Source of the DNA: an uncultured Rickettsiales bacterium
GTDB taxonomy: Bacteria > Pseudomonadota > Alphaproteobacteria > Micavibrionales > GCA-2720935
Direction of reading: 5' to 3'
Length of the DNA stretch: 64,000 nt
NCBI GenBank assembly: GCA_950054255.1
Contig: CATLOR010000001.1
Span: 839,589-903,588, forward strand
Made by a program: the position numbers and the translations under genes. Positions within the stretch are counted from its first letter, which is position 1. Every line of letters starts with the position of its first letter. The notes beneath the pieces are model-generated. The model had not been told where the DNA came from, ran no database searches, and saw only the letters and a list, made by a program, of their open reading frames with translations. Shown here one piece after another: positions 1 through 64,000 of the stretch.

Positions 1-471
1 CTGGATAACAAACATCACATCAGGGCGCCCAGCATCATACTCATCAAAAACGAGCGCTACAGGGTTTTTTAATGCCCAAGGTAGAATGCCTTCTTTAAAT
101 TCTGTGACTTGCTTTCCATCTTTCAAGGAGATGGCGTCTTTACCGAGTAAATCAATACGGCTAACGTGACTGTCTAAATTGACACGAATACAAGGCCAGT
201 TCAGGCGTGCAGCCACTTGTTCAATATGCGATGATTTCCCAGTCCCATGATAACCTTGAATCATGACACGGCGATTATAGTTAAAACCCGCCAAAATCGC
301 TAATGTTGTTTCTTTATCAAAAATATAGGCTTCATCAATGTCGGGAACATGTTCTGTTTTCTTTTTAAAAGCAGGTACTTTGATGTTTGTTTCAATACCA
401 AAGACTTGTTGAACAGAAACTTCTGTATCGGGCTTTTGTGTATAATGTTCGGCGGTGTTAGATTTAAACAT
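1..471 (-). CDS. cobS: CobS-like AAA+ ATPase, N-terminal part (gene runs off the window start)
   Basis: Absent from the ORF track because it is open at the window edge. Reverse translation from ATG at 471 reads MFKSNTAEHYTQKPD...RRVMIQGYHGTGKSSHIEQVAARLNWPCIRVNLDSHVSRIDLLGKD...LVFDEYDAGRPD. It has Walker A (GYHGTGKS) and Walker B (LVFDEYD) motifs. The cobS/J-domain/bolA neighbourhood is typical of Alphaproteobacteria. Confidence 0.8.
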   Translation of the reverse strand, partial: MFKSNTAEHYTQKPDTEVSVQQVFGIETNIKVPAFKKKTEHVPDIDEAYIFDKETTLAILAGFNYNRRVMIQGYHGTGKSSHIEQVAARLNWPCIRVNLDSHVSRIDLLGKDAISLKDGKQVTEFKEGILPWALKNPVALVFDEYDAGRPDVMFVIQ

Positions 472-487
472 GGTGATATCTTCTCTA

Positions 488-1129
488 TTATGATGTACTC
501 GTCATTTTTTCATACGTGCCATAGGCTTTTTTAAGGATCGTGTATGCAGCATTAATTTTTTTGATTTTATGCTCGGCCTCAACATCCTCTCTATTTGTAT
601 CAGGATGGTACTTTTTTACCAAGAACTTATATCGTTTTTTTATAGCGTCAAGATCTGTGGGAGGGCAGATCCCAAGGACATCTAAGGCTTCCATCTCGGG
701 AATTGTTTTACTGCTGTTGAAATTTTCTTGTCCTTCTTCTTTTTCTTCGCGGTTGAAAAATTTTTCGAAACCTGTTTTTTGTTCTGGCTCTTCATTAAAA
801 AATTGAAAAACTCGATCTCGTAATTTTGTTTCCATGAAAGGGTTTATGCCTGCACGCCATGTTGGTCTATCCCATGTGTATGAGCGCTTCATATAGGATT
901 CGAGCTCTTCTTCGCTAAATCCTTCAAAGTAATTCCAACTATTATTATATTCACGAACATGATCAAGGCAAAAATAGTAATATTCTTTAGTATTTGTTGT
1001 TGATTTTGGGGCTTTGAAATCTCCGTCATGAGGGCAATAGGGGTGATCACAGGGGCGTTTTTCCTCTATGATCTCTTCTTGCTCTTTCCAAAATTCTGGC
1101 GAATTCGGTTTTAGTTTCGGTATTTTCAT
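488..1129 (-). CDS. J-domain (DnaJ-like) protein
   Basis: 213-aa ORF with a C-terminal J domain containing HPD (AIKKRYKFLVKKYHPDTN). The N-terminal half is Cys/His-rich (PCDHPYCPHDG, FCLDH). Confidence 0.8.
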   Translation of the reverse strand: MKIPKLKPNSPEFWKEQEEIIEEKRPCDHPYCPHDGDFKAPKSTTNTKEYYYFCLDHVREYNNSWNYFEGFSEEELESYMKRSYTWDRPTWRAGINPFMETKLRDRVFQFFNEEPEQKTGFEKFFNREEKEEGQENFNSSKTIPEMEALDVLGICPPTDLDAIKKRYKFLVKKYHPDTNREDVEAEHKIKKINAAYTILKKAYGTYEKMTSTS

Positions 1130-1159
1130 GCTTATATTATAGCAGATTTTTCTTAAAGT

Positions 1160-1462
1160 ATGAATGTCTTAATAGGATTAGAAAGCGAAAATATCATGTC
1201 AATAATTCCACTTTTAGAACAAAAAATTGAAACAGAATTACACGCTATAGAGTATATTATTAAAAATGACAGTGAAAAGCATCAAGGTCATGCTGGATAC
1301 GATGGAAGTGGTGAAAGTCATTTTCGTATGACGATACGCTCGAAAGCGTTTGATGGCCTCTCACGTATGGAACGTCAGAGGCTTGTTCATCAGGTTTTTT
1401 CAGAAGAATTAAAGCATAAAATACATGCTTTATCCTTGAAATTGCTAGCAAGTGATGAATAA
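1160..1462 (+). CDS. bolA: BolA family protein
   Basis: HFRMTIRSKAFDGLSRMERQRLVHQVF...IHALSLKLL fits the BolA signature. The true start may be ATG 1196 (MSIIPLLEQK). Confidence 0.8.
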   Translation: MNVLIGLESENIMSIIPLLEQKIETELHAIEYIIKNDSEKHQGHAGYDGSGESHFRMTIRSKAFDGLSRMERQRLVHQVFSEELKHKIHALSLKLLASDE

Positions 1463-1548
1463 AAAATTAAAAAACACACTTTTTAGTTGTAATGCGTGTT
1501 CTTGTTATGTACTATTCTTGTAGGTTAAGGAGTTATTGAAAAAGGAGA

Positions 1549-1911
1549 ATGCCCATGACTATTTCAAAACAAGAAGAAACAACCGCTAAAGAACGTAAGG
1601 AAGTAAACACAACTCTGATTAGTAAAAACGTGACCGTTGATGGACACAGAACGAGTATGCGTTTAGAGCCAGAGATGTGGGCGGCGTTACAAGAAATCTC
1701 AAAACGAGAGAAATGCACGATTCATCGTATTTGCTCGATTGTTGCCAAACGTAAAAGCGAGAAATCGTCGTTAACGGCTGCTATTCGTGTGTTTGTGATG
1801 GCTTATTATAGAGCAGCCTCAACAGAAGAAGGACATGCGCGTGCAGGACATGGTTATCAGATCAAACATAACCTTGTTATTAGTGAAGAAAAGCATAAAT
1901 ATAGTTATTGA
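1549..1911 (+). CDS. Ribbon-helix-helix domain protein (RHH_4/PF13467-like)
   Basis: GHRTSMRLEPEMWAALQEISKREKCTIHRICSIV...SLTAAIRVFVMAYY. The AAGGAG RBS at 1540-1545 favours the second ATG (1555). Confidence 0.7.
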   Translation: MPMTISKQEETTAKERKEVNTTLISKNVTVDGHRTSMRLEPEMWAALQEISKREKCTIHRICSIVAKRKSEKSSLTAAIRVFVMAYYRAASTEEGHARAGHGYQIKHNLVISEEKHKYSY

Positions 1912-1914
1912 TAT

Positions 1915-2502
1915 TTATTCTTCCGGCTCTTCATACCATTCAGGCCAGCGGTTTTTTACGACATCGCCAGACGCGGAAAGCGCATGACAGGTGTTGATTA
2001 GAGCTGGGCGTTTGTTCTTATCGCCGTCCTCGATCGAGGGCATGAGAGGCATGCCTTTGCGTTTAGCAAGAGCTGGGATGATTGTTTGAAAGGCTGTTGT
2101 TGCAAGAGGTCCGACAAGATCAACGAGATGTGTACATCCACGAACGCCACCGAGTGCTACTTTTACTTTTTTTGTAAAACCAGGTGCAATCTGTAAACCA
2201 ATGAGGCGTTTAAAGTTAATCGCGATCGCGGGGCAAACAGGATAGGGGGATTTATCAATAAAGGCTTCTGAATCAATGATATTAAGTGCGTCATCAACGG
2301 TAATGCGAAGCCCCATATCATGCAAAGGATCACCGGGTTCTATATGTCCACGCCAATCATTTTGGAATGAGTAATGCTTGTCATCTCGTAAAAAGCCTTC
2401 AATATCCCATAAGCCATCCTCACGCTCATAGCCGTTACATTCAATGGTGCGTGTATGAATTTTTTTACGGCTATCAACGGCTTTTGAAGGTTTGATAGGC
2501 AT
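1915..2502 (-). CDS. DUF2889 family protein
   Basis: 195-aa ORF. The GGVRGCTHLVDLVGPLATTAFQTI motif is recalled from DUF2889 proteins. Function unknown. Confidence 0.6.
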   Translation of the reverse strand: MPIKPSKAVDSRKKIHTRTIECNGYEREDGLWDIEGFLRDDKHYSFQNDWRGHIEPGDPLHDMGLRITVDDALNIIDSEAFIDKSPYPVCPAIAINFKRLIGLQIAPGFTKKVKVALGGVRGCTHLVDLVGPLATTAFQTIIPALAKRKGMPLMPSIEDGDKNKRPALINTCHALSASGDVVKNRWPEWYEEPEE

Positions 2503-2517
2503 GAGTGTCAGTTTCCC

Positions 2518-3468
2518 TTACAAGGTTTTGCTACCGAGTTCTAAAAATCTGTTACGGCGATGTTCTTTTAACGCATCTCCATCCATTTTATTCAATGTTT
2601 TTAGAGTGCTTGTAATTTTTGCGGCTGTATTCTTCATGATTTCCGCATGGTTGCGGTGCGCTCCCCCTAAAGGTTCAGCGATAATATCATCAATAACAGC
2701 GAGCTTTTTTAAATCTTGTGCTGTTAATCTTAATGCTTTAGCAGCATCTTTTGCATAGTCGCCACTACGCCATAAGATAGAAGCACATCCTTCTGGTGAA
2801 ATAACAGAATAAATAGAGTGCTCAAGCATTAAAACGGTATTTGCGGCAGCAATGGCAATAGCGCCACCAGAGCCACCCTCACCAATAATAGTTGAAACCA
2901 TTGGAACTTTAAGGCGTAGGCAGCTTTCAATTGATTTAGCAATTGCTTCTGATTGACCTCGTTCTTCCGCGCCAAGACCTGGATAAGCACCAGCAGTGTC
3001 AACAAATGTTAAAACAGGAATATCATAACGGTTTGCGAGATCCATTAAGCGTTGTGCCTTACGGTAGCCTTCAGGTTTCGCCATACCGAAGTTATGACGG
3101 ATACGGCTTTCTGTATCATCACCTTTTTCTTGACCAAGAATGATGCAGCTTTGGCCGTTAAAGCGTCCCATACCACCGATTAAGGCTTCATCTTCACCAA
3201 ATACACGATCACCAGCAAGGGGCGTGAAGTCTGTGATTAGGTTTTTAATATAATCTTTAAAGTGAGGACGGTTTGGGTGTCTAGCAACTTGGACTTTTTG
3301 TGCAGGATCAAGAGAGGCATAGGTATCTTTTAAAAGCTTTTCGAGCTTTTTTTCAATACGCTTCATTTCCGCACCAATGTTAATATCACCGTTATTACTG
3401 ACATTACCAAGGGCTTTTAATTTGCTTTCCATTTCAACAATGGGTTTTTCGAATTCTAAATGGTTCAT
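2518..3468 (-). CDS. accA: Acetyl-CoA carboxylase carboxyltransferase subunit alpha
   Basis: 316 aa; LEFEKPI...RHPNRPH...FVDTAGAYPGLGAEERGQSEAIA...IGEGGSGGALAI-type motifs along the full length. Confidence 0.95.
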   Translation of the reverse strand: MNHLEFEKPIVEMESKLKALGNVSNNGDINIGAEMKRIEKKLEKLLKDTYASLDPAQKVQVARHPNRPHFKDYIKNLITDFTPLAGDRVFGEDEALIGGMGRFNGQSCIILGQEKGDDTESRIRHNFGMAKPEGYRKAQRLMDLANRYDIPVLTFVDTAGAYPGLGAEERGQSEAIAKSIESCLRLKVPMVSTIIGEGGSGGAIAIAAANTVLMLEHSIYSVISPEGCASILWRSGDYAKDAAKALRLTAQDLKKLAVIDDIIAEPLGGAHRNHAEIMKNTAAKITSTLKTLNKMDGDALKEHRRNRFLELGSKTL

Positions 3469-3589
3469 TTTTATTTTTTCCCAAAATTCATCGTTATTTT
3501 AAGTACCTGAAATTAGCAAAAGAAAAGGGCGATAGCAAGAACTACCACCCTTAAAAGGAAAGAAAAATTATAAAGAATAGATCACTCTA

Positions 3590-4576
3590 TTACTTTGTTG
3601 TCGTCGTACCAGAAAGAGGATGCTTTTCAGTCACTTCTTTCTTAGCTTGCTCGTCCAAGATCTGTGTATAGATCTGTGTTGTCGCAATATCTGCGTGACC
3701 AAGCATTTTTTGTACAGAGCGTAAGTCAGCACCGTGGTTAAGAAGGTGTGTCGCAAACGCGTGACGTAGGATATGTGGACTAACACGGTCAGCATCAACA
3801 CCAGCATGCTCAGCTAAATCTTTTAACAGTTGAGCAAAGCGTTGGCGTGTCAAGTGACCAACTTCAGAAGTTCTTGATGGGAACAACCATTTTGCTTGAA
3901 CATCTTTGCGGTGTGGCGAAATAAAGCCAGGACGCGCTTCTAAATATGTGTTCAAAGCATCTTTTGCAGGTTGTGATAAAGGAACGATACGCTCACGACC
4001 GCCTTTACCTTTGATAACGATATAGTTACCACCATCTTGGATAGCGTCTAATGTTAAGCTAACAAGTTCAGAAACACGGATACCTGTTGCATAGATAAGT
4101 TCAAGTAAACATGCAAGACGTAGACCATCAGAACCACGACCCATTGTTACAGAGGCTTTGATTAATGTATCAACTTCTGCTTCTGTAAGAATTTTTGGAA
4201 GTGTTCTTTCTTGTTTTGGACTTTCGATTGCTGTTGTAGGATCTTCTTCACGCTTGCCTTCAGAAATCATGAAGCGGTAGAACTGACGCATTGCAGAAAG
4301 GCGTCGGTTAATTGTGCGTGTAGATGTGTTTCCTTTTTTATCAGCAGAATCGCGCTCAGAAAGAGTAGCAATGTAAGCTTTGATATCACCAGTTGTCGCA
4401 GTTAAGATATCTGTTGGAACTGTTTTCAAAAATTCACAGAAATCTGCTAAATCTCTTTTATAGGCAGCTACTGTGTTTGCTGCTGCTCCGCGTTGTGCGA
4501 CAAGCATTTCTAGAAAGCTTTCTACCGATGTTGGTAGAGGAGGCTTCTTCATTGGTGGTCTTCCTGGTCTTGCCAT
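3590..4576 (-). CDS. xerD: Site-specific tyrosine recombinase XerD
   Basis: 328 aa. The N-terminal SAM-like domain contains AANTVAAYKRDLADF. The C-terminal catalytic region reads HILRHAFATHLLNHGADLRSVQKMLGHADIATTQIYT. It sits in housekeeping context with no flanking mobile-element genes. Confidence 0.8.
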   Translation of the reverse strand: MARPGRPPMKKPPLPTSVESFLEMLVAQRGAAANTVAAYKRDLADFCEFLKTVPTDILTATTGDIKAYIATLSERDSADKKGNTSTRTINRRLSAMRQFYRFMISEGKREEDPTTAIESPKQERTLPKILTEAEVDTLIKASVTMGRGSDGLRLACLLELIYATGIRVSELVSLTLDAIQDGGNYIVIKGKGGRERIVPLSQPAKDALNTYLEARPGFISPHRKDVQAKWLFPSRTSEVGHLTRQRFAQLLKDLAEHAGVDADRVSPHILRHAFATHLLNHGADLRSVQKMLGHADIATTQIYTQILDEQAKKEVTEKHPLSGTTTTK

Positions 4577-4599
4577 TGTTTTTCTTTCTCCTTATTTAG

Positions 4600-6207
4600 T
4601 TATTCGAGTACGCTTTGGTCACCATATAAAATATCACGGCTAAAAGCGAATACATAATTATTTAAATCTGATTTGCTTACATTCTGCAAAATAAATTTTA
4701 TATTTTTTTGCAAATCAGCCTCATTTTGTGTCTTTTTTGCATTAATATCCCACAAAATAAAGGATAGCAACCCCGTTTGTGCTTTGTCTTGTGACGCTGC
4801 ACTCTTGTTAAAACGTTTTATTAGGAGAGGCATTGTATCAATTTCTTGCTCGGCCTCTTCAAAAAAAACGCCCTCAGTTTTATCGTCTTGGCCAGAGCAT
4901 AAGCCCTTTAAAGTCTCAAAAACCGTCCCTTTAACAAGGGTTTGCTTGGAAGATGATTTATTTGCCATATCACCCTCTAGCGCGGCATTATGTTTTAGCA
5001 TAATCATTTTATCATTTGCAAGAGAAAAATGAATAAAATTACATATTTTTTTTATTTTCTCTTTAAAATCAACGTTGTTTTCGTTTTTAGTGTTCTCGGC
5101 GAGTGTGTTTTTCCACATTTGAGCATGATCGAAATCAAGCAATAAAGAAAAATATGAATAGAGGCTTGGAATATAAGCGTCAAAGGATGCATTCGGTTTT
5201 ATGCTTCTTAAATATGAATAGAAGTGAGCATATATAGGGAGGGCGGGGTTTTTTTGTTGCTGTATAATTTGGTCGAGAATCTTTAAGCGGTGGTGTGCAT
5301 TATTTTTTGAATAAAAGCTTTTGAAGTGTGTTGCATGTGCAATGCGTACAAACTCTTTTTGTTCATTTAAAAGCTGTTCTAAAGATTCTGAATGAAATAG
5401 ATGGTTTTTATAGCCTGTTTCAAAATGGTTCACTCTCTCTTCAAGAGGCTCATTTGGGTTTAAGGCTATTTTATATGAATTTGCTAAGTCTGGGAGCGTA
5501 ATATGTTGGCTGAGTTCATAGTTAAGTTGACTTGGATTTGAACAATGAGATCTCCATTGTTTTTGTTGATCCGTAATAGGTGTATGAGATAAGGATTCGA
5601 GGCAAGCTGCTTCATATTCGTTGTTTGCAACAAAGATACGTACCCCAATATCATGAAGGCGTTCTTCTGGTTTTAGGAGTTGTTTTTGATAGGTTGTTAA
5701 TAAATTGAGCGCTTCATTGTTAAATCCAAATTCTAAAAGAGTTTCTAAGCGATAGATTAAAAAATCAAGTGAAGAAAATCCTTTGGGGTGTTTTGCGTAA
5801 CTGAGTAAAAGACGCTTTATAAAATTACGCTGAGCTGGGGAAAGAATTCCAATCTTTTTAATCGTTTGAAAGTCTTGGGTTAAAGTGTCTTTTGTATAGC
5901 CATGCCATATCGTGGATTCAAAACCATTCAGCTCAGAAAAATAAAACCCAATGTCAGGATATTCAATGACAGGCGGAATAGAGGGGACATTTGTAAGGGT
6001 GACGACATCTTGCTCATCTGGCAAAGCGATGTCTTTTTGATCCCACGGTTTTGCATTTTTATCGTTTTGTTTTTGTTCAATTCTTTTTTCTTTTTCGGCA
6101 ATGAAGCTTTCTTCATTTTCCCAGAAAGCATACGCGCCTGCATTAGCGGTTAAGATAAAACAGGCCAATGTTAAGATAAAAGCGTGTGCGAGAAATGTTT
6201 TCATCAA
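4600..6207 (-). CDS. Hypothetical exported protein (535 aa)
   Basis: Long uninterrupted ORF with a signal peptide (MMKTFLAHAFILTLACFILTANAGAYA). No domain recognised. Confidence 0.6.
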   Translation of the reverse strand: MMKTFLAHAFILTLACFILTANAGAYAFWENEESFIAEKEKRIEQKQNDKNAKPWDQKDIALPDEQDVVTLTNVPSIPPVIEYPDIGFYFSELNGFESTIWHGYTKDTLTQDFQTIKKIGILSPAQRNFIKRLLLSYAKHPKGFSSLDFLIYRLETLLEFGFNNEALNLLTTYQKQLLKPEERLHDIGVRIFVANNEYEAACLESLSHTPITDQQKQWRSHCSNPSQLNYELSQHITLPDLANSYKIALNPNEPLEERVNHFETGYKNHLFHSESLEQLLNEQKEFVRIAHATHFKSFYSKNNAHHRLKILDQIIQQQKNPALPIYAHFYSYLRSIKPNASFDAYIPSLYSYFSLLLDFDHAQMWKNTLAENTKNENNVDFKEKIKKICNFIHFSLANDKMIMLKHNAALEGDMANKSSSKQTLVKGTVFETLKGLCSGQDDKTEGVFFEEAEQEIDTMPLLIKRFNKSAASQDKAQTGLLSFILWDINAKKTQNEADLQKNIKFILQNVSKSDLNNYVFAFSRDILYGDQSVLE

Positions 6208-6226
6208 AGATAAAATAAATCGTTGT

Positions 6227-6406
6227 TTAATGAACGTTCATTTTTTCAGGGACGGATGCTTTTTGAGGTGTTATATGTTCGACATTCAACTCAACAACAC
6301 GTTCTACCGGCTTAGTGGGGGTAGGAATATCCCAAAAAATAGCAAAGACAAAGCCAACTATTCCGATAAAAAGGGAGAGTAAAATAATGAATTTAAATGT
6401 TTTCAT
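6227..6406 (-). CDS. Small membrane protein (59 aa), below the ORF-track size cut-off
   Basis: Manual reverse translation: MKTFKFIILLSLFIGIVGFVFAIFWDIPTPTKPVERVVVELNVEHITPQKASVPEKMNVH*. It has one clear TM helix and AGAGG about 12 nt upstream. It ends 20 nt before the start of the 535-aa gene on the same strand. Confidence 0.4.
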   Translation of the reverse strand: MKTFKFIILLSLFIGIVGFVFAIFWDIPTPTKPVERVVELNVEHITPQKASVPEKMNVH

Positions 6407-6515
6407 GCTGTTTCAAAACCTCTATGATTTTTTATTCATGTTTGCGTAAGTGAAGATAACCAAACTATAAGGGTGATAGCAAGAAAAAGCATCATATAAA
6501 TCAAAGAAAATAATT

Positions 6516-7055
6516 ATGACTGTAAAAAAAGCACATAAAAAATCAATTGTTCTTGTCGGTCTTATGGGAGCGGGAAAAACGAAAATAGGGCGGATTTTGG
6601 CTAATCACTTAGAACTTCCTTTTATTGATGCAGATAATGCAATAGAAGAGGCCGCAGGATGTTCTGTAAGTGATATTTTCGAATGGTTTGGTGAAAAAGC
6701 CTTTAGAGATGGTGAAAAAAAAGTGATGCATCGCTTATTAACAGAAGAGGGACAACAAGTAATAGCCACGGGTGGAGGCGCTTTTATTTCAAAAGCCGTT
6801 AGAGATGATATCAAGAAACATGCTGTATCCATTTGGTTGAAAGCGGATTTGGAAACATTGATTGAGCGGACAAGTCGATCAGATAGACGTCCTTTATTAC
6901 AAACGAGCGAGTCAGATAAGATTTTGAAGAGATTAATGGATGAGCGGTATCCTATATATGCCCAAGCTGATATTCATGTGGAAAGTAGTAATCGCTCTAT
7001 TCGCTCTATTATCAAAGATATTGAAACCTCTTTAGAAGGAACGGTGATTTTTTGA
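6516..7055 (+). CDS. aroK: Shikimate kinase
   Basis: 179 aa; P-loop GLMGAGKTKIGR. The stop overlaps the aroB start (ATGA). Confidence 0.9.
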   Translation: MTVKKAHKKSIVLVGLMGAGKTKIGRILANHLELPFIDADNAIEEAAGCSVSDIFEWFGEKAFRDGEKKVMHRLLTEEGQQVIATGGGAFISKAVRDDIKKHAVSIWLKADLETLIERTSRSDRRPLLQTSESDKILKRLMDERYPIYAQADIHVESSNRSIRSIIKDIETSLEGTVIF

Positions 7056-8173
7056 TGTCTAGTTATAAAACAGTCACGGTTAAAACTCAAAGTCATGATT
7101 ACCCTATATATATTGGGTCTAACTTAGGAGAGAATTGGAAAGAATGGCTTCAAGGCTATAAGAAAATAGTTGTCTTAATAGATTCTAATGTTGCCTCATT
7201 GTGGCAAGAAAAAGTCACTACATACCTAGAAAATACCGAGGCTGAGTATCATTTTGTTATTATTCCTGCAGGGGAAGCAAGTAAGTCTTTGGGACTATTT
7301 GAAACAGTTTCACGAAAGTTGATCGCCTCTGGAATAGACCGTTATACAGCTATTATGGCTGTTGGAGGCGGTGTAACAGGGGATTTAGCAGGTTTTATAG
7401 CAGCAACGCTTTTACGAGGTGTTCCGTTTATACAAGTCCCAACAACATTATTAGCGCAAGTAGACTCATCTGTAGGTGGAAAAACAGCCGTTAACGTACC
7501 AGAGGGAAAAAATTTAATTGGTGCTTTCTATCCGCCGCATTTGGTGATTATTGATACCGACTTTCTAAGCACTCTTCCTGAACGAGAAATGAAGGCAGGT
7601 TATGCAGAGGTTTTGAAATATGGCTTGATTTACGATCCTTCTTTTTTACAAGACCTATATCAAGGAATGGGACTTGCTGTTTTATCAAAAGATCAGCCTG
7701 CATTATCAAGCGCTATTGAAACAAGCTGTCGTGTTAAGGCAGAAATAGTAAGCCAAGATGAACATGAAAAAGGGATAAGAGCGATCTTAAACTTAGGGCA
7801 TACATTCGGTCATGTGTTTGAAGCTGAGCTTAATTATGATGGGCGCATAGTTCACGGGGAAGCGGTGGCTATTGGAATGGTGATGGCGATGCGTTTATCT
7901 GTGCAATTGGGAATGATTGCTCAAAACGATGTCGAGAATTGTTTAGCTCATTATAAAGCATGCCAGCTTCCTACAAAAATAGCTGATATCTTGAAGCGTG
8001 AGGATCAAAAGATTTTTACTGCTGATTCTTATTTAAAAAGCATGTATAAAGATAAAAAGGTCAAACATGGTGTTTTGACATTAATTTTGTTAGAAGCAAT
8101 GGGACGTGCTGTTCAAAAACACGATGTCGATGAACAAACACTCTTATCATTTCTACAACAAGAGCTTAGCTAG
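7052..8173 (+). CDS. aroB: 3-dehydroquinate synthase
   Basis: 373 aa; GGGVTGDLAGF, VPTTLLAQVDSSVGGKTAVN, LNLGHTFGH motifs. Confidence 0.9.
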   Translation: MMSSYKTVTVKTQSHDYPIYIGSNLGENWKEWLQGYKKIVVLIDSNVASLWQEKVTTYLENTEAEYHFVIIPAGEASKSLGLFETVSRKLIASGIDRYTAIMAVGGGVTGDLAGFIAATLLRGVPFIQVPTTLLAQVDSSVGGKTAVNVPEGKNLIGAFYPPHLVIIDTDFLSTLPEREMKAGYAEVLKYGLIYDPSFLQDLYQGMGLAVLSKDQPALSSAIETSCRVKAEIVSQDEHEKGIRAILNLGHTFGHVFEAELNYDGRIVHGEAVAIGMVMAMRLSVQLGMIAQNDVENCLAHYKACQLPTKIADILKREDQKIFTADSYLKSMYKDKKVKHGVLTLILLEAMGRAVQKHDVDEQTLLSFLQQELS

Positions 8174-8187
8174 TGGTTAAAGTATAA

Positions 8188-9492
8188 ATGGATACCGATT
8201 TAATTATCTCTCTTATTTCAATTTTTGTTTTATTGTGTTTATCAGGATTTTTCTCAGGCTCAGAAACGGCGCTAACAGCGGCTTCGAAGGCAAAGATGCA
8301 TTCTCTTGAACGTGAAGGGAACAAGCGCGCACGTCTTGTTAATCGTATGCGTGAACAAAAGGATAAACTGATTGGGGCGTTATTACTGGGAAATAACTTG
8401 GTGAATATTTTGGCTTCTGCTTTAGCAACTTCGGCCTTGATTAAATTATTTGGCGAAGCAGGGGTTGTTTATGCAACGCTTGTGATGACAGCGCTTGTTT
8501 TAATTTTTGCAGAGGTTCTCCCGAAAAGCTATGCAATTATGCATTCTGATAAAATGGCGCTTTCAATTGCGCCAATTATTAACTTTCTTGTGCGTGTTTT
8601 ATCCCCTATTACGCAGGCTATGATTTTTATTGTGCGCCAATTTTTAAAACTATTTGGTGTTGATTTATCAGAGCAGCAAGATGATGGAAAGCAAGAATTA
8701 TTAGGTGTCATTGATTTACACCAAGCAATGGATACAGATGAGAATGGCGATAGTGAAGATGAATTTCAAATCCGCCAAGAACGCGCTATGTTGCGCTCAA
8801 TTCTTGATCTTGCTGAAGTTGAGGTTGATGAGATTATGACCCACCGTAACCAAGTTGAAATGATTGATCTGGAGTTACCAAAAGATGAAATCGTGAAAAA
8901 GATTTTGGATAGCCAGTTTACGCGTATTCCTCTTTATCGTCCCCAAGAGTCAGAAGATGATATTGTTGGTGTCATTCACCAGCGTCGTTTGTTAAGAGCG
9001 TTGCATGATGTTCAAGGGGATGTCACAAAATTAGACTTTGAGGAAATGGCTTCTGATGTTTGGTATGTACCTGATACAACGACGTTGTTGGATCAGCTTC
9101 ATGAATTTCGTGAGCGTCGTGAACATTTTGCCTTTGTTGTTGATGAATATGGAAGTTTCCAAGGCGTCTTAACACTTGAAGATATTTTAGAGGAAATCGT
9201 TGGTGAAATTGATGATGAGCATGATGTCGAAGTCGTTGGGGTGACATTCCAAAAGAATGGAAGTTTGCTTGTCGATGGAACAGTTACAATTCGTGATTTA
9301 AACCGTGAATTTGAATGGCGTTTGCCCGCAGAAGACTATTCAACGGTTGCAGGACTTATTATTCATGAAACAAAAACGATCCCAGAACAGGGGCAGAGTT
9401 TTTCTTTTTATGATATTCGTTTTGATATCTTAAAGCGTGAGAAAAACCAAATTACAAAGATTCGTCTAACACCCTTGGAAACTGATGAATAA
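8188..9492 (+). CDS. HlyC/CorC (TlyC) family transporter: DUF21 membrane domain, CBS pair, CorC_HlyC domain
   Basis: 434 aa. N-terminal TM region with SGSETALTA, a central CBS pair, and a C-terminal transporter-associated domain (DGTVTIRDLNREFEW...STVAGLI). Confidence 0.85.
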   Translation: MDTDLIISLISIFVLLCLSGFFSGSETALTAASKAKMHSLEREGNKRARLVNRMREQKDKLIGALLLGNNLVNILASALATSALIKLFGEAGVVYATLVMTALVLIFAEVLPKSYAIMHSDKMALSIAPIINFLVRVLSPITQAMIFIVRQFLKLFGVDLSEQQDDGKQELLGVIDLHQAMDTDENGDSEDEFQIRQERAMLRSILDLAEVEVDEIMTHRNQVEMIDLELPKDEIVKKILDSQFTRIPLYRPQESEDDIVGVIHQRRLLRALHDVQGDVTKLDFEEMASDVWYVPDTTTLLDQLHEFRERREHFAFVVDEYGSFQGVLTLEDILEEIVGEIDDEHDVEVVGVTFQKNGSLLVDGTVTIRDLNREFEWRLPAEDYSTVAGLIIHETKTIPEQGQSFSFYDIRFDILKREKNQITKIRLTPLETDE

Positions 9493-9539
9493 ATAAAAGC
9501 CCTAAAGATATTTTAAGCTATTTATGATAGGATAAATTC

Positions 9540-9725
9540 ATGAGCGTTATTTCAGACATAGCTTTATCACGATTACAAGCAAGCACATCTTTTATTAAGC
9601 AACAAGCACAGCTTGATACTCAGCTTGCAAATATTGTAAAACAAGCCGCTGAACAAGCACAGGCAATCGCCGATCAAAACCAAGCCGAACGCCCTTCGAA
9701 TAGGCTTGTTGATATCTTAGTATAG
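9540..9725 (+). CDS. Hypothetical small protein (61 aa, Q/A-rich helical)
   Basis: ORF only, with a weak AGGA upstream and no recognisable family. Confidence 0.3.
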   Translation: MSVISDIALSRLQASTSFIKQQAQLDTQLANIVKQAAEQAQAIADQNQAERPSNRLVDILV

Positions 9726-9742
9726 TTTTTTCATAAAATTCA

Positions 9743-9770
9743 TTGACATAATTTTCTTGGGTTTTATATT
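9743..9770 (+). promoter_or_regulatory. Sigma70-type promoter candidate
   Basis: TTGACA (9743-9748), 16-nt spacer, TATATT (9765-9770). It is followed by an AAGGAG RBS and ATG 9817. Confidence 0.5.
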
Positions 9771-9816
9771 AACCCGATACGAATTAATTATTTTTATGTA
9801 TTTTAAGGAGAGAGAT

Positions 9817-10302
9817 ATGTTGAAGCAAAAAACATCTAGTGGCAGAATAGTGTTACCAAGCCTTATATTTATTATGGCGACAATGAGTGTTTGGGGAATG
9901 GAAACGTTCTTGCGCACGTATGGTAAAAGCCTAGATAAAGATGGCTATAAAGCTGTATCAGCGTCACGTATGGATTTTATCGTAGCTGCTGATTTTAGCA
10001 GACTTGCAGATAAGGTTTATCGTCAAGATCATGGAATGGATAATGCTTGGGATTGTTTTGAAGCAGCACTAGCGATATCAGAAGAATTACAGACAAGAGG
10101 GCAAGGGAAGTGCTTTGACGAGGCCGGAAATGAAATTTTGTCATTTGCTGTTGTCATTCCCGAGAATGCAAATGAATCTTATATTCCTTTGCTACGAGTT
10201 TCGGGAATAGAGGCGCTTCCTTTGGTTGATAAAAAGCCTGATCCTAAAGTTATTACGATACCAGAAAAACGCCCAGCAGCTCCAGCGGCTCGTTTATCAT
10301 AA
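9817..10302 (+). CDS. Hypothetical exported protein (161 aa)
   Basis: Start moved from the ORF-track 9757 to ATG 9817, which is preceded by AAGGAG and the promoter above. N-terminal signal-like segment IVLPSLIFIMATMSVWG. No known domain. Confidence 0.55.
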   Translation: MLKQKTSSGRIVLPSLIFIMATMSVWGMETFLRTYGKSLDKDGYKAVSASRMDFIVAADFSRLADKVYRQDHGMDNAWDCFEAALAISEELQTRGQGKCFDEAGNEILSFAVVIPENANESYIPLLRVSGIEALPLVDKKPDPKVITIPEKRPAAPAARLS

Positions 10303-10323
10303 TTAAGCAAAGTATGATTCATT

Positions 10324-10358
10324 AAAAAAAGCAGATCATTGTCGTGATCTGCTTTTTT
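10324..10358. terminator. Bidirectional rho-independent terminator between convergent genes
   Basis: A7, then a 9-bp perfect stem AGCAGATCA/TGATCTGCT with a 6-nt loop, then T6. Confidence 0.8.
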
Positions 10359-10366
10359 ATTTGGTT

Positions 10367-13102
10367 TTAAACAAAAGCCCCATGGCAATGTTTGAATTTC
10401 TTGCCACTACCACAAGGGCAAGGGTCATTACGTTTGACGCGCCCCCATGTTCTTGGATCACGAGGATCAACATCTTCATCAGAAGTACGTGTTTGACGTG
10501 GCATGTTTGCTAGGTTTGAACCTGCATCATGCTCCATTGATGGCGATTCAAGTGTTGGATCAAAACGACTTTCGTGGACATTTTCAAGAGAACGTGTTTG
10601 TTGTTCTTCCATCAACCTTGGATCTTCTGTACGAATAGAGATGAGGCTTAATGTCATGACAACCTGCTCTCTGAAATTTTCAAGCATTTCATCAAACAGC
10701 GCAAAAGCTTCATATTTATATTCATTCAGAGGATCTTTTTGGCCATAGGCGCGAAGACCAATCCCTTGGCGTAGATGGTCAAGATTAAGCAAATGCTCTT
10801 TCCATGCTTGGTCGAGCAATTGTAAAATGATCATTTTCTCAGCCGTACGCATTAATGTTGCACCATATTCGGCTTCTTTCTCAGCCATTTTCTCATCACT
10901 GGCTTTTTGGAGGCGTTCTTTGATTTCATTATCAGCAATGCCTTCTTCTGACGCCCATGCTTGGATATCCAGATCTAGACCGAGAACACGGTGAACATCT
11001 TTTGTTAGGTTCTCTGTATCCCATTGTTCAGCATAAGAACGTGCAGGGATATGTGTTTCAACCAGCTTATCAACAGCGTCATAACGCATATCTGTTACAA
11101 TTTCTGATAAATCTTCTGCATCCATGATTTCACGGCGCTGATCATAGATCACCATACGTTGATCATTCATTACGTTATCAAATTTAAGCAAGTTTTTACG
11201 GACATCAAAATGTTGCGCTTCCACTTTCTTCTGAGCACGTTCTAAAGCTTTACTAATCCATGGATGTTTAATGACATGACCATGCGTAATGCCCATTTTT
11301 TGTAAGAACATATCCATACGCTCAGATCCGAAAATACGCATCAAATCATCTTCTAATGAGATGTAGAATTTAGAAGCCCCAGGATCCCCCTGACGTCCTG
11401 AACGACCGCGGAGCTGGTTATCAATACGACGAGATTCGTGACGCTCTGTTCCTAAAACATATAAACCACCAGCTTGAAGTACTTTTTGTTTTTCTGCTTC
11501 AACTTCTGTACGGATTTTTGTAATCAGCTCATCACGTTTTTTCTTATCAACGCTCGCAGCAATTTCATGCTCGATACGCATATCAGCATTACCACCGAGT
11601 TTAATATCTGTTCCACGACCAGCCATATTTGTTGCGATTGTGACAGCACCTAAGCGCCCAGCTTGAGAAACAATAGAAGCTTCTTGTTCATGAAGGCGGG
11701 CATTCAAAACACTATGGGCAATTTTTTGTTTCTTTAAGATTTTTGAAAGAACTTCGGATTTTTCAATCGATGTCGTCCCAACAAGAATAGGCTGTCCTTT
11801 ATTTGTACATTCTTGGATTTGTTGTACGATCGCTTCGTATTTTTCTTGCGCTGTACGATAGATCTCATCTTCGTAATCAAGACGCGCAATTTCTTTATTT
11901 GTTGGGATCTCTAATACGTCTAAATTATAGATCTCTGCAAATTCATCTGCTTCCGTAACAGCCGTCCCCGTCATCCCAGAGAGCTTTGGATACATGCGGA
12001 AGTAATTTTGGAAGGTAATAGACGCAAGTGTTTGGTTTTCACGCTGGATCTCAACGCCTTCTTTTGCTTCTAAAGCTTGGTGTAGACCTTCTGCATAACG
12101 GCGACCTTCCATCATACGACCTGTGAATTCATCAATAATAACGATTTTGTTATCTTTGACGATATAGTCTTTATCATGTGTGAAGAGTTTATGAGCACGT
12201 AGCGCTTGTGTTACATGGTGAACAAGTGAAATATTATGCGCATCATACAGGCCACCTTCGGTTAAAAGCCCATCATTACGCAGAATTTGCTCAACATGTT
12301 CAACGCCACGATCTGTTAAAGAAACGGTGCGCGCTTTTTCATCGATCTCATAATCATCTTCAATGAGAGGCGGAATCACAGAATCCAAGCTTGTATATAA
12401 TTCAGAACTGCTTTGAACAACACCAGAAATAATAAGGGGCGTTCTGGCTTCATCAATGAGGATCGAGTCAACTTCGTCAATCACCGCATAATTGAAAGGG
12501 CGTTGCACCATATCAACTTGCGCAAACTTCATATTATCGCGCAAAAAGTCAAAGCCATATTCATTATTTGTACCGTAAGTGATGTCACAAGCATAAGCGG
12601 CGCGGCGGTCATCTTCTTCGATCCCGTTATAAATAACACCAGTTGTTAAACCTAAGAACCCATAAATTTGTGCCATCCATTCGGAGTCACGTTTAGCCAA
12701 ATATTCGTTTACTGTGACGACATGAACGCCTTTTCCTGATAGGGCATTCAAATAAACGGCGAGGGCAGCAACTTGCGTTTTACCTTCCCCTGTTTTCATC
12801 TCCGAGATATTTCCCTGATGAAGATTGATACCACCAATGAGCTGAACATCAAAGTGACGTTGACCTAAGACACGTTTTGTTGCCTCTCTTACAACAGCGA
12901 AGGCTTCAACTAAGAGGTCATCTTCGGTTTCACCTTGTGTTAGGCGCGTTCTAAATTCGTTTGTTTTTGCTTGTAAGTCAGCATCTGATAAAGCGGATAT
13001 TGTTTCTTCCAGTGCGTTGATTGCATCAACAGTTGGTTGAAGTTTCGTAAGTATACGATCATTACGTGTGCCAAAAAGTTTAGTGGCTAAATTTCCAAAC
13101 AT
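10367..13102 (-). CDS. secA: Preprotein translocase ATPase SecA
   Basis: Full-length SecA homology with a C-terminal zinc motif ([14 protein letters not shown]). The start is set at [16 protein letters not shown] (13102) because a promoter lies inside the longer ORF-track version. Confidence 0.95.
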
Positions 13103-13140
13103 AGTTTTAAATAATCCCAAAATTGTATTAACCTCCAAGG

Positions 13141-13168
13141 AATATAGGATAAGCATAGGCTCTGTCAA
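13141..13168 (-). promoter_or_regulatory. Sigma70-type promoter candidate for secA
   Basis: Minus strand: TTGACA, 16-nt spacer, TATATT, about 38 nt upstream of the secA ATG. Confidence 0.6.
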
Positions 13169-13281
13169 TTCATATTCTTAGACATTTATATGCTTTTCTT
13201 ATCCGATCAATGGTTGTTTTTTGATTAAAAGATTATATAGTGAGTCTATAGTAAATGTTTAATCAAAAAAATGGATATATC

Positions 13282-14094
13282 ATGAAAAAAACACTCTTTC
13301 TTCTTTCAACAGCTCTTTTCCTTTCTTCTCCAACACTTGTGAAAGCTGAAAATGTGATCGCAACGGTTAATGGTGCAACGATTACACAAGAGCAAGTACA
13401 AGAGTTTTTTGATAAATCCCCAGCAGCAAGCAGAGGCCTGTCTGTTACAGAGCTTCAGGAAACAATTGTAGATCAATTAATTACAACAACACTCATTGAT
13501 GAGGCGATTACAAAGGAAAAATTCGCTGATCAAAAAGATGTACAAGAGAAATTAGAAATGGCGCGCACAGAAATTTTACGCGACTTATGGGTGGAAAAGC
13601 AGCTTGAAGCCCGTTTAACAGACGAATTTTTACGTGAGAAATATAAAGAGGTTGCAGAAAAATTAGCTGAAGAATATGAGGTCAAAGCACGTCACATTTT
13701 ACTTGATACAAAAGAAGGCGCGGAAGATGTTATAAAAAGTTTAGATGACGGTGCTGATTTTGCTGAATTAGCAACAACAAAATCGATTGGGCCAAGTGGT
13801 AAAGAAGGCGGTGATCTTGGTTTCTTTACAAAAGGCGCTATGGTTCCTGAATTTAGTGAGAAAGCATTTTCTTTAGAAAAAGGCGCTTACACGAAAGAGC
13901 CTGTGCAAACCCAATTTGGGTGGCATGTTATTTTAGTTGAAGATAAGCGTAAAGTGAAAGCACCTGAGTTTGAAGAAGTGTTACCACGTTTAAAAGCAGA
14001 ACAGTCACGTGCTGTTTTACAATCGGTTTTTGATGATTTGCGCTCAAAAGCAACAATCACACGCAAAGCGGCTCCCGTAAAAGAATCTGAATAA
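13282..14094 (+). CDS. Periplasmic parvulin-type peptidyl-prolyl isomerase (PpiC/SurA-like)
   Basis: Signal peptide MKKTLFLLSTALFLSSPTLVKA. Parvulin domain ARHILL...GGDLGFF...MVPEFSEKAF...TQFGWHVILVEDKR. Confidence 0.85.
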   Translation: MKKTLFLLSTALFLSSPTLVKAENVIATVNGATITQEQVQEFFDKSPAASRGLSVTELQETIVDQLITTTLIDEAITKEKFADQKDVQEKLEMARTEILRDLWVEKQLEARLTDEFLREKYKEVAEKLAEEYEVKARHILLDTKEGAEDVIKSLDDGADFAELATTKSIGPSGKEGGDLGFFTKGAMVPEFSEKAFSLEKGAYTKEPVQTQFGWHVILVEDKRKVKAPEFEEVLPRLKAEQSRAVLQSVFDDLRSKATITRKAAPVKESE

Positions 14095-14111
14095 TTGAGA
14101 TCTTTGTCGTT

Positions 14112-14552
14112 ATGGGATGCTGGGATATAGAGGAACCTGTACAAAAACACCCAAAGAAGATGGTTTTGGTTGCAGCTGTTGCTCTTATTGATAGTGATGG
14201 CCGTATTCTAATAGCACGTCGCCCTGAAGGCAAAAAAATGGCAGGCCTGTGGGAGTTTCCAGGTGGTAAAGTTGAGGCGGGTGAAACACCTGAACAAGCT
14301 TTAATCCGTGAACTGGAGGAAGAGCTTGGTATTGTGACCAAAAATTCATGCTTAGCCCCAATAGCCTTTGCTTCTCATAGTTATGAAGATATGCATTTAT
14401 TAATGCCCTTATTTGTATGTCGTATTTGGGAGGGAATTCCTGTTGCGAAAGAAGGGCAAACATTAAAATGGGTGCAGATTTCTGAGTTAACAGAATATGA
14501 CATGCCTGCTGCTGATTTACCTTTAATTCCTTTTTTGAGAGATCTTTTATAA
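14112..14552 (+). CDS. mutT: NUDIX hydrolase, MutT-like (8-oxo-dGTP diphosphatase)
   Basis: Nudix box GLWEFPGGKVEAGETPEQALIRELEEELGI. Alternative start at ATG 14160. Confidence 0.8.
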   Translation: MGCWDIEEPVQKHPKKMVLVAAVALIDSDGRILIARRPEGKKMAGLWEFPGGKVEAGETPEQALIRELEEELGIVTKNSCLAPIAFASHSYEDMHLLMPLFVCRIWEGIPVAKEGQTLKWVQISELTEYDMPAADLPLIPFLRDLL

Positions 14553-15205
14553 TGATACGCGATTTTTATAAAACAAATCTAGGATCTTATATTATTTCAG
14601 TTTTTCAATCGACATTGATCCCAAAATTAGATCGATTACCGACATTATGGCTGGGGTTTGCTGATGAACATTTTTTATCGCGTGATGATGTGATTGGCTC
14701 AGAATTACCTTTGGAAGAAGATAAGCAAAATTTTGCCTGTGATTATCATGATCTTCCCTTTGAAACAATGAGTTATAAGCAAGTTGTTATGTGGCATGTC
14801 TTAGAAAAAAACAGTGATCCTAAGAAATGTTTAGAAGAAGTTTGGGAAGTTTTAGATGGTGAAGGAAAAGTGTTTGTTATTATTCCTAACCGTTTAGGTG
14901 TCTGGGCGAGTTCTGATAAAACACCTTTTGGGCATGGTATGCCTTATAGTACAGGACAAATTAAAAAGCTGTTAAACGATGTTGGTTTTGAACCAATATC
15001 GCTTTCCAGTTGTTTGTATAATTGGCCATCTCAGAAAAAATGGGTTTTAAAAACAGCTCCATTTTTCGAATGGGTTGGGCGATATTTTTTTAGTCCATTT
15101 GGAGGCGCTCTCATTGTTGAGGCTAAGAAAAAAATTTACAGAGCAACTTTAACTGGTGAAAATGAGAAAAACAGAGCTTTTACCGTGCAGCCTGTTTCAA
15201 TATAA
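14552..15205 (+). CDS. Putative SAM-dependent methyltransferase-like protein
   Basis: 217 aa. WHVLEKNSDPKKCLEEVWEVLDGEGKVFVIIPNR resembles the C-terminal half of the Methyltransf_11 fold. The N-terminal SAM motif is not obvious. Confidence 0.45.
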   Translation: MIRDFYKTNLGSYIISVFQSTLIPKLDRLPTLWLGFADEHFLSRDDVIGSELPLEEDKQNFACDYHDLPFETMSYKQVVMWHVLEKNSDPKKCLEEVWEVLDGEGKVFVIIPNRLGVWASSDKTPFGHGMPYSTGQIKKLLNDVGFEPISLSSCLYNWPSQKKWVLKTAPFFEWVGRYFFSPFGGALIVEAKKKIYRATLTGENEKNRAFTVQPVSI

Positions 15206-15221
15206 AAAGGGAGTATAAACT

Positions 15222-16289
15222 ATGACGCTACATGCAAAAAAACAACTCGATACGATTAAACCATATGTTCCAGGTGCTTTTGAAGCAGGAGCTGTAAAGC
15301 TTTCTTCTAATGAAAACCCTTTAGGGTTTTCAGATCAAGCAAAAGAAGCCTATAAAAAAGCAGCAGATGATTTAGCATTTTATCCAGATGGTGGATGTAA
15401 TGAATTACGAGAGGCTCTTGCTAAAACGCATGGGTTAAAAAAAGAAGAAATTGTCGTTGGTGCGGGGTCTGATGAGATGATCCGTACATTGTTTCATGCG
15501 TTTGCAAAAGAAGGGGATGAGATTATTTATCCTGAATGTGATTTCTTGATGTATCCTTTAAGTACACAAGTCAATGGTGCGAAACAAGTCCCTGTCAAAG
15601 ACATGAATTTTCATCTTGACCCACATAGTATTATTGACAAAATAACAGATAAAACACGGGTGATTATTTTCTCAAATCCACATGTCCCAGCGGGATCGTT
15701 CCTATCATATGATGAAATTTGTGGTTTAATCTCAAGAATTTCAAGTGATATCCTTGTTGTGCTTGATGCTGCTTATGCGGAATATATGTTTGAAGGAGAT
15801 GATTATAACCCGGGTCATGAACTTGTTCGGACTTATGAGAATGTTGTTGTTTTGAGAACGTTTTCTAAAGCCTATGGATTAGCAGGACTTCGTGTTGGCT
15901 GGGCACATGCTTCATCATCTGTTATTGATGCCTTAAATTGTGTAAGAGGGGCATTTAATGTTTCAATGCCAGCACAAAAAGCAGCAATAGCTGCGTTAAG
16001 TGATCAAGCGTTTGTTAAAAAGACAAGAGATTATACAGCCGAAGTGCGGAATGATTTTATTGTAAAATTAACAGGTATGGGATTTCATGTTTATCCATCA
16101 CATACAAATTTCATTCTGGTTGATTTTGGGAGTGATGAACGCGCGAATATTGTTCGTAATTATTTGAAAAATAATAAAGTACTTGTGCGTCCGATGGGGT
16201 TTTGTAACTTAGGCCATTGTCTTCGTTTCTCTGTTGGGTTAAAAGAAGATATGGACATGGTTGCATCACTTTTGAAAGAAATGGCTTAG
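15222..16289 (+). CDS. hisC: Histidinol-phosphate aminotransferase
   Basis: 355 aa; SSNENPLG and the PLP-lysine motif RTFSKAYGLAGLRVGW. Confidence 0.9.
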   Translation: MTLHAKKQLDTIKPYVPGAFEAGAVKLSSNENPLGFSDQAKEAYKKAADDLAFYPDGGCNELREALAKTHGLKKEEIVVGAGSDEMIRTLFHAFAKEGDEIIYPECDFLMYPLSTQVNGAKQVPVKDMNFHLDPHSIIDKITDKTRVIIFSNPHVPAGSFLSYDEICGLISRISSDILVVLDAAYAEYMFEGDDYNPGHELVRTYENVVVLRTFSKAYGLAGLRVGWAHASSSVIDALNCVRGAFNVSMPAQKAAIAALSDQAFVKKTRDYTAEVRNDFIVKLTGMGFHVYPSHTNFILVDFGSDERANIVRNYLKNNKVLVRPMGFCNLGHCLRFSVGLKEDMDMVASLLKEMA

Positions 16290-16299
16290 ACGAGAAAGA

Positions 16300-17172
16300 A
16301 TGACCTTTAAAAAAGTAACGATTATAGGCGCAGGGCTTATAGGATCTTCGATAGCACGCGCTATAAAAGAAGCAGAACATGATACACATTTAACAATTTC
16401 TGATATGAGTGAAAATGTCTGTGAGCAAGCAGATGAACTGCGCTTAGCCGATGATATTACAAGCGATGTTGCTTTGGCTGTCAAAGGTGCTGATCTAGTG
16501 ATGATTGCTATCCCTGTTGGCGCTTTTAAAAAACTCCTCCCTCAAATTAAAGATCATTTAAAGCCTGGATGTATTGTTTCTGATGTTGGATCTGTGAAGC
16601 AAAATGTTTATGATGAAATGAAAAATATTCTGCCTGAAACCGTTTCACTTATTCCTGGCCATCCGATTGCAGGAACCGAGAATTCTGGACCAGCCTCAGG
16701 CTTTGCGACTTTATTCGAGCGCCGTTGGGTTATTTTAACCCCTGTGGAAGGACGTTATGAAGAGGATGCATTGGCAAGATTAAAAACATGGTGGGAAAGT
16801 TTTGGTGCGCGTATTGGTGTGATGAGTGCTCAGCATCATGATCATGTTCTTGCTGTAACATCGCATTTACCCCATTTGGTAGCGTTTTCAATTATGAATA
16901 CAGCCTTTGATTTAGAAGAAGAAACCAAACAAGAAATTATTCAATATTCCGCTGGTGGTTTTAGGGATTTTACACGTGTTGCAGGATCTGATCCTATTAT
17001 GTGGCGTGATATTTTCTTACAAAATAAAGAACCTGTTTTAAATCTATTACAGCGTTTCACGGAGGATTTAACGATCCTACAAAAACATATTAGACGTGGT
17101 GATGGGGAAGCGCTTCAAGCATATTTCCAAAAAGCACGTGACCTACGCAAGAATTTAAAAACAGATCATTAG
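16300..17172 (+). CDS. tyrC: Prephenate/arogenate (cyclohexadienyl) dehydrogenase
   Basis: Rossmann motif IIGAGLIGSS. PGHPIAGTE and HDHVLAVTSHLPHLVAF motifs. The hisC-tyrC pairing is common in Alphaproteobacteria. Confidence 0.85.
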   Translation: MTFKKVTIIGAGLIGSSIARAIKEAEHDTHLTISDMSENVCEQADELRLADDITSDVALAVKGADLVMIAIPVGAFKKLLPQIKDHLKPGCIVSDVGSVKQNVYDEMKNILPETVSLIPGHPIAGTENSGPASGFATLFERRWVILTPVEGRYEEDALARLKTWWESFGARIGVMSAQHHDHVLAVTSHLPHLVAFSIMNTAFDLEEETKQEIIQYSAGGFRDFTRVAGSDPIMWRDIFLQNKEPVLNLLQRFTEDLTILQKHIRRGDGEALQAYFQKARDLRKNLKTDH

Positions 17173-17885
17173 ATATTGTTTGCTAACAGATCGCTTTCGC
17201 GTTCTATATCGTTTTCAAGTTGCTTTAAAACCGCTTTAGGATCTTGGCCTGCAGGAACAAGTGGCAGGATTTTAAAAGTTACAAGACCAGGTTTTTTCAA
17301 GAAAGAATTCTTTCCCCAAAAACACCCTGAGTTTAAAGCAATAGGTAAAATGGGTAGATTATAGTGTTCGTAAAGTCGCATAAAGCCTGACTTATAGGGT
17401 TTTTTCTCACCTACTTTTGTGCGTGTGCCTTGTGGAAAAATAGCAATAGGACGGCCTGACTCAACAACATCTTTTGAGTTTGTAATGATGCTGTTAAGGG
17501 CTGCACGTGTTTTTCCTCTATTAATAGGGATCATTTTTGAAAAGATTAAATAAAGCCCCCAAAGAGGAATCCATTGAAGCTCTTTTTTGTAAATGATTGC
17601 AGGTTTATCAAAAATAATAAACAGTTTGAGCGTTTCATAAGCGGATTGATGTTTTGAGGCTATAATAAAGCTTCCATTCTCAGGTATATGCTCTGCGCCA
17701 ATGATTTGGTAATCTAGGCCCAGAATATATTTCTCCATATAATATACGCTCTTAAAATAGAACGTAATACCTGCGAAAACGACTTTTAAGGGAAATAAAA
17801 AAGTTGGTAACAATATAATTGTTATCAGCAAAGATCCGACATAAAAACACAGATTAAAGAGAAGCGTGCGAATAAAAGCGATCAT
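17169..17885 (-). CDS. plsC: 1-acyl-sn-glycerol-3-phosphate acyltransferase family protein
   Basis: N-terminal TM segment, acyltransferase motif SKHQSAYE, and IFPQGTR motif. Confidence 0.8.
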   Translation of the reverse strand: MIAFIRTLLFNLCFYVGSLLITIILLPTFLFPLKVVFAGITFYFKSVYYMEKYILGLDYQIIGAEHIPENGSFIIASKHQSAYETLKLFIIFDKPAIIYKKELQWIPLWGLYLIFSKMIPINRGKTRAALNSIITNSKDVVESGRPIAIFPQGTRTKVGEKKPYKSGFMRLYEHYNLPILPIALNSGCFWGKNSFLKKPGLVTFKILPLVPAGQDPKAVLKQLENDIERESDLLANNI

Positions 17886-17903
17886 AGCGTAGGAGCGACT
17901 AGA

Positions 17904-18119
17904 TTAAACCTCGTCTAAATCAATGTCTAGAATAGCCATTGAGAAATTATAAGATGTTTCGCCTTCATCAACATCTTTGTAAATAACGCCAATAAATTCA
18001 TCACCAAGTTTTACTTCGATTGAATCAGAACGTTGCTCTTTCATATCAAGAATTAATTGATTGTTAGCAAATTTCTTACGTAGAAAATTTTGGACTTTTG
18101 CGATCTCAGCTGTATGCAT
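17904..18119 (-). CDS. DUF3126 family protein
   Basis: 71 aa; VQNFLRKKFANNQLIL...GDEFIGVIYKDVDEGETSYNFSMAILDIDL matches my memory of DUF3126. Confidence 0.6.
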   Translation of the reverse strand: MHTAEIAKVQNFLRKKFANNQLILDMKEQRSDSIEVKLGDEFIGVIYKDVDEGETSYNFSMAILDIDLDEV

Positions 18120-18177
18120 TGTGCTATACTTTCTTCTTAGTTAACTGTGATAATTTAAGAAGTAATGTAAGCGAAGA

Positions 18178-19503
18178 TTAACGTTCACGCAAGGCTTCAT
18201 TTTTGGCTTTTAAAATTGGTTTTGCAAGATAGTCAAAAACAGATTTTTGTCCTGTTAAAATATCGACACTTGCTGTCATGCCTGGAATGATTGGTAGCTC
18301 TTTTCCTTTGTGTAAAAGAGATGTTTCTGGTGTCCTTAATAACACTTTGTAAAAGCTATTGCCTTCTTGATCTGTTGTTGTGTCGGCGCTAATATTTTCA
18401 ACCTGTGCTTTTAGGCCACCATAGATTGAAAAATCATAGGCAGTGATTTTAATAATAGCTTCTTGGCTTGGGCTAATGAATGCGATATCAGCAGGTTTGA
18501 TTTTGGCTTCAACAAGTAAAGTATCATTTAAAGGAACAATTTCCATGATCTCTTGTCCTGGCTGTAAAACGCCTCCAACTGTATTGATGAAGATGTCTTT
18601 GACACTGCCTTGAACGGGAGAGGTCACTTCGGTTCTTTTAACACGATCTTCCCCAGCACGCATAGCTTGTGCTAAAGATTCAAGCTCTGAGCGAACACTA
18701 TTTAAATCTTGAGATGCTTTTGAGCGTGCTTTTAACGAGATTTCTTTGATTTGTTTTTCTGTTTCACTGACAGCTGTTTGAGCGCGAGGAATAGACAGCT
18801 TAATAGTTCTAATTTCACCATCAATATCAGCCATATCCCCTTCTAAACGGATAAGGTCTAATTGCGGAACAAGGCCTTGTCTTACAAGGGGCTGTGTCAT
18901 GCCATATTCTCTTTGGACGACAGCGAGCTGACTTTCTAACTGGGAAAGACGAGAGCGCAATTCTTCAACTTCTTGACGACGCTGCTCTGCGCGTGATTGT
19001 AGCACCGATATTTCGGCATTAAGCTGTTCACGACTAATATTATATTGAGATGTTTCTTGCCTCACAGCCGTTGCGGCATCTTCTTTTAAATCAACAGGAA
19101 AACGGAGGCTATTTCCCGAAACTTCGGCTTCTAAGCGAATAACGCGCGCACGTAAATTATTATAGCGTGTCTTTTCTTCGCGGTAACTTGACTCAGCTGT
19201 TGAATTGTCAATACGAAGTAAGACATCTCCGACCTCGACAATATCACCAACATCAACAAGGATTTCTGATACAATACCACCTTCAAGGTTTTGAATAACT
19301 TTTGTACGACTAGATGGAATGACTTGCCCGTCACCGCGTGTAACTTCGTCTAAAATGGCATAGTGTGACCATGTAATGAAAGAGAGAATAAATGCTAAGA
19401 CAAAGAAAGAAAGAAAATAAGCAAGGCGTCCAGCATCACGGTGTGCTGCTGCTTGAACATCGCTCATAAAATCTAAATCTTCATGTTCTTTTTTTTCAAA
19501 CAT
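18178..19503 (-). CDS. Type I secretion membrane fusion protein (HlyD/LssD family)
   Basis: 441 aa with an N-terminal TM helix, a long coiled-coil, and C-terminal beta domains ending in the typical SVFDYLAKPI. It lies 3 nt downstream of the ABC gene. Confidence 0.9.
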   Translation of the reverse strand: MFEKKEHEDLDFMSDVQAAAHRDAGRLAYFLSFFVLAFILSFITWSHYAILDEVTRGDGQVIPSSRTKVIQNLEGGIVSEILVDVGDIVEVGDVLLRIDNSTAESSYREEKTRYNNLRARVIRLEAEVSGNSLRFPVDLKEDAATAVRQETSQYNISREQLNAEISVLQSRAEQRRQEVEELRSRLSQLESQLAVVQREYGMTQPLVRQGLVPQLDLIRLEGDMADIDGEIRTIKLSIPRAQTAVSETEKQIKEISLKARSKASQDLNSVRSELESLAQAMRAGEDRVKRTEVTSPVQGSVKDIFINTVGGVLQPGQEIMEIVPLNDTLLVEAKIKPADIAFISPSQEAIIKITAYDFSIYGGLKAQVENISADTTTDQEGNSFYKVLLRTPETSLLHKGKELPIIPGMTASVDILTGQKSVFDYLAKPILKAKNEALRER

Positions 19504-19506
19504 TTT

Positions 19507-21750
19507 TTATTTTGCCTCTTGTTTTGGTGAACGGATTTCTCCTTTTTGAAGGCGCTCAACAATTTCATCTTTGGGGCCATCTGCGATGATCTCACCTTGC
19601 TCAACAATGATTAAGCGATTGACGAGCTTTAACACAGAATGGCGATGTGTCATTAAGATAACCGTTTTATCTGCAATAATTTGTTCCATGCGTTGAATAA
19701 ATTTATTTTCTGTTGCTAAGTCCATATCGCTTGTCGGTTCATCTAATAATAAAATAGGTGGGTCACAGACCAGGGCGCGAGCAATCGCAATCGATTGTCT
19801 TTGGCCTCCTGATAATGCCATGCCGCGTTCACCAACATGAAGATCAAGACCTTGAGGTGTATGGCGTAAAAAGTCCATGCATCCTGAAAGTTTTGCGGCT
19901 CGTTTTACAGATTGTTCGTTAATATTTGGGGCGCCAAATGAAATGTTATCACGGACAGTCCCATAGAATAAGAAATTATCTTGAGTAACATAGCCAATAT
20001 TTTGACGAATATCTGCAGGGTCGAGCTGAGATAGGTTTGTGCCGTCAATCATGATCGTTCCTTCTGTTGGCTCGTATAGATTTGTTAACAGACGCCCAAT
20101 TGTACTCTTGCCAGATCCTATGCGCCCAAGAATACCAACACGTTCACCTGGGCGGATTTTTAGTGATAGGTTATCAATGCTAGGTATTTGTTGTTCTGGG
20201 TAATGAAAAGACACATCTTGAAATTCAATGGCACCTTGAATTTTTTCTAATGTGATAAAGTGTTTGTCTTGACCGCGCTCAATTTCTTTTTTCATGATTT
20301 CATCAAGAGCTTTAAGGCTGATTTTTGTTTGTTGATAGCGTGTGAGTAAGCTTGCCAAATTCGCAAGAGGTGCCATAGCACGTCCTGTTAACATAGTGGC
20401 GGCAACAAGTGCACCCATTGTTAAATTGCCTTCAGCAATTTCATAAACGCCATAAATAATGACCATCACAGTGGTGAATTGAAGCGCAAGGCTTGTGAAA
20501 CTCATTGCAACGGAAGACCAGCTACGCCCTTGCGCTGAAGATGTTGCTGTGAGGGCAACGATCCGTTCCCAAAGACCTTGGATTTTGCTTTCTGCGGTAT
20601 TTGTTTTGATTGTTTCCAAGCCGCTTAAGGCTTCGAATAAAAGGGCATATTTTTGACTGGACTCAGCATGACTTTTTTCAATAACGCGCATGAGTGGATA
20701 TTGCAAGACAAGGCCAACTAAGAGCACAATCGGGATTGTTGCAATTGGGATATAGGCCACAGGACCAGCAATCATCCAGATAATAGCTAAGAAAAGGAAC
20801 ATAAAGGGAAGGTCAATAAATAAAGTAACAGTCCCAGAGCTAAAGAAGTCACGTAAGGATTCAAAGTTCTTTAGATTGTTGGCCATGGATCCAGTTGATT
20901 TGGGGAGGTGCTGTAAACGAAGCCCCATAACATGTTCAAGTAAGCGACTTCCCATGATGGTATCGGCATTTTTACCTGCAACATCAATAAAATAACTCCG
21001 TAGGTTTTTAAGAATGAATTCAAATAAGTATACCAGACCAATACCAGCCGCTAAGACCCATAAGGTTTCAATAGCATTATTAGGAACAACACGGTCATAG
21101 ACGTTCATGACAAAAAGAGGGCCGGCAATTCCGAATAAATTAATCATAAATGAAGCAATTAAAACATGGATATAAATTTTCCAAAACTTTCTAAGCGTTC
21201 CCCAAAACCAATCTTTGCGCTCTTTTAAGCTGATATATTCTGCACGTTGATCAAGCTGTGCTTTTGGGCGTGCGAAAATGGCATAGCCTGTGTAATCCTC
21301 TTTTAAACGTTCAATCGAAATCTTTTTTGTTACACCATCACCTTCGGGTAACATGATTTCAACGTTCCGTTTCTTGCGATCAAAGCGGAGTAAAATGCAG
21401 GCATTTTTGTCTTTTAACAGTAAAATACAAGGCGTTACGAGGGATGAAATATCCGTGATTTTAGGTCGGTGGACAACGCGTGAAGAGAAACCAGCACGCT
21501 CAGCAGAACGGATAAAAAGCTCGGGTGTGAATTTTGTATCTGCGTTTGGAAGACCATTCTTTAAGGCCTGTTTAGAGACAGGGGATTGATAGAGGCTTGA
21601 AAGTAAAGCAAGGCAATTCAACAGAGGGCTTTCAAAATCCACTGAAGCAGGCGATATTTGCCACTGTTCAGCATCTTGCTGCTCAGGCTCTGTAACAGTT
21701 TGATCTATGTCTTTTTGTTCCTTACTCATACCGATATTTTTTGTGCACAT
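19507..21750 (-). CDS. Type I secretion ABC permease/ATPase with N-terminal C39-like domain (LssB/LapB class)
   Basis: 747 aa. N-terminal SPLLNCLALLSSLYQSPVS... peptidase-C39-like region, a 6-TM ABC domain, Walker A GRIGSGKST, signature LSGGQRQ, and Walker B ILLLDEPTS. Start could be ATG 21729. Confidence 0.9.
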   Translation of the reverse strand: MCTKNIGMSKEQKDIDQTVTEPEQQDAEQWQISPASVDFESPLLNCLALLSSLYQSPVSKQALKNGLPNADTKFTPELFIRSAERAGFSSRVVHRPKITDISSLVTPCILLLKDKNACILLRFDRKKRNVEIMLPEGDGVTKKISIERLKEDYTGYAIFARPKAQLDQRAEYISLKERKDWFWGTLRKFWKIYIHVLIASFMINLFGIAGPLFVMNVYDRVVPNNAIETLWVLAAGIGLVYLFEFILKNLRSYFIDVAGKNADTIMGSRLLEHVMGLRLQHLPKSTGSMANNLKNFESLRDFFSSGTVTLFIDLPFMFLFLAIIWMIAGPVAYIPIATIPIVLLVGLVLQYPLMRVIEKSHAESSQKYALLFEALSGLETIKTNTAESKIQGLWERIVALTATSSAQGRSWSSVAMSFTSLALQFTTVMVIIYGVYEIAEGNLTMGALVAATMLTGRAMAPLANLASLLTRYQQTKISLKALDEIMKKEIERGQDKHFITLEKIQGAIEFQDVSFHYPEQQIPSIDNLSLKIRPGERVGILGRIGSGKSTIGRLLTNLYEPTEGTIMIDGTNLSQLDPADIRQNIGYVTQDNFLFYGTVRDNISFGAPNINEQSVKRAAKLSGCMDFLRHTPQGLDLHVGERGMALSGGQRQSIAIARALVCDPPILLLDEPTSDMDLATENKFIQRMEQIIADKTVILMTHRHSVLKLVNRLIIVEQGEIIADGPKDEIVERLQKGEIRSPKQEAK

Positions 21751-21810
21751 GAATATCTATCGAATGATAGAAGTTATATCAACTTTAACGCTAAAGAGTT
21801 ACTGAAAAGT

Positions 21811-22506
21811 TTATTTTTTTATGCCTTGGCCTAGGGGGCGTTGTATTTTCATGATTCTAGGTGGTCTTTCATGAAGAGATGTTTGTAGCCAAACAATAAA
21901 ACTGATATGGCCACTATTTTCATGATGGAGAGGCGTGAAAACAGCTTTAGCCTCAAGTGAGACAGGTTTCACTTGTGTTAGATCTCGATAGGAAACAGAT
22001 AATGTCGCCGATCCTTGATGTCCAAATTTGATACGGTTCAAGAGTTCGCGAACAGATTGATTATCTTTAATGAGAAAAAAATCAGAAAATAAGCGTTCTC
22101 GTAATTTTGGTAGCTCTGTTTGCGCCCATTTAGAAAAACTTTCATTGGCATAAATAATGGTTTGGTTTTCGCTTAAGTGAAGACAAGGAATAGGAGCTTT
22201 ATCAAGAATAAAATAATTATGATCTTTATTGCCTAAGACATCTCTTTGAAGCATATGTTCCATTTCAGCAATAATAAAAGAACGCAGATAAGATGAAAAG
22301 TTTTTACTTTTATTTTTTTGCTTTAATAAAAACACCAACTCGTTTGTTTTTAAACGATATTTTCTTGATATTGTTTTTAGTGACCTAAGAAAAGGAGGTT
22401 CTAGGCGTACAGCTAAGCGTTGTCCTTCAAATTGATATATTTTAGGTTTTGGAGGCTCTATTGCAAACTCAATTAACCCGTGTGCGTTGTGTGTATCAAT
22501 ACTCAT
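21811..22506 (-). CDS. RHH_4-like ribbon-helix-helix domain fused to a PAS-like domain (putative regulator)
   Basis: N-terminus GQRLAVRLEPPFLRSLKTISRKYRLKTNELVFLL...NFSSYLRSFIIAEM parallels the RHH_4 protein at 1549-1911. The C-terminal half (PIPCLHLSENQTIIYANESFSKWAQ...ISFIVWLQ) looks like a PAS fold. It is divergent from the adhesin gene. Confidence 0.55.
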   Translation of the reverse strand: MSIDTHNAHGLIEFAIEPPKPKIYQFEGQRLAVRLEPPFLRSLKTISRKYRLKTNELVFLLKQKNKSKNFSSYLRSFIIAEMEHMLQRDVLGNKDHNYFILDKAPIPCLHLSENQTIIYANESFSKWAQTELPKLRERLFSDFFLIKDNQSVRELLNRIKFGHQGSATLSVSYRDLTQVKPVSLEAKAVFTPLHHENSGHISFIVWLQTSLHERPPRIMKIQRPLGQGIKK

Positions 22507-22637
22507 TTTTTAACCCTTTTTACCATATTTAATAATCATACATATTTATATAGTTTTAGTCAATGGAAATATTGAGATTGTTAATATATTCATGTTAAAA
22601 TGTCTCACAATTATAGATTTGAATAAGGAGCCCAGTT

Positions 22638-25600
22638 ATGACTGACCAATCAGTGGATTTAACAAATACAGGTAATGTAACGCAGGAAGCACTTTCTTTT
22701 GTGGAAAAAGATGGTGTTCAGGCTGTTCAGCTCTCTAAGCCAGAAGCGCCTAATGAAAAATTAAGCGTTAAAGCGACTGCAATCAACAAGATTGTTACTG
22801 ATTTCAATCCAGATGAAGTGGATGTTTCTTTACGAGAAGGCTCGCTTCTTTTTTCTTTTGATAATGGCGCTGTTATTGAAATTGAGGGATTTGCTTTAAT
22901 TGATCCGATGCCTGAAATTATTTTGGCAGACGGGACCATTATTGCCGGTGATGTCGTTGTTGCTCAATTGGGGGAAACGCTTGATCCTGATGAAGTTCAA
23001 GAGATGCTTCAACAAATTGAAACGGCTGCTGGTGGGCAACAATCGCCTTCAAATGACGGTTCTAGTTCTTATTCTGATGACTTTGGTGCTATTATCGATC
23101 TGTTATCTTTTTCTCCGCCGATTGGATTTGGTGCATTTTTGCGTAGCTTCACAGGTTTAGATGATCGTGAAGATGATGTTTTGTTAGCGCAACAGCAAAC
23201 TCTTGTTGATCCAACGCCAAGCGCGGATGATGTTTCGATCTCAGTTGATGAAACCGACTATGTGAATAATACACAAACACTCTCAGGTGTTTTACCTGTT
23301 GAATTCAATGGTCAGACAGGAACAGTTGAGCCATCGCCAACAGCTGGGTTTTTAGTTTCAGGATCTGTGTCAGCTGGAAGTCTAACATCTAATGGTCAGC
23401 CTGTGACAGTTTCTGTTCAAGGGGATCGCTATGTCGGAACCCTGCCTAACGGTACAACAGCTTTTGAAATGATCATTAATAATGATGCGACATACACATT
23501 TAATATATATGAGCAATTAGATCACGGTGATATTACAGATGTGAATGATCTCATGACATTTAGTTTTGGTTATATTGTAACAGATGCAACAGGAGATCAA
23601 ACAACAGCAACAATTGCTGTAAATGTCTTTGATGATGCACCTGTGGCAGCAAAAGAAACTTTAACCGTTGATGAAACGGGTGGTTTTAATTCTGTTTCGG
23701 GGCAATTAGATGCAGATTTAGGTGAAGATTCAGACGGAGCAAGCTTTGCGGGGAACGGATCATTTAATCTCAATAATGCGACATCAAATGGATTAGTTAT
23801 TACTACAGCATATTCAAACGGTACATATTACGGGGTCGCTTTTGGAAGCCCTGTTTTTGAGCTAACGATTAATACGGATGGCTCATATAGCTTTACCCAG
23901 CTTGGTCCAATTGATCACCCAGATGGCACAGACCCAGATGATGCTTTTGATGTTACATTTGGTTTTACCGTTACAGATGGTGATGGGGATACATCAGATG
24001 GAACAATTGTCGTAACAATTAAAGATGATGGTCCAGTTGCTCTTGATGATTCATTATCAGTTGATGAAGGGGCAACAGTTACAGGGAATGTGGTTGCTAA
24101 TGATTTATATGGCACAGATGGTGCTGGCCAAGTCATTTCTCTTGAAGGTCAACATGTAGCGTTAGGCGGTAGTGTAACGATTAACGGTCAATATGGTGTA
24201 TTGACACTGAACTCAGATGGGAGCTATTCGTACGCAGCCAATAGTAATACATCTCTAGATGGTGTTTTGACCGAAAGCTTTGCTTATACGATTGTTGATA
24301 ATGATGGAGATACAGCAAGTGCCTCGTTAAATCTGGAAATTGATTTTGGTGCTGACACAGTGCCGGTTTTCTTAAATGAATCAATTATAGTTGATGAAAC
24401 AGGTGGTTTTGACACTGTTAATGGTCAGTTAGATGTTGATTTTGGAGAAGATAGTGTTGGTGCTTTTACAGATGGAAATGGTCAATCAAATGTGAATAGC
24501 TTAACCTCAAATGGGAATGCTATTACTGTTAATTATAGCAATGGTACTTATACAGGTGTTGCTGGTGGTGTTTCTGTCTTTACTTTAACAATTAACAGCG
24601 ATGGTACATATAGCTTTACACAATTAGCAGCGATTGATCATCCAGACAGCAGTGATGATAATGATGCTGTTAATATGACATTTGGCTTTACAGCAACAGA
24701 CGGTGACGGCGACAGTGGCGATGGAACAATTACAGTCACTGTATTAGATGACGGCGTTGATATTTTCCCGGCTCTAGGAATTGTTGATGAAACAAATGGG
24801 TTTACAACAGGCGTTTCTGGATCAGTTGATTTTGATTATGGCGCAGATGGTGCTGGAGAGCTTCATTTAGGAGATGCAGCGCATCATGTTTCTTTCCAAG
24901 TGATTGGTGGGCATGCCTTAACATCTGATGGTCAGCCAGTAACAGTGACATTACAAAACGGCTCTTATGTGGGGTCGGTAAATGGCTCTGTTGTGTTTGA
25001 ATTAAGTTTAGATGCTCAAGGCAATTATTCTTATGAGCAATATCAACCATTGGATCACCCAGATAGTTCTGATACCAATGATGCTCTTGGTTTAGAGTTT
25101 GGCTTCACTGTTCAAGACAATGATGGTGATACTGTTGAATCAACAATCGTTATTAATGTTTTAGATGATGGGCCTGTTGCAAGTGCGGATGTGAATTCAA
25201 AAACACTTTCTGGTGTAGATGACCTTATTACAGGAAATGTTGTGACGGGTGCGAATGGTGGTACGAATGCCTCTGATTCATATGGGTCTGATGGTGCTGG
25301 TCATGTATCTCGCATCGAAAGCCCAACAGGACAGGTCTTAGCAATTGCAGATGGCCAAACAGTTACGATTGATGGCCAATATGGGGCATTGACGATTTCA
25401 TCGGATGGTAGCTATAGCTATGATTTATATGACTCATTAGCATCTACAGGTTCAGGTGGTTCGTCGAATAATAATTCGAATACGAATACGGGTTCTAATA
25501 ACACGAATACAAACTCGGGTGGCTCTTCATCCAGTACAAGCACGAGCACATCGACTTCAACATCGACTTCGACAGGATCTGGTTCGTCACAAACTTATAC

Positions 25601-28600
25601 AGAGCGTTTTGAATATACAATTATTGATAATGATGGTGATACCGTTGAAACAACATTAACAATTAATGCAACTTTGGACGCTACACCTGATCCAGACGAT
25701 CAACCAGATGTTGATAATGCTTCAAATCTTGTTGATGAAACAGGTGGTTTTGATACGGTTTCAGGACAATTGGTTGCAGATTTTGGAAATGACGCGGCAG
25801 GATCAAGTTTTGACGGGAATGGCCAATCGAATACAAACGGCTTAACTTCGAATGGTCAAGCAATTGCTGTTACTTATAATAATGGAGTTTACACAGGTGT
25901 TGCAGGTGGTGTTTCTGTCTTTACGTTAACGATTAATAGCAATGGATCTTATAGCTTTACACAATTAGCAGCGATTGATCATCCAAACACAGGAAACCCA
26001 GATGACGCCGTTGATTTAACATTCGGTTTTACAGCGACAGATGGCGATGGTGACAGTGGAGATGGTGTAATTACTGTCACTGTGCGTGACGATGGCCCAA
26101 CGGCTGTGAATGATAGTGCCTCTGCCTCAGAGGGAACAACAGTAACAGGTGATGTCGTTGCGAATGACAGTTACGGCTTTGATGGTGCTGGACGTGTGAC
26201 ACAAATTTCTGGTCAAGCAATTGCTGAGGGCGGTAGTGTCACGATTAATGGTCAATATGGTGTATTAACCCTGAACTCAGACGGAAGTTATTCTTACACA
26301 GCCAATACAAACACATCTTTAGAAGGTATTCGCAGTGAAAGCTTCGCTTATACAATTGTTGATAATGATGGCGATAGTGCAAATGCGACATTAACGCTTG
26401 ATATTGATTTTGGTGGGGATAGTGTTCCTATTATAACAAATGAAGCGATTACAGTTGATGAAACAGATGGCTTTGACACTATTAATGGTCAACTTGATGT
26501 TGATTTTGGTGAAGATAGTGCGAATGCAAGCTTTGATGGGAATGGCCAATCGAATACAAACGGCTTAACTTCGAATGGTCAAGCAATTGCTGTTACTTAT
26601 AATAATGGAGTTTACACAGGTGTTGCAGGTGGTGTTTCTGTCTTTACGTTAACGATTAATAGCAATGGATCTTATAGCTTTACACAATTAGCAGCGATTG
26701 ATCATCCAAACACAGGAAACCCAGATGACGCCGTTGATTTAACATTCGGTTTTACAGCGACAGATGGCGATGGTGACAGTGGAGATGGTGTAATTACTGT
26801 CACTGTGCGTGACGATGGCCCAACGGCTGTGAATGATAGTGCCTCTGCCTCAGAGGGAACAACAGTAACAGGTGATGTCGTTGCGAATGACAGTTACGGC
26901 TTTGATGGTGCTGGACGTGTGACACAAATTTCTGGTCAAGCAATTGCTGAGGGCGGTAGTGTCACGATTAATGGTCAATATGGTGTATTAACCCTGAACT
27001 CAGACGGAAGTTATTCTTACACAGCCAATACAAACACATCTTTAGAAGGTATTCGCAGTGAAAGCTTCGCTTATACAATTGTTGATAATGATGGCGATAG
27101 TGCAAATGCGACATTAACGCTTGATATTGATTTTGGCGGGGATTCAACACCAATTATAACAAATGAAGCAATTCAAGTTGATGAAACAGGTGGCTTTGAC
27201 ACTATTAATGGTCAGCTTGATGTTAACTTTGGTGAGGACGCAGTAGGTGCAAGCTTTAATGGAAATGGTCAATCGAATGTGAGTGGCTTGACATCAGATG
27301 GGCAGCCTATAGCCGTGTCTTATAACAATGGGACGTATACGGGTTCTGCTGGTGGATCAACTGTATTTACTTTAAAGATTAACAGTGATGGAAGTTATAC
27401 ATTTAAGCAATTAGCAGCTGTTGATCATCCAAATACGCATAATCCAAATGATGCTGTTAATATTCGATTTGGTTATAGAGCAACAGATGGGGATGGTGAT
27501 AGTGCAAATGGCACGATAACAGTTACGATTAAGGATGATGGTCCTGCGGCTCGTGCAGATGTGAATACAAGAACACTTTCTGGTGTGGATGATCTTATTA
27601 CAGGAAATGTTGTGACTGGAACAAATGGCGGTGCGAATGCTTCTGATTCATATGGATTTGATGGAGCTGGTCATGTTTCTCGTATCGAAAGCCCAACAGG
27701 ACAGGTCTTAACAATTACAGATGGTCAAACAGTTACGATTGACGGTCAATATGGTGTTTTGACCATTTCATCAGATGGTAACTATAGTTATGATATCTAT
27801 GATTCATTAAGTACTTCTGGTTCATCTTCGAACAATAATACGAATAATAACTCTAATTCAGGCGGAAGTGGTTTATCTTCTAGTTCGAGCTCGAGCTCTA
27901 GTAATGGTGGTTCAAATTCAGGAAATTCATCACAAACCTATACAGAGCGTTTCGAATATACGATTGTTGATAATGATGGTGATACTGTTGAAACAACATT
28001 AACGATTAATGCAACTTTGAGTGTTACAACAGGTCCAGATGATCAACCAGATGTTGATAATGCTGCAAATGTTGTCGATGAAACAGGTGGTTTTGATACA
28101 GTTTCAGGACAATTGGTTGCAGATTTTGGAAATGACGCGGCAGGGTCAAGCTTTAACGGGAATGGTCAATCCAATGCAAATGGCTTAACTTCTAATGGTC
28201 AACCAATTGCTATTACATATAGTAATGGGACTTACACCGGTGTTGCTGGTGGTGTTTCTGTCTTTACATTGACGATTGGTAGCAATGGATCTTATAGCTT
28301 TACGCAGCTTGCTCCGATTGATCACCTGAATGCAAGTAACCCGAATGATGCTGTTAACTTTACATTTGGTTTCACAGCGACAGACGGTGATGGTGATACA
28401 GGTGATGGCACGATTACAATCACGGTCTTTGATGATGGTCCTCAAGCAGGGTATCAAGCGATTCAATTGCTAGAAGAAGATGATTTGAATACGACATTTG
28501 TTGGCAATCTATTCCGTGATTTTGGCGCAGATGATGTGGGTGGGTACGTATTTGCAGGGGATTCAAATGCAAACTCTGCTTTCTCATTCACAGGTATTAA

Positions 28601-29276
28601 TGCTTTGACTGTAAATGGTCAGGCTGTATCGGTTACATTGCACAATAATGTCTATACAGGAACTGCAGGGGGTGTCACTGTTTTCACATTAGAGATTGAT
28701 GATAATGGCGGCTATGAATTTACATTATTTGAAGCTTTTGATTATGATGATTCCTCTCAAGATGGTGAAATTGTTCATTTAGACTTTGGCTACGCTGTTG
28801 AAGATGGTGATGGGGATATTGACGTTGGCTCTATTCGTGTTTCGGTCGTTGAGGGCGATGAGCAAGTTAATATTATCATCGGAACGCCAGACAATGATGT
28901 TTTAATTGGAACGGATATTAATGATATTATTTATGGTGAAGGCTGTGCTGATATCATGGAAGGTGGTGCGGGTGCTGATACATTCGTAATGGCGGATGTT
29001 GGAGAGCATAACCGTGATATTATCTCTGACTATGATATTAATGAAGGAGATGTTATTGACTTATCTGATTTGATTGATCCGCAAAGTTTTACAGGGGATT
29101 TATCAGATTATCTAGCTTTTGATGAATCTGTAAGCACGCTGCATGTGGATGCAACAGGGCAGGGTCAGTTTAGCGATGATACACAAGCTGTTTTAATTGG
29201 TGACGTGGATGCTGGGGATACGATTGCTGTAAAAATTGGTGATCAAATCTTGGATGTAAATGTCGATAGTATTTAA
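22638..29276 (+). CDS. Giant (2212 aa) type I-secreted repeat adhesin-like protein
   Basis: AAGGAG RBS. N-terminal module followed by TAAG at residues 129-132. About 9 units start VDET(G/D)GF...TINSDGSYSFTQL..IDHP...FGFTATDGDGDS..G.ITVTV.DDGP (T1SS-143-like). These alternate with VCBS/cadherin-like units (INGQYGVLTLNSDGSYSYTAN...FAYTIVDNDGDSA). There are two S/T/N-rich linkers and C-terminal RTX-like nonapeptides (GTPDNDVLIGTDINDIIYGEGCADIMEGGAGADTF). The acidic C-terminal tail has DVIDLSDLI, typical of T1SS C-terminal target domains. Confidence 0.9.
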   Translation: MTDQSVDLTNTGNVTQEALSFVEKDGVQAVQLSKPEAPNEKLSVKATAINKIVTDFNPDEVDVSLREGSLLFSFDNGAVIEIEGFALIDPMPEIILADGTIIAGDVVVAQLGETLDPDEVQEMLQQIETAAGGQQSPSNDGSSSYSDDFGAIIDLLSFSPPIGFGAFLRSFTGLDDREDDVLLAQQQTLVDPTPSADDVSISVDETDYVNNTQTLSGVLPVEFNGQTGTVEPSPTAGFLVSGSVSAGSLTSNGQPVTVSVQGDRYVGTLPNGTTAFEMIINNDATYTFNIYEQLDHGDITDVNDLMTFSFGYIVTDATGDQTTATIAVNVFDDAPVAAKETLTVDETGGFNSVSGQLDADLGEDSDGASFAGNGSFNLNNATSNGLVITTAYSNGTYYGVAFGSPVFELTINTDGSYSFTQLGPIDHPDGTDPDDAFDVTFGFTVTDGDGDTSDGTIVVTIKDDGPVALDDSLSVDEGATVTGNVVANDLYGTDGAGQVISLEGQHVALGGSVTINGQYGVLTLNSDGSYSYAANSNTSLDGVLTESFAYTIVDNDGDTASASLNLEIDFGADTVPVFLNESIIVDETGGFDTVNGQLDVDFGEDSVGAFTDGNGQSNVNSLTSNGNAITVNYSNGTYTGVAGGVSVFTLTINSDGTYSFTQLAAIDHPDSSDDNDAVNMTFGFTATDGDGDSGDGTITVTVLDDGVDIFPALGIVDETNGFTTGVSGSVDFDYGADGAGELHLGDAAHHVSFQVIGGHALTSDGQPVTVTLQNGSYVGSVNGSVVFELSLDAQGNYSYEQYQPLDHPDSSDTNDALGLEFGFTVQDNDGDTVESTIVINVLDDGPVASADVNSKTLSGVDDLITGNVVTGANGGTNASDSYGSDGAGHVSRIESPTGQVLAIADGQTVTIDGQYGALTISSDGSYSYDLYDSLASTGSGGSSNNNSNTNTGSNNTNTNSGGSSSSTSTSTSTSTSTSTGSGSSQTYTERFEYTIIDNDGDTVETTLTINATLDATPDPDDQPDVDNASNLVDETGGFDTVSGQLVADFGNDAAGSSFDGNGQSNTNGLTSNGQAIAVTYNNGVYTGVAGGVSVFTLTINSNGSYSFTQLAAIDHPNTGNPDDAVDLTFGFTATDGDGDSGDGVITVTVRDDGPTAVNDSASASEGTTVTGDVVANDSYGFDGAGRVTQISGQAIAEGGSVTINGQYGVLTLNSDGSYSYTANTNTSLEGIRSESFAYTIVDNDGDSANATLTLDIDFGGDSVPIITNEAITVDETDGFDTINGQLDVDFGEDSANASFDGNGQSNTNGLTSNGQAIAVTYNNGVYTGVAGGVSVFTLTINSNGSYSFTQLAAIDHPNTGNPDDAVDLTFGFTATDGDGDSGDGVITVTVRDDGPTAVNDSASASEGTTVTGDVVANDSYGFDGAGRVTQISGQAIAEGGSVTINGQYGVLTLNSDGSYSYTANTNTSLEGIRSESFAYTIVDNDGDSANATLTLDIDFGGDSTPIITNEAIQVDETGGFDTINGQLDVNFGEDAVGASFNGNGQSNVSGLTSDGQPIAVSYNNGTYTGSAGGSTVFTLKINSDGSYTFKQLAAVDHPNTHNPNDAVNIRFGYRATDGDGDSANGTITVTIKDDGPAARADVNTRTLSGVDDLITGNVVTGTNGGANASDSYGFDGAGHVSRIESPTGQVLTITDGQTVTIDGQYGVLTISSDGNYSYDIYDSLSTSGSSSNNNTNNNSNSGGSGLSSSSSSSSSNGGSNSGNSSQTYTERFEYTIVDNDGDTVETTLTINATLSVTTGPDDQPDVDNAANVVDETGGFDTVSGQLVADFGNDAAGSSFNGNGQSNANGLTSNGQPIAITYSNGTYTGVAGGVSVFTLTIGSNGSYSFTQLAPIDHLNASNPNDAVNFTFGFTATDGDGDTGDGTITITVFDDGPQAGYQAIQLLEEDDLNTTFVGNLFRDFGADDVGGYVFAGDSNANSAFSFTGINALTVNGQAVSVTLHNNVYTGTAGGVTVFTLEIDDNGGYEFTLFEAFDYDDSSQDGEIVHLDFGYAVEDGDGDIDVGSIRVSVVEGDEQVNIIIGTPDNDVLIGTDINDIIYGEGCADIMEGGAGADTFVMADVGEHNRDIISDYDINEGDVIDLSDLIDPQSFTGDLSDYLAFDESVSTLHVDATGQGQFSDDTQAVLIGDVDAGDTIAVKIGDQILDVNVDSI
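25443..25589 (+). repeat. Low-complexity Ser/Thr/Asn-rich linker inside the adhesin gene (copy 1)
   Basis: Encodes STGSGGSSNNNSNTNTGSNNTNTNSGGSSSSTSTSTSTSTSTSTGSGSS, including an (AGC/ACN/TCN) dipeptide-type microsatellite. Confidence 0.85.
25815..27136 (+). repeat. Perfect 599-bp direct duplication with 723-bp period inside the adhesin gene
   Basis: 25815-26413 is base-for-base identical to 26538-27136 (checked line by line). The first mismatches are C/T at 25814/26537 and T/C at 26414/27137. The period of 723 bp (241 aa) keeps the frame. Confidence 0.9.
27810..27932 (+). repeat. Low-complexity Ser/Asn/Gly-rich linker inside the adhesin gene (copy 2)
   Basis: Encodes STSGSSSNNNTNNNSNSGGSGLSSSSSSSSSNGGSNSGNSS. 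It is the positional equivalent of the linker at 25443-25589 in the ~2.37-kb super-repeat. Confidence 0.85.
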
Positions 29277-29382
29277 TGTCATAAATCTTATAAAACAGCA
29301 TTTTATTTTTTAATTGAATACTGTATAGTGACCGTCTAGAATAAGTGAACGTAATTTTTATGAATCTTAGAGGGTCTCTATT

Positions 29383-30750
29383 GTGTTGAAAAAAACTAAT
29401 TATTTAAAAACGTTAAAGCAATCTGTTTGTTCGGCGGCCTTAGCGGGGTTTTTGATCTTTTCGCCATCTGCTCATGGAACAACATTGGAGCAAGCGATTG
29501 AGATAGCAATTGAGCACAATCCTCGTATCGGTGTTGTTGCGAGAAACCAAGAAGCGGTTGTAGAAGAGTTACATCAAGCAGAAGGGCTGTATTTACCCTC
29601 AGTTGATATTTCAGCAGGTGTCGGTGTTGAAGATACAAGCACACCAGCTGTTCGTGCAGGTAATAATGGCGAATCAGAAGGTCTTCTTGCAACCGATGCG
29701 ACACTCACAATTACTCAAGATTTATTCGATGGATATGAGCGTCAAGGACGTGTTGAACGTCAAAAAGCGCGTATCGAATCGGCTTCTAATAGAGTGTATG
29801 AAAACTCAGAGAATTTAGCACTTGATGTTGTTGGTGCTTATTTAGATGTTATCCGTCAAAGAGAGCTGCTTGCTCTTGCGCGTGAAAATGTGGCTTTCCA
29901 CGTTGAAACACTTGAAGCTTTGGTTAAGAGATTACGTGGTGGAATTGGAACGCGTGCAGATGTTATTCAAACACAGGCACGTTTAGCACGTTCTCGTGCG
30001 ACATTTGTTTCAACAAATAATGATTTAGCGGATGCTGAAGCACTCTATACGCGTTTAGTGGGGCAATATCCAGGCGACTTAGTACTTCCTTCTACTGTTG
30101 AAGATATGATGCCAGCGTCTATGGATGAACTGGTTCAAATGGCAACGATTGATAACCCAACGGTTAAGATTTCAGAAGCTGATGTGAAAGTTGCAAATGC
30201 CGATGTGAATATTTCAGAAGCTGAATTTTATCCTCAAGTATCTCTCCAAGCATCAAGCACGTATGATGAGCGAAAAGATGGGGTGAATACGTATACATAT
30301 CAAAACATTCTAGGATTACGTATGAACTGGAACATCTTTAATGGTGGAACGGACCGCGCAACACGCCAAGAATTCTTAATGCGTGAAGAACAAAGTAAAA
30401 GTCAGCGTTATGATGCTATTTTAGAGGCGCAACAGCAGGCTAGACGTTCTTGGTATGCTTATGTTGCCGCAGGTCAGCAATTACAAGAATTAAGCTCTGC
30501 TGTTATCTTTAACCAGCAAACACGTGAAGCTTATGAACAACAATTCCAAGTCGATCAAAGAACACTCTTAGATGTGTTGGATGCTGAAAATGAGCTCTTT
30601 ACGTCACGTGGACAATTAATATCAGCAGATATTAACAAAATCTTGTCATCTTATCGTATTTTGGCTGTTGCTGGTAAATTGTTAAGATCTTTGAATGTGT
30701 CCGCGCCACAGCAGGCTTTCGAGGCAGTTTTGTACAGTCAAGACGATTGA
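29383..30750 (+). CDS. tolC: TolC-family type I secretion outer membrane protein
   Basis: 455 aa with a GTG start and a signal peptide. TLEQAIEIAIEHNPRI opening and two OEP repeats. Confidence 0.9.
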   Translation: MLKKTNYLKTLKQSVCSAALAGFLIFSPSAHGTTLEQAIEIAIEHNPRIGVVARNQEAVVEELHQAEGLYLPSVDISAGVGVEDTSTPAVRAGNNGESEGLLATDATLTITQDLFDGYERQGRVERQKARIESASNRVYENSENLALDVVGAYLDVIRQRELLALARENVAFHVETLEALVKRLRGGIGTRADVIQTQARLARSRATFVSTNNDLADAEALYTRLVGQYPGDLVLPSTVEDMMPASMDELVQMATIDNPTVKISEADVKVANADVNISEAEFYPQVSLQASSTYDERKDGVNTYTYQNILGLRMNWNIFNGGTDRATRQEFLMREEQSKSQRYDAILEAQQQARRSWYAYVAAGQQLQELSSAVIFNQQTREAYEQQFQVDQRTLLDVLDAENELFTSRGQLISADINKILSSYRILAVAGKLLRSLNVSAPQQAFEAVLYSQDD

Positions 30751-30858
30751 TTCCATAAAAAAATACGTTTTTTTTCATTTTTTTGCAGACAAACGCGATT
30801 AATTTTGCCATAATATACGAAGAGGAAATGCAAATTTCCTCTGGCTTCCTTACTATGG

Positions 30859-30905
30859 CCTGGGTGTCGATCTAATTTTTGATCGGTGCCCCGGTCTTTT
30901 ATTTT
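30859..30905 (+). terminator. Rho-independent terminator-like hairpin downstream of tolC
   Basis: 14-position stem CCTGGGTGTCGATC / GATCGGTGCCCCGG (13 pairs including 3 G-U, 1 mismatch) with an 8-nt loop, followed by TCTTTTATTTTG. Confidence 0.55.
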
Positions 30906-31028
30906 GCCTAAAATAGGCGCTGTTATCATTTATTTTTAAAGATTATCCTTGGTAAATCGTTGAAAGATCGTTATTCTAAAGTGCGTCGTTTAATGCGCTT
31001 GTATTTTCTTATTTTTAAGGTTTCTCAT

Positions 31029-33107
31029 ATGGATACACACTCTTCAGATCAAGATTTATCAACATTTGAATATAAAAAACCAAAAGAAGCAAAAATAGCT
31101 GCGAAATCAAAATTGTTTGGTTTGTTGGTTTTACTCGTTTTGGTTTTAGGTAGTTTCTTTATTGCTAACCAGATTATCAAAGAAGAAAAGAATAATTTAG
31201 AGCAGCATTTAAAACAGCAAATAGAAGTCCTAACATTAGAGCGGTCAAATGTTATTTCTGAGTGGTTAGCGGGGATTTTGAAACAATCCCGTTCAATTAC
31301 AAAAAATGATATTTTTAGATTATATGCGGTTGAGCAAGATTCTAAGAAAGAAGAAGGTAAAGACACGGTCTCTAAATATGCTGATCAATTACCTTATATG
31401 ATTAATGCCTTGAGTGACTTTGTTCAAGATACGGAATATCGCGGAGCGTATATGTTGAATAGGGATGGTGAAACATTTTTAGCAAGTATGGATTCTCGCC
31501 CTTTGGATAATGAACAGAAATTAGAAGCTCTTCGCTTGTTTGATAATGGTCAGGCATCATATTCTGTCGTTCGCTCACGTGATGAAGGACTGGAATTTGA
31601 TTTATTTGTACCAGTGTTCCCTGTTGATGAAACAGCGGGATCAAATAAAATTTCAGCGATTTTTGTTTTTACAATTCCTGTTAAAGAGCAATTTAAGCTG
31701 CTTTTACATGATAAGCCTGTCAATGGTGTTGAGGGCAGTTACTCTTTGTTTCAAAGAACATTTGATGCAAAGATACAAGAAGTTCGCTTGATTAATGGCG
31801 AAACAATATTAGACAGTGCCTTGCCAATTTCTGTGTTTTCAACGCCAACATTGAGTTTTGGTAAAAGAGCAGATTTTAATGGAAGCGCAAATGTCTATTC
31901 TTTTGGAGCGGCTATTCAAGCGACGCCTTTTTATCTTGTGTGGCAAACACCAGAAGATGTTGCAAATGCTCAGATTGATAAATTTATTTTGAATACATAT
32001 CTTGTTGCGATTTTCTTTGTGTTATCGCTTGTAACAGCATTTGGTGCGTTTTGGTGGCGTAATAATAGTGATCATAACAAAGTTCTAGCTGAACAATATG
32101 CTAAATTTGCTCATAAATTGGGTAAACAAAAAATGGTTCTAGATAGCATTAATAATACGATTAAAGAATTTATTACACTTAAAGATCGCTACGGAAAATA
32201 TATCTATGTTAATCCGGCTTTTGCTGAGGCTGTGGGGTCAAGTGTGGAGAATATTTTAGGGCAGGATGATGCCTCGATATTAGGGCATGGAACAGCGATG
32301 AAATTGGAAAAACTGGATGATTTAGTGATTTCTTCTAAAGAAGCTTTGTCTGTTGTTGATGAGATTTATTTGCAAGGTGAAAAACGTCATCTCCAAATTT
32401 CAAAATTCCCCTATTTATCAGAAGATGAAGGTGAAGAAGAACGGAATATTATTACGGTAGCTAGGGATATTACAGACTTAGTAGAAGAGCAAGCTCGTCG
32501 TGAAAAGTCAACAAAGCAAACGGTTCTAGCTTTAATTCGCGCAGTTGAATTAAGAGATCCTCATTTAGCGGGGCATTCTAAAAGAGTGGCGGAGATCGCA
32601 TCACTTGTTGCAAATGAGATTAAGCCTGATCCTCGTATCAGACGCACAGTAGAGATTGCTGCGACCTTATCACAAGTTGGTAAACTTGACATCCCATCAG
32701 AGATTTTAACATCTGAAAAAAGATTATCAGATGAGCAGTTTGAAATCATGAAACGCCATGTTGGGAATGCAGAGAAAATTATTACAGATATTGATTTTGA
32801 TGTCCCAGTTTTAACAGCCATTAGCCATATGTATGAGCGTTTAGATGGGAGCGGTTATCCGCGTGCTATCCATGATGATGAAGTGTCTTTGGAAGGGCGT
32901 ATTTTAGGGGTATGTGATTATTTTTGTGCACGTATCGAACCTCGCTCATACAGGCAAGCGATTTTACCTAAGGATGCTTTGAAATATCTGGAACAGAATA
33001 GTAAGAGATACGATCCTAAAGTTGTACAAGCGCTGAGAACTGTAATTCATTCTTCTGTTGGTGAGCGAATTATTGCTTCTGTTGTTGCTTCACATAAAGA
33101 TATGTAA
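31029..33107 (+). CDS. Transmembrane sensor protein: periplasmic domain, PAS, HD-GYP domain with substituted HD dyad
   Basis: Start set at ATG 31029 (AAGG RBS). TM1 LFGLLVLLVLVLGSFFIANQII, about 270 aa periplasmic, TM2 YLVAIFFVLSLVTAFGAFWW, then PAS (LDSINNTIKEFITL...ITVARDITD). The HD-GYP-like domain has GHSKRV...AATLSQVGKLDIP...KRHVGNAEKI...SHMYERLDGSGYP. LSQVGK occupies the position of the family LHDIGK. Confidence 0.8.
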   Translation: MDTHSSDQDLSTFEYKKPKEAKIAAKSKLFGLLVLLVLVLGSFFIANQIIKEEKNNLEQHLKQQIEVLTLERSNVISEWLAGILKQSRSITKNDIFRLYAVEQDSKKEEGKDTVSKYADQLPYMINALSDFVQDTEYRGAYMLNRDGETFLASMDSRPLDNEQKLEALRLFDNGQASYSVVRSRDEGLEFDLFVPVFPVDETAGSNKISAIFVFTIPVKEQFKLLLHDKPVNGVEGSYSLFQRTFDAKIQEVRLINGETILDSALPISVFSTPTLSFGKRADFNGSANVYSFGAAIQATPFYLVWQTPEDVANAQIDKFILNTYLVAIFFVLSLVTAFGAFWWRNNSDHNKVLAEQYAKFAHKLGKQKMVLDSINNTIKEFITLKDRYGKYIYVNPAFAEAVGSSVENILGQDDASILGHGTAMKLEKLDDLVISSKEALSVVDEIYLQGEKRHLQISKFPYLSEDEGEEERNIITVARDITDLVEEQARREKSTKQTVLALIRAVELRDPHLAGHSKRVAEIASLVANEIKPDPRIRRTVEIAATLSQVGKLDIPSEILTSEKRLSDEQFEIMKRHVGNAEKIITDIDFDVPVLTAISHMYERLDGSGYPRAIHDDEVSLEGRILGVCDYFCARIEPRSYRQAILPKDALKYLEQNSKRYDPKVVQALRTVIHSSVGERIIASVVASHKDM

Positions 33108-33198
33108 TTTTTTATTTAAAAAGCTTGAAGCAGAACAGAAAAACAAAGATAATAAGGCAAATTATATTTTTGATCCATTTAAGGAAAGTGACAATTTT

Positions 33199-34200
33199 AT
33201 GAAGAGAATTTTTTCACACGCTATTATATGTGGTTTAGGCCTGTCATTAATGGTTTCTCATGCAGGAGATGTAAAAGCTGAATCTGATATTTTCGGAGGT
33301 ATTTACGATTTTGATTCTGCTGAAGGGAAATCGTCATATGGAACAGTGTTTAATCAAAACTTATATAAAGGTTATTATGAGCTTTCATTAGAGTTACGTG
33401 GTATTACAAATTCAATTGATACAGAACTTTTTAATCATAAAGCATTACTTGCCTCAAAAGGATCGCCTGTTGACCCTGATCAAGTGATGGATAGAGAGTT
33501 GTATCCAGAAGAAAAAACAGTTTTCCAAGATGCGCTTTTCCGTCTTTATGACGCATACGCTAAAGGAGGAAAAGAGTTTGCTCCAGCATTATCAGCAACA
33601 GCTCAGGTCAGTTTTGATTGTTGGATTGAGGCAACGGAAGATGGTGCAACGATTTATGCAACAGAGTGTCGTGACCGCTTTGAAAAAGCTCTTACAAATA
33701 TTGAACGCGTTGCGAATAAAGATATTGTAGCAATTACGGTATCTCCACCATTGCGCGCAATCGAAGTACCTGTGGAGCCTGTTGTTGCTGTTGTGGAGCC
33801 TGTTCCTGTGCCTGAAATTATTGAACCTGTTGTTGATGAAATCCCTCAAGAGGTTTTGGATCAATATATTACAATTCCTTTTGAGTTTGATAAAACAAAG
33901 TTTGCCTCTGGTGGTGAAGAGAGTTTAAAGAAAGCATTAGATGCTTTAAATGCGTATGAGCGTTTAAATGTTGAGTTGATTGCTCATGCGGATAGAGCTG
34001 GTCCTGCTGCTTATAATAAGAAATTATCACAACGTCGCGCGGACGCAGTTCTTGCACGCTTGATTAAAGAAGGTATTGGCGAGAGCCGTATTAAGCTTGT
34101 TGAAGCTGTTGGTGAAGAGAAATCCCTTTTCCCAACAAAAGACGGCGTTCCTTCGCAAGAAAACCGTGTAGTTGAGCTTGATCTTGTAAAAGCAGAGTAA
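33199..34200 (+). CDS. OmpA-family protein (alphaproteobacterial type with FDCW N-domain, Pro-rich linker, OmpA_C domain)
   Basis: Start at ATG 33199 after AAGGAAAG. Signal peptide MKRIFSHAIICGLGLSLMVSHA. Linker VPVEPVVAVVEPVPVPEIIEPV. C-terminus FEFDKTKF...LIAHADRAGPAAYNKKLSQRRADAV. Confidence 0.85.
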   Translation: MKRIFSHAIICGLGLSLMVSHAGDVKAESDIFGGIYDFDSAEGKSSYGTVFNQNLYKGYYELSLELRGITNSIDTELFNHKALLASKGSPVDPDQVMDRELYPEEKTVFQDALFRLYDAYAKGGKEFAPALSATAQVSFDCWIEATEDGATIYATECRDRFEKALTNIERVANKDIVAITVSPPLRAIEVPVEPVVAVVEPVPVPEIIEPVVDEIPQEVLDQYITIPFEFDKTKFASGGEESLKKALDALNAYERLNVELIAHADRAGPAAYNKKLSQRRADAVLARLIKEGIGESRIKLVEAVGEEKSLFPTKDGVPSQENRVVELDLVKAE

Positions 34201-34207
34201 CTTTTGT

Positions 34208-35152
34208 ATGAAAATTGGATTGCTTATTGACCCTTTAAGAACACTTGCTGTTCATAAGGATACGTCTTGTCGTCTTGCTGCTGAAGCGGAAAGACGGAAT
34301 GCTGAAATATTTTATTTCACATTAGAGGATATTTTTTTAGAAGGAGAGCAAGTCAAAGCATCAGGATGTTATGTTTCTTTTGATGCTGGAAAAGGGTTAA
34401 GCAATAGTGTTCGTTACCTTAATAGAGACGTAATAAATTTAAAAGAATTGGATGTTTTGCTTATTCGCAAAGATCCACCCGTTACGTCAACACATATATC
34501 CATTTTATATTTATTAGAATTGCTGGAAAATGATGTTTTGATGATTAATGCACCACGCGCTATTCGAAATGGTCATTCGAAGTTGCAGACCTTAAAATTC
34601 CCACAATTTCTACCAGAGCAATTAATTGCTTCTAATATTGATCAAATATCAAAATTCATTGAAAAACATAAAGACATCATTGTAAAACCTCTTAATGGTA
34701 TGGGGGGATCCGGTGTTGTTCGTCTTAAGCCGGGGGATAAAACAACAAAATCACTTTTGCAAACGATGGAGAGGGCCTATGGCTATCCGCTCATTGCTCA
34801 AAAATTTATAAAAGAAAGCGTTGAAGGCGAAAAGCGTATTTTCTTATTTGACGGTGATATTTGTGGCGCAATCGTCAAAAAACCAGCGAAAGATGATTTT
34901 CGAGGCAATATCACAGCAGGTGCAACGATTAAAAAAGCAATACTCTCTGAAACAGATAAAGAGATTTGTGAAACTTTAAAACCGTATTTAAAAGAACGGG
35001 GTTTGTTTTTTGTAGGCCTTGATTTAATCGGCCCTTACTTAATTGAAATTAATTCCATTAGTCCTGGGGCAATTAGTTTGGCAAACACAGTTCTTAAGCA
35101 GCCTTTAGAAGAGATTTTTTGGGATAAAATCGAAAGAAAATTAAAAGCATAA
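34208..35152 (+). CDS. gshB: Glutathione synthetase-type ATP-grasp ligase (GshB family), copy 1
   Basis: 314 aa, collinear with E. coli GshB: KDTS, LIRKDPP, IVKPLNGMGGSGV, EGEKRIFLFDG, DFRGNITAGA, FVGLDLIG..LIEIN. Confidence 0.8.
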   Translation: MKIGLLIDPLRTLAVHKDTSCRLAAEAERRNAEIFYFTLEDIFLEGEQVKASGCYVSFDAGKGLSNSVRYLNRDVINLKELDVLLIRKDPPVTSTHISILYLLELLENDVLMINAPRAIRNGHSKLQTLKFPQFLPEQLIASNIDQISKFIEKHKDIIVKPLNGMGGSGVVRLKPGDKTTKSLLQTMERAYGYPLIAQKFIKESVEGEKRIFLFDGDICGAIVKKPAKDDFRGNITAGATIKKAILSETDKEICETLKPYLKERGLFFVGLDLIGPYLIEINSISPGAISLANTVLKQPLEEIFWDKIERKLKA

Positions 35153-35190
35153 CCTTTATTTCTTATCGCAAATCATGTTAGAATCAGATT

Positions 35191-35223
35191 AGACACACAT
35201 TCTAAGTGTGTTTCCTTTTTTTT
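35191..35223 (+). terminator. Rho-independent terminator after gshB copy 1
   Basis: 8-bp stem AGACACAC/GTGTGTTT with a 7-nt loop, followed by CC and T8. It lies inside the GTG-extended ORF-track version of the next gene. Confidence 0.65.
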
Positions 35224-35244
35224 ATCTATCCAAAAGACGCAGAC

Positions 35245-36003
35245 ATGACTAGAAATAAAATAAGAAAACCTATGGTTGGTGTTGTTTCACACGTTAAACC
35301 ATTAGGAAAATGGAATGTTCATTACACTCATCGTAAATATATTATGCCTTTAAACAATTGTGATTTATGCGCTCTTGTTATTCCGTATCATGATGATGAT
35401 AGCTATTATCGTGCTATTGCAGATAGTTTAGATGGGTTTTTACTTGTTGGTGCACACAGTAATGTTTACCCAGAACATTATAACGGTAATATAGACGATC
35501 GTTATGGCCCGTATGACCCACAAAGGGATAAGGTTTCTATGGTGCTATTAGAAGAAGCACTGATGCAACATAAGCCTATTTTAGGGATCTGTCGTGGGTT
35601 ACAAGATATGAATGTTTTTATGGGAGGGACGCTACATCAATATCTTCCTGACATTACCGATGTGAAGCATCATATTTTGGAATATAGTGATATTCATGAG
35701 GTTTATAAAAATCGTCATGATATCAATGTGGAGGAAAAGACTTTATTAGGTGAAATTGTTCAAAATAAGACAATTAGCGTAAATAGTGTTCATAAACAAG
35801 GGATTAGAGATATTGGTAAAGGCTTAACTATTAATGCCAAAGCCACAGATGATATTGTGGAAGCGGTTACATTAGATGATCATGAAAATTTTGGTATGGG
35901 TGTTCAATGGCATCCGGAATATGATTTTTCTTATGATCCATATTCTAAGGCTATTTTTAAAGCATTCTCAGATGCTATTTACAAAAGGAAATATGAAGTG
36001 TGA
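35245..36003 (+). CDS. Class I glutamine amidotransferase-like / peptidase C26 gamma-glutamyl hydrolase (PuuD-like)
   Basis: Start at ATG 35245. Nucleophile elbow ILGICRGLQDMNV and VQWHPE histidine motif. Its stop overlaps the GTG start of the next gene (GTGA). Confidence 0.8.
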   Translation: MTRNKIRKPMVGVVSHVKPLGKWNVHYTHRKYIMPLNNCDLCALVIPYHDDDSYYRAIADSLDGFLLVGAHSNVYPEHYNGNIDDRYGPYDPQRDKVSMVLLEEALMQHKPILGICRGLQDMNVFMGGTLHQYLPDITDVKHHILEYSDIHEVYKNRHDINVEEKTLLGEIVQNKTISVNSVHKQGIRDIGKGLTINAKATDDIVEAVTLDDHENFGMGVQWHPEYDFSYDPYSKAIFKAFSDAIYKRKYEV

Positions 36004-36968
36004 CACAGAAAGTTTTTGGATATTTCTCTTCACCAATTGAAGACTTAGAAGTTGATATTCTAAGTGGTGTGCGTATTTATAACGAGGCTCAAAAGCGTGG
36101 TTATAAGATGGTCTATATTTATCAAAAGACGCTGAGTTTTGAGAATGGTGCGCTATATGCACAGGCCTGCGAGATGAATTTCTTCCCAGATCGTGACAAA
36201 ATAGAAGATCGTTACGAACAAGGTGAAATGTATAAATTTAATATGCATGATCTAGATGTTTTATTTTTTAGAAAGCCGCCCCCTTTAAATGAAGAATATA
36301 TGGCATATACATATTTCCTTGAAGCCTTAGAAGAGCAAGGCGTGTTATGTATTAATAGTCCTAAAGGAATGAGAGGTGGCCATTCAAAGTTACAGACATT
36401 GAAATTCCCAGAATATATTATACCGACCCTTTTTAGTTTGAATGTGGATGAGATTGTCAGTTTTGTTCATGAGCATAAAAAAGCGGTTATTAAACCGCTT
36501 GATGCAAAAGGCGGTGAAGGGATCTTGATGCTTCATCATGATGACTTAAATTTAAAATCAATGATTGAAACGGTTAGAAAAGCCTATGGGAATTTAGTCA
36601 TTGTACAAAAATTTATCCCCGAAGCGGTAACAGAAGGGGATAAGCGTGTTCTATTATTTGATGGAAAACCTTATGGAGCTATGCTTCGTCAAGCCAATAA
36701 ATCTGACTTTAGGACAAATGTAACAGCAGGTGGGACTTTTGTAAAAACAGATCTTACAGATCGTGAAAAAGAAATTTGTGATGTTATTGGTGAATATCTC
36801 AGAGATAATGGCTTATTTATGGTGGGGCTTGATTTGATTGGAGGTTATATCACAGAGATCAATTGCACAACCCCTGGGGCTATGACCTATATCAACAAAT
36901 TATACGATATCAAACTAGAAGAAAAATTCATGGATATCGTCGATGAGAAAACGCAAGCAAAACCATAA
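36000..36968 (+). CDS. Divergent GshB-family ATP-grasp ligase, copy 2
   Basis: 322 aa; FFRKPPP, GGHSKLQTLKFP (shared with copy 1), IKPLDAKGGEGI, EGDKRVLLFDG, DFRTNVTAGG, MVGLDLIGGYITEIN. The N-terminal substrate-binding region is more diverged (no KDSS-like motif). Confidence 0.7.
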   Translation: MTQKVFGYFSSPIEDLEVDILSGVRIYNEAQKRGYKMVYIYQKTLSFENGALYAQACEMNFFPDRDKIEDRYEQGEMYKFNMHDLDVLFFRKPPPLNEEYMAYTYFLEALEEQGVLCINSPKGMRGGHSKLQTLKFPEYIIPTLFSLNVDEIVSFVHEHKKAVIKPLDAKGGEGILMLHHDDLNLKSMIETVRKAYGNLVIVQKFIPEAVTEGDKRVLLFDGKPYGAMLRQANKSDFRTNVTAGGTFVKTDLTDREKEICDVIGEYLRDNGLFMVGLDLIGGYITEINCTTPGAMTYINKLYDIKLEEKFMDIVDEKTQAKP

Positions 36969-36982
36969 TATTTTAATTATGT

Positions 36983-37009
36983 TTGACAGGGTGTATTCCT
37001 TTCTATAGC
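36983..37009 (+). promoter_or_regulatory. Possible promoter upstream of the HD hydrolase gene
   Basis: TTGACA (36983-36988), short 15-nt spacer, TATAGC (37004-37009). Confidence 0.3.
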
Positions 37010-37056
37010 GTTTTATTATAGGCTGACATTTAAAAAATAAAACAGGGAGTAAGCGC

Positions 37057-37746
37057 ATGTTTTCCAAAAAAGAAATCAAAATGAGATGGCATTCATATGT
37101 TCAAGAACAGATTGAGCAAGGGAAACCAAAACCAGAAGCTAGCTTGAACCTAGCGCTCTTAATTGCGTCTTCTGCCTTGATGAGTCAAAAGCTATGGAAC
37201 GGTGATGATTATATGGATCATCCTATGTTTGTGGCGATGCATAATACAGATTCCATGAAAAAGAAAATCGTGGGTATTTTACATGATGTTGTTGAAGACA
37301 GTGATTGGACAATTGATGATTTAAGAGAGCTTGGCTTTGATGAGGAGATTGTTTTAGCTGTTGGTGCCGTAACAAAACGACCAGGTGAAAAATATGTAGA
37401 ATTTATCGAACGTTGTGGAGCATCTGGTGCTGTTGCGATTGATGTGAAATTAAAAGATTTACATCATAATTCTATTAATATCCGTACACCAAATATTGAT
37501 AAAACGGAAAAGCAAAGATTGAAATCAGGGCTTTATAATATTTCTTATTATTATCTTTTGGATATTAAAAAAGGAAAAGTTGAGGCTGGTACAAAGCTAT
37601 CTGATTATATTCAGTCACACCCTATATATGGGCAGCAAAGCAAGATTTTGATTGAGCAAATCTATTCATCATTTTCTGCGCAATCATATCAAGAGCAAGC
37701 CGAAACACATCACTTAAAAAGATCACCAGTTCCAAACTGCTCTTAA
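37057..37746 (+). CDS. Stand-alone HD-domain protein, RelA/SpoT-hydrolase-like (small alarmone hydrolase candidate)
   Basis: 229 aa; MDHPMFVA...IVGILHDVVEDSDWTIDDLRELGFDEEIVLAVGAVTKRPGE...DVKLKDLHHN resembles the (p)ppGpp hydrolase HD_4 core. No synthetase domain. Confidence 0.65.
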   Translation: MFSKKEIKMRWHSYVQEQIEQGKPKPEASLNLALLIASSALMSQKLWNGDDYMDHPMFVAMHNTDSMKKKIVGILHDVVEDSDWTIDDLRELGFDEEIVLAVGAVTKRPGEKYVEFIERCGASGAVAIDVKLKDLHHNSINIRTPNIDKTEKQRLKSGLYNISYYYLLDIKKGKVEAGTKLSDYIQSHPIYGQQSKILIEQIYSSFSAQSYQEQAETHHLKRSPVPNCS

Positions 37747-37764
37747 TAAAATCATTGAATTTTT

Positions 37765-38610
37765 TTATGAATTAATGCCCTTGTTGAAATCTAAAACGAG
37801 GCGAGGGCCTTTGTCAGCACTGACAGGTGGAAGTGTGAATACCTTAACTGTCATATCGTCGCCGTTTGTTGTAATGCGCATTGTTGAATATTCAGGGAAT
37901 TGCTTGGATATATAGCCTGTAATTAAGCCCTCTTTCTTTGATGTCCATGTCTTATCTGCAGCCCAATCGGTCTTATCAAAAGTGATGACAATATCGCTTT
38001 CATCTTTTGTGATATCATAATTCATTTCACTGTTAGGGGCAAAGTCAACAACAAGGCGCGTTCCAGCATTGAAGCTCCCAAAGCGAATATCTACAATTTC
38101 ATGAGGGAAACCGAGTTTATCAACAGCCATATTGTCATCTTCACCTATCATAGCTTTTGCGAGATCTGTTGGCGCAGTATTTGATGGTGATGTTTCACTC
38201 ATCATTTTATCATCTGGAGCCATATTTGGAATGTCTGTTTCTACTTCTGCATTATCGAGATCATCAGGTGTTTCTGCAGGGGGATTTGCATCTTCAAGAC
38301 GGCGGCTTACGGCAGGGTCTGTTAATTTAGATAGCTCTGTAATAAGGGTTTGAATATCAGATTCAATGGCAACTAAATTTTGGATATTTGGCTCAACAGC
38401 GCGGAAATCACGTTCCAGTAGATCTATACGTTGCTCAATCTTCTTCATTTGATCTTCAAGTACCTGTTGCTCTTTGTCACCAGAACTACCGATATATTGC
38501 AAAGGAGAGCCGATTGTTTCTTTTGTATCGGCGCAACCAAATAGCAAACTGCTCAGAACTAATCCGAGCATTATATGTGCTAGCAATGATATATTGTGGT
38601 TAAAAGTCAT
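37765..38610 (-). CDS. Lipoprotein with coiled-coil, acidic/Pro-rich linker and C-terminal AMIN-like domain
   Basis: Lipobox LLFGC. C-terminus IVDIRFGSFNAGTRLVVDFAPNSEMNYDI...VKVFTLPPVSADKGPRLVLDF resembles AMIN (AmiC/PilQ N-terminal) domains. The start codon overlaps the chaperone stop (ATGA). Confidence 0.55.
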   Translation of the reverse strand: MTFNHNISLLAHIMLGLVLSSLLFGCADTKETIGSPLQYIGSSGDKEQQVLEDQMKKIEQRIDLLERDFRAVEPNIQNLVAIESDIQTLITELSKLTDPAVSRRLEDANPPAETPDDLDNAEVETDIPNMAPDDKMMSETSPSNTAPTDLAKAMIGEDDNMAVDKLGFPHEIVDIRFGSFNAGTRLVVDFAPNSEMNYDITKDESDIVITFDKTDWAADKTWTSKKEGLITGYISKQFPEYSTMRITTNGDDMTVKVFTLPPVSADKGPRLVLDFNKGINS

Positions 38611-39425
38611 GGGCGATTAAAGGTAAATTCGTGAAAAATCCTATTATTATATTCGTTTTTTCCTTCGTAGATAACACGAAGCTTTTTGATAGAGGAGGGG
38701 ATGTCTTCATAAATGGGGATAGAGACATTTTTTTGTGCGGTTTCAGGGAAGATAGAAACATTGTTTACGACCGCGAGAAGGTTTTCGTTACTTGTGTCAT
38801 TCGCATCAAAAACCTTTAAGCTTCCATAGGTGCTGGCGTCACCAGTGCGAGAAATGGACACAATGAATTGGTCTTGTTGATCTGATGCAATGCTTTTTTT
38901 ATAATCAACAGCAGTGATTTCCGCATTAACTTCCAAATTGCCTTGGCGGAGAATAACAGGGATGCTGATTGATAGGTTTAATGACAGGCTAATCCCTGCA
39001 GGGTTGTCTTGATAGTCTTTTGGATCAGAGAGTTGTTTGAAGAGAAGGTGTGAACGATATTCACCATCTTCAAGTCCTGCTGGTTTACGAACAGCGATAC
39101 GGATGGCTTGTTTATCACCAGGAGCGAGTGTTACTTGGCGCGGGCTAAAGCGAATGAAATCTTGTGATGTTTTAATAGATGCATATCGTGGATCATTTTC
39201 TTCGATTATTTCATAACTTCCGTTTTCATCAACGATTGTATTAAACCATTCTGTTCTAAATGTTGCGACTTTATCAGATCTGTTGATGATAGTGATGACT
39301 TGTGAACGTGTGCGGTCTTCGAAAACGGCTCTGTAAGGGGTCACCATAATGCTAGCTATGCCATTGAAAGGAATAGATAAAGTAATTAAGAATAGACATA
39401 AAAAAATAAAAAAACGACTCGGCAC
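38607..39425 (-). CDS. PapD-like periplasmic pilus chaperone
   Basis: 272 aa with a signal peptide. IMVTPYRAVFEDRTRSQVITIINRSDKVATFRTEW and FSPRQVTLAPGDKQAIRIAV...EYRSHLLF follow the two-domain chaperone pattern. Confidence 0.7.
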   Translation of the reverse strand: MPSRFFIFLCLFLITLSIPFNGIASIMVTPYRAVFEDRTRSQVITIINRSDKVATFRTEWFNTIVDENGSYEIIEENDPRYASIKTSQDFIRFSPRQVTLAPGDKQAIRIAVRKPAGLEDGEYRSHLLFKQLSDPKDYQDNPAGISLSLNLSISIPVILRQGNLEVNAEITAVDYKKSIASDQQDQFIVSISRTGDASTYGSLKVFDANDTSNENLLAVVNNVSIFPETAQKNVSIPIYEDIPSSIKKLRVIYEGKNEYNNRIFHEFTFNRP

Positions 39426-39514
39426 GAGGATCCTCCTGATTCATATAAAATTATAGAGTGATTTGCCCTATAAAACCAAAGACTTTTTTAGATTTTTTCT
39501 TTATTTTTCAAGGA

Positions 39515-39982
39515 TTAAAAGTTCGCAGTTATTTCAACTTCACCTGTGTAAGCGCCATCAGAATAATAATTTCCATTTCCCGATGTGGATAGGGTTGTTC
39601 CGACATTAAAGGTTGCGGATCCGCCTGGATCTGTTGTGATTGTTGCAGGGTCTGTGACGGCATCTGATATTGAAAAATATTGTGGTCCTATACCATCATG
39701 AAGGACATCTGTTGCCGCAAAGCTAACGGTAATTGTTGTGTTGCCGGGGAAGCTTTGTAGTCGAATACGGGCGGAGTCACCATCTGATAGGACGACAATA
39801 TGGCTTGGGTTGGCTGTAATATCACCGTTTGGAGCGATAATGAGATCGCGTGGAGCGTCATTATCGACGATTGTGAGGTCGCCATAAATAAATTGTCTTA
39901 ACACATCAATAGTTTGTGCCGTTGCCGTAAGGGGGGCAAGGCTTACGAGTGTTAAGAATGTTATAAGGGCATATTTTTTCAT
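39515..39982 (-). CDS. DUF4402-like secreted subunit (155 aa, putative minor pilin)
   Basis: Start moved to ATG 39982 (MKKYALITFLTLVSLAPLTATAQT). Beta-rich, ending GSATFNVGTTLSTSGNGNYYSDGAYTGEVEITANF. Confidence 0.65.
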   Translation of the reverse strand: MKKYALITFLTLVSLAPLTATAQTIDVLRQFIYGDLTIVDNDAPRDLIIAPNGDITANPSHIVVLSDGDSARIRLQSFPGNTTITVSFAATDVLHDGIGPQYFSISDAVTDPATITTDPGGSATFNVGTTLSTSGNGNYYSDGAYTGEVEITANF

Positions 39983-40011
39983 TGATCCTATAGTAGGCGA
40001 TTCTAACAAAG

Positions 40012-40043
40012 AAAAAAGGCCTGAATTCAATTCAGGCCTTTTT
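40012..40043 (-). terminator. Strong hairpin/U-tract between the two subunit genes (intra-operon terminator or attenuator)
   Basis: Minus strand: AAAAAGGCCTGAATT-G-AATTCAGGCCTTTTT, a perfect inverted repeat followed by TTTTTTC. It is 22 nt after the stop of the 193-aa gene. Confidence 0.75.
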
Positions 40044-40065
40044 AAAATTCTTATATTTACAGATA

Positions 40066-40647
40066 TTAGTATGCAACTGTTACGTTGTATGTACCTGTGT
40101 ATGATCCAGCTGCTTCATAAGCGCCTGTTCCTGCGATTGTGCTTAATGTCGCACCAACGTAGAATGTAGCGTCACCAGAACCATCTGTTGTTACTTGGTC
40201 GTCGGCGCCATCGTCAACGAATGTATCAACTGTGAAATCAGGTGTACCAGGAGCACATGCACCACATGATAATGTGATAGGAGCCGCTGGTAATTCGATG
40301 TTCATAACTGTTGTTGCAAGCGCACCACCAATATCAAATTGTGCACGGTCACCATCAACTGAAGATACGATGAAATCGTCTGTAGCGCCACCAACGTTTG
40401 TTACTGTTACGCTGTTAGCTGCATCAGCACCGATATCAAGAGTTGCTACGGCACCACCACCGCCACCACGGCGAGATGCTACGATTGTACCAAAGTCAAT
40501 AGCTGATGTTTCTGTTACTGTGAACGCCGCTGCTGTTGTTACACTAGCGTTAGACGCCGTCGTTACTTGTGCCTGTACAGGCGAAGACATAGCAATAACT
40601 GCTGCTGCAGCGATAGCCATGTAAGATGTTTTCGTAAATAGTTTCAT
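40066..40647 (-). CDS. DUF4402-like secreted subunit (193 aa, putative major pilin)
   Basis: Signal peptide MKLFTKTSYMAIAAAAVIAMSSPVQA. A/T/G-rich beta protein with AIDFGTIV near the N-terminus, ending ATFYVGATLSTIAGTGAYEAAGSYTGTYNVTVAY. GAGGA RBS. Confidence 0.65.
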   Translation of the reverse strand: MKLFTKTSYMAIAAAAVIAMSSPVQAQVTTASNASVTTAAAFTVTETSAIDFGTIVASRRGGGGGAVATLDIGADAANSVTVTNVGGATDDFIVSSVDGDRAQFDIGGALATTVMNIELPAAPITLSCGACAPGTPDFTVDTFVDDGADDQVTTDGSGDATFYVGATLSTIAGTGAYEAAGSYTGTYNVTVAY

Positions 40648-40978
40648 GCTTCCTCACTTTCAATTTACGTTACGTTTACGTGGTTACTTTTATAAAAAAG
40701 TTTTCAAACCAAGAGGCTTAAATGTATCTGAGATTTATTGCGCAGGGCAAAATATCCTTTCTGTTCATATAAGCACCTTGACGACTGACAAGGTCGATAT
40801 AACCATTATGGCAGGTAAAGTCTTAAAGAATACTTAAGACGTACTTAAAAATATCACACAGATTTTATAAAATCAACAAGCAATTAACAGTTTGTTTTTT
40901 TAGGTGTTTTCTGATAGTTTTGAAGAGTATACATTAATATCCACAACTTTACTCACAAAGTTGTAACTAAGCGTCGCT

Positions 40979-43900
40979 ATGAAGATAAGTAAAAAAATGA
41001 AAAAAATAATGGCTTTTCAGGCTGTTTTTATGACAGTGGCTATGGCTTCTATGCCGATGGCTTATGCTTCTACGAGTTTGCAAGATTTGGCAAAACGCTT
41101 TTTATCAACCGTTGGTGAAAAATTAGAGAATGCGGAAGAGTCTAGGCGTGCTAAAGCGAAAGGTAACGTTAATTCACTGGTTGGAATTGCTGATGGTGAA
41201 GAGCTTGTTTTTGCTCTAAAAAAAGGAAGTTTAGTTCTTTCTGAGGCGCTTTTTGCTCAAAAGAAAGAAGGAAGGCTGTATCTATACTTTGATGATTTCT
41301 TAAGAGCTGTTGATTTTCCAATCGATATTGATCTTGAGGCTAAGAAGGCAGATGGATGGTTTGTGCGTGAAGGTAATCGCTTCTCAATGGATCTAGAGGC
41401 ACAAGAAATTATAGTTAATGAGTATCAAATTCCTTTAGAAGCGAGTGATTATTTTATATTAGAAGAAGGTTTTGGGGGGCTTTATATTGAGAAAGCTGTT
41501 CTTGAACGTGCTTTTGGAGTTGGGTTGGATTTCAAAGTTTCGAATCTTGAAATCCGTTTTTCAAGTGATTTTGCTCTTCCTGTTGAGGAGAAACTATATA
41601 GACAACAGAGAAAAGAGAGTCTGATTTTCACGAAAAATGAAGCAGAACTTCCTGAGATTAAGCAAGACTATAAAATGGCAACGATGCCTTTTGTTGATGT
41701 GCAAATGAGGAATTCATATCAAAAAAGAGAAGGTGCGGATGAAGCTCAAACAAATGCATCCTATTCTGTGATAACGGCGAGTGATTTCTTGTATGGTGGT
41801 TTAAAAACATATACATCAGGTAGTGATACTGAGAAGATTGAGCAATTTCGTTTTGATTGGACGCGAGAATCTCAATCAGAAGATGAAACTATTTTAGGAT
41901 TTAATAAAATACAAATGGGGGATGTGACGACACCGCGTTTGAATGTATTTAGAGGTTCTGGGCAAGAATTTGGCTTTAGACTCAGTAATGAAAGCTCTTT
42001 TCTTAACAAAGAAAATGAAAAAACAGATGTAACTCGTTTTGAAGGCGATATTCAGCCAGGCTGGGATATTGAGATTTATCGTAATAATATCTTAGTTGCA
42101 ACTCACACGGCTGATTCTACGGGGCAATATATTATTGAAGATGTGCCTCTTACTTTTGGAGAAAATAACTTTCGACTTGTTTTTTATGGCCCGCAAGGAC
42201 AGGTTTCAGAACGTGAAGAACTTATTATTAGGCGCAATAATCGATTTGATATTGGTGAGGCAACTTATAGTGTGTCCTTAACAAACCAAAATGAAATCAC
42301 CTATAGAAATGAAGATGCTGGCTATGCAGATTTACCAGATTCAGGTTCTCCGAACTTAATAGGGACCATGGATTTTGGTTTAAGTGATGAATATTCAATG
42401 TCTTTAGGTGGCCGTATTCTTGAACGTAATAAAGAGCAGTTAATTCAAGTTGCAACAGGGCTAACAGGGTATTTTGATTCTGGCATCTATGAAGCTAACT
42501 TAGGAGTTGAAGATACAGGAGAGTATGCGATTGAATTATCAGCTCTGACAAATATAAATAGGCAATCTGTTCGGGCGAGTGCTGAGTTTCGTTCGGATGA
42601 CTTTGATAAAACGCGCCCTGATGTAGATAATTTGATTCATTTATCAGATGTAAGTGTGAGTGGTGAAATAGCACCTTCTGTTAATTATCTAGCGACGCAT
42701 GAATATAGAAAATTTGAAAGCGGGAATAATAGGCAACAATTAGGCTTTGATGTTTCTAAGAAGGTTAGAAAAGGTCTTTTTGGCGTTGGTTATGACTATG
42801 TTAAGAGTGATTTTTCTGGAATTGATACAAATACTCAGACAGTCTCTTTAAATGGGCGTTATAATTTGGGCGGATACTTTCTGCGTGGGAATATAAATTA
42901 TGATATTGAGCCAGAACCAGGGGCGCGTTCTTATTTAGTTGCTGCGCATACAAGGCTTAATGAGAAGCTAACAGGGGATGTTCAATTAGAGCATACACCA
43001 AGTAATTCAAGAACAGAATTAAGAACACGTCTTAGTTACACAGGTGAGTATTTCACATTAACACCAGATTTACGTGTTAATTCAGATAATGAAATCTTTG
43101 CTTTTACAACGTTGCGTTTTGGTCTTGGTGCTGATCCATATTCTGATAATTTAAAAGTTCATAGAAATGGTCTAACATCACGTGGAGGTGTTTCTGCTCG
43201 CGTTTTCTTGGATGAAGATGGTGATGGTATTTGGGATATATATGAACGCCCTCTACAAGATGTAAAAGTCATGGGTAAACAAATTGCTCAGTTTGATACA
43301 ACAAATGAGCATGGTGTTGCTTTTATTCCATCATTTAATGCGGGGCAATTAACCGATATTACGATTGATCCGAGAACGCTTGAAGATCCATATTATGTTT
43401 CTCTAAATAAAGGAAACTCAATTCGCGCACGCTCTGGTCAGGTCACGCAAATGGATTTCCCGATTGCAATCTCTGGAGAGATTGATGGGTCTGTTTTCTT
43501 TTATGATCGTTATGGACAAAGACAGCCTGTTGCCAATATGAACCTTTTCTTAGTGAATATGGATGGCAAAATAGTGAATACAGCGCTTACGGCTTATGAT
43601 GGTTTTTATGTGATGAGTGATATCTTTCCAGGTGATTATCACGTGATCTTAGATCCAATTGTTTTGGAGCAAAATAAGCTCGTTCAAATAGAGCCTAAAG
43701 GCTATCATTTCGGAGCGTCAGGGACCGTGTTTTATGATCAAAACTTTACGACTTATTATGATGATATAAAGCCTCAAAAAATGGCTGAGATTAATGCTAA
43801 TCCAAAAACAGAAACAAAAATGGTCTTAGAGTTAGGGCGGTTCAAATCAAAGCTGATGCTAGCGGTTCAATGGCTTAAATATAAAGTGAATTATAGAAGT

Positions 43901-44101
43901 CTGTTATCAGGGCTTTCAACATATGAAGGCCTTGTTGAAAACGCCTTGAATGAGGGTGATATACGTTATCCCTTACAGTTAGGTCCGATCAAAGATATCA
44001 AGCGTGCAAAATCGATTTGTGAAGCCTTAAGCGAAGAGGGTGTTGATTGTATGTTGCGTGCGATCTCTACTGAAGAGGATGCCAAAGAGCGCAAAGTGTA
44101 A
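40979..44101 (+). CDS. Usher-like outer membrane protein (1040 aa) with C-terminal SPOR-like domain
   Basis: Signal peptide ...MASMPMAYAS. Usher-like middle segment GDIQPGWDIEIYRNNILVATHTADSTGQYIIEDVPLTFGENNFRLVFYGPQGQVSERE. Long beta-strand-rich region. CarboxypepD_reg-like segments (VFLDEDGDGIWDIYERPLQDVKV; DGKIVNTALTAYDGFYVMSDIFPGDYHV). C-terminus LELGRFKSKLMLAVQW...RYPLQLGPIKDIKRAKSICEALSEEGVDCMLRA resembles SPOR. Confidence 0.55.
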   Translation: MKISKKMKKIMAFQAVFMTVAMASMPMAYASTSLQDLAKRFLSTVGEKLENAEESRRAKAKGNVNSLVGIADGEELVFALKKGSLVLSEALFAQKKEGRLYLYFDDFLRAVDFPIDIDLEAKKADGWFVREGNRFSMDLEAQEIIVNEYQIPLEASDYFILEEGFGGLYIEKAVLERAFGVGLDFKVSNLEIRFSSDFALPVEEKLYRQQRKESLIFTKNEAELPEIKQDYKMATMPFVDVQMRNSYQKREGADEAQTNASYSVITASDFLYGGLKTYTSGSDTEKIEQFRFDWTRESQSEDETILGFNKIQMGDVTTPRLNVFRGSGQEFGFRLSNESSFLNKENEKTDVTRFEGDIQPGWDIEIYRNNILVATHTADSTGQYIIEDVPLTFGENNFRLVFYGPQGQVSEREELIIRRNNRFDIGEATYSVSLTNQNEITYRNEDAGYADLPDSGSPNLIGTMDFGLSDEYSMSLGGRILERNKEQLIQVATGLTGYFDSGIYEANLGVEDTGEYAIELSALTNINRQSVRASAEFRSDDFDKTRPDVDNLIHLSDVSVSGEIAPSVNYLATHEYRKFESGNNRQQLGFDVSKKVRKGLFGVGYDYVKSDFSGIDTNTQTVSLNGRYNLGGYFLRGNINYDIEPEPGARSYLVAAHTRLNEKLTGDVQLEHTPSNSRTELRTRLSYTGEYFTLTPDLRVNSDNEIFAFTTLRFGLGADPYSDNLKVHRNGLTSRGGVSARVFLDEDGDGIWDIYERPLQDVKVMGKQIAQFDTTNEHGVAFIPSFNAGQLTDITIDPRTLEDPYYVSLNKGNSIRARSGQVTQMDFPIAISGEIDGSVFFYDRYGQRQPVANMNLFLVNMDGKIVNTALTAYDGFYVMSDIFPGDYHVILDPIVLEQNKLVQIEPKGYHFGASGTVFYDQNFTTYYDDIKPQKMAEINANPKTETKMVLELGRFKSKLMLAVQWLKYKVNYRSLLSGLSTYEGLVENALNEGDIRYPLQLGPIKDIKRAKSICEALSEEGVDCMLRAISTEEDAKERKV

Positions 44102-44111
44102 CTCTATTTTC

Positions 44112-44561
44112 CTACATTTGAGAAATTAAACGCCATTTATGTTCGGCGCTATTTTTTAATGCTTTTTGATGTTGTTGAAATTGCGATCTAGCCAAGTTTG
44201 CGAGTTTATTAAAAGTGATAGCTTCTTTTGAAGGAACTGTGTAGCGGTTATAAGCTTTGTATGCACATGCAAAGGTAAGTGCGATCGCGGTTGTTCCAAT
44301 GATGGTTGTTGTGATTAAAAACAACGAAATTGGCGCTGTGGCAATTTGTTGGAACAGAAGAATACTAGCCCCTGCATAACATAAAGCCATAGAGTTTTTC
44401 GTCGCTTTGTTAAATGAAATATGATTATCAGGTGTTCTTTTTAATAAAGAATTGAAATCATTATAAGCACTTTCTTGATCACCGTTATAGGCGTGCTGTA
44501 TATAGGCGCGAATATCAGCGTTCTTATCTATAAAGGTCATGAATTTATTTTTATAGGTCAT
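44112..44561 (-). CDS. Hypothetical membrane protein (149 aa), paralogue of 47252-47695
   Basis: N-terminal soluble part MTYKNKFMTFIDKNADIRAYIQHAYNGDQESAYNDFNSLL, then two hydrophobic segments. GGGAGG RBS. Confidence 0.55.
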   Translation of the reverse strand: MTYKNKFMTFIDKNADIRAYIQHAYNGDQESAYNDFNSLLKRTPDNHISFNKATKNSMALCYAGASILLFQQIATAPISLFLITTTIIGTTAIALTFACAYKAYNRYTVPSKEAITFNKLANLARSQFQQHQKALKNSAEHKWRLISQM

Positions 44562-44603
44562 GACATACCTCCCTCAACTATAATTTTTTTTATTATTGAG
44601 AAA

Positions 44604-44631
44604 AGTGTACGTGTTTATAGAATAATGTCAA
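44604..44631 (-). promoter_or_regulatory. Sigma70-type promoter candidate
   Basis: Minus strand: TTGACA (44631-44626), 16-nt spacer, TACACT. It starts 8 nt after the valS stop. Confidence 0.45.
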
Positions 44632-44638
44632 TAAATCT

Positions 44639-47122
44639 CTAAAATTCTACAGCGATCTTGAGTGTTGTACCTTCGCAATCATAGTCAGCCACGCCATAAT
44701 CGATCGTTTCAGCGCGCGCAACAGCTTGGATTGAACGTTCCAAATCTTTGATTTGAGAGGCTTCATCATTGGCCGCAGCGCTTGTATCAATCGTCAATTT
44801 CTTAACCTGTGCGGTTGCAGAGAATTGATTTTGTGTACGAAGTTGACGTACGCCACGTAAGATATTCAAAACGAGCTTCATTTCTGGTACGTCTTGATCC
44901 CAGCTTATTTCTGCTTGTGGCCATTGAGTAATATGCAGTGAAACGCTTTCTTCATAAGGCTTGAAAATATTTTGCCACAATTCTTCAGTTACAAACGGTA
45001 AGAATGGTGCAAAAAGACCTAGAAGGGTGCGTAGAGATTCCCATAGCGTAGCTTGCGCACTTGCGCGCGCCTCATCGCTGTAACGATCAGGGTTCCAGAA
45101 ACGGTCTTTAACGATTTCAAGATAGTTATCGCAGAATGTGCCCCAGAAGAAACGCTCTAACGCTTCACGACCCTTTGCGTAGTCGTATTTCTCAAAGCCT
45201 TCGCTCACACGTTTAGTCACTTGGTTTAACTCGTTTAACAACCAACGGTCTTCGGCTGTACGTGTTGTGGCTTCTGGGCGAGGGGCGTTTGGATCAAAAC
45301 CTTCAAGTTGCATGAGGACAAAGCGCGCGGCGTTCCATAGTTTTACAACGAGCTTACGGCCGGCTTTAACGTCTTTTTCGTTATAACGAAGGTCATTCCC
45401 TAATTGTGAGCCAGCAGCCCAGTAACGAAGGGCGTCAGCGCCGTATTTTTCAATAACAGCAGCAGGTTCGTAACGGTTATAGCCATTCGCATCTGTATAG
45501 TTCTCTAAATCACGTTTCGAGATCTTCTTACCTTGCTCATTCAAGCCCCAGCCAGAGATCATAACATCTTTCCAAGGCAGGCTATCTGTGTGAATGTGTG
45601 ATTTGATCACTGTGTAGAATAACCATGTACGGATAATTTCAAAGGCTTGAACTCGGACATTCATCGGATAAAGTTTATCCATAGAGCCATCACGACCTTC
45701 ACTCTCTGCCCAGTTGGCATTGATCAGTGGTGTTAGAGATGACGTCATCCATGTATCCATGACGTCGCTTTCACCGCGTAAGTCATCGGCATTAGCTTTA
45801 TCGCCTTGATATACATCTTCTAATGGATCAACAGGCAGTTGGCTTTCTTCGGCCACAACGGCATTACCGTCTTTGTCATACCAGACAGGGAACGGGACGC
45901 CATAGAAACGTTGACGAGAAATATTCCAGTCATATTTTAAACCATTAATCCAGTCTTCCAAGCGAACACGCATATGATCAGGGAACCATGTGAGTTCTTT
46001 CGCACGTTTAAGCATTTCTTCTTTTAAATCCATGACTTTGATAAACCATTGTGGTTCCATCACGAATTCAACAGGCTTACCAGAACGCTCAGCAATTGAA
46101 ACGGCTTGGTCTGTTGTTTTCTGATCGAGGAGAAGCTCTGCAGCTTTTAAGTCTTTTAAGATGTTCGCACGGGCTTCTTCGACAGGTTTGCCAGCATAAT
46201 CACCTGCAAGTTCAGTCATTTTGCCGTCTTTACCGATCACGATGCGTGTGTCGAGTTTATCAATTTTCCATTTGTTAACGTCTTCGCTATCCCCGAATGT
46301 ACAGCACATCATTAAACCAGTACCAAATTCGAGATCAACATCTTCAGATGTTTTAATAGGCACTTCGTAATTGAAAAGAGGAACGATCGCTGTTTTACCA
46401 ACAAGGTGCTTGTAACGCTCATCATTAGGGTTCACATACAACGCCACACAGCCAGGGATAAGTTCAGGACGTGTGGTTGATATAACAAGTTGAGTGCCAT
46501 CTGGTGCGCTGAAAGCGATATCGTTTAACTTACCTTTACGGTGGAGTGTTTCAAGATCAGCTTGCGCCAACGCAGTTTCAAAATGCGTATCCCAAAGCAC
46601 GGGCTCGTCAGAGCGGTAAATCAAGCCTTTGTTATAAAGATCAAGGAATGATTTTTGAGAAGTTTTACGGCAATGCTCGCCAATTGTCGAATAGTTTTGA
46701 TCCCAGTCCACAGAAAGACCAAGTGAACGCCAAAGCTCTGCATAAGATTGCGCTCCAATACGAGTTTCCTCTTCACACAAAGCACGGAATTCTGAGCGTG
46801 TTGTTTTCTTCTTATTGATTTTATATTTATTTTCAACATAGCGCTCGGTCGGTAGGCCGTTATCATCAAAACCCATTGGGTAATAGATATTCTTGCCTGT
46901 CATACGGTGATAGCGCACCACGAATTCCGCTTGGGAATAAGACATAGCGTGACCAACATGCAAATGCGCCGCAGATACATAAGGAGGAGGCGTGTCGACA
47001 GAGAATGTTTCTTTATCCGAATTTGGATCATATTTGTAAATCTTTGAGTCTTCCCAAAGTGATTTACAGCTTTCTTCTGCTTGTGTGTGGTCGAAATTCT
47101 TATCTAATTCAGGGAAACTCAT
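44639..47122 (-). CDS. valS: Valyl-tRNA synthetase, archaeal/Rickettsia-like type
   Basis: 827 aa class I aaRS. TPPPYVSAAHLHVGHAMSY (HIGH region), YPMGFDDNGLPTERYVE, and a KISKR (KMSKS-like) motif. The N-terminus aligns by eye with my memory of Rickettsia ValRS. It lacks the bacterial-type QPGTDHAGIATQ motif. Confidence 0.8.
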   Translation of the reverse strand: MSFPELDKNFDHTQAEESCKSLWEDSKIYKYDPNSDKETFSVDTPPPYVSAAHLHVGHAMSYSQAEFVVRYHRMTGKNIYYPMGFDDNGLPTERYVENKYKINKKKTTRSEFRALCEEETRIGAQSYAELWRSLGLSVDWDQNYSTIGEHCRKTSQKSFLDLYNKGLIYRSDEPVLWDTHFETALAQADLETLHRKGKLNDIAFSAPDGTQLVISTTRPELIPGCVALYVNPNDERYKHLVGKTAIVPLFNYEVPIKTSEDVDLEFGTGLMMCCTFGDSEDVNKWKIDKLDTRIVIGKDGKMTELAGDYAGKPVEEARANILKDLKAAELLLDQKTTDQAVSIAERSGKPVEFVMEPQWFIKVMDLKEEMLKRAKELTWFPDHMRVRLEDWINGLKYDWNISRQRFYGVPFPVWYDKDGNAVVAEESQLPVDPLEDVYQGDKANADDLRGESDVMDTWMTSSLTPLINANWAESEGRDGSMDKLYPMNVRVQAFEIIRTWLFYTVIKSHIHTDSLPWKDVMISGWGLNEQGKKISKRDLENYTDANGYNRYEPAAVIEKYGADALRYWAAGSQLGNDLRYNEKDVKAGRKLVVKLWNAARFVLMQLEGFDPNAPRPEATTRTAEDRWLLNELNQVTKRVSEGFEKYDYAKGREALERFFWGTFCDNYLEIVKDRFWNPDRYSDEARASAQATLWESLRTLLGLFAPFLPFVTEELWQNIFKPYEESVSLHITQWPQAEISWDQDVPEMKLVLNILRGVRQLRTQNQFSATAQVKKLTIDTSAAANDEASQIKDLERSIQAVARAETIDYGVADYDCEGTTLKIAVEF

Positions 47123-47251
47123 CTCTGATCCATGCCTTTTTCAAAATTAATAGTCTAATGCCACACACTATAATTAAGCTGTGTGCTTAAAACAACCATG
47201 AATTTAGGCTAAAGACCTAGAATTTATATAAGATTATAGCTTTTAAGGCAG

Positions 47252-47695
47252 TTAAATGATTTTTGGCGCAAAGCTAACTACTTTATTTTTGTTAACATAG
47301 GCGTTCGCTTTGGTTTTTAAGTCCTCTAAAGCACGCTTTTCTGGGTTAGGTATGAACGCATTATAAGTGTGCATCATAGCAAAAAAGCCACCTAGATTTA
47401 ACGCGAGCTGAACGCCAGTGTGAAGAGCAGCTGTTGTAAAGCTATTAGCTTCAATTCCCTCTATTGTTCCGCTGATGAAAGGCATTATACAACCAATCTT
47501 AAACCACATACCGAAAAATTCAGAATGGATAGAAGCTTTATTATTGGGCTGTTGATCTCTTAACTTTTGAAAATCAGTATAAGCATTGTCAAAACCATAT
47601 TGTTGGTCGTCTTGATAAGCTGCAATAATCCAAGTTTTAACCTTAGGGTTCTTGTCCAAAAAGGCTTTGAAGTCGTTATGGGTCTTAATTGTCAT
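47252..47695 (-). CDS. Hypothetical membrane protein (147 aa), paralogue of 44112-44561
   Basis: MTIKTHNDFKAFLDKNPKVKTWIIAAYQDDQQYGFDNAYTDFQKL... shares the F..F.DKN....I..AY..DQ....Y.DF..L pattern and hydrophobic C-half with the 149-aa protein. Confidence 0.55.
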   Translation of the reverse strand: MTIKTHNDFKAFLDKNPKVKTWIIAAYQDDQQYGFDNAYTDFQKLRDQQPNNKASIHSEFFGMWFKIGCIMPFISGTIEGIEANSFTTAALHTGVQLALNLGGFFAMMHTYNAFIPNPEKRALEDLKTKANAYVNKNKVVSFAPKII

Positions 47696-47723
47696 TACAA
47701 TGTCTTTCTTTAATTTTTTTCAT

Positions 47724-47752
47724 AATTTAGTGAGCGGGTGTTGATATGTCAA
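47724..47752 (-). promoter_or_regulatory. Sigma70-type promoter candidate
   Basis: Minus strand: TTGACA (47752-47747), 17-nt spacer, TAAATT (47729-47724). Confidence 0.5.
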
Positions 47753-47753
47753 T

Positions 47754-47780
47754 AAAAAAACCCCCATAAATATGAAGGCT
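47754..47780 (-). terminator. Rho-independent terminator after the P/Q-rich protein gene
   Basis: Minus strand: GCCTTCATATTTATGGGGG forms a 7-bp stem (2 G-U pairs) with a 4-nt loop, followed by T7. Confidence 0.5.
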
Positions 47781-47806
47781 TTTTTTGTTTTAAAGTTTAG
47801 GTGTGA

Positions 47807-49576
47807 TTATCTCACATAAATATGGATTTCTGTGCTATCTGCTTCTGTGCTTCTTGAAGCTGAAACGAGCATTTTTCCATTCGGAAGACCCATATTAGAA
47901 AGGGTACGAACAACATCTTCAGCCTTTTGCTTGGCTTGTGTTGTCGCAAGAGCGAGCTCAGCCGATGTCCCTTCATCTGGGGCAACAGCAATCACTTCAA
48001 ATTGTGCATCTGGATTGATGCGGATCGCATCATTTAAGGCGCTGTAAACAGGTTGTTGGTAATCAACATTTTGTTGATTGAAGCGAATAACGGCGAGAGG
48101 GCGCTTGCCTTCTGAACGTAAACGATCAACACCAGCCCCTGAAAGAGGGTCTGTTACACGGCGGTAATATTGGTTTGTTAAGCTACGACCAAAGAGTTCG
48201 CCATTTGTAATACCTGAAGCCAATGTTTGTAGGTTTTTACGCTCGCTAGCAAGATATGCTGTACGGCGGTTGATATCATCTGTGATTTCGTTTAGAAGGC
48301 GGTTGATCACAACAACTGTGTTTGTTACATCATCTTCTAAAATTTCCAAAGAGGCGTGATCTTGCTCAAGAGCTCCAGATAGACCAAATGTCGCACGTGC
48401 TGCTTCTAGTAAAAATTCTGACATATCAGCTTGCGCAGATACGCGTTGTGCAAGTTTTCCTAACGCATCAACATCTTCTGCTAAACGATCTAAGCGATCT
48501 TGAGCAATGTTCCAGCTATTCACCAAACGTGGGTTGCCAGGTGTTGAGCCTGCTTGTAAGCGTGATTGAATCGCCGCTACAACAGCGTAGTAATCAGCAG
48601 ATTGAACTTCTGCAGAAAAACGAACTGTTTCTAACTGGTCTTTTGCAATAGAAATGGCTTCTTGTAATTGTGTAAGATCTGTTCTCATTTCACCGATTTT
48701 ACGGGTAATTAGTGTTTCTTGACCTAATTCATCAATCTCTTCAATTTCAAACATGAAGCCAGGTTGTGGCGCAATATTTGGATAAGGTTGGTCACTCATA
48801 GATTTTGTCGAGCGCGCTGATGGTGTGAATACAGTATCATTACTTGCTGGAAGCTTCGACGTTTCGAAATGGTAAGACGGCATAATACTGCTATAACGAC
48901 TGTAATCAATATCAGGTAAAGGCGGCATCGCATTGCTTGTTTGTGGGGCAGATGTCATACCATTAATTTCAACAGCAGGTGCCATCATTTGTGGCTGATA
49001 CATAGGTTGTTGGAATTGACTTTGTTGATATTGAGGTGGCGTAGGTTGCTCATAAACTGGCTGATAAATAGGCGCAGGCATTGGTTGCGCAGCAGGTGCA
49101 ATGGGTGCCATTGATGTAGCCGAAATAGGGGGCATAGGTGCAGGAACTGTATCTGCACCAATTTGACCAGAATTTTGTGGAAGCAGTGATACGGCTTGTG
49201 CATTTTGTTTTGCCGCGTCATATACCATAGGCGCTGTGCCTAATTGCTGATCGATGCTTTGAATGTTTTTTTGTACATTTGGCGCTGATAAATACGGTTG
49301 TAATTGTGTTGGTGCAGGCATAGCGTCTGCTGGCATTGCCATCATTTGCATTTGTTGTTGAGGCATATAGCCTTGCGCAGGCATTGGTTGTGCGTATCCA
49401 TATGGTGCATAAGGCGCTGGTTGTAGCTGTTGTTGAGCAACAGGATAAACAGGCACAGCATCTGTTGTGTATGCGGGTGCTTGCTGAGCAAGAGCTGTGC
49501 TACTTAGAAAAAGAGCGATCCCACCAGATACGAGTGACTGAGATAAAATACGAAAAGAGCGTTTTGTAGTGTTCAT
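47807..49576 (-). CDS. Exported P/Q/M-rich protein (589 aa) with coiled-coil centre
   Basis: Signal peptide ...ALFLSSTALAQQ. About 200 aa of low-complexity P/Q/M/A/Y-rich sequence, then a helical central region. The C-terminal ~100 aa (FEVIAVAPDEG...AKQKAEDVVRTLSNMGLPNGKM) only weakly recalls the OmpA_C/MotB layout. Confidence 0.6.
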   Translation of the reverse strand: MNTTKRSFRILSQSLVSGGIALFLSSTALAQQAPAYTTDAVPVYPVAQQQLQPAPYAPYGYAQPMPAQGYMPQQQMQMMAMPADAMPAPTQLQPYLSAPNVQKNIQSIDQQLGTAPMVYDAAKQNAQAVSLLPQNSGQIGADTVPAPMPPISATSMAPIAPAAQPMPAPIYQPVYEQPTPPQYQQSQFQQPMYQPQMMAPAVEINGMTSAPQTSNAMPPLPDIDYSRYSSIMPSYHFETSKLPASNDTVFTPSARSTKSMSDQPYPNIAPQPGFMFEIEEIDELGQETLITRKIGEMRTDLTQLQEAISIAKDQLETVRFSAEVQSADYYAVVAAIQSRLQAGSTPGNPRLVNSWNIAQDRLDRLAEDVDALGKLAQRVSAQADMSEFLLEAARATFGLSGALEQDHASLEILEDDVTNTVVVINRLLNEITDDINRRTAYLASERKNLQTLASGITNGELFGRSLTNQYYRRVTDPLSGAGVDRLRSEGKRPLAVIRFNQQNVDYQQPVYSALNDAIRINPDAQFEVIAVAPDEGTSAELALATTQAKQKAEDVVRTLSNMGLPNGKMLVSASRSTEADSTEIHIYVR

Positions 49577-49839
49577 TTGTTTTAAAACCTTAAGCTTGCT
49601 TATAATTATGAATTATAACTCGACATTTGCGTATTATATAAAGTGAAACAAAGGATACGTAAAGTCTTTTTGTAGAATCACGTGATAATACTTCTCAGAT
49701 TCTATCCGCTATTTTTCTTAAAGACAAGCCCTCTGCTAAAGGCTTTTAGGATAAAATGAGATTTTTTGCGTTTTTCGAGAAAAAAAGCTTGTATTGGGTG
49801 CTTTTTTTTAATAAGTTGCAAGTCGTTTTACACAAACAC

Positions 49840-49916
49840 GCACCCGTAGCTCAACTGGATAGAGCATTTGACTACGAATCAAAAGGTTTGGGGTTCGAAT
49901 CCCTACGGGTGCGCCA
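49840..49916 (+). tRNA. tRNA-Arg (anticodon ACG), CCA encoded
   Basis: Manual cloverleaf: acceptor GCACCCG/CGGGTGC, D arm GCTC-AACTGGATA-GAGC, anticodon arm TTTGA-CTACGAA-TCAAA, variable loop AGGTT, T arm TGGGG-TTCGAAT-CCCTA, discriminator G plus CCA. 77 nt. Confidence 0.95.
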
Positions 49917-49941
49917 TTTCCCTTATAATTTTGTCTTTATT

Positions 49942-50799
49942 TTAACTAGGTGTATGGCCTTGGTTTTTGTAATATTGTCTGACGCGGTTTTCTGGATAGA
50001 GATTTTCAGGTACAGTTCTTGACCCTGGTGTGACATCTCTTTGTGGTTTACCTTCTGTTAAAGTGTCAATAAACCCAAGGCGCAATGCTTCGTTTGCATC
50101 ATAAAAAACATCGCTATTAGCTATGCGGCGGACATCTTCCATGCTTAATCCTGAATTTTTAGAAACGATTTCATATAAGTCATCTTGTAGAGTGTTGACG
50201 TGGTTAAGGCTTTGCTCCATGTCATTTGTTTGCCCAAATGTTCCTGCTGAAACCTGATGGATCATAATGCGAGATTCTGGCGTTGCTTCTCGTACATCTC
50301 CAGCTATTAATAAAATGGCAGCCATAGAAGCGGCCATGCCGTCTACTTTTGTATGGATTGGACTTTTGCTTGATTTCATAGCGTTATAAAGTCTTAAACC
50401 AGCATAAACAGACCCGCCACCTGAATTAATAGTGAAGGTGATTGGTTTTGTACTGTCTAAGCTATTGAGAATCTCGATTTCTGTGATAAGTCTATCTACA
50501 CTGGCACTACTCACATTTGTATCTAATGTGATGCGACGTAATTGATAGAGCTCATAGATATCCCATGCTTTTTCATAGTCGCCATCTTCTTCTTCCAAAA
50601 GCTCACCAAAGCTCATTTCGTATAGGGGTTTATCATCAGAAGAACATGATCTTGATCCTAAATTCGAAAAAAGCGGCCCTAATTGTAGGCTTTCAAAGCG
50701 AGGCTCTGCCATATCTGCCATAGCCGTTGTTGTGCCAGTAAAAAATAATGCGCTCGCTAAGAAAATAGATTTTAGGCTTTTGGGTAGAAAACGTTTCAT
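49942..50799 (-). CDS. ClpP-family (S14) serine protease with N-terminal signal peptide
   Basis: Signal peptide MKRFLPKSLKSIFLASALFFTGTTTAMA. ClpP core ITFTINSGGGSVYAGLRLYNAM...DGMAASMAAILL...RIMIHQ...SDVFYDANEALRLGFID. The Ser, His and Asp triad positions are retained. Confidence 0.75.
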   Translation of the reverse strand: MKRFLPKSLKSIFLASALFFTGTTTAMADMAEPRFESLQLGPLFSNLGSRSCSSDDKPLYEMSFGELLEEEDGDYEKAWDIYELYQLRRITLDTNVSSASVDRLITEIEILNSLDSTKPITFTINSGGGSVYAGLRLYNAMKSSKSPIHTKVDGMAASMAAILLIAGDVREATPESRIMIHQVSAGTFGQTNDMEQSLNHVNTLQDDLYEIVSKNSGLSMEDVRRIANSDVFYDANEALRLGFIDTLTEGKPQRDVTPGSRTVPENLYPENRVRQYYKNQGHTPS

Positions 50800-50994
50800 A
50801 TTATAACTCCGTGTTTTATATATTTTTTATTTTTATAAGAAAAGATTTCTGCATGCTGGTGCTCTTAAGTCAAGAAATATTTAAGATTGAAAGAGGTTAG
50901 AGGTAATAAAAATCACTATTTAACTTTATTTTTCGACGCAGATCGGCTTTAATGTGCTCATTAAAATGAGCGCTATTTTATAAGGTATTTAAAG

Positions 50995-52779
50995 ATGAAA
51001 ATATTACCCGCATTATTAACCGAAACATTAAAGACAGCATTTGAAAAAGAAGGGCTCGATAGCTCTGATGTAACTGTTCAAGTGAGTGATCGCCCTGATT
51101 TAGCGGATTTCCAATCTAACTCGGCTTTTGCATTGGCTAAAACAGCCCGTAAAAACCCGCGTGAAATTGCGATGGGGATTATCAATCATATTAAATTGGA
51201 TAATATGTTTGAGCGTGTTGAAGTGGCAGGGCCGGGCTTTATTAACATGGTTATTGCAAAACCTTTTTTAAGCGGGTTAATGAGCAATCAACAACAAGAT
51301 GAGCGTTGCGGCGTTCCTGTATTAAATGACGATCAAACAATCGTTGTTGATTATGGTGGACCTAATGTTGCGAAACCTCTCCATGTAGGGCATTTACGTC
51401 CTGCGATTATTGGCGAGAGTATCAAAAGGGTTTCTCGTTTCATGGGGGCTTACACGCTTGGAGATATTCATTTAGGTGACTGGGGAACACCAATGGGGAT
51501 GCTTATTGCTGAATTAGAAGAGCGTCATCCTGAGTGGGATTATTTCGATATGAATAAGACAGATGGTTTCCCAAGCGAACCTCCTGTTTCTGTTGTAGAG
51601 TTGAACACGCTATATCCTGAGGCGTCAACGCATTTTAAATCAGATGAGGTCTTTGCGGATAAAGCCCGTAAGGCAACAGCAGAACTGCAAGATGGTCGTG
51701 CAGGCTATCGTGCTTTATGGCGTCACTTTTGTACGATTTCATTAGATGCGATGAAAGAGGACTATCATCATTTAAATGTGGATTTTGATCTATGGCTTGG
51801 TGAAAGCGATGTTCATGATCTAATCCCAGAAATGATTGCCGATATGCGAGAAAAGGGGCTCATTGTTGAAAGTGACGGAGCTCTTATTATTCCTGTTGCG
51901 AAAGAAGGGGACAAAGAAGAAATTCCGCCTTTGATTTTGGTTAAAAAAGATGGCGGGTATAATTACGCGACAACAGATCTTGCAACGATTTATGATCGTA
52001 AGAAAAAATATAACCCTGATCGTCTGATTTATGTGGTTGATACTAGGCAATCTCTTCACTTCAAACAAGTGTTCCGTGTCGCTGTAATGGCACGTTATAT
52101 GCGCGAAGATCAAATGGAGCATGCGAATTTCGGTACAATTAATGGGACGGATGGCAAGCCTTATAAAACACGTGATGGTGGTGTGATGCGTTTGGCTAAT
52201 TTGATTAAAGAGGCGAAAGACGAAGCGATTACACAAGCAGGATTTGATGAAAACTCTCAAGATGCGTCTATACAAGAAATGCTTGATGATATTTCTGTGG
52301 CTGCTGTAAAATATGGGGATTTAGCCATTAATCGTCAATCTGATTACGTGTTCGATGTTAAAGCTTTTGTACAATCAGAGGGAAAAACAGGGCCTTATAT
52401 CCAATATGCCTGTGTGCGTATTCAATCGATTTTAGAAAAGGTCGGATCTTTAGATAAGCCAACATCTATTATTGTAGAAGATGACGCAGAAAAGGAATTA
52501 GTGTTAAAATATCTGGAATTTCCAACAATTATGCAGCGTGCATTTGAAACCTCTATGCCGAGTATTTTATGTGAGCATGTTTATTTACTCAGTAAAGCGT
52601 TTAACCGTTTTTATGGCACTTGCTCTGTTGCAAATGAAGCTGATAATGCGACTAAGAATTCTCGTATTACCTTGTGTCAAATGACATTGCGCCAAATGAA
52701 ATTGATTATGGTGGACTTACTTGGGATTGATGTGCCTGAACGTATGTTACGGGCGAGTGATTTAGAGGCGGTGGCGTAG
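50995..52779 (+). CDS. argS: Arginyl-tRNA synthetase
   Basis: 594 aa; GPNVAKPLHVGHLR (HIGH) and full-length ArgRS architecture, ending in the anticodon-binding DALR domain. Confidence 0.95.
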   Translation: MKILPALLTETLKTAFEKEGLDSSDVTVQVSDRPDLADFQSNSAFALAKTARKNPREIAMGIINHIKLDNMFERVEVAGPGFINMVIAKPFLSGLMSNQQQDERCGVPVLNDDQTIVVDYGGPNVAKPLHVGHLRPAIIGESIKRVSRFMGAYTLGDIHLGDWGTPMGMLIAELEERHPEWDYFDMNKTDGFPSEPPVSVVELNTLYPEASTHFKSDEVFADKARKATAELQDGRAGYRALWRHFCTISLDAMKEDYHHLNVDFDLWLGESDVHDLIPEMIADMREKGLIVESDGALIIPVAKEGDKEEIPPLILVKKDGGYNYATTDLATIYDRKKKYNPDRLIYVVDTRQSLHFKQVFRVAVMARYMREDQMEHANFGTINGTDGKPYKTRDGGVMRLANLIKEAKDEAITQAGFDENSQDASIQEMLDDISVAAVKYGDLAINRQSDYVFDVKAFVQSEGKTGPYIQYACVRIQSILEKVGSLDKPTSIIVEDDAEKELVLKYLEFPTIMQRAFETSMPSILCEHVYLLSKAFNRFYGTCSVANEADNATKNSRITLCQMTLRQMKLIMVDLLGIDVPERMLRASDLEAVA

Positions 52780-53553
52780 TTTGGCTCTTGGACGCGCTTC
52801 TAAAAAATGATGTCTGATGAATTTTAGGCATTGGCTCATATCTTTGAAACGCTGGTATTTGCCTGTCTTTTTACGTATGTTAAGCTGAGAAACAGAAGGA
52901 AAGTCAAGATGATCTCTGAGTGGGATATGATAGGCATGCATGCCTGCATGTAACGCAGGATTGATATCCGCTGTTGCTTTATCACCAATCATAATGACAT
53001 CATCCGCTTTAATTTTATTGGCGTTTAAAAAGGCTTGATATGTTTCCGTATTCTTTCTTGGTACAACGATCACGCGTTCAAATTTATCTTGTATATGGCT
53101 TGGTAAAGATAAGAACTTTTCAGTTTGCCAATCTTGGTGACCCTGTGTGAAGACGATTAAATGTATTGGTTTTTTATAAAGGCGCATTTTACGTGTAAAG
53201 GACTCTAAGGCATCTTCAATCCCTTGTTTTAAAGGAGGAACCATCGTGAAGGCTTCTTGAGAAATTGCATGTAATGTTTCTATTTGCGTATCTGTTAAAG
53301 CGCTCTGTGTGCATAATTCAGCAGCATTTATAATGCTCTTTGAAGCAACTTCCTCAGATGAGAGTTTTTGTTTTTTATAACTATTTCTGTATGCAATACT
53401 TGCATGTCTAAAATCGCTGTAAGATTGAGAGAGAGGACCGAATGTTTTTTCTAGATAATTATAGGCATTTTTGCGCACAACATCGTAAACTGACTTTGTG
53501 TCAATTAATGTGTCATCCATATCAAATAAAATGTAAAGAGGCCCTGTTTTCAT
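52762..53553 (-). CDS. HAD-superfamily hydrolase
   Basis: Motif I LFDMDDTLIDT and motif IV GDKATADI. Its 3' end overlaps argS by 18 nt (convergent). Confidence 0.7.
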   Translation of the reverse strand: MKTGPLYILFDMDDTLIDTKSVYDVVRKNAYNYLEKTFGPLSQSYSDFRHASIAYRNSYKKQKLSSEEVASKSIINAAELCTQSALTDTQIETLHAISQEAFTMVPPLKQGIEDALESFTRKMRLYKKPIHLIVFTQGHQDWQTEKFLSLPSHIQDKFERVIVVPRKNTETYQAFLNANKIKADDVIMIGDKATADINPALHAGMHAYHIPLRDHLDFPSVSQLNIRKKTGKYQRFKDMSQCLKFIRHHFLEARPRAKLRHRL

Positions 53554-53592
53554 AATTTAAAGATAGTACATAGATATTCTTAATTATTCAAT

Positions 53593-53626
53593 AAAAAAAG
53601 CCAGTGATTAAAATCGCTGGCTTTTT
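53593..53626 (-). terminator. Rho-independent terminator after rplS
   Basis: Minus strand: AAAAAGCCAGCGATTTTAATCACTGGCTTTTTTT. The stem is GCCAG(C/T)GATT / AATC(A/G)CTGGC, followed by T7. Confidence 0.7.
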
Positions 53627-53642
53627 AAAATTCTTATGAAGC

Positions 53643-54047
53643 TTATGCTTTTTTCTTTTCTGGTCTTTTCTCTATACCGTGACCTGTTGTTCTCTCACGG
53701 ATACGAGCAGATTTACCACGACGATCACGTAAGTAGTAAAGCTTAGAACGACGAACCGCACCACGACGGACTACTTCAATAGAGTCTAGGCGAGGTGAGT
53801 ATAATGGGAAGATACGTTCAACACCTTCACCATAGCTAATTTTACGAACTGTGAAAGAAGCGTTGATATCTGTACCGTTTGATTTAGCAATACATACACC
53901 TTCAAAAGCCTGAATACGCTCACGCTCACCTTCTTTTACTTTTACGTTTACGCGCAGCGTATCACCTGTATCAAATGCAGGGATTTCTTTTCCTTCAGTA
54001 ACGCGTGTAATTTCTTCACTGTTAATTTGATCAATAATATTAGTCAT
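53643..54047 (-). CDS. rplS: 50S ribosomal protein L19
   Basis: Start set at MTNIIDQI (54047). [30 protein letters not shown]...[14 protein letters not shown]. Confidence 0.9.
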
Positions 54048-54214
54048 TGTTTTTTCCGTTTCTTTCCGCAAAGAGGGCTATACCAAGCTGGACAATTTTA
54101 ACACTATCAGGGTGCAGCCATTCACTAAAAATATATTATTTTTAACTACGAGCGCTTTTGTACCTCAAAAACATAGAGGAATGCAAGTGTTATCTGAATA
54201 AAAAGAGGTAAAAA

Positions 54215-54895
54215 TTACTTCAAAAGGTCGGGGCGACGTTCTTTTGTTAGTTTTAAGGATTGCTCTTCACGCCATTGTTTGATTTTTTGGTGATTGCCAC
54301 TTGCTAAAACATCAGGGACAGCGTGTGTTTCGCCCTGAGGATCTGTCCAAACTGCGGGGCGTGTATAATGCGGGTATTCGAGTAAGTTATTCTCAAAACT
54401 TTCTTCTGATGTTGTTTCATCATTTCCTAGAACATCAGGGCGCAAACGAATAACGGCATCAAGTAGAACATAGGCGGCCATTTCGCCTCCTGTTAAAACG
54501 TAATCACCAATACTAATTTCTTCAAAACCACACCCATCTAAGACGCGTTGGTCAACCCCTTCATAGCGCCCACATAAAAGGGTTAGATTGTCTTCCTGTG
54601 CGAGTTCTTTGACAAGTGTTTGGTCTAAAACGCGACCACGAGGGGAGAGGTAAATGGCACGTCCTGGTGTTTTGATTGATTGATATGCGTTGCCAATCAC
54701 ATCGGCTTTCATCACCATACCAGCGCCACCACCATAAGGCGTGTCGTCAACGGTATTGTGTTTATCAAGAGTGAAGTCACGAATTTGTATTGTATTAAGC
54801 GCCCATTTCTTTTCTTTGAGCGCACGTCCTGTGATACTAGCACCCAGAGGGCCAGGGAATAACTCAGGAAATAACGTTAGAACATTAATATTCAT
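54215..54895 (-). CDS. trmD: tRNA (guanine37-N1)-methyltransferase
   Basis: 226 aa; VLTLFPELFPG, DDTPYGGGAGMVM, LLCGRYEGVDQRV, SIGDYVLTGGE. Confidence 0.95.
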   Translation of the reverse strand: MNINVLTLFPELFPGPLGASITGRALKEKKWALNTIQIRDFTLDKHNTVDDTPYGGGAGMVMKADVIGNAYQSIKTPGRAIYLSPRGRVLDQTLVKELAQEDNLTLLCGRYEGVDQRVLDGCGFEEISIGDYVLTGGEMAAYVLLDAVIRLRPDVLGNDETTSEESFENNLLEYPHYTRPAVWTDPQGETHAVPDVLASGNHQKIKQWREEQSLKLTKERRPDLLK

Positions 54896-54896
54896 C

Positions 54897-55277
54897 CTAA
54901 GGTTTTAGGCTTCTTTTCACTCTTTGTAAAGACGTTGTGATGCGTTGTTTAAGTGGTCTTTTGATTTTTAACTTAAGAGCATCTAAATCAGGAAGGTCTT
55001 TGAAGGTGTAATCGAGTTCAAAATCCGTAAAGGCTTTTTTGATTTCATCAGACGTCATCGTTTCATTCCCTAAAAGAGAGCAAATATTACGTCTTGCTTT
55101 ATCAAATTCTTCTTTGTCTTTCTCGTTAATCGCCTTTTGCAATTCCAATCCTAAGGTGCAGAATAAGATTTTGAATTGTGAAAAAGAGGAGTCTTCTTGA
55201 ACAAGCTTTGCTTGGCCAACATGTGTAATTGTAACTATTCGGCCTCTATTAAGGCGATTTTGAATTTGATAAGCCAT
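54897..55277 (-). CDS. Hypothetical protein (126 aa), orphan inserted in the trmD operon
   Basis: ORF only, packed 1 nt from the trmD start and 2 nt from the upstream ORF. Basic C-terminus. No recognisable domain. Confidence 0.5.
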   Translation of the reverse strand: MAYQIQNRLNRGRIVTITHVGQAKLVQEDSSFSQFKILFCTLGLELQKAINEKDKEEFDKARRNICSLLGNETMTSDEIKKAFTDFELDYTFKDLPDLDALKLKIKRPLKQRITTSLQRVKRSLKP

Positions 55278-55279
55278 TT

Positions 55280-55840
55280 TTATGCGAACTCTGGGAACAT
55301 GAATTTTTTAAAGGCACGTTGATGGCCAAATGCTAAGAATTCTAGATGTGAACGCATTGTGTTCATGCCTGTATCTGCGGCGTTATACATTTGATCAAGC
55401 TCTTTTTCAAAACTTAGATAATGCATCAGAGAAACAATTTCTTCTTGCGGATGCGCTAAGCTTGATATTGATGTATCTGTATCAGCAGAAAATAATGTGT
55501 CATCAAAAATTTGATTGATCGCAATTTGGTGGCTTGCGATTAAAAATTTTAGATTAAGAGAGCGCGGCAATGTTGTACGTTCTTTTCCTAATGCCATATC
55601 GATAAAATCTAGGGCAAATGACGCAAGATCATTGAACATATTTTTGAGCTTTTGCTTAAAGCCATATCCGTTACAGTATTCCTTGTATGCATTGGCAAGT
55701 GCTTTTACATGAGGGTGTATTTGTTCTCTCACATCGTGAAGATATGGACGGCTGGTCACAATACCATATTCGTTGCAGATCATTAAGCGTGGGGCTGATG
55801 TTATTGGATCATTCTCTATAAAATAGTCAAAATTGGACAC
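55280..55840 (-). CDS. Hypothetical protein (186 aa), orphan inserted in the trmD operon
   Basis: ORF only, probably helical, with no TM segment or signal peptide. It is preceded by the near-consensus promoter below. Confidence 0.5.
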   Translation of the reverse strand: MSNFDYFIENDPITSAPRLMICNEYGIVTSRPYLHDVREQIHPHVKALANAYKEYCNGYGFKQKLKNMFNDLASFALDFIDMALGKERTTLPRSLNLKFLIASHQIAINQIFDDTLFSADTDTSISSLAHPQEEIVSLMHYLSFEKELDQMYNAADTGMNTMRSHLEFLAFGHQRAFKKFMFPEFA

Positions 55841-55883
55841 CGTTTTTTCTCCGTATTATTATTCATAAATAGATTAGAGAGGG

Positions 55884-55912
55884 ACTATATAAAGCTTTTA
55901 TTTTTATGTCAA
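55884..55912 (-). promoter_or_regulatory. Near-consensus sigma70-type promoter inside the rimM-trmD interval
   Basis: Minus strand: TTGACA (55912-55907, abutting the rimM stop codon), 17-nt spacer, TATAGT (55889-55884). Confidence 0.6.
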
Positions 55913-56428
55913 TTACTTTTCTAGAAAAACTTCGTGATTTACCAAAATGATATGATCTTCATTGATTTCGGGCACGAAATCCTTTGTAAAAGGGATCATA
56001 AAGTTTTTCCCTGTTGTGGGTTTTATTTCTAAGATATCGCTTGCTCCAAAATTATGAACAGCTTTTATCAGGCCAATTTCTTGACCGTCTTTTGTTAGGG
56101 CAGAGAGTGAGATCAAATCTTCATAGTAAAAAGTGTTGCTGTCTTCAAGTTCGTCAAACTGTTCTCTGGGGATAAAGAGTTCGAGCTTAGGAAGAGATTC
56201 AATCGCTGTACGATCAGGGTATCCTTCGATGCGCACAAGCCAGAAGTTTTTTTGCATGCGCTCTTTCTTTAATTGGTATTCTTTTCCTTTTGAATCGAAT
56301 AAAGGGCCTTTTTGATCAATCAAAGAAGGGTCTTCGCCGTAAAAAAAGAATTTTGCATGGCCTTTAACGCCATGTGGGCCGGCAAGCCGACCCACTGCGA
56401 TCATATGATTATCTGAGTTTTTACTCAT
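55913..56428 (-). CDS. rimM: 16S rRNA processing protein RimM
   Basis: Start trimmed to ATG 56428 (MSKNSDNHMIAVGRLAGPHGVKGH...), 10 nt after the rpsP stop. Has a C-terminal PRC-barrel. The K-rich N-terminal extension in the ORF track overlaps rpsP out of frame. Confidence 0.85.
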   Translation of the reverse strand: MSKNSDNHMIAVGRLAGPHGVKGHAKFFFYGEDPSLIDQKGPLFDSKGKEYQLKKERMQKNFWLVRIEGYPDRTAIESLPKLELFIPREQFDELEDSNTFYYEDLISLSALTKDGQEIGLIKAVHNFGASDILEIKPTTGKNFMIPFTKDFVPEINEDHIILVNHEVFLEK

Positions 56429-56438
56429 AGGGGTATGA

Positions 56439-56891
56439 TTACTCAGCTTTTGTTTCTTCTTCAGCTGGTGCTTCAGCAGTTGTTTCTTCAGCAGGTGCCG
56501 CAGCCGCAGCAGCTGCTTCCGCTTTTGCTTCTTCTTCAGCCGCTTTACGAGCTTCTTCTTTTTCGATGCGTTCTTTAGCACGCTCAACAGCAGCTGCTTT
56601 AGGTTTCGCTTTTTGTGGGTTGTTACCTTGTTCAGGCATCTCAGCAACACCAGCTTTACCTAAGAAAATAGCAACACGGTCAGTTGGTTGTGCACCAACG
56701 CCTAACCAGTATTTAGCACGCTCAGCATTTAAAACAACACGGTTTTCGTCGTCTTTAGCAAGCATTGGGTTGTATGTTCCTAATTTTTCTAGGAAACGAC
56801 CATCACGTGGTGAACGCTCGTCCGCCGCAACGATCCAGTAGAAAGGTCTCTTTTTCGCACCGTGACGTGCAAGTCTTAATTTAACAGCCAT
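56439..56891 (-). CDS. rpsP: 30S ribosomal protein S16 with A/E/K-rich C-terminal extension
   Basis: [42 protein letters not shown], then a ~60-aa Ala/Glu/Lys-rich tail. Confidence 0.9.
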
Positions 56892-56946
56892 AATATATTC
56901 TCCTTATTTGTTTATGCTCTTGTTACATTAATTATTTAATTTGCCC

Positions 56947-58488
56947 TTATTTTTTGGGAGGAAGGCCTGATAATGGACCTAACCCAGCCAATGGATCCTT
57001 TCCACCGGCCAAAGGGCTTTGACCAGCAAAAGGGTTGTCTAATGGCATGTCGCCATCAGCACCAAATTGTTTTTCTAATTTTTTTAATTCCTCAGCATTT
57101 GGCATATCGCCCATCATGCCTGCAAGGTCACCCATGCCTTTGCCGCCCATGAGTCCTTTTAAAGCACTCATCATGCCTTTGCCGCCCATTTTTTTCATCT
57201 TTTTCATCATGCCAGCCATTTGTTGGTGCTGTTTTAGCACGCGGTTGACTTCAGAAACTTGGACACCAGCACCATTGGCAATACGCTTGCGACGTGAGCC
57301 ATTAATCATTTTAGGTAGTTCGCGCTCTTTGTGAGTCATAGATAAGATGATTGCTTCTTGTTTCTTGAGTAAAGAGTCATCAACATTTGCATCATTCATC
57401 ATGCCTTTTAATTTTCCCATACCTGGAAGCATTCCCATCATGCCACCGATACCGCCCATTTTGTTCATTTGACGAATTTGAGAAAGGAAGTCATTTAAAT
57501 CAAATTGACCTTTTTTGAATTTCTCAGCCATTTTAGCGGCTTCTTCACGATCAAAGGTTTCTGCAGCTTTCTCAACAAGGGAAACGACATCTCCCATATC
57601 TAAGATGCGACCAGCAATACGTTCAGGTTGGAAAGGCTCTAGCCCTTCAAGCTTTTCACTCACACCGATAAATTTTAAAGGCTTACCAGTTACGGCGCGC
57701 ATAGAAAGGGCAGCACCACCACGAGCATCACCGTCCATACGGGTAAGCATAATTCCTGTGATGCCAATTTTTTCATCAAAGTTACGAGCAACCTCAACAG
57801 CATCTTGCCCTGTCATCGCATCGGCAACGAGAAGCGTTTCTACTGGTTTAGCTAAAGAAGATATCTCTTTGACTTCACTCATTAACTCTTCATTAATTGA
57901 GAGACGTCCTGCTGTATCAAGGAAGACAACATCATAGCCTTCTTTGCGCCCACGCTCTAATGCACGTTTTGTAATCTCTATTGGGGTTTGAGCTTTGATA
58001 ATTTCTAAATTATCGACACCTACTTGATCTCCAAGCATAGCGAGTTGTTCTTGCGCAGCAGGGCGTTGTGTATCAAGAGAGGCAAGAAGAACTTTCTTTT
58101 TCTCTTTATCTTTTAAACGTTTGGCCAGTTTTCCCGTGCTTGTTGTCTTACCACCCCCTTGTAAACCGACCATAAGGATGATTGCAGGTGGTGTTGTTTT
58201 TAAATTAAGAGCGGCTTCTTCGCTGTCACCTAACATCGCAGCGAGCTCATCATGGACAATTTTTACGATTTGTTGACCAGGTGTGACAGAACGCAGAACT
58301 TCTTGTCCAACAGCTTTTTCTTTAATTTGAGCAATAACATCTTTAACAACAGGAAGCGCAACGTCAGCCTCAAGCAAGGCGATACGAATCTCGCGCATGG
58401 CAGACATAACATCATTTTCAGATAGGGCACCGCGACGTTTTAATTTTTCAAAAACATTACCGAGTTTATCTGTTAAATTTTCAAACAT
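56947..58488 (-). CDS. ffh: Signal recognition particle protein Ffh
   Basis: 513 aa. NG domain (GLQGGGKTTSTGKLA, DTAGR) and Met-rich M domain, plus a Gly/Met/Pro-rich C-terminal tail. Confidence 0.95.
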   Translation of the reverse strand: MFENLTDKLGNVFEKLKRRGALSENDVMSAMREIRIALLEADVALPVVKDVIAQIKEKAVGQEVLRSVTPGQQIVKIVHDELAAMLGDSEEAALNLKTTPPAIILMVGLQGGGKTTSTGKLAKRLKDKEKKKVLLASLDTQRPAAQEQLAMLGDQVGVDNLEIIKAQTPIEITKRALERGRKEGYDVVFLDTAGRLSINEELMSEVKEISSLAKPVETLLVADAMTGQDAVEVARNFDEKIGITGIMLTRMDGDARGGAALSMRAVTGKPLKFIGVSEKLEGLEPFQPERIAGRILDMGDVVSLVEKAAETFDREEAAKMAEKFKKGQFDLNDFLSQIRQMNKMGGIGGMMGMLPGMGKLKGMMNDANVDDSLLKKQEAIILSMTHKERELPKMINGSRRKRIANGAGVQVSEVNRVLKQHQQMAGMMKKMKKMGGKGMMSALKGLMGGKGMGDLAGMMGDMPNAEELKKLEKQFGADGDMPLDNPFAGQSPLAGGKDPLAGLGPLSGLPPKK

Positions 58489-58754
58489 TTACTGTTCTTC
58501 CTTTTCCTCAAAATGGCTCTAAAGCATTTCACACCAGTGAGCGAAACTCGCCGACTGATGGACATCCTTGGACGCTTTTAAAACCAGTTTTTGTAATGAG
58601 GTTTTTAATACAAAGTCCTATATTTAGCGCCTTTATAATAGAGAAAACATCACTTTGTCAAGATCTTAGAAATATTTTTTACAGATTAACTTTTTCATAA
58701 TTCTTGATGTGTATACTCAGCCTTACATAGTGTAGAGATTTTAATAGGAGTGTT

Positions 58755-59207
58755 ATGTCAGAATTTAATCAAACACAACAAGATTTACGCAAACTAGATA
58801 TGGATCTGAGACGATTTCGTATGGCTTTGGAGTTAGGTCAAAAACCAGATGCAAAAGTGGTTTTGAAGATGAATTCTTTGTTAGAGGCTGGAACTGAAGC
58901 CGTTAAAAAAAGCTTTGAGAGCTTATCAGAAGTTATGAATGGAGAGCAGGTTCAAAATGCGATGCGTGAAATTATGAAAGAATTTTATGTGGCACTTGAA
59001 AGTGATGCGTTTAAAGAGATGGTGCGACAAGAGCCTGAAAAAGCTCATATGTTAGAAGAGCAACGCCAAGCTTTCATTGATCAGTGGAAACCAGTTATTG
59101 GCGCCGAAGTCGCAGCAGAAGAAGATGCACGTCATAATGAACATCGCGTCATTGTCAGCCCGCGTCCAGCAGGCTATGCCCATAGATCACCAGCTAAAAA
59201 GCCATAA
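58755..59207 (+). CDS. Hypothetical protein (150 aa)
   Basis: ORF only, helical and charged, with no recognisable domain. Confidence 0.45.
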   Translation: MSEFNQTQQDLRKLDMDLRRFRMALELGQKPDAKVVLKMNSLLEAGTEAVKKSFESLSEVMNGEQVQNAMREIMKEFYVALESDAFKEMVRQEPEKAHMLEEQRQAFIDQWKPVIGAEVAAEEDARHNEHRVIVSPRPAGYAHRSPAKKP

Positions 59208-59220
59208 GGAAGATTATTTG

Positions 59221-59658
59221 ATGAGATTAGAACAAGAAACCAGACAAAATAAAAAAGCTCCTATTTATTATGAAGGAATAGCAACGGTAATTAAGCGTGT
59301 AGAGGAATCTCTTGAGAAAAAGGGGGCGAAAGTATCTGGCGCTGATTTAGACAGAATACGTAATTTTCTTGTAGAAAGTGATCGTTTTAATCAATTAGAC
59401 CGTGCCGAGGATAAAGGAACACCGATATCTAAGATTTTTAACAGAATAGAGCGTCAGGGGTGTGAATATATGGCTTTTAAAGCTGTTGGTGCATTTTTAA
59501 AGAACCCTAATGTTATGTTGCTGACACGTAATAATCCAAGTGCGTTTATGACCATGCAATCACTTGTTGGTTTTTCTAAAAAAATATCTAAGCTACTAGG
59601 TAAGGATGCACCTAAGGCGCAGCCTAAAAAAGGATCACCTCGTACAGGGCTTCATTAA
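59221..59658 (+). CDS. Hypothetical protein (145 aa)
   Basis: Start trimmed to ATG 59221 (MRLEQETRQNKK...) to avoid overlap with the preceding ORF. Basic C-terminus. No recognisable domain. Confidence 0.45.
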   Translation: MRLEQETRQNKKAPIYYEGIATVIKRVEESLEKKGAKVSGADLDRIRNFLVESDRFNQLDRAEDKGTPISKIFNRIERQGCEYMAFKAVGAFLKNPNVMLLTRNNPSAFMTMQSLVGFSKKISKLLGKDAPKAQPKKGSPRTGLH

Positions 59659-59719
59659 TCGGCGTTAAATGTGAAAAAAGACTCACCTTTTGAGGCTGTT
59701 TTGTGTTACATAAGACGGC

Positions 59720-60988
59720 ATGACAACGCATGAAAAATCAAAAGACTCTATAGAGCTAATGACGTTTGGCTGTCGACTTAATATTTATGAGTCAGAAGTC
59801 ATGAAAACACATGCGCGCGAAGCAGGTCTTGAAAATACAATTATTGTAAATACATGCGCAGTGACGAGTGAAGCTGAACGTTCAGCGCGCCAAGCAATCC
59901 GCCGGGCGCGAAAAGAAAATCCTGAGGCTAAAATTATTGTCACAGGCTGTGCGGCGCAAGTCCATCCTGAGAAATTTTCTGAGATGAAAGAGGTCGACCG
60001 CATTATCGGGAATGACTTGAAGCTCAAGGCAGAGAGTTGGGGGCTGGAGAAACAAGACCGCGTTGAGGTCAATGATATTATGGCTGTGAAAGAAACAGCG
60101 AGCCATTTGATTAGTGGATTTGACGATCATGCGAGAGCCTTTGTTCAAGTTCAAAATGGCTGTGACCATCGCTGTACATTTTGCATTATTCCTTATGGAC
60201 GCGGTAATTCGCGCTCTGTTCCCATTGGTGAAATTGTTGACCAAATTAAAACGTTGGTAAAGCAAGGCTATCATGAAGTTGTTTTAACGGGTGTGGATGT
60301 GACCTCTTATGGTGCAGACTTACCGGGACAGCCAGCGCTTGGGCAGATGATTAGACGATTGTTAGCTTTAGTGCCTGAGTTGAAACGTGTGCGCTTATCA
60401 TCGCTTGATCCTGTTGAAATTGATGATGATTTATGGGGGCTTATCGAGAAAGAGCCACGCCTCATGCCTCATCTCCATATGAGTTTGCAAGCGGGTGATG
60501 ATATGATCTTAAAACGTATGAAGCGTAGACATTTACGTGCTGATGCGATTGAAATGGCGCGCAGAGCAAAAGAATTGCGCCCTGATATTGTTTTTGGTGC
60601 CGATATTATTGCGGGATTTCCAACAGAAACAGATGAGATGTTTGAAAACTCGCTTGATATTATTAAAGCCTGTGAGTTGACTTATTTACATGTGTTTCCT
60701 TATTCCCCACGCCCAGGGACGCCTGCTGCTAAGATGCCTCAAGATAATGCCTCTAAGCGTAAAGAGCGTGCCGCACGGTTAAGAGCGCTTGGCAAAGAAC
60801 AAGAGAAAGCCTTGTTTGAGCGTCATATTGGGACTGTTGCTGAAATTGTGACAGAGAAGAATAATATGGGCCGCACACAGCATTTTATTCCGGTTTATCT
60901 CGTCGATGAAATTCAGCCAGGAAGCTTGGTAAAAGTTCGTTTGACCGGTTTAAATGAGAACGGTATGATAGGCGAACTAATCAAATAG
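59720..60988 (+). CDS. mtaB: MiaB-like radical SAM methylthiotransferase (MtaB type)
   Basis: 422 aa. UPF0004 N-domain (FGCRLNIYESE), radical SAM cluster CDHRCTFCIIP, and a C-terminal TRAM-like region. Confidence 0.85.
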   Translation: MTTHEKSKDSIELMTFGCRLNIYESEVMKTHAREAGLENTIIVNTCAVTSEAERSARQAIRRARKENPEAKIIVTGCAAQVHPEKFSEMKEVDRIIGNDLKLKAESWGLEKQDRVEVNDIMAVKETASHLISGFDDHARAFVQVQNGCDHRCTFCIIPYGRGNSRSVPIGEIVDQIKTLVKQGYHEVVLTGVDVTSYGADLPGQPALGQMIRRLLALVPELKRVRLSSLDPVEIDDDLWGLIEKEPRLMPHLHMSLQAGDDMILKRMKRRHLRADAIEMARRAKELRPDIVFGADIIAGFPTETDEMFENSLDIIKACELTYLHVFPYSPRPGTPAAKMPQDNASKRKERAARLRALGKEQEKALFERHIGTVAEIVTEKNNMGRTQHFIPVYLVDEIQPGSLVKVRLTGLNENGMIGELIK

Positions 60989-61021
60989 ATTCTAACTGAC
61001 CTTATAGGTGATATATAAAAC

Positions 61022-62200
61022 ATGGTTTGGTTTTTTAATAAAAATAAAAAAGACGACAAAAAACCGGAGCAAGAGGATGTGCAAGACCTCCCCTTGGTCG
61101 AAGAAGAGATTCTTGAAGAAGACGCGATAAGCGAAGAACCTGTTGAAGAGTTATCAAAGCCAGAAGATTTGCTTGAAACTACCGACGAAAACATCGAAGA
61201 GTCAAAAGAAGAAATTTTTGACCTGTCAGATGAAACACCTAAAGTTATTGAAGAAGAGCCTGAAGAGAAAAAGAGCTGGTTTGGACGCTTAACAGAGGGG
61301 TTATCAAAATCCTCAAATAAGATTACTTCTGGTATTTCATCTGTTTTAACAAAACGTAAGTTAGATGATGAGCTGATCGAAGAATTAGAAGAAATTCTAA
61401 TTATGGCTGATTTAGGTCCTAAAACGGCACATAAATTGGTTTCAGACTTGGCGAAAGATCGTTTTGGAAAAGACATTACCGATGTTGAAGTCAAACAAAT
61501 ATTAAGTGATATTGTTGCGGGGATTTTAGAACCTGTTGCAAAGCCTCTTAAAGTGAATGCAGAGCATAAACCGTTTGTTATTCTAATGGTTGGTGTAAAC
61601 GGTGCGGGTAAAACGACAACAATTGGTAAAATTGGCAATATTTTAAAGGCTGAGGGTAAGTCTGTGATGATGGCCGCTGGGGACACATTCCGTGCAGCCG
61701 CTATTGAGCAATTAACTGTTTGGGGCGAGCGATCAAATATTCCCGTATTTAGTAAAACAATCGGTTCGGATGCAGCAGCTCTAGCGTATGAAGCCTATGA
61801 AAAAGCAAAGGCGGATAATATTGATGTCTTGATTATAGATACAGCAGGACGTTTACAAAACAAAACAAATTTGATGGAAGAGTTAAGCAAGATTGTTCGT
61901 GTTTTGAAAAAACATGATGAAACAGCACCGCATGGACGATTGATCGTTTTAGATGCAACAACAGGTCAAAATGCGCATTCTCAAATTGATGCTTTTAAAC
62001 AAACAGTTGATTTAACAGGTCTTATAGTAACAAAGCTTGATGGCTCAGCAAAGGGGGGCGTGATTGTATCATTAGCGGATCAATTTGAACTCCCAATTCA
62101 TGCTGTCGGAGTAGGGGAATCTATTGAAGATTTAAAACCTTTTAAGGCACCCGATTTTGCAAGGTCATTAATGGGACTAGAAGATAAAGACGCAGTATAA
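61022..62200 (+). CDS. ftsY: Signal recognition particle receptor FtsY
   Basis: 392 aa. Acidic N-terminal A domain, then the NG domain (GVNGAGKTTTIGK, DTAGRLQNK, TKLDGSAKGG). Confidence 0.95.
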   Translation: MVWFFNKNKKDDKKPEQEDVQDLPLVEEEILEEDAISEEPVEELSKPEDLLETTDENIEESKEEIFDLSDETPKVIEEEPEEKKSWFGRLTEGLSKSSNKITSGISSVLTKRKLDDELIEELEEILIMADLGPKTAHKLVSDLAKDRFGKDITDVEVKQILSDIVAGILEPVAKPLKVNAEHKPFVILMVGVNGAGKTTTIGKIGNILKAEGKSVMMAAGDTFRAAAIEQLTVWGERSNIPVFSKTIGSDAAALAYEAYEKAKADNIDVLIIDTAGRLQNKTNLMEELSKIVRVLKKHDETAPHGRLIVLDATTGQNAHSQIDAFKQTVDLTGLIVTKLDGSAKGGVIVSLADQFELPIHAVGVGESIEDLKPFKAPDFARSLMGLEDKDAV

Positions 62201-62219
62201 GATAAGGATGTAAAAGATA

Positions 62220-63755
62220 ATGGCAAAAAAAATATATACTCAAGATACACCAGTAAAGTTATTTACGGATGCTCAAAAGGCCTATGATTATATTAAAGAA
62301 ATTTATGATACAAACACAGATTTCTTAAGAGAGAAATTTATAGAATTTTCAGCAGGGAAAGATTTCAAAGAGCGTGTTCACGTTTATTATCCTTATTTAG
62401 AAATTCGTACAGAAAGTCGCGATTATGAGAAAGATAGTAGACTTTCATATGGGTATGTGTATTCACCAGGTGTTCATAGAACGACGGTTACGCGTCCAGA
62501 GTTATTTAAGCAATATTATTTAAACCAAATTGAACTGCTTTTAAATAGCCATGATGTTCCTGTTGAGGTAGGTGTAAGTAATATGAAGATCCCTGTACAT
62601 TTCTCTCTGGGGGAAACAATTCATATTGAGGGTGAGTTAACACCAGAGCGTTTAAAGCTAATGCCTGACTATTTTGATTTACCTGATTTAAAAGTGATGG
62701 ATGATTCAATTGCAAACGGATCGTATGAACTCAAAGACGGAGAGCCGATGCCTTTGGCGCTTTTTAATGCGCCACGCGTTGATATTGGATTACAGCGCTT
62801 GAAACATTATACCGCGACAAAAGCAGAAAGCTTTCAAGGGTTCGTTCTTTTTACAAACTATCAATTTTATGTTGATGAATTTATTCGTTTAGGTCATGAA
62901 CTCATGAGTTATACGGATGATCCAGAAGAGCAACTTTATCGTCGTGAATTTACAGAGTTTGTCGAGCCTGGTGAATGGATTACACCAAACCAAAATGCAA
63001 TAGATGATGAGGGTAATCTTATCCAAAAAGAGGCCGAACCCCATGGAAAGAAGCCTCCACGGATGCCTCAGATGCCAGCATATCATTTAAAACGTGCAGA
63101 TGGATTAGGTATTACGCTTGTTAATATAGGTGTTGGACCTTCAAATGCGAAAACAATTACAGACCATATTGCTGTTTTGCGGCCGCATGCTTGGTTAATG
63201 TTAGGGCATTGCGGGGGGTTAAGAAACTCTCAAAAAATGGGAGATTATGTGCTTGCTCACGCTTATATGCGCCTTGATCACGTCCTAGACCAAGATTTAC
63301 CACCAGCCACACCATTACCAGCCTTGGCCGAAGTTCAAATTGCTTTGGAACAAGCTGTAGGGCGCGTCACAGGACTGCGTGGGTATGAGTTAAAGAAAAT
63401 CATGCGTACAGGAACTGTTGCAACTATTGATGACCGTAACTGGGAATTGCAAGAATATTCTATTCCGATGAAAGTATTGGGGCAATCAAGAGCGATTGCT
63501 ATGGATATGGAATCAGCAACAATTGCCGCGAATGGATTCCGTTTTAGAGTGCCTTACGGAACATTGTTATGCGTATCGGATAAACCACTTCATGGACAAT
63601 TAAAGCTACCTGGCATGGCTGATAGTTTCTACCGCGAACGTGTCGATCAACATCTTCAAATTGGGATGATGGCTTTAGAGCTTATGCGTGATAACGGCCT
63701 AGATCGTCTTCACAGTCGTAAATTGCGCGCTGTGGGAGAGGTCGCTTTCCGTTAA
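62220..63755 (+). CDS. amn: AMP nucleosidase
   Basis: 511 aa. N-terminal AMN domain plus a PNP_UDP_1-type catalytic domain (ITLVNIGVGPSNAKTITDHIAVLRPHAWLMLGHCGGLR). Confidence 0.85.
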   Translation: MAKKIYTQDTPVKLFTDAQKAYDYIKEIYDTNTDFLREKFIEFSAGKDFKERVHVYYPYLEIRTESRDYEKDSRLSYGYVYSPGVHRTTVTRPELFKQYYLNQIELLLNSHDVPVEVGVSNMKIPVHFSLGETIHIEGELTPERLKLMPDYFDLPDLKVMDDSIANGSYELKDGEPMPLALFNAPRVDIGLQRLKHYTATKAESFQGFVLFTNYQFYVDEFIRLGHELMSYTDDPEEQLYRREFTEFVEPGEWITPNQNAIDDEGNLIQKEAEPHGKKPPRMPQMPAYHLKRADGLGITLVNIGVGPSNAKTITDHIAVLRPHAWLMLGHCGGLRNSQKMGDYVLAHAYMRLDHVLDQDLPPATPLPALAEVQIALEQAVGRVTGLRGYELKKIMRTGTVATIDDRNWELQEYSIPMKVLGQSRAIAMDMESATIAANGFRFRVPYGTLLCVSDKPLHGQLKLPGMADSFYRERVDQHLQIGMMALELMRDNGLDRLHSRKLRAVGEVAFR

Positions 63756-63782
63756 TTATCTGTGTATTTTTAATAAAAAAAG

Positions 63783-63817
63783 AGAGCCATGGCGATCCTG
63801 TGCCTTGGCTCTTTTTT
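63783..63817. terminator. Rho-independent terminator after amn (A-tract upstream, T-tract downstream)
   Basis: AGAGCCA-t-GGC / GCC-t-TGGCTCT stem with an 8-nt loop, followed by T6 and preceded by A7. Confidence 0.75.
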
Positions 63818-63854
63818 AATATTCTGTTCTGAGAATGTCGATGTTTCGTGCTAG

Positions 63855-64000
63855 TCAGGCAAAAATGTCTACAAAAGACCCTCTGGGAGTGTCTCTATCA
63901 AGAGATTCAAATGAAACATCTTCTGATCGACCTTCGGAGGAAGCAAGGACAGCACCGTCCTGGTCCTGTTCCAATACGAAGGATGTTTTATTAATTTCAT
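63855..64000 (-). CDS. Possible 3' end of a convergent gene running in from beyond the window end
   Basis: The minus-strand frame from 63998 reads EINKTSFVLEQDQDGAVLASSEGRSEDVSFESLDRDTPRGSFVDIFA*, with the stop at 63855-63857 just before the bidirectional terminator. Two other frames are also open here, so the call is weak. Confidence 0.3.
   Translation of the reverse strand, partial: EINKTSFVLEQDQDGAVLASSEGRSEDVSFESLDRDTPRGSFVDIFA

Follow-up and report, generated by a model that had tools for sequence, protein, structure and literature searches.

A putative DvhD-type receptor for a type I-secreted adhesin at a marine alphaproteobacterial locus with no adjacent LapG-type protease gene

Lap systems have an inner-membrane receptor whose c-di-GMP-turnover domain is catalytically dead. 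This receptor controls a BTLCP protease in the periplasm, which frees a TolC-plugged adhesin by cutting it at a di-alanine site. In the DvhABCE-DvhG-DvhD system of Desulfovibrio vulgaris Hildenborough (Karbelkar et al., PNAS 2024, PMC10990149; Font et al., Nat Commun 2026, PMC13090378), the receptor is DvhD (DVU1020), which has the domain order TM-dCache-TM-PAS-degenerate HD-GYP with Ser-Gln (SQ) in place of His-Asp (HD) (structures 9RC0, 9RBZ, and 9RC2; PMC13090378). DvhD binds c-di-GMP with high affinity but leaves it unhydrolyzed, and it keeps the LapG-like protease DvhG in check (PMC10990149; PMC13090378); within the family, binding without hydrolysis has been demonstrated for D. vulgaris DvhD alone. 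The DvhD crystal structure has SQ for HD and no metal, and phosphodiesterase (PDE) activity is absent (PMC13090378). The cleavage consensus [T/A/P]AAG, with its scissile Ala-Ala bond, has been established experimentally (PMC13090378). For a related locus within a 64-kb stretch of DNA (the window), we computed family membership, domain architecture, degenerate motifs, family-invariant contact residues, the adhesin cleavage motif, and linkage to type I secretion system (T1SS) genes.

The receptor and its kinship with DvhD

The gene at 31029 to 33107 (plus strand) encodes a 692-aa receptor of the DvhD family with the order TM-dCache-TM-PAS-degenerate HD-GYP (PAS_4, E = 7e-12; HD_5, E = 2e-41). 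An alternative TTG start at 30960 would give a protein of 715 aa. In a phmmer comparison with the DvhD structures, the receptor matches 9RC0 at E = 4e-47 (PAS/HD-GYP) and 9RC2 at E = 4e-15 (dCache); with the family profile A1 these values are E = 8e-126 and E = 5e-64, respectively, and the sequence-level matches take in all three structures (9RC0, 9RBZ, and 9RC2). These are also the best Foldseek PDB matches of an AF2 model of the receptor (pLDDT 81), with target-normalized TM-scores of 0.76 to 0.88. The score for the HD-GYP domain is 0.86 at 40% identity, and that for the dCache domain is 0.88 with an rmsd of 2.8 Å. By both sequence and predicted fold, the ~270-aa periplasmic region is thus a dCache domain. 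Identity to the DvhD crystal chains is ~40% for HD-GYP and 25% for dCache, and full-length identity to Desulfovibrionaceae relatives is 30 to 33%. Judged by sequence and modeled structure, the window receptor is a full-length homologue and an orthologue-grade relative of DvhD.

The sequence-only reading had framed this locus in gammaproteobacterial terms, with Legionella and Pseudomonas as references. That framing does not hold, since the locus comes from a marine alphaproteobacterium of an uncultured clade; among named organisms, Rhodospirillales have the SecA proteins closest to that of the window organism (64 to 66% identity). It had also named five genes of the locus and their coordinates, all of which are borne out by Pfam or NCBIfam matches.

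Secretion genes, adhesin, and conserved neighbors

The T1SS ABC, HlyD, TolC, and adhesin genes all lie inside 13 kb of the receptor locus. The periplasmic adaptor of the HlyD family (18178 to 19503, minus strand; DvhC/LapC equivalent) matches Pfam HlyD_3 and NCBIfam TIGR01843 (390 bits), and the clade locus L008 (compared loci carry L numbers) has a syntenic adaptor with 66% identity to it. The LssB-type ABC permease/ATPase (19507 to 21750, minus strand; DvhB/LapB equivalent) matches Pfam Peptidase_C39, ABC_membrane, and ABC_tran, and scores 973 bits against TIGR03375, for which the curated cutoff is 693; its N-terminal C39-like domain is the Peptidase_C39 match at aa 43 to 164. The outer-membrane channel of the TolC family (29383 to 30750, plus strand; DvhE/LapE equivalent) matches Pfam OEP (E = 7e-55) and TIGR01844 (293 bits).

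Two further genes are members of the conserved unit. One, at 21811 to 22506 (minus strand), encodes a protein with an RHH_4 domain (Pfam, E = 4.5e-8) and a weak PAS match, a putative transcription regulator. This gene is divergent from the adhesin gene, stands in the same place in L008, and is found in several canonical alphaproteobacterial Dvh loci as well. The other encodes an OmpA-like peptidoglycan-binding protein with a signal peptide (most likely 33199 to 34200, plus strand; Pfam OmpA, E = 1e-14); it begins MKRIF, and its L171 orthologue is called at 333 aa. Across the clade (L001, L007, L008, L087, L088, L089, and L171), this gene is the next one after the receptor gene, and this synteny suggests that its product may be functionally tied to the adhesin system.

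The 2,212-aa adhesin (22638 to 29276, plus strand) has nine DUF5801/T1SS-143 repeats, Big_9/Cadherin_4 domains, and a BapA/Bap/LapF-family match, and it ends in a T1SS C-terminal target domain (aa 2127 to 2196; TIGR03661). Its N-terminal domain is homologous to the adhesin N termini of the canonical DvhDG loci L050, L033, and L043. The predicted LapG/DvhG cleavage motif, T-A-A-G at aa 129 to 132 (23022 to 23033, plus strand), is found in the context DPDEVQEMLQQIETAAGG (aa 116 to 133). IETAAG is kept in the L008 adhesin despite diverged flanks, adhesins of canonical Halodesulfovibrio and Desulfovibrio loci have (I/M)ETAAG at the equivalent position, and the window adhesin retains DP...ETAAG. 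Based on this order of an N-terminal retention domain, a predicted cleavage motif, and a C-terminal secretion signal, we classify it from its sequence as a LapA/DvhA-like retained T1SS adhesin.

The protease gene missing beside the receptor gene

In all 74 of the more distant family loci for which upstream DNA is available, the gene that immediately precedes the receptor gene encodes a C93 protease, and in a metagenome scan nearly all of the listed loci with C93 have a DvhD gene following it. In contrast, a neighboring C93 gene is missing in 8 of 9 loci of the window clade (the window and seven others), counted as nine receptor sequences (L001 to L003 have the same receptor protein). The ninth, L088, is the earliest-branching clade member and has the order adhesin-TolC-C93-DvhD-OmpA-M48. 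No C93 gene was found within ~10 kb, as far as contigs reach, in L001 to L003, L007, L008, L087, L089, and L171, and no pseudogene remnant was found there. That the window has no LapG-like gene, as the sequence-only reading had stated, is upheld by three kinds of search: Pfam finds no C93/LapG or LapD domain in any window open reading frame (ORF) of at least 120 aa, and both tblastn and a custom HMM run on the six-frame translation of the 64 kb are negative for C93. In L088 the C93 gene occupies the tolC-dvhD gap. In the window this gap is 278 bp long and contains no detectable C93 remnant or pseudogene, and we infer that an ancestral dvhG once stood here and has since been lost. The missing adjacent protease gene is the sole unusual feature of the window locus.

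The likeliest explanation is that the partner protease is encoded elsewhere in the genome, because the periplasmic domain of the receptor and the cleavage site of the adhesin both stay conserved. The ratio of periplasmic identity to HD-GYP identity is 0.67 in members that lack dvhG versus 0.65 in canonical pairs, and 14 of 20 highly conserved periplasmic columns, including the QLPxM helix, are retained in the dvhG-less members. We therefore favor, with a probability of about 0.65, a Dvh-type (Lap-like) adhesin system with a DvhD-type receptor and a partner protease encoded elsewhere. In such a system, the LssB-type transporter, the HlyD adaptor, and TolC would export the 2,212-aa adhesin, which would stay plugged in TolC via its N-terminal retention domain. 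The receptor would form a dimer in the inner membrane, and its HD-GYP domain, metal free and catalytically dead, would bind c-di-GMP; binding would splay the stalk helices and send an "inside-out" signal via the PAS domain and TM helices to the dCache domain. At high c-di-GMP the dCache domain would restrain a BTLCP/C93 (LapG/DvhG-type) protease, and at low c-di-GMP the protease would cut the adhesin at ETA|AG and release it. The linkage of the receptor gene to the adhesin gene and tolC is one of gene order; a terminator-like hairpin with a T-tract in the tolC-dvhD gap (30862 to 30905, plus strand; hairpin at 30862 to 30891) means that the receptor gene may not be co-transcribed with them, which counts against this reading. 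Such hairpin and T-tract sites are no more numerous in the region than expected by chance.

A less probable alternative is that the clade has lost the protease altogether, and that the DvhD-type receptor works without a BTLCP protease while its dCache domain controls another periplasmic target. The contrast between the clade and the 74 other loci fits this alternative, as do the wider searches. With the L088 C93 protein, the closest available, as the query, none of the at least 120 matches listed, each of at least 175 bits, has the contig profile of the window organism, so that no close DvhG orthologue with that profile appears among them. In the metagenome scan, the matches listed include no low-GC C93 without a DvhD neighbor. 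Together these searches give a weak indication that the protease may be absent. Candidate targets, none of which we consider probable, would be the OmpA-like peptidoglycan anchor, the T1SS itself, or a different protease, for example the M48 enzyme. Every clade member has the OmpA-like gene right after the receptor gene, a position in which canonical loci hardly ever have it, and in L001, L007, L008, L088, and L089 a gene for an M48 peptidase comes next. However, L088 has M48 and OmpA genes in addition to C93, so these are not replacements for it, and the M48 gene is absent from the window, L087, and L171. Moreover, two dvhG-less lineages keep ETAAG, the very motif of canonical substrates, which would be difficult to account for if no LapG-type protease were present. 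In a broader form, the receptor would be uncoupled from the BTLCP protease in this clade, either by loss of the protease with a different partner for dCache or by a pair acting in trans; this too we regard as rather unlikely. We know of no other DvhD for which the receptor and protease act in trans from separate loci.

Degenerate HD-GYP motifs and predicted ligand contacts

The Ser-Gln codons that replace the His-Asp metal ligands (32670 to 32675, plus strand) lie within LSQVGK (32667 to 32684), and the HMYERLDGSGYP motif is at 32826 to 32861 (plus strand), with the HH pair reading MY; these motifs and the hairpin are all where the sequence-only reading had placed them. Its claim that the HD metal ligands are lost is sustained by alignment to the active enzymes PmGH (4MCW) and V-cGAP3 (5Z7C), in which SQ faces HD and MY faces HH. 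All 83 family members compared have (S/A/C)Q at the HD position and M-(N/Y/H) at the HH position, and LSQxGK and M(Y/N)ExLDGSGYP are kept across the DvhD family. The full H...HD...H...HH...E/D metal-ligand set was not found in the receptor, either in the alignment to 4MCW and 5Z7C or in the 83-member comparison.

Contact residues were taken from the 9RBZ DvhD structure and compared across the 83 family members. The DvhD contacts L577, Y621, R650, and Y652 correspond to L566, Y610, R639, and Y641 of the window receptor and vary little or not at all among family members. Four others are altered (Y523 to H512, K582 to F571, M646 to R635, and E668 to N657), all within the range of DvhG-linked members. 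At the bridging site P556 is kept, a Lys is replaced by Arg, and R569 of DvhD is replaced by E558. The four altered contacts and E558 weigh against the favored reading. By analogy with the DvhD experiments, the receptor would bind c-di-GMP without hydrolyzing it and would control a protease.

The altered contacts could instead mean that the same receptor architecture is tuned to another cyclic dinucleotide, such as 3'3'-cGAMP, since in the window clade Asn or Ser takes the place of E668, which specifies guanine in DvhD, and K582, M646, and Y523 are changed there too. We consider this improbable. DvhG-linked members often have the same substitutions (N at the E668 position in 23/76 and R at the M646 position in 30/76), the invariant clamp and phosphate contacts are retained, and DvhD in solution preferred c-di-GMP (PMC13090378).

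It is highly improbable that the receptor is a catalytically active or "trigger" HD-GYP phosphodiesterase, even though it keeps the first His (GHS), H577, E603, and the DGSGYP motif and has an extra His at position 600 beside the MY pair, because no family member has kept the HD dyad or either residue of the HH pair, H600 is Gln in most relatives, and DvhD, in which the same residues are substituted, binds no metal and lacks PDE activity (PMC13090378). An unrelated dCache chemosensor that stands beside a T1SS by chance is equally improbable, for although the dCache fold is of a kind that usually binds small ligands, most compared family loci have the receptor gene linked to T1SS ABC/HlyD genes, and the conservation of this linkage across Alphaproteobacteria, Desulfovibrionales, and Desulfuromonadales excludes chance adjacency.

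Comparison with known systems

The window receptor resembles DvhD in its full-length architecture, in its SQ-for-HD and M(N/Y)-for-HH substitutions, and in the family-invariant c-di-GMP contacts that it keeps, and its gene is linked to T1SS genes and to the gene of a LapA-like adhesin that has both an N-terminal retention domain and a TAAG site. This co-localization of receptor, T1SS, and adhesin genes, which the sequence-only reading had proposed comparing among orthologues, is conserved both in the clade and across the family. The window locus differs from Dvh in having no adjacent dvhG (C93) gene, in its gene order (adhesin-tolC-dvhD-ompA with divergent ABC/HlyD genes versus ABC-HlyD-dvhG-dvhD in D. 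vulgaris), in the OmpA-like gene downstream of the receptor gene, and in its host, a low-GC marine alphaproteobacterium. The receptor differs from DvhD at the noninvariant ligand contacts H512, F571, R635, N657, and E558. Its adhesin has DUF5801/T1SS-143 repeats, and the vWA and serralysin-like domains that are both present in DvhA (PMC10990149) were not found in it.

The idea that a degenerate, membrane-spanning HD-GYP protein is a LapD-like nucleotide receptor for a T1SS adhesin gains support from the full-length sequence homology to DvhD. The accompanying statement that no Lap-type system with an HD-GYP receptor had been described is incorrect: the DvhD system has been in print since 2024, and its crystal structures show the same SQ-for-HD replacement. 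The functional idea was therefore right but already published for DvhD, and what the window locus adds is the missing partner protease gene beside the receptor gene.

Bd1817 of Bdellovibrio (3TM8) shares the HD-GYP fold with altered signature residues and is a weak match to profile A1 (E = 6e-8), but the window receptor is far closer to DvhD (E = 8e-126), and Bd1817 and other degenerate HD-GYP proteins have no dCache domain, no TM helices, and no T1SS linkage. LapD is unrelated to the window receptor in sequence and domains. LapD_MoxY_N, HAMP, and degenerate GGDEF/EAL domains are absent from the receptor and from all other window ORFs of 120 aa or more, and the periplasmic domain of the receptor is a dCache domain without the LapD-type tryptophan dock described in PMC13090378. 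Nevertheless, the regulatory logic expected of the window locus is the same as that of LapD/LapG/LapA in Pseudomonas fluorescens and BpfD/BpfG in Shewanella.

The adhesin secretion locus and its host

The ORF map and Pfam and NCBIfam searches reproduced every gene of the locus that the sequence-only reading had listed, with the same boundaries. An HlyD-family type I adaptor (18178-19503; TIGR01843) and an LssB-type T1SS permease/ATPase with an N-terminal C39-like domain (19507-21750; TIGR03375, 973 bits versus a cutoff of 693) are encoded on the minus strand. The plus strand carries the genes for a 2212-aa adhesin (22638-29276), TolC (29383-30750; TIGR01844), and a predicted receptor with a PAS_4 domain and an HD-GYP-type HD domain (31029-33107; HD_5, E=2e-41). 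In the adhesin, nine DUF5801/T1SS-143 repeats are accompanied by bacterial Ig and cadherin-like domains and by a C-terminal T1SS target domain; the protein also matches the BapA/Bap/LapF family. The hairpin plus T-tract that had been noticed between tolC and the receptor gene is present at 30862-30905; such sites are not enriched relative to shuffled sequence. Given this hairpin, the receptor and ompA genes are putatively transcribed apart from the adhesin and tolC genes. A c-di-GMP riboswitch or other RNA element was sought in the adhesin locus with Rfam, which gave only tRNA and the ffh sRNA, both elsewhere in the window. The ffh sRNA (RF01793; 58524-58575, minus strand), which scores 40 bits where the gathering score is 35, is found just upstream of the gene for Ffh (SRP54; 56947-58488).

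The best named SecA relatives of the window organism are Rhodospirillales (64-66% identity), and further metagenomic relatives have 73-93% identity. The GC content of the window is ~39%, and the loci closest to it are from TARA Oceans and other marine assemblies. Judged by these SecA relatives, the GC content, and the marine source of the closest loci, the host is an uncultured marine alphaproteobacterium, not a gammaproteobacterium. The MAG labels of its relatives are inconsistent ("Rickettsiales," "Bdellovibrionales").

Relationship of the receptor to DvhD

The best PDB match of the window HD-GYP region is chain 9RC0_A (E=4e-47, gapless across 220 residues), which is annotated "HD domain/sensory box protein" and also contains LSQVGK. 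The periplasmic region alone matches the DvhD dCache crystal chain 9RC2 (E=3.7e-15), and a 13-sequence family profile matches 9RC0 (8e-126), 9RBZ (1e-82), and 9RC2 (5e-64). When an AlphaFold2 model of the receptor (mean pLDDT 81) was compared with the PDB by Foldseek, the three DvhD entries came out on top, with target-normalised TM-scores (TMt) of 0.76, 0.86, and 0.88, and the dCache domain superposed on that of DvhD with an rmsd of 2.8 Å. The window protein is a DvhD-family member that matches DvhD along its entire length.

The entries 9RC0 and 9RBZ were reported by Font et al. (Nat Commun 2026; PMC13090378), in a follow-up of Karbelkar et al. (PNAS 2024; PMC10990149). DvhD (DVU1020 of Desulfovibrio vulgaris Hildenborough) is an inner membrane protein with a periplasmic dCache domain and cytoplasmic PAS and HD-GYP domains, in which SQ replaces HD and MN replaces the HH pair. 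Each DvhD dimer binds three molecules of c-di-GMP with high affinity, metal-free and without hydrolysing them (PMC10990149, PMC13090378). Through DvhD, the BTLCP protease DvhG, which resembles LapG, comes to respond to c-di-GMP; DvhD is thus functionally analogous to LapD, the T1SS adhesins concerned being DvhA and DVU1545 (PMC10990149, PMC13090378). The sequence-only reading was right in its central idea, that an apparently dead HD-GYP protein could be a LapD-like receptor for this adhesin. The idea had, however, appeared in print in 2024, with the structural proof in 2026, and the implied absence of any described Lap-type system with an HD-GYP receptor does not hold. Since experimental confirmation already exists in Desulfovibrio, the main value of the check is that it avoids a false claim of novelty; the peculiarity at the level of the locus is what is worth a note.

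The loss of the HD dyad is borne out by pairwise alignments with the active enzymes PmGH (4MCW) and V-cGAP3 (5Z7C), in which SQ stands opposite HD. The degenerate motif LSQVGK is encoded at 32667-32684, and the HMYE/GYP-region motif, HMYERLDGSGYP, at 32826-32861. Loss of catalysis is a strongly supported prediction for the window receptor. Residues were numbered from a gapless alignment (DvhD number = window number + 11), checked on all eleven ligand-contact residues named in PMC13090378. The DvhD contacts L577, Y621, R650, and Y652 are kept as window L566, Y610, R639, and Y641, at positions that are invariant or near-invariant across the family. Four other contacts are changed (DvhD Y523 to H512, K582 to F571, M646 to R635, and E668 to N657), but these positions vary also in protease-linked family members, 30 of 76 of which have R at the M646 position and 23 of 76 N at the E668 position. 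The retained core contacts, together with this variability, make nucleotide binding by the window receptor likely.

GTDB species representatives, scanned with the family alignment, yielded 80 loci, in Alphaproteobacteria (Kiloniellaceae, Pelagibius, Inquilinus, Sneathiella, and Fodinicurvata) and also in Desulfovibrionales, Desulfuromonadales, and a few others. Font et al. list the same genera in their supplement (PMC13090378), where DvhD and DvhG occur in cultured alphaproteobacterial genera, e.g., Kiloniella and Pelagibius. The window puts a Dvh-type switch in an uncultured marine lineage of Alphaproteobacteria, low in GC and frequent in ocean metagenomes.

Gene order in the window clade and the missing dvhG

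In the wider family, the usual order is ABC-HlyD-C93-DvhD, where C93 is the LapG/DvhG-type protease (Peptidase_C93), and each of the 74 loci that include upstream DNA has a C93 ORF directly before the receptor gene. Conversely, a DvhD gene is next downstream in almost all of the at least 80 metagenome loci found with a C93 query. Among the DvhG-type C93 genes from metagenomes, a few of high GC content (L099, L116, L144, L148, and L157) are reverse orphans: no DvhD-like gene follows them, although 2.8 kb or more of downstream DNA is available.

The window and its closest loci are monophyletic in a neighbour-joining tree. (Among the numbered loci of relatives, L004 is the window sequence itself in a different assembly, and L001-L003 have one and the same receptor protein.) The arrangement of this clade is stable and differs from that of the wider family, with the HlyD, ABC, and RHH-PAS regulator genes on one strand and the adhesin, TolC, DvhD, and OmpA-like genes on the other; the synteny of the receptor with T1SS and adhesin genes is conserved clade-wide. 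This synteny by itself suggests that the OmpA-like peptidoglycan-binding protein and the RHH-PAS regulator may belong to the same functional unit as the adhesin system. Of the two RHH_4 (PF13467) proteins in the window, one is standalone (1549-1911, 120 aa, beside a DUF2889 gene) and the other is the PAS fusion (21811-22506), encoded divergently to the adhesin; several alphaproteobacterial DvhDG loci (L011, L013, L015, L060, and L080) have RHH-PAS homologues as well.

After the OmpA-like gene, most clade members have an M48 peptidase gene (L001, 13234-14478; L088, 6863-8095; L089, 7005-8198; L008, 13106-14386), followed by gshB, a C26 amidotransferase gene, and a second gshB. L087 and L171, the two nearest relatives of the window, lack the M48 gene, as does the window itself, and in all three ompA abuts gshB; this is a second lineage-specific gene loss at the adhesin locus. 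In the window, the gene for a Peptidase_C26/class-I glutamine amidotransferase (35206-36003) stands between two paralogous genes for glutathione-synthetase-like ATP-grasp proteins (34208-35152 and 36000-36968). This trio, directly downstream of the adhesin locus and kept in every clade member that has the stretch, may be a small module for gamma-glutamyl peptide synthesis and hydrolysis. The 229-aa ORF at 37057-37746 has no Pfam match, and in NCBIfam it weakly matches (E=1e-8) the RelA/SpoT N-terminal HD (hydrolase) region; its product may be small and resemble alarmone hydrolases. L007, L087, and L171 have this ORF, and L001 lacks it. A cluster at 37765-44101, syntenic in all relatives, resembles a chaperone-usher pilus system. 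It encodes a 281-aa protein that matches AMIN weakly (37765-38610), a protein with a weak match to PapD-like chaperones (38607-39425), two proteins of the DUF4402 family (39515-40030 and 40066-40647), and, on a divergently transcribed gene, a 1040-aa protein with weak SdrD_B/CarboxypepD_reg matches (40979-44101). Five ORFs have no Pfam match at E<=0.01 (4600-6207, 47807-49576, 44112-44561, 47252-47695, and 55280-55840, of 535, 589, 149, 147, and 186 aa, respectively); their neighbours are housekeeping genes (xerD-like integrase, accA, class I aminoacyl-tRNA synthetase of the tRNA-synt_1 family, clpP-like, argS, and rimM-trmD-rplS).

The 64-kb window contains no C93/LapG gene detectable by tblastn with two C93 queries, by an iterated HMM from 76 DvhG sequences, or by Pfam analysis of every ORF of at least 120 aa, which confirms what had been noted from the sequence; no LapD domain was found in the window either, and its 278-bp tolC-dvhD gap holds no C93 remnant. 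L088, the earliest-branching member of the clade (49% identity), has a Peptidase_C93 gene between tolC and dvhD, while L001-L003, L007, L008, L087, L089, and L171 have none within ~10 kb, as far as each contig extends. The most economical reading of this distribution is one loss of dvhG from the tolC-dvhD site after L088 branched. Neither of the two papers on DvhD given by the literature search describes a DvhD locus without DvhG, and their phylogenetic mapping covers only organisms with both proteins (PMC10990149, PMC13090378).

Whereabouts of the protease and comparison with known systems

The window adhesin carries DPDEVQEMLQQIETAAGG. Homology is detectable between its N-terminal domain and the adhesin N termini of canonical DvhDG loci from Halodesulfovibrio and Desulfovibrio, where (I/M)ETAAG occupies the same position, and IETAAG is kept in the L008 adhesin despite a diverged flanking linker. 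The experimentally defined LapG/DvhG site is [T/A/P]AAG, with a scissile Ala-Ala bond (PMC13090378), a consensus that the window adhesin contains. Pairs without dvhG have a periplasmic/HD-GYP identity ratio of 0.67, versus 0.65 for canonical pairs of similar divergence, and 14 of the 20 periplasmic columns at least 85% conserved in canonical proteins are kept, including the invariant QLPxM helix. By these measures, the periplasmic domain of the receptor is not decaying, and this, together with the conserved cleavage site, suggests that a LapG-type protease is still acting. Searches for a relocated dvhG point the other way. Among the best 120 matches listed for the L088 C93 protein, none could be traced to the window organism, and the best relative listed (51% identity) is in a canonical locus. 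A metagenome scan with a single C93 protein gave no match, and one with a C93 alignment gave at least 80 loci, nearly all canonical C93-DvhD pairs, with none listed from the window lineage. On balance, we consider a protease encoded elsewhere roughly three to four times likelier than no protease. That DvhD in this clade works independently of a protease, or in trans, is unlikely. The M48 peptidase was rejected as a substitute protease, since L088 has it alongside C93 and the window lacks it.

If the experiments on DvhD carry over, binding of c-di-GMP would splay the stalk helices between PAS and HD-GYP, and the signal would cross the membrane to the dCache domain, by which a BTLCP protease, presumably possessed by the window organism too, would be restrained. 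When c-di-GMP drops, the protease would cleave after the retention domain and the adhesin would be shed. In the published model, DvhD restrains DvhG via "a hitherto unknown mechanism," so comparisons with the window clade could be used to test whether the dCache domain does more than bind the protease. It is a natural clade in which a dvhG-dvhD pair that is elsewhere near-obligate has been split or lost, with the receptor periplasmic domain and the adhesin cleavage site still conserved.

Compared with known systems, the window receptor falls outside the LapD type, membership in which was rejected because Pfam detects none of LapD's domains in it, and it is not one of the active HD-GYP phosphodiesterases. 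It belongs with DvhD, and its locus departs from that family in one typical feature, the adjacency of dvhG.

Follow-up and report, generated by a model that had tools for sequence, protein, structure and literature searches.

A widespread, uncultured clade of marine alphaproteobacteria carries a gene trio in which two GshB-type ATP-grasp ligase genes, copy 1 and copy 2, flank a gene for a peptidase C26 protein, and neither ligase falls within orthodox GshB. The trio was analysed in a 64-kb window, that is, the whole stretch of 64,000 nucleotides, from an uncultured Rickettsiales bacterium. We tentatively interpret it, with slightly less than even confidence, as a lineage-specific module derived from glutathione metabolism that makes or processes a glutathione-related gamma-glutamyl peptide; judged from the sequence, the trio probably both makes and breaks a small peptide of this kind. 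An earlier note on this DNA had proposed a module for a gamma-glutamyl compound. Neither outcome that the earlier note had named as refuting it, copies clustering within orthodox GshB or a gene pair not kept together elsewhere, was observed, and the unorthodox character of both copies and the conserved gene order bear it out in part, whereas the synteny is lineage-wide and the product is deduced from residue changes only.

The three ORFs lie where the earlier note had placed them (Table 1). As that note had also described, the C26 stop codon and the copy 2 start share four nucleotides in the window sequence (GTGA, 36000–36003). The GTG start of copy 2 is supported by the orthologous locus L004 (82–84% identical), where the same 4-nt overlap recurs as ATGA. 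The C26 ORF as listed begins at GTG 35206, inside a hairpin, and some gene callers choose ATG 35272. Since C26 orthologues measure 249–253 aa, the true start is most likely ATG 35245 (or ATG 35272).

Table 1. Coordinates of the ligase–C26–ligase trio and its immediate neighbours in the window.
Feature	Position	Strand	Basis
Gene just before copy 1, for an envelope protein of the OmpA family	33199..34200	+	Pfam OmpA E 1e-14
Copy 1, GshB-type ATP-grasp ligase, 314 aa	34208..35152	+	Pfam, alignment, tree
Spacer between copy 1 and the C26 gene, 92 nt	35153..35244	+	-10-like element, hairpin, T run
Peptidase C26 / class I glutamine-amidotransferase-like gamma-glutamyl hydrolase, 252 aa	35245..36003	+	Peptidase_C26, triad
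Copy 2, GshB-type ATP-grasp ligase, 322 aa, GTG start	36000..36968	+	Pfam, model, tree
Gene following copy 2; its small product weakly matches a SpoT/RelA-type HD domain	37057..37746	+	NCBIfam spoT_relA E 1e-8

Both ligases are full-length GshB-like proteins, as had been claimed. The GSH-S_N and GSH-S_ATP domains cover their entire length (Pfam E 1e-23 to 1e-55) and they align end to end with E. coli GshB (1GSA), residues 2–313 of which are matched by copy 1 in the sequence alignment. The motifs GHSKLQTLKFP, GEKR/GDKR, DFR.N.TAG and GLDLIG...EIN, quoted in the earlier note, are all present, and the two copies in the window are 40% identical. The AlphaFold model of copy 2 (pLDDT 87.6) has 1GSA as its best structural match (TM 0.89/0.91, rmsd 2.5 A), with RimK at a TM of ~0.69. 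On curated GshB models both copies score 110–140 bits under orthodox alphaproteobacterial GshB. With NF003573 (cutoff 272) the window copies reach 303 and 307 bits and pass, and family members range from 297 to 333 versus 434–443 for the orthodox proteins; with TIGR01380 (cutoff 299) they reach 289 and 294 bits, both under the cutoff, and the corresponding ranges are 281–315 versus 397–412. RimK appears as a secondary Pfam match (E 1e-14 to 1e-15), but with TIGR00768 rimK_fam the copies reach only 70–75 bits against a cutoff of 143, and they possess a GSH-S_N domain. One orthologue has been named glutathione synthase by NCBI.

The catalytic core of the ligases is kept (K125, K160, G166, G167, Q198, R210, D273, E281, N283, R233 and N235), and the ATP-, Mg2+- and phosphate-binding residues are conserved in 14 family sequences, with the single exception of G166A in a copy 2 orthologue. 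In contrast, the near-invariant residues that were tested and that the family lacks are 96–100% conserved in orthodox GshB. Glu124 is kept in 99% of 166 orthodox GshB and in 144/147 (98%) diverse representatives, and is Ser in 23/23 family sequences. T288 is replaced by Gly in all family sequences of both copies; G288 alone is not diagnostic, because Gly also occurs in 14/147 (~10%) of the diverse GshB-like representatives. The DFR.N motif was likewise discarded as a family signature, the lid-loop DFR being found in orthodox GshB too. The earlier note had singled out a diverged N-terminal region in copy 2, and indeed D9 (to S/E) and D19 (to L) are gone in all copy 2 sequences and in these alone; R210 and D208 are retained, as is R225 in 6/7 copy 2 loci. 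Copy 1 keeps D9 and D19, carries R225K in all sequences and also D208E. It is thus as atypical as copy 2, and neither can be called an orthodox GshB. Residue roles are assigned by homology only, that of position 288 via cyanophycin synthetase: 288 matches G456 of CphA1, which stabilises the tetrahedral intermediate and adjoins the acceptor-binding R458 (PMC9427784). No documented roles of E. coli GshB E124, D9 or D19 were found in the accessible literature.

A GshB phylogeny was among the checks proposed in the earlier note. In a neighbour-joining tree with midpoint rooting, a single long-stemmed clade (100/100 bootstraps) unites copy 1 and copy 2, apart from 56 diverse orthodox GshB, and the copies separate within it with bootstraps of 99 (copy 1) and 88 (copy 2). 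Mean identity is 44% between the copies and 34–35% to orthodox GshB. The duplication is older than the radiation of the lineage, and copy 1 is under purifying selection (dN/dS 0.09 versus L004); for copy 2, dN is 0.14 and dS is saturated.

The gene between the ligases encodes a C26 protein, as the earlier note had recognised, with C116 in GICRGLQ and H223 and E225 in QWHPE. PF07722 Peptidase_C26 matches with an E of 5e-61 (207 bits) and PF00117 secondarily with an E of 3e-12 (47 bits), and the Cys-His-Glu triad C116/H223/E225 is intact and invariant in the C26 family of these loci. The closest structures are SpuA and PuuD, both stand-alone hydrolases, and the PuuD equivalog NF008471 gives 141 bits against a cutoff of 266. 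Four positions that are 86–97% conserved in 108 generic C26 relatives are replaced (E144 by I/V, E197 by N, W226 by Y and E121 by D), and about 25 invariant residues are specific to the family. The protein is as isolated as the ligases: identity within the family is 52–85% and falls sharply to 40% or less beyond it. The gene is under purifying selection (dN/dS 0.06). Neither the window nor the related loci contain any element of a puu/spu context, that is, a glutamine-synthetase-like ligase, aldehyde dehydrogenase, aminotransferase or polyamine transporter. The nearest outside relative, L016, belongs to a puu cluster of the classical kind, alongside GS-like ligases.

Conservation of the genes as neighbours, a further check named in the earlier note, was found throughout: the ligase–C26–ligase order is kept in 7/7 divergent genomes examined, all of one marine lineage of metagenome-assembled genomes, and the distance from the C26 gene to copy 2 is -4 to +20 nt in all loci. 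Copy 1 is tightly linked to an OmpA or M48 gene, and the C26 gene follows 90–124 nt away, beyond a terminator-like hairpin. The entire ~30-kb region is syntenic in every genome with the trio, from the T1SS adhesin through the DUF4402 pilus genes. Because of this synteny and the confinement of the trio to the lineage, gene order is weak evidence for functional coupling, and the conserved order may reflect shared ancestry only. A metagenome scan and a search of 1.84 billion representative proteins found no trio outside the lineage. Among the representatives, the family comprises only the copy 1 cluster (511 bits), the copy 2 cluster (493) and one 213-aa fragment (337), and ordinary GshB follows from 341 bits downward; the metagenome scan contributed L017, one more fragment of the family, besides 79 C26 loci that are unrelated. 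Of 49 generic C26 loci 5 kb or longer, none had a GshB-type neighbour, and the pairing was likewise missing from 3/3 orthodox alphaproteobacterial gshB loci. A scan of genome contigs brought up nothing but orthodox gshB genes, those of Kordiimonas, Kordiimonadaceae and Thalassospira. The only precedents for gshB paralogue pairs found in the literature, Rhodococcus isoprene plasmids and nematode effectors, are not comparable.

The spacer between copy 1 and the C26 gene (90–124 nt across all loci) contains an extended -10-like element, TGTTAGAAT (35176–35184), upstream of a terminator-like hairpin (35191–35213; 8-bp stem with 3 G-C pairs) and a T run reaching 35223. The earlier note had placed a terminator at 35191–35223; the hairpin and T run are there, but the hairpin is weak, and such sites are not markedly enriched in the region (11 found versus 6.5 ± 2.5 expected). 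TGnTAnAAT-like elements and hairpins recur in the spacers of other loci, while the spacer sequence itself is unconserved, and a search of this spacer for Rfam families, riboswitches and known RNAs returned nothing credible. Upstream, the OmpA gene, the start of which was set from the signal-peptide-like MKRIFSHAIICGLG, stops 7 nt ahead of the copy 1 ATG in the window, and is probably co-transcribed with copy 1; whether it is part of the module is uncertain. OmpA orthologues lie upstream of copy 1 in 6/6 other loci, five of which have an intervening M48 peptidase gene that is missing from the window and L004. A gene for a PAS/HD-GYP phosphodiesterase is located just upstream of the trio on the same strand. 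The spoT_relA match of the small downstream protein spans residues 33–107 and is far under the cutoff (Pfam HD_4 E 0.2). Its orthologue follows the trio in L004, L008, L009 and L011 and is missing in L007 and L013; the gene is probably a variable companion outside the core. A link between S124/G288 ligases and HD-domain genes was considered and rejected: P0062 also has an HD gene downstream, and the HD proteins are unrelated (E 16).

The analysis shows the gene anatomy, the family membership of the proteins at fold level, the residue changes, the phylogeny, the conservation and the rarity; from it we infer the substrates, the order of the reactions and any physical or functional coupling of the three products. 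An ancestral GshB would first have lost E124 and T288 and then duplicated, and both copies would since have been kept as distinct enzymes flanking a specialised gamma-glutamyl-bond hydrolase derived from PuuD/SpuA. Each ligase is predicted to spend ATP on activating a small peptide donor, as an acyl phosphate at its C-terminal carboxylate, and to couple it to an amine acceptor; this chemistry, established for the family, is extended to both copies because the ATP-, Mg2+- and phosphate-binding residues are intact. The donor of copy 1 would most likely still be a gamma-Glu-X dipeptide, since the N-domain residues typical of GshB are retained, whereas the remodelled N-domain pocket of copy 2 most likely means a different or longer donor, such as the copy 1 product. 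The Gly that replaces Thr beside the acceptor/transition-state site in both copies suggests an acceptor other, or larger, than glycine. The C26 enzyme, which would be translationally coupled to copy 2, may then use its Cys-His-Glu triad to cut the product, or an intermediate, at the gamma-glutamyl amide bond, leading either to turnover or to removal of a gamma-glutamyl handle. A precedent is plant GGP1, a C26-family enzyme that cleaves glutathione and its conjugates (PMC12958103). It is possible, if on balance doubtful, that the clade makes an undescribed low-molecular-weight gamma-glutamyl peptide or thiol by means of two GshB-derived ligases and a C26 hydrolase or glutaminase partner; such a product could be a glutathione analogue with a C-terminal residue other than glycine, glutathione with a fourth residue or an amine added, or an amidated glutathione.

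Ordinary glutathione metabolism, in which one copy (or both, as redundant enzymes) serves as a housekeeping GshB that evolves fast, the C26 protein degrades glutathione in the cytosol like GGP1 or else is a generic PuuD, and the adjacency is an accident frozen by synteny, would account for the GshB fold, the intact catalytic and ATP-binding residues, the NF003573 cutoff passed by both copies and the NCBI name of the orthologue. The whole neighbourhood is syntenic, and AT-rich marine bacteria with small genomes often have proteins that diverge at an accelerated pace. The window revealed no further gshB, and if the genome has gshA and lacks another gshB, one copy is the housekeeping enzyme; in agreement with the earlier note, gshA is absent from the window, where a scan of 46 ORFs (nearly all listed ORFs of at least 120 aa) found no gshA, GCS-type, GST, glutaredoxin or glutathione reductase domain. 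We nevertheless regard this explanation as unlikely. The paralogues have been kept under purifying selection since before the radiation, and their changes are complementary rather than parallel, affecting the N-domain in copy 2 and R225 and D208 in copy 1. E124, 98–99% conserved elsewhere, is gone from both, the C26 protein shows ~25 invariant positions peculiar to its family and lacks acidic residues that PuuD conserves, and its junction with copy 2 is tight in all loci. Moreover, redundant genes are unlikely to last in apparently small genomes (the longest orthologue-bearing contig is 1.69 Mb).

Two further explanations change the role of the C26 protein or of the ligases. By analogy with CarA/CarB or GatD/MurT, the C26 protein might act as a glutaminase subunit that hands ammonia on to copy 2, where an ATP-activated carboxylate would be amidated; glutathione made by copy 1 could in this way become glutathione amide. 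Glutamine is itself a gamma-glutamyl amide, the class I amidotransferase triad and the secondary PF00117 match (E 3e-12) fit this role, and throughout the loci the C26 gene and copy 2 overlap or nearly abut, as genes for subunits of one complex typically do. C26 hydrolases and glutaminases also share an S1 gamma-Glu site (PMC12958103). Glutathione amide is known in some bacteria, its presence in A. vinosum being disputed, and the literature found on the compound describes no genes for its biosynthesis. We consider such an amidoligase improbable: the protein is clearly of the PuuD/SpuA and not the TrpG/CarA type (PF07722 207 versus PF00117 47 bits), its nearest structures, SpuA and PuuD, act as stand-alone hydrolases, only the triad and the gene overlap point to a complex or an ammonia channel, and glutathione amide has been reported from anaerobic phototrophic sulfur bacteria, organisms of another kind. 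More improbable still is that, as in the Pseudomonas system of RimA (phosphodiesterase), RimB (protease) and RimK (ligase) (PMC11957791), the ligases add amino acids to a protein C-terminus, with trimming by C26/M48 and c-di-GMP control by the PAS/HD-GYP protein. The secondary RimK match, the DFR.N and SPG motifs held in common with RimK, and the HD-GYP gene (plus, in five loci, the M48 gene) just upstream on the same strand would agree with this. However, both ligases keep the GSH-S_N domain, which closes over a small substrate, the fold, as modelled for copy 2, is much nearer GshB (TM 0.9) than RimK (TM 0.69), TIGR00768 scores only 70–75 against 143, C26 enzymes cut gamma-glutamyl rather than alpha-peptide bonds, and the M48 gene is dispensable, as its absence from the window and L004 indicates.

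Should the module make a different gamma-glutamyl peptide, this would join a short list of bacterial low-molecular-weight thiols and peptides. The ligases would then be a natural case of evolving donor and acceptor specificity in GshB-type ATP-grasp enzymes, with positions 124, 288, 225, 9 and 19 as candidate determinants, and a planktonic marine lineage known solely from metagenomes would turn out to have a particular trait in redox or nitrogen handling. Should the trio serve plain glutathione metabolism, residues thought invariant in GshB would still prove dispensable. In automated annotation both ligases are called "glutathione synthase" and the C26 protein "hypothetical" or PuuD-family, which would wrongly suggest ordinary duplicated glutathione synthesis.

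Several known systems resemble the trio in part. In glutathionylspermidine and trypanothione synthetase-amidases (GspSA/TryS), an ATP-grasp-type ligase extends glutathione and an amidase reverses the reaction. The likeness is one of concept only, a glutathione-related ligase paired with a reversing amidase: GspSA/TryS are single fused proteins with a CHAP-type amidase and a GSP_synth-type ligase, whereas the trio consists of separate genes of the C26 and GshB types and gives no significant GSP_synth match. The alpha-L-glutamate ligases RimK, MptN and CofF share with the copies the ATP-grasp superfamily, the lid-loop DFR.N and an SPG after the Mg2+-binding E-x-N, but they have no GSH-S_N domain, the fold agreement is only TM ~0.69 and the copies reach 70–95 bits against cutoffs of 143–350. 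To the gamma-glutamyl-GABA hydrolases PuuD and SpuA (6VTV, 7D4R; NF008471) the C26 protein is similar in fold, triad and length, with 35–40% identity. It differs in scoring 141 against the 266-bit cutoff, in the replacement of E144, E197, W226 and E121, in its ~25 family-specific invariants, and in standing beside GshB-type rather than glutamine-synthetase-like ligases, in a locus without aldehyde dehydrogenase, aminotransferase or polyamine transporter genes. Plant GGP1, which belongs to the C26 family and works in the cytosol, splits glutathione and glutathione conjugates at the gamma-Glu-Cys bond, the role proposed here for the C26 protein (PMC12958103); it is eukaryotic, distantly related and not encoded beside ligases, and is likened by role, not sequence. 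From E. coli GshB (1GSA; TIGR01380/NF003573) the copies differ as a separate long-stem clade scoring 110–140 bits lower on the curated models, with E124S and T288G in both, D9 and D19 missing from copy 2, and R225K plus D208E in copy 1. They also form an ancient tandem duplicate with a hydrolase gene between its halves and no gshA nearby. In common with E. coli GshB they have the two-domain architecture, the fold (TM 0.89/0.91), 31–40% identity from end to end, every residue that binds ATP, Mg2+ and phosphate, and R233 and N235 of the lid loop.

The two GshB-type ATP-grasp ligases of the window (copy 1 and copy 2) and the peptidase C26 gene between them, together the trio, lie as three same-strand ORFs where the earlier note had placed them, and the GTGA stop/start overlap at the C26-copy 2 junction and the terminator-like element between copy 1 and the C26 gene (a hairpin with a T run, 35191-35223) are likewise present in the sequence. 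Both Pfam domains of prokaryotic glutathione synthetase span the full length of each ligase, and E. coli GshB aligns end to end with each; the two are 40% identical. The middle gene encodes a Peptidase_C26/class I amidotransferase-like protein (E 5e-61). The length of its orthologues, 249-253 aa, points to ATG 35245 as its most likely start instead of GTG 35206, a codon that falls within the hairpin. Copy 1 may belong transcriptionally to an upstream OmpA/M48 unit instead of to the C26-copy 2 pair. The spacer at 35176-35223 carries an extended -10-like element, TGTTAGAAT, directly upstream of the hairpin, and comparable TGnTAnAAT-like elements are present in most of the copy 1-C26 spacers of related loci. 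It is unusual for a promoter to precede a terminator, and the spacer, which matches no known RNA family, could contain a leader or attenuator.

Features of the window and M48 genes of related marine MAG loci (window coordinates unless a locus is named)
Feature	Position	Strand	Remarks
RHH_4 (ribbon-helix-helix) proteins	1549-1911, 21811-22506
HlyD-type fusion protein	18178-19503	minus
ABC exporter with C39 peptidase domain	19507-21750	minus
Adhesin-like repetitive protein	22638-29276		2212 aa; long near-identical internal repeats
TolC-like outer membrane protein	29383-30750
PAS + HD-GYP (HD_5) putative c-di-GMP phosphodiesterase	30960-33107		N-terminal membrane or Cache-like region
Copy 1, GshB-type ligase	34208-35152	same for trio	314 aa
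C26 hydrolase	35206/35245-36003	same for trio	265/252 aa
Copy 2, GshB-type ligase	36000-36968	same for trio	322 aa
229-aa protein	37057-37746		sole match weak: SpoT/RelA hydrolase (HD) part, NCBIfam E 1e-8, far below cutoff
Pilus-cluster genes without Pfam matches	37765-38610, 38607-39425	minus
DUF4402-family secreted proteins	39515-40030, 40066-40647	minus
Outer-membrane-usher-like protein	40979-44101		1040 aa
ffh sRNA/leader motif	58524-58575	minus	Rfam RF01793, 40 bits, above gathering score
M48 gene	L007 4850-6130; L008 4971-6164; L009 7662-8909; L011 7314-8597; L013 7726-8970

Each trio protein has few close relatives; for those from Tara Oceans MAGs the organism label is "Rickettsiales bacterium". 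Copy 2 has six at identities of at least 46%, followed by ordinary GshB at 39% or less; the copy 1 family extends down to about 51%, followed by copy 2 orthologues (42-48%) and ordinary GshB (39% or less); C26 has eight at 52-85%, followed by a sharp fall to 40% or less. The ligase-C26-ligase order recurs in all six other genomes compared (L004, the closest, L007, L008, L009/L010, L011/L012 and L013/L014), and across these and the window C26 and copy 2 are separated by -4 to +20 nt, and copy 1 and C26 by a spacer of 90-124 nt. The lineage is old, judging by family members that share as little as 50-53% identity in copy 1, 44-50% in copy 2 and 50-53% in C26. Comparison with L004 shows purifying selection on every gene of the trio (dN/dS 0.09 for copy 1 and 0.06 for C26; for copy 2, dN is 0.14 and dS saturated). 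Synteny extends, however, over the whole region in every trio genome (adhesin, TolC, PAS/HD-GYP, OmpA, in some M48, trio, pilus cluster, class I tRNA synthetase), so that the conserved trio order is weak evidence of functional coupling.

A scan of 46 window ORFs, close to the full set listed with at least 120 aa, found no gshA, GST, glutaredoxin or glutathione reductase domain, in agreement with the earlier note on gshA. The rest of the window holds chromosomal housekeeping genes, a complete type I secretion locus (18178-30750) with its adhesin, and a putative chaperone-usher-like DUF4402 pilus cluster (37765-44101) that is kept in all related loci. Giant orthologues of the adhesin in these loci contain DUF5801, Big_9 and cadherin-like repeats. 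The second RHH_4 gene is divergent to the adjoining exporter genes and could encode their regulator. In all related loci the PAS/HD-GYP gene likewise has the secretion genes on one side and the OmpA-ligase genes on the other. An M48 zinc-peptidase gene separates OmpA from copy 1 in five of seven genomes; it is cleanly lost in the window (about 34200) and in L004, where just 7-17 nt separate the OmpA stop from the start of copy 1. Downstream of copy 2, the gene for the 229-aa protein, which may be a small alarmone-hydrolase-like protein, is kept in four of six related loci. The RF01793 motif directly precedes the ffh (SRP54) gene (56947-58488).

When 14 locus-derived family sequences and nine further family proteins were aligned with E. 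coli GshB (whose numbering is used here) and a further 165 GshB hits, the family retained the ATP-, Mg2+- and phosphate-binding residues and lid-loop R233/N235. In every family sequence of both copies, E124 (99% conserved) is replaced by Ser and T288 (96%) by Gly; D9 and D19 (98%) are lost in copy 2 alone, and R225K (R 100% conserved) and D208E occur in copy 1 alone. In a neighbour-joining tree with 56 diverse orthodox GshB sequences, both copies form a single clade (100/100 bootstraps) within which each is monophyletic (copy 1, 99; copy 2, 88), which argues that one already-divergent ancestor was duplicated before the lineage radiated. On the curated NCBI models, family members reach 297-333 bits for NF003573 (cutoff 272) and 281-315 for TIGR01380 (cutoff 299), versus 434-443 and 397-412, respectively, for orthodox Kordiimonadaceae and Thalassospira GshB. 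Judged from sequence, the two copies are apparently not orthodox GshB, and neither appears to be the "normal" one.

In a search of 1.84 billion representative proteins with a family profile, scores in the family range were confined to the clusters of copy 1 (511 bits) and copy 2 (493 bits) and one 213-aa fragment (337 bits); ordinary GshB follows as a smooth continuum from 341 bits downward. E124 is present in 144 of the 147 best-scoring representatives, and the three without it also carry G288, as does the metagenomic protein P0062; G288 occurs in 14 of the 147 and is therefore less diagnostic than the first sequence set implied. P0062 (contig L015, 692-1690), P0345, P0349 and P0356 are rare metagenomic GshB-like proteins with S, T or G in place of E124 and with G288 and N88, and may belong to a broader class, so far unstudied, of non-canonical ligases of the GshB type. 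P0062 has SKL.TL.FP and EINC.SPG in common with copy 2, best matches the PRK12458 subfamily model, and has no C26 gene beside it on its 2-kb contig.

Residue roles were assigned by homology to the glutathione-synthetase-like G domain of cyanophycin synthetase, in which a Gly six residues past the Mg2+-binding Glu stabilises the tetrahedral intermediate, the acceptor's alpha-carboxylate is bound by an Arg two positions beyond that Gly, an Asn of the large loop places the acceptor, and the gamma-phosphate lies between two Args (PMC9427784). Judged by position, this Gly would be matched in GshB by T288, the loop Asn by N235 and the pair of Args by R210/R225. RimK, which adds glutamate and not glycine, also has SPG at the T288-equivalent point. 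These correspondences suggest that the acceptor/transition-state site is altered in both copies and, in copy 1, a phosphate- or acceptor-contacting Arg as well. Copy 2 is altered in its N-terminal domain; in the related ligase Ddl, this domain holds the donor substrate.

Among solved structures, C26 is closest to P. aeruginosa SpuA (7D4R, 150 bits) and E. coli PuuD (6VTV, 118 bits), and its score on the PuuD equivalog is 141 bits (cutoff 266). Compared with 108 generic relatives, the C26 family keeps the triad C116, H223 and E225 (C26 numbering), shows about 25 invariant positions peculiar to it and has replaced E144, E197, W226 and E121, which are 86-97% conserved in those relatives. By sequence, C26 is not an orthodox PuuD. 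Its best outside relative (Litoribrevibacter, 40%) belongs to a classical puu cluster that also encodes a pair of glutamine-synthetase-like ligases, an aldehyde dehydrogenase, an aminotransferase and a polyamine transporter; no puu-type genes lie near the window gene. A GshB-type neighbour was found at none of 49 generic metagenomic C26 loci of at least 5 kb, and a C26 neighbour at none of three orthodox alphaproteobacterial gshB loci.

The best-supported reading, held tentatively and at somewhat less than an even chance, is that the trio forms a module peculiar to this lineage and descended from glutathione metabolism. In it, a pair of specialised ligases of the GshB type, with differing donor pockets and a common altered acceptor site, would act on a glutathione-related gamma-glutamyl peptide together with a specialised hydrolase of gamma-glutamyl bonds whose translation is coupled to that of copy 2. 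The main rival, which we consider unlikely, combines divergent housekeeping glutathione synthesis with a glutathione-degrading or generic hydrolase, their adjacency being kept by inherited synteny; the region-wide synteny is consistent with it, and the replacements common to both copies point away from orthodox synthesis. More speculative, and improbable, is a glutaminase with an ATP-grasp amidoligase, making for example glutathione amide: C26 hydrolases and glutaminases have a common S1 gamma-Glu site (PMC12958103), and the solved proteins closest to C26 are SpuA and PuuD. A RimK-like tailing system tied to the neighbouring HD-GYP and M48 genes is highly improbable. The confident AlphaFold model of copy 2 (pLDDT 87.6) gives TM 0.89/0.91 against E. 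coli GshB (1GSA) versus about 0.69 against RimK. The remaining probability falls to readings outside these four. That a C26 enzyme can act on glutathione has a precedent in plant GGP1, which splits the gamma-Glu-Cys bond in glutathione and in its conjugates (PMC12958103).

Follow-up and report, generated by a model that had tools for sequence, protein, structure and literature searches.

Two questions are raised by this locus: whether a small cluster of exported proteins assembles a surface fibre, and why its outer-membrane platform should carry modules of the wall-binding type. It is likely, in our view, that the cluster is a complete chaperone-usher-type fibre assembly system from a deep-branching, uncharacterised clade, with a putatively wall-attached platform, as judged from sequences and predicted structures. 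A distinct system of this type had been proposed in the original prediction, and the usher fold, the DUF4402 subunits, the CsuC-like chaperone and the linkage of the genes support it. The cluster comprises a minus-strand operon (40647-37765) encoding, in order, a long DUF4402 subunit, a short DUF4402 subunit, a chaperone and a lipoprotein, and a divergent usher gene (40979-44101, plus strand; Table 1). All five predicted ORF placements were borne out by an ORF check of the window (the whole stretch of DNA that was analysed, 64,000 nt), and no additional copy of the cluster was found elsewhere in it. A Sec or lipoprotein signal sequence could be read in each of the five proteins. The 331-bp divergent intergenic region presumably holds the promoters of both the subunit operon and the usher gene; it contains one weak sigma-70-like match only, and the promoter scan was not enriched relative to shuffled sequence.

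Table 1. Features of the fibre assembly cluster, with positions in the window.
Feature	Position	Strand	Basis or remark
Accessory lipoprotein, 281 aa, lipobox LLFGC, Ala at +2	37765..38610	-	ORF read; ATGA overlap
AMIN-like C-terminal domain of lipoprotein, residues ~166-279	37774..38115	-	PF11741 and profile comparisons
Helical/coiled-coil module of lipoprotein, residues ~27-115	38266..38532	-	conserved; motif (K/E)PxIxxLxAxExDxxxLIxxL
Periplasmic PapD/CsuC-like chaperone, 272 aa, GTG start, signal peptide	38607..39425	-	hhalign, homologs
Short-type DUF4402 subunit, 155 aa from ATG 39982	39515..39982	-	PF14352 33.7 bits
Intrinsic-terminator-like hairpin, 14-bp stem then T run	40013..40043	-	directly 3' of long-subunit gene
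Long-type DUF4402 subunit, 193 aa	40066..40647	-	PF14352 48.2 bits; signal peptide; AGGA ribosome-binding site upstream of ATG
Divergent intergenic region, 331 bp	40648..40978		between subunit operon and usher gene
Usher-like outer-membrane assembly platform, 1040 aa	40979..44101	+	AF2 model, Foldseek, hhalign
N-terminal periplasmic domain of usher, residues ~75-200	41201..41578	+	AF2 model, confidently modelled
Predicted 24-strand beta-barrel, residues 238-719	41690..43135	+	DSSP strand count on AF2 model, 6 + 18
Plug domain, residues 351-418	42029..42232	+	6-strand sandwich inserted after barrel strand 6 in AF2 model
C-terminal periplasmic beta-sandwich domains, residues 735-930	43181..43768	+	AF2 model, hhalign
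SPOR-like C-terminal domain of usher, residues 946-1030	43814..44068	+	two conserved Cys; Glu replaces beta1 Gln

The gene set recurs across genomes, and its members do not adjoin by chance. Usher relatives were examined in 81 loci, 80 of them in other genomes and one a second copy of the window's locus; DUF4402 genes and a chaperone lay alongside the usher in 70, the co-occurrence that the original prediction had proposed to check; lipoprotein homologs were present in 52. The family is large (approximately 4,900 clusters at 50% identity), and independent PGAP annotation of Polaromonas and Pseudoalteromonas plasmid records shows the identical gene set. Searches with the Pfam models suggested by the original prediction gave a divided result: DUF4402 scored above its cut-off, but PapD_N and AMIN fell below theirs, and neither Usher nor SPOR matched the full-length 1040-aa protein.

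The 1040-aa protein is an usher by its predicted fold. Its AF2 model (pLDDT 88, pTM 0.69) contains the anticipated 24-strand barrel and plug, and the barrel matches the PapC/FimD translocation pores 2vqi, 3ohn and 3fip in a Foldseek search of the PDB; all of the best 18 PDB matches of the model were FimD or PapC ushers (E 1e-29 to 2e-15). The most conserved motif of the family, FRLVFYGPQGQ, lies in the plug, and this region aligns with the plugs of FimD and CsuD; it is the same segment that had been singled out beforehand as usher-like. Profile comparison by hhalign extended the similarity to CsuD-type ushers (Prob 98.7, E 2.5e-16, 530 columns), to FimD-type ushers (Prob 96.4, E 1e-9) and, for the C-terminal domains, to those of archaic ushers (Prob 88, E 2.8e-6). 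The Pfam Usher model (PF00577) gave no match at E <= 1 on the full-length protein and was found in none of 72 homologs. The N-terminal domain (residues 75-200) showed no profile resemblance to its counterparts in known ushers (Prob 1.7), and the helix preceding this domain (residues 34-60) is present only in tail-bearing members of the family.

By homology, the 272-aa protein belongs with the PapD/CsuC-like chaperones, as a divergent member. A signal peptide was obtained only from the GTG start, and public gene calls of 246 aa are without one. The PapD-like assignment of the original prediction holds through similarity to archaic CsuC-type chaperones (hhalign Prob 97.7, E 2.4e-12, with the second domain outside the alignment), although the protein's own PapD_N (PF00345) score of 19.7 bits is under the cut-off of 23. 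Many of its 407 homologs carry PF00345 or are named fimbrial chaperone. By alignment only, Y123-R124, invariant in the family, corresponds to the archaic consensus Tyr-Arg and to CsuC Tyr-Arg89, and R32 corresponds to FimC Arg8. Arg89 on strand F of CsuC binds the subunit C-terminal carboxylate (PMC4654587), and comparable subunit contacts may be expected here.

Both small proteins of the operon are DUF4402 proteins, as first proposed, with scores of 48.2 and 33.7 bits against a Pfam gathering threshold for PF14352 of 25.2 bits. Both are Ala/Thr/Gly-rich and have a poly-Gly loop. The 193-aa protein has the C-terminal sequence YTGTYNVTVAY and ends in GSYTGTYNVTVAY; from its predicted cleavage site to the LxFG motif it has approximately 27 residues, including an N-terminal extension of 15-16. 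The other ORF (39515-40030, minus strand) can be read as 171 aa from a TTG or as 155 aa from ATG 39982; a normal signal peptide is seen in the 155-aa form, which ends in GAYTGEVEITANF. Its mature N-terminus, without the extension, begins only 11-12 residues or so before the FG-type motif (here IYG). This two-class pattern runs through the family, in which the N-terminal length is bimodal (11 vs 26-27 residues) and 26 loci pair a single long with a single short subunit. DUF4402 was found in 97 of 130 small ORFs neighbouring family ushers, and SCPU (PF05229) in none of the 130 subunit ORFs.

Nonetheless, the N-terminal extension, the LxFG motif and a C-terminal YxGTxxVxVxY strand are colinear between DUF4402 subunits and archaic SCPU pilins, and global hhalign joined the two through these three colinear motifs (Prob 92, E 8.5e-8; control comparisons, Prob < 0.5); at default settings the similarity was limited to 31 C-terminal columns. 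A sequence search of the PDB with the subunit profiles found no pilin, and the AF2 subunit model (pLDDT 48.6) was too poor to use for fold, with nothing at E <= 1e-3 in Foldseek. The presence of the extension in one class only, together with the conserved C-terminal aromatic strand, fits the expectation for donor-strand exchange. From these sequence features, the long-type protein is probably the major polymerising subunit, and the short-type protein would be a tip or initiator subunit. The intrinsic-terminator-like hairpin that follows the long-subunit gene agrees with this division: among relatives, hairpins with a minimum free energy of -15 kcal/mol or lower lie 3' of 72% of long-type vs 14% of short-type genes (Mann-Whitney p = 5e-10). 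Operons of the pap/fim type likewise have a hairpin 3' of the major subunit gene. As an attenuator, the hairpin may fix how much major subunit is made relative to the minor one. No mention of DUF4402 (PF14352), and no study of a family member, was found in the literature searched.

A model of assembly is proposed from these parts. The five proteins would be exported to the envelope by their Sec or lipoprotein signals, and the chaperone would capture both DUF4402 subunits in the periplasm, its strand-F arginine (R124) anchoring their conserved aromatic C-termini in the fashion of CsuC. The usher, as we infer from its modelled fold, would recruit the chaperone-subunit complexes and thread the fibre outward. 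Since the short subunit has no N-terminal extension, it would enter first and form the tip, a step suggested by the two-class pattern, and the long subunit would polymerise behind it, with its 15-16-residue extension inserted into the preceding subunit and the terminator hairpin keeping it in excess. The platform may be fixed to peptidoglycan by the SPOR-like tail of the usher together with the AMIN domain that the co-translated lipoprotein brings to the outer membrane; such attachment would most likely serve to place the platform at the septal or polar wall, or to brace it against load.

The assignment of the SPOR and AMIN modules holds for the family rather than for the window's own copies. 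No match to SPOR (PF05036) was reported by Pfam on the full-length 1040-aa protein, and the tail scanned alone reached 15.5 bits (E 0.022), under the cut-off of 21. The SPOR-like domain of the original prediction was, however, upheld by family-level profiles: 12 of 32 family usher tails matched SPOR at E <= 0.1 (best 4e-13), and the first match in a PDB search with the tail profile was the SPOR domain of CwlC (1x60, E 0.003). In the AF2 model, strands and helices alternate along the tail. The highly conserved Gln on strand beta1 of SPOR domains contacts denuded glycan (RlpA Q270, FtsN Q251; PMC6895207). Peptidoglycan binding by the window's tail is uncertain because it reads VLELG, with Glu at this key position, and the Gln is kept in only 6 of the 32 tails.

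A similar picture emerges for the lipoprotein, whose predicted LLFGC lipobox and ATGA overlap with the chaperone stop codon were both read directly in the sequence. Its AMIN (PF11741) score of 17.4 bits (E 0.0048) is under the cut-off of 20.5, so that the AMIN assignment stands for the family profile but not for the window copy by itself. AmiC-type amidases encoded in the fetched loci are matched over their residues 34-144 by a profile of the lipoprotein family's C-termini (E approximately 1e-29); one of these amidases (L059) was scanned and has Pfam AMIN at residues 38-138, and the lipoprotein family profile matches the AMIN region of Myxococcus xanthus PilQ (3jc8, E 0.001). The helical module is the family-defining part. 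A profile of this module alone matches 48 ORFs in the loci, including gammaproteobacterial lipoproteins with SPOR in place of AMIN, and among 47 family members 12 carry AMIN, 8 an AMIN-like domain and 19 SPOR, all on the shared module. Tail and lipoprotein also travel together: they occur jointly in 35 loci and are both missing from 17, whereas the tail stands alone in 5 and the lipoprotein in 2 (Fisher p = 1.3e-8). From this domain content, the platform may be tethered to, or localised by, peptidoglycan.

Alternatively, the SPOR- and AMIN-like modules may have nothing to do with septal or polar placement, serving instead to hold the usher to peptidoglycan in a general way and steady it against pulling forces, or, where wall binding has been lost, as protein-protein interaction domains. 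The Glu substitution and the scarcity of the Gln among family tails favour this explanation, as does the fact that approximately one-third of family ushers have neither tail nor lipoprotein, so that the module must be dispensable for assembly. The exchange of AMIN for SPOR on one helical module points the other way, since wall binding itself is then most easily seen as the selected property. Furthermore, SPOR and AMIN are both known as septal or polar targeting modules (PMC2572700, PMC5285504, PMC10653833, PMC6895207). We regard the bracing or lost-binding explanation as possible but not probable.

The product may also be something other than a pilus, with the machinery working as proposed but the exported DUF4402 proteins forming a capsule-like polymer or a thin, amorphous coat. 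Products of this kind have precedents in Yersinia (the Caf1 capsule) and in the spore coat of Myxococcus (protein U). The cluster encodes just two subunits, both small and single-domain, and lacks a two-domain adhesin, the Ala/Thr/Gly-rich composition with a poly-Gly loop would suit a coat, and its nearest relatives are the archaic SCPU systems, a group that includes the Myxococcus spore-coat protein U pathway. However, the existence of two subunit classes, with a hairpin 3' of the long-type gene, is reminiscent of tip-plus-shaft pilus operons. A polymer linked by donor strands would in molecular terms be a fibre as well, so that a coat would differ from a pilus mainly in morphology. We consider this alternative unlikely.

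The sole above-cut-off Pfam match of the 1040-aa protein was SdrD_B (31.4 bits, cut-off 29.7), whereas CarboxypepD_reg (24.5 bits, cut-off 32.3) was below; both fall within residues 735-930, where the beta-sandwiches of the original prediction were indeed modelled but its CarboxypepD_reg label did not reach threshold. These matches, and the PGAP name of the homologs ('carboxypeptidase-like regulatory domain-containing protein'), could suggest a general outer-membrane channel or an SdrD/carboxypeptidase-regulatory-type adhesin functionally unrelated to the divergent operon, but this identity is contradicted by an usher fold and profile matches that span barrel, plug and C-terminal domains, by the DUF4402 and chaperone genes that accompany the usher gene in 70 of the 81 loci and by the correspondence of the SdrD_B-like stretch to the usher's second C-terminal domain, and we judge it extremely improbable.

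The chaperone-usher system preferred here is nearer to archaic (Csu) than to classical systems in profile-profile comparisons, yet further from both than those two are from each other. Archaic systems (Csu of Acinetobacter baumannii, CupE of Pseudomonas aeruginosa) likewise consist of an operon with small subunits, a chaperone and an usher, and came closest by profile in each of the three components (E 2.5e-16 for the usher, 2.4e-12 for the chaperone and 8.5e-8 for the subunit in global alignment). The Tyr-Arg anchor with which CsuC holds the subunit C-terminus is kept in the window chaperone by alignment (PMC4654587), and archaic pilins and the window subunits have the N-terminal extension, the LxFG motif and the C-terminal aromatic strand in common. 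Archaic subunits, in contrast, carry SCPU (PF05229), whereas those of this family match DUF4402 (SCPU, 0 of 130), and the similarity between window and archaic ushers (E 2.5e-16) is weaker than that between archaic and classical ushers (E 6.5e-35), with Pfam Usher missing the window usher altogether. A two-domain tip adhesin was present in all archaic operons fetched for comparison, but neither a CsuE-like two-domain nor a FimH-like adhesin was found in the cluster or the rest of the window. The SPOR-like usher tail, the N-terminal usher helix and the coiled-coil AMIN/SPOR lipoprotein are extras relative to archaic systems.

Classical systems (type 1 pili, FimA-H/FimC/FimD; P pili, PapD/PapC) provided the best structural matches for the usher model and likewise have the plug between strands 6 and 7, and FimC 'ATRVIY', which contains Arg8, aligns with 'TPYRAVF' near the N-terminus of the window chaperone. 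Profile comparison gives these systems far less similarity (Prob 81.8 for the chaperone, 71.7 for the subunits); the window subunits do not match the Fimbrial family, the cluster has no lectin-domain adhesin, and the classical usher N-terminal domain is unrelated at the sequence level to that of the window usher. A more ambitious interpretation, which we put forward tentatively and hold to be doubtful as a whole, is that the family forms a fourth deep-branching chaperone-usher clade beside the classical, alternative and archaic ones, with DUF4402 as the pilin and the platform coupled to septal peptidoglycan by the SPOR tail and the AMIN/SPOR coiled-coil lipoprotein. If so, the fibre machine would be put in place where the cell divides and passed on at the new poles, a chaperone-usher counterpart of the PilQ-AMIN polar placement of type IV pili, and DUF4402 would gain its first function, as a pilin.

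AMIN domains of PilQ recruit the type IVa pilus machine to septal peptidoglycan and thereby to the poles (P. aeruginosa, M. xanthus; PMC5285504, PMC10653833). PilQ and the present platform are alike outer-membrane fibre machines with modules of the peptidoglycan-binding type, with wall binding here predicted from sequence; PilQ is a secretin with AMIN on the pore protein itself, whereas here the pore protein is an unrelated usher and AMIN resides on a separate lipoprotein. With the SPOR proteins FtsN, DamX, DedD, RlpA and CwlC, the usher tail has the alternation of strands and helices in common, and family tails pass the PF05036 model (best 4e-13). In those known cases SPOR belongs to inner-membrane division proteins or lytic enzymes, whereas here it is fused to an outer-membrane usher.

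The cluster is a real and complete chaperone-usher-type system that is widespread, unannotated, and unstudied. The original prediction of a chaperone-usher-like locus was upheld by the gene set, by the homologies of its members, and by the predicted fold of the usher, and all five open reading frames (ORFs) were read from the sequence with the termini assigned to them. Signal peptides are present on the 193-aa and 155-aa proteins; the ORF of the latter reaches back to a TTG at 40030, and the ATG at 39982 yields a normal signal peptide. The chaperone has a signal peptide only with the GTG start at 39425. In public gene calls it starts at an internal ATG, is 246 aa long, and so has no signal peptide; in this family, automated annotation may report too few exported proteins. 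The ATGA overlap of the lipoprotein gene start with the chaperone stop codon was also read in the sequence.

Features of the window and segments of the predicted usher model
Feature	Position	Strand	Remark
HlyD-like protein	18178-19503	-	
ABC transporter with C39 domain	19507-21750	-	
Adhesin, 2212 aa; nine DUF5801 repeats, Big_9, Cadherin_4	22638-29276	+	Secretion genes on both sides
TolC-like OEP protein	29383-30750	+	
PAS and HD_5 (HD-GYP-type) protein	30960-33107	+	
Glutathione-synthetase/RimK-like ATP-grasp paralogs	34208-35152 and 36000-36968		
Peptidase_C26 gamma-glutamyl hydrolase-type gene	35206-36003		Between the two ATP-grasp genes
Lipoprotein, 281 aa	37765-38610	-	
Chaperone, 272 aa	38607-39425	-	
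Short subunit, 155 aa	39515-39982	-	
Long subunit, 193 aa	40066-40647	-	
Usher, 1040 aa	40979-44101	+	
Helix, after the signal peptide	Usher residues 34-60		Predicted model
Alpha/beta domain	Usher residues 75-200		Predicted model
Six strands	Usher residues 238-336		Predicted model
Six-strand sandwich	Usher residues 351-418		Predicted model
Eighteen further strands	Usher residues 428-719		Predicted model
Beta-sandwich domains	Usher residues 735-930		Predicted model
Final domain, strands and helices alternating	Usher residues 946-1030		Predicted model
tRNA-Arg(ACG)	49840-49916	+	
ffh sRNA	58524-58575	-	Rfam 40.2 bits, gathering score 35

Standard domain libraries recognized this system only in part. 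Both small proteins proved to be DUF4402 members, as predicted (Pfam, 48.2 and 33.7 bits against a curated cutoff of 25.2). The chaperone and the lipoprotein fell slightly short of the Pfam cutoffs for PapD_N (19.7 bits against 23) and AMIN (17.4 bits against 20.5), respectively. The only Pfam matches of the 1040-aa protein were SdrD_B and CarboxypepD_reg, with neither Usher nor SPOR matching at full length, and no NCBIfam family matched any of the five cluster proteins.

By its predicted fold, the 1040-aa protein is an usher. An AlphaFold model built on an alignment of 64 homologs (mean pLDDT 88, pTM 0.69) bore out the suggestion of a 24-strand barrel plus plug, with 6 + 18 strands and a domain inserted after strand 6, which is the established architecture of PapC and FimD (PDB 2vqi, 3rfz). 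In a Foldseek search of the PDB, the 18 best matches were all FimD or PapC (E 1e-29 to 2e-15), and SdrD B domains and unrelated porins ranked far below. Profile-profile comparison matched the usher to archaic ushers (CsuD and three others; Prob 98.7, E 2.5e-16, 530 columns) and to classical ushers (FimD, HtrE, and YehB; Prob 96.4, E 1e-9). The segment originally described as usher-like is the plug, which aligns with the plugs of FimD and CsuD and holds the most conserved motif of the family. The C-terminal sandwiches align with the C-terminal domains of archaic ushers (Prob 88), and the N-terminal domain resembled no known usher N-terminal domain by profile comparison. No significant PDB match came from searching directly with the sequence of the usher, the chaperone, or the lipoprotein.

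The chaperone has 407 homologs, many of which contain PF00345 or are named as fimbrial chaperones. Its assignment as PapD-like was confirmed by a profile of 57 sequences, which matched archaic chaperones (Prob 97.7, E 2.4e-12) and classical chaperones (Prob 81.8); against the PDB, the profile gave matches only at E ~0.5, five of the seven listed being chaperone-usher chaperones. Furthermore, in alignments, the invariant Y123-R124 falls on the archaic Tyr-Arg, and R32, within TPYRAVF, falls on FimC Arg8. In CsuC, Arg89 holds the C-terminal carboxylate of the subunit (PMC4654587).

Usher, chaperone, and subunits are all closer to archaic than to classical systems. However, archaic and classical ushers are much nearer to each other (E 6.5e-35) than this usher is to the archaic ones (E 2.5e-16); for the chaperone, no comparable added distance is seen (2.4e-12 to archaic, compared with 7.8e-10 between archaic and classical). 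Two features that define the archaic family, SCPU subunits and a two-domain tip adhesin, are also missing here. On the basis of profile distances and gene content, we therefore regard the system as a chaperone-usher variant of its own and not as a member of the archaic family.

Small ORFs adjoining related ushers encoded DUF4402 in 97 of 130 cases and SCPU in none. When the DUF4402 and SCPU pilin profiles were compared at default settings, similarity was significant over the C-terminal 31 columns only (Prob 88.9); in global mode (Prob 92, E 8.5e-8), three motifs were colinear, namely, an N-terminal extension, LxFG, and a C-terminal YxGTxxVxVx(Y/F). Negative controls stayed at Prob < 0.5, and the CsuA/B comparison sequence was 99.4% identical to an annotated csuAB gene. 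An AF2 subunit model, built from 8 homologs only, was too poor to use (pLDDT 48.6), and Foldseek found nothing for it at E <= 1e-3, returning generic beta-sandwiches only. No pilin turned up when the PDB was searched with subunit sequences and profiles. A match of the 130-sequence subunit profile to MS2 coat protein (E 1e-4) fell in a Thr/Gly/Val-rich stretch and was judged compositional.

Across the family, the spacing between the predicted signal-peptide cleavage site and the FG motif has two modes, at 11 and at 26-27 residues. Exactly one long and one short subunit occur in 26 loci, and the window likewise has one of each. Strand donation requires an N-terminal extension, and the chaperone-usher model puts a subunit that has none at the tip; since the short type lacks this extension, we infer that it is the tip subunit. 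A terminator-like hairpin with a 14-bp stem lies directly 3' of the long-subunit gene. In relatives, a strong hairpin follows 72% of long-type genes versus 14% of short-type genes (p = 5e-10), which fits a highly expressed major subunit. Under the proposed mechanism, DUF4402 subunits would be joined by donor-strand exchange, with a set order of assembly and a controlled subunit ratio. A promoter scan found no enrichment over shuffled sequence. The long subunit also has an RRGGGGG loop (40430-40470 on the minus strand, residues ~59-66) that is kept in close homologs and not in the wider family. An antisense ORF of 130 aa (40232-40624, plus strand), wholly within the long-subunit gene, was dismissed as a by-product of the Ala/Thr/Gly-rich codon usage of that gene.

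The SPOR-like usher tail in the original prediction held at the level of the family but not for the window copy, which scored 15.5 bits when the tail was scanned alone, under the cutoff. SPOR matches at E <= 0.1 were obtained for 12 of 32 aligned tails (best E 4e-13), and the CwlC SPOR domain ranked first when the tail profile was compared with the PDB (E 0.003). SPOR domains keep one highly conserved glycan-contacting Gln (PMC6895207). At this position the window tail (43814-44068) has Glu (VLELG), six of the 32 tails retain Gln, and other relatives have Asn, Ser, or Ala; this variation suggests that glycan specificity was changed or lost in parts of the family. The tails also share two Cys residues, almost without exception, that probably form a disulfide.

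The AMIN-like C terminus proposed for the lipoprotein fared similarly, missing the Pfam cutoff in the window copy and being supported by family profiles. The 47 members of the lipoprotein family, defined by a common helical module, end in AMIN or AMIN-like domains in alphaproteobacterial loci and in SPOR domains in Marinomonas, Bowmanella, and Marinifaba loci. AmiC-type amidases located in the fetched loci have AMIN domains that match the profile of AMIN-type C termini (E ~1e-29), and the family profile matches the PilQ AMIN region. That two unrelated wall-binding domains replace each other on a single scaffold points to wall binding as the selected property. Six gammaproteobacterial loci among those fetched for usher relatives (L029, L034, L043, L057, L058, and L066) have two copies of a coiled-coil and SPOR lipoprotein, most of them lying downstream of the usher; the window, by contrast, has a single AMIN lipoprotein adjoining the chaperone gene.

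Usher tail and lipoprotein go together. In 59 loci with adequate flanks, both were present in 35 and neither in 17, with the tail only in 5 and the lipoprotein only in 2 (Fisher p = 1.3e-8). Tail-bearing ushers also have an extra N-terminal helix. The whole module is missing from about one-third of the family and is therefore accessory. Both parts would bind peptidoglycan; the favored purpose of such binding would be bracing of the machine or its septal or polar placement, for which the PilQ AMIN domains offer an analogy (PMC5285504, PMC10653833). Within the literature searched, this putative wall-binding module appears new for usher machines, and papers naming both chaperone-usher and SPOR were unrelated to the question of a wall-tethered usher.

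A single scan of species-representative genomes found 308 usher-family loci in Alphaproteobacteria (many being metagenome-assembled genomes [MAGs] labeled Rickettsiales or Micavibrio), Vibrio, Marinomonas, Alteromonadales, Marinobacter, Nitrospinaceae, Myxococcota, and Acidobacteriota; carriers also include Betaproteobacteria and, from plasmid or secondary-replicon records, Polaromonas, Pseudoalteromonas, Novosphingobium, and Sphingopyxis. The window appears to come from an uncultured marine alphaproteobacterium, whose closest species-level relative (46% usher identity) is a MAG labeled Rickettsiales. DUF4402 genes and a chaperone adjoin the usher in 70 of 81 examined loci, the exceptions being mostly short contigs, and this recurrence rules out chance adjacency of the divergent genes. 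An exhaustive profile search placed 4,929 clusters (50% identity) in the usher family at E <= 1e-30. In PGAP annotation, the usher appears as "carboxypeptidase-like regulatory domain-containing protein" or as hypothetical, and its neighbors appear as "DUF4402 domain-containing protein," "molecular chaperone," and "SPOR domain-containing protein." DUF4402 (PF14352) received no mention in the literature searched.

Of all bacterial adhesion fibers, chaperone-usher pili are understood best, and they are drug and vaccine targets; yet a family of about 4,900 clusters, present in at least 308 species-level genomes, is invisible to standard annotation and escapes the Pfam Usher model. Recognition of this system would give DUF4402 a role, extend pathway diversity past the three accepted classes, and add candidate peptidoglycan-binding modules co-occurring on an usher and its partner lipoprotein, of which the literature searched describes none. 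It also raises the question of whether the cell wall positions or braces usher machines. For experiments, carriers in culture include Marinomonas, Shewanella pealeana, Pseudoalteromonas xiamenensis, and Polaromonas plasmid pE5SP1.

Elsewhere in the window, a second adhesion system, a type I secretion set, lies upstream (17169-33107); its HlyD-like, ABC transporter, and TolC-like genes surround the gene of the 2212-aa adhesin, and the PAS and HD_5 protein comes next. The ATP-grasp pair and the Peptidase_C26 gene (34208-36968) may form a small peptide ligation/hydrolysis module. No RNA families beyond ffh sRNA and tRNA-Arg(ACG) were found across the window. A 589-aa protein (47807-49576, minus strand) without a Pfam match has a signal peptide followed or accompanied by a long region rich in Gln, Pro, and Met. 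The gene for valyl-tRNA synthetase lies between those of two proteins of 149 aa (44112-44561) and 147 aa (47252-47695), both on the minus strand and without Pfam matches; the two appear to be paralogs, since their first 55 residues are 40% identical (E 8e-9).
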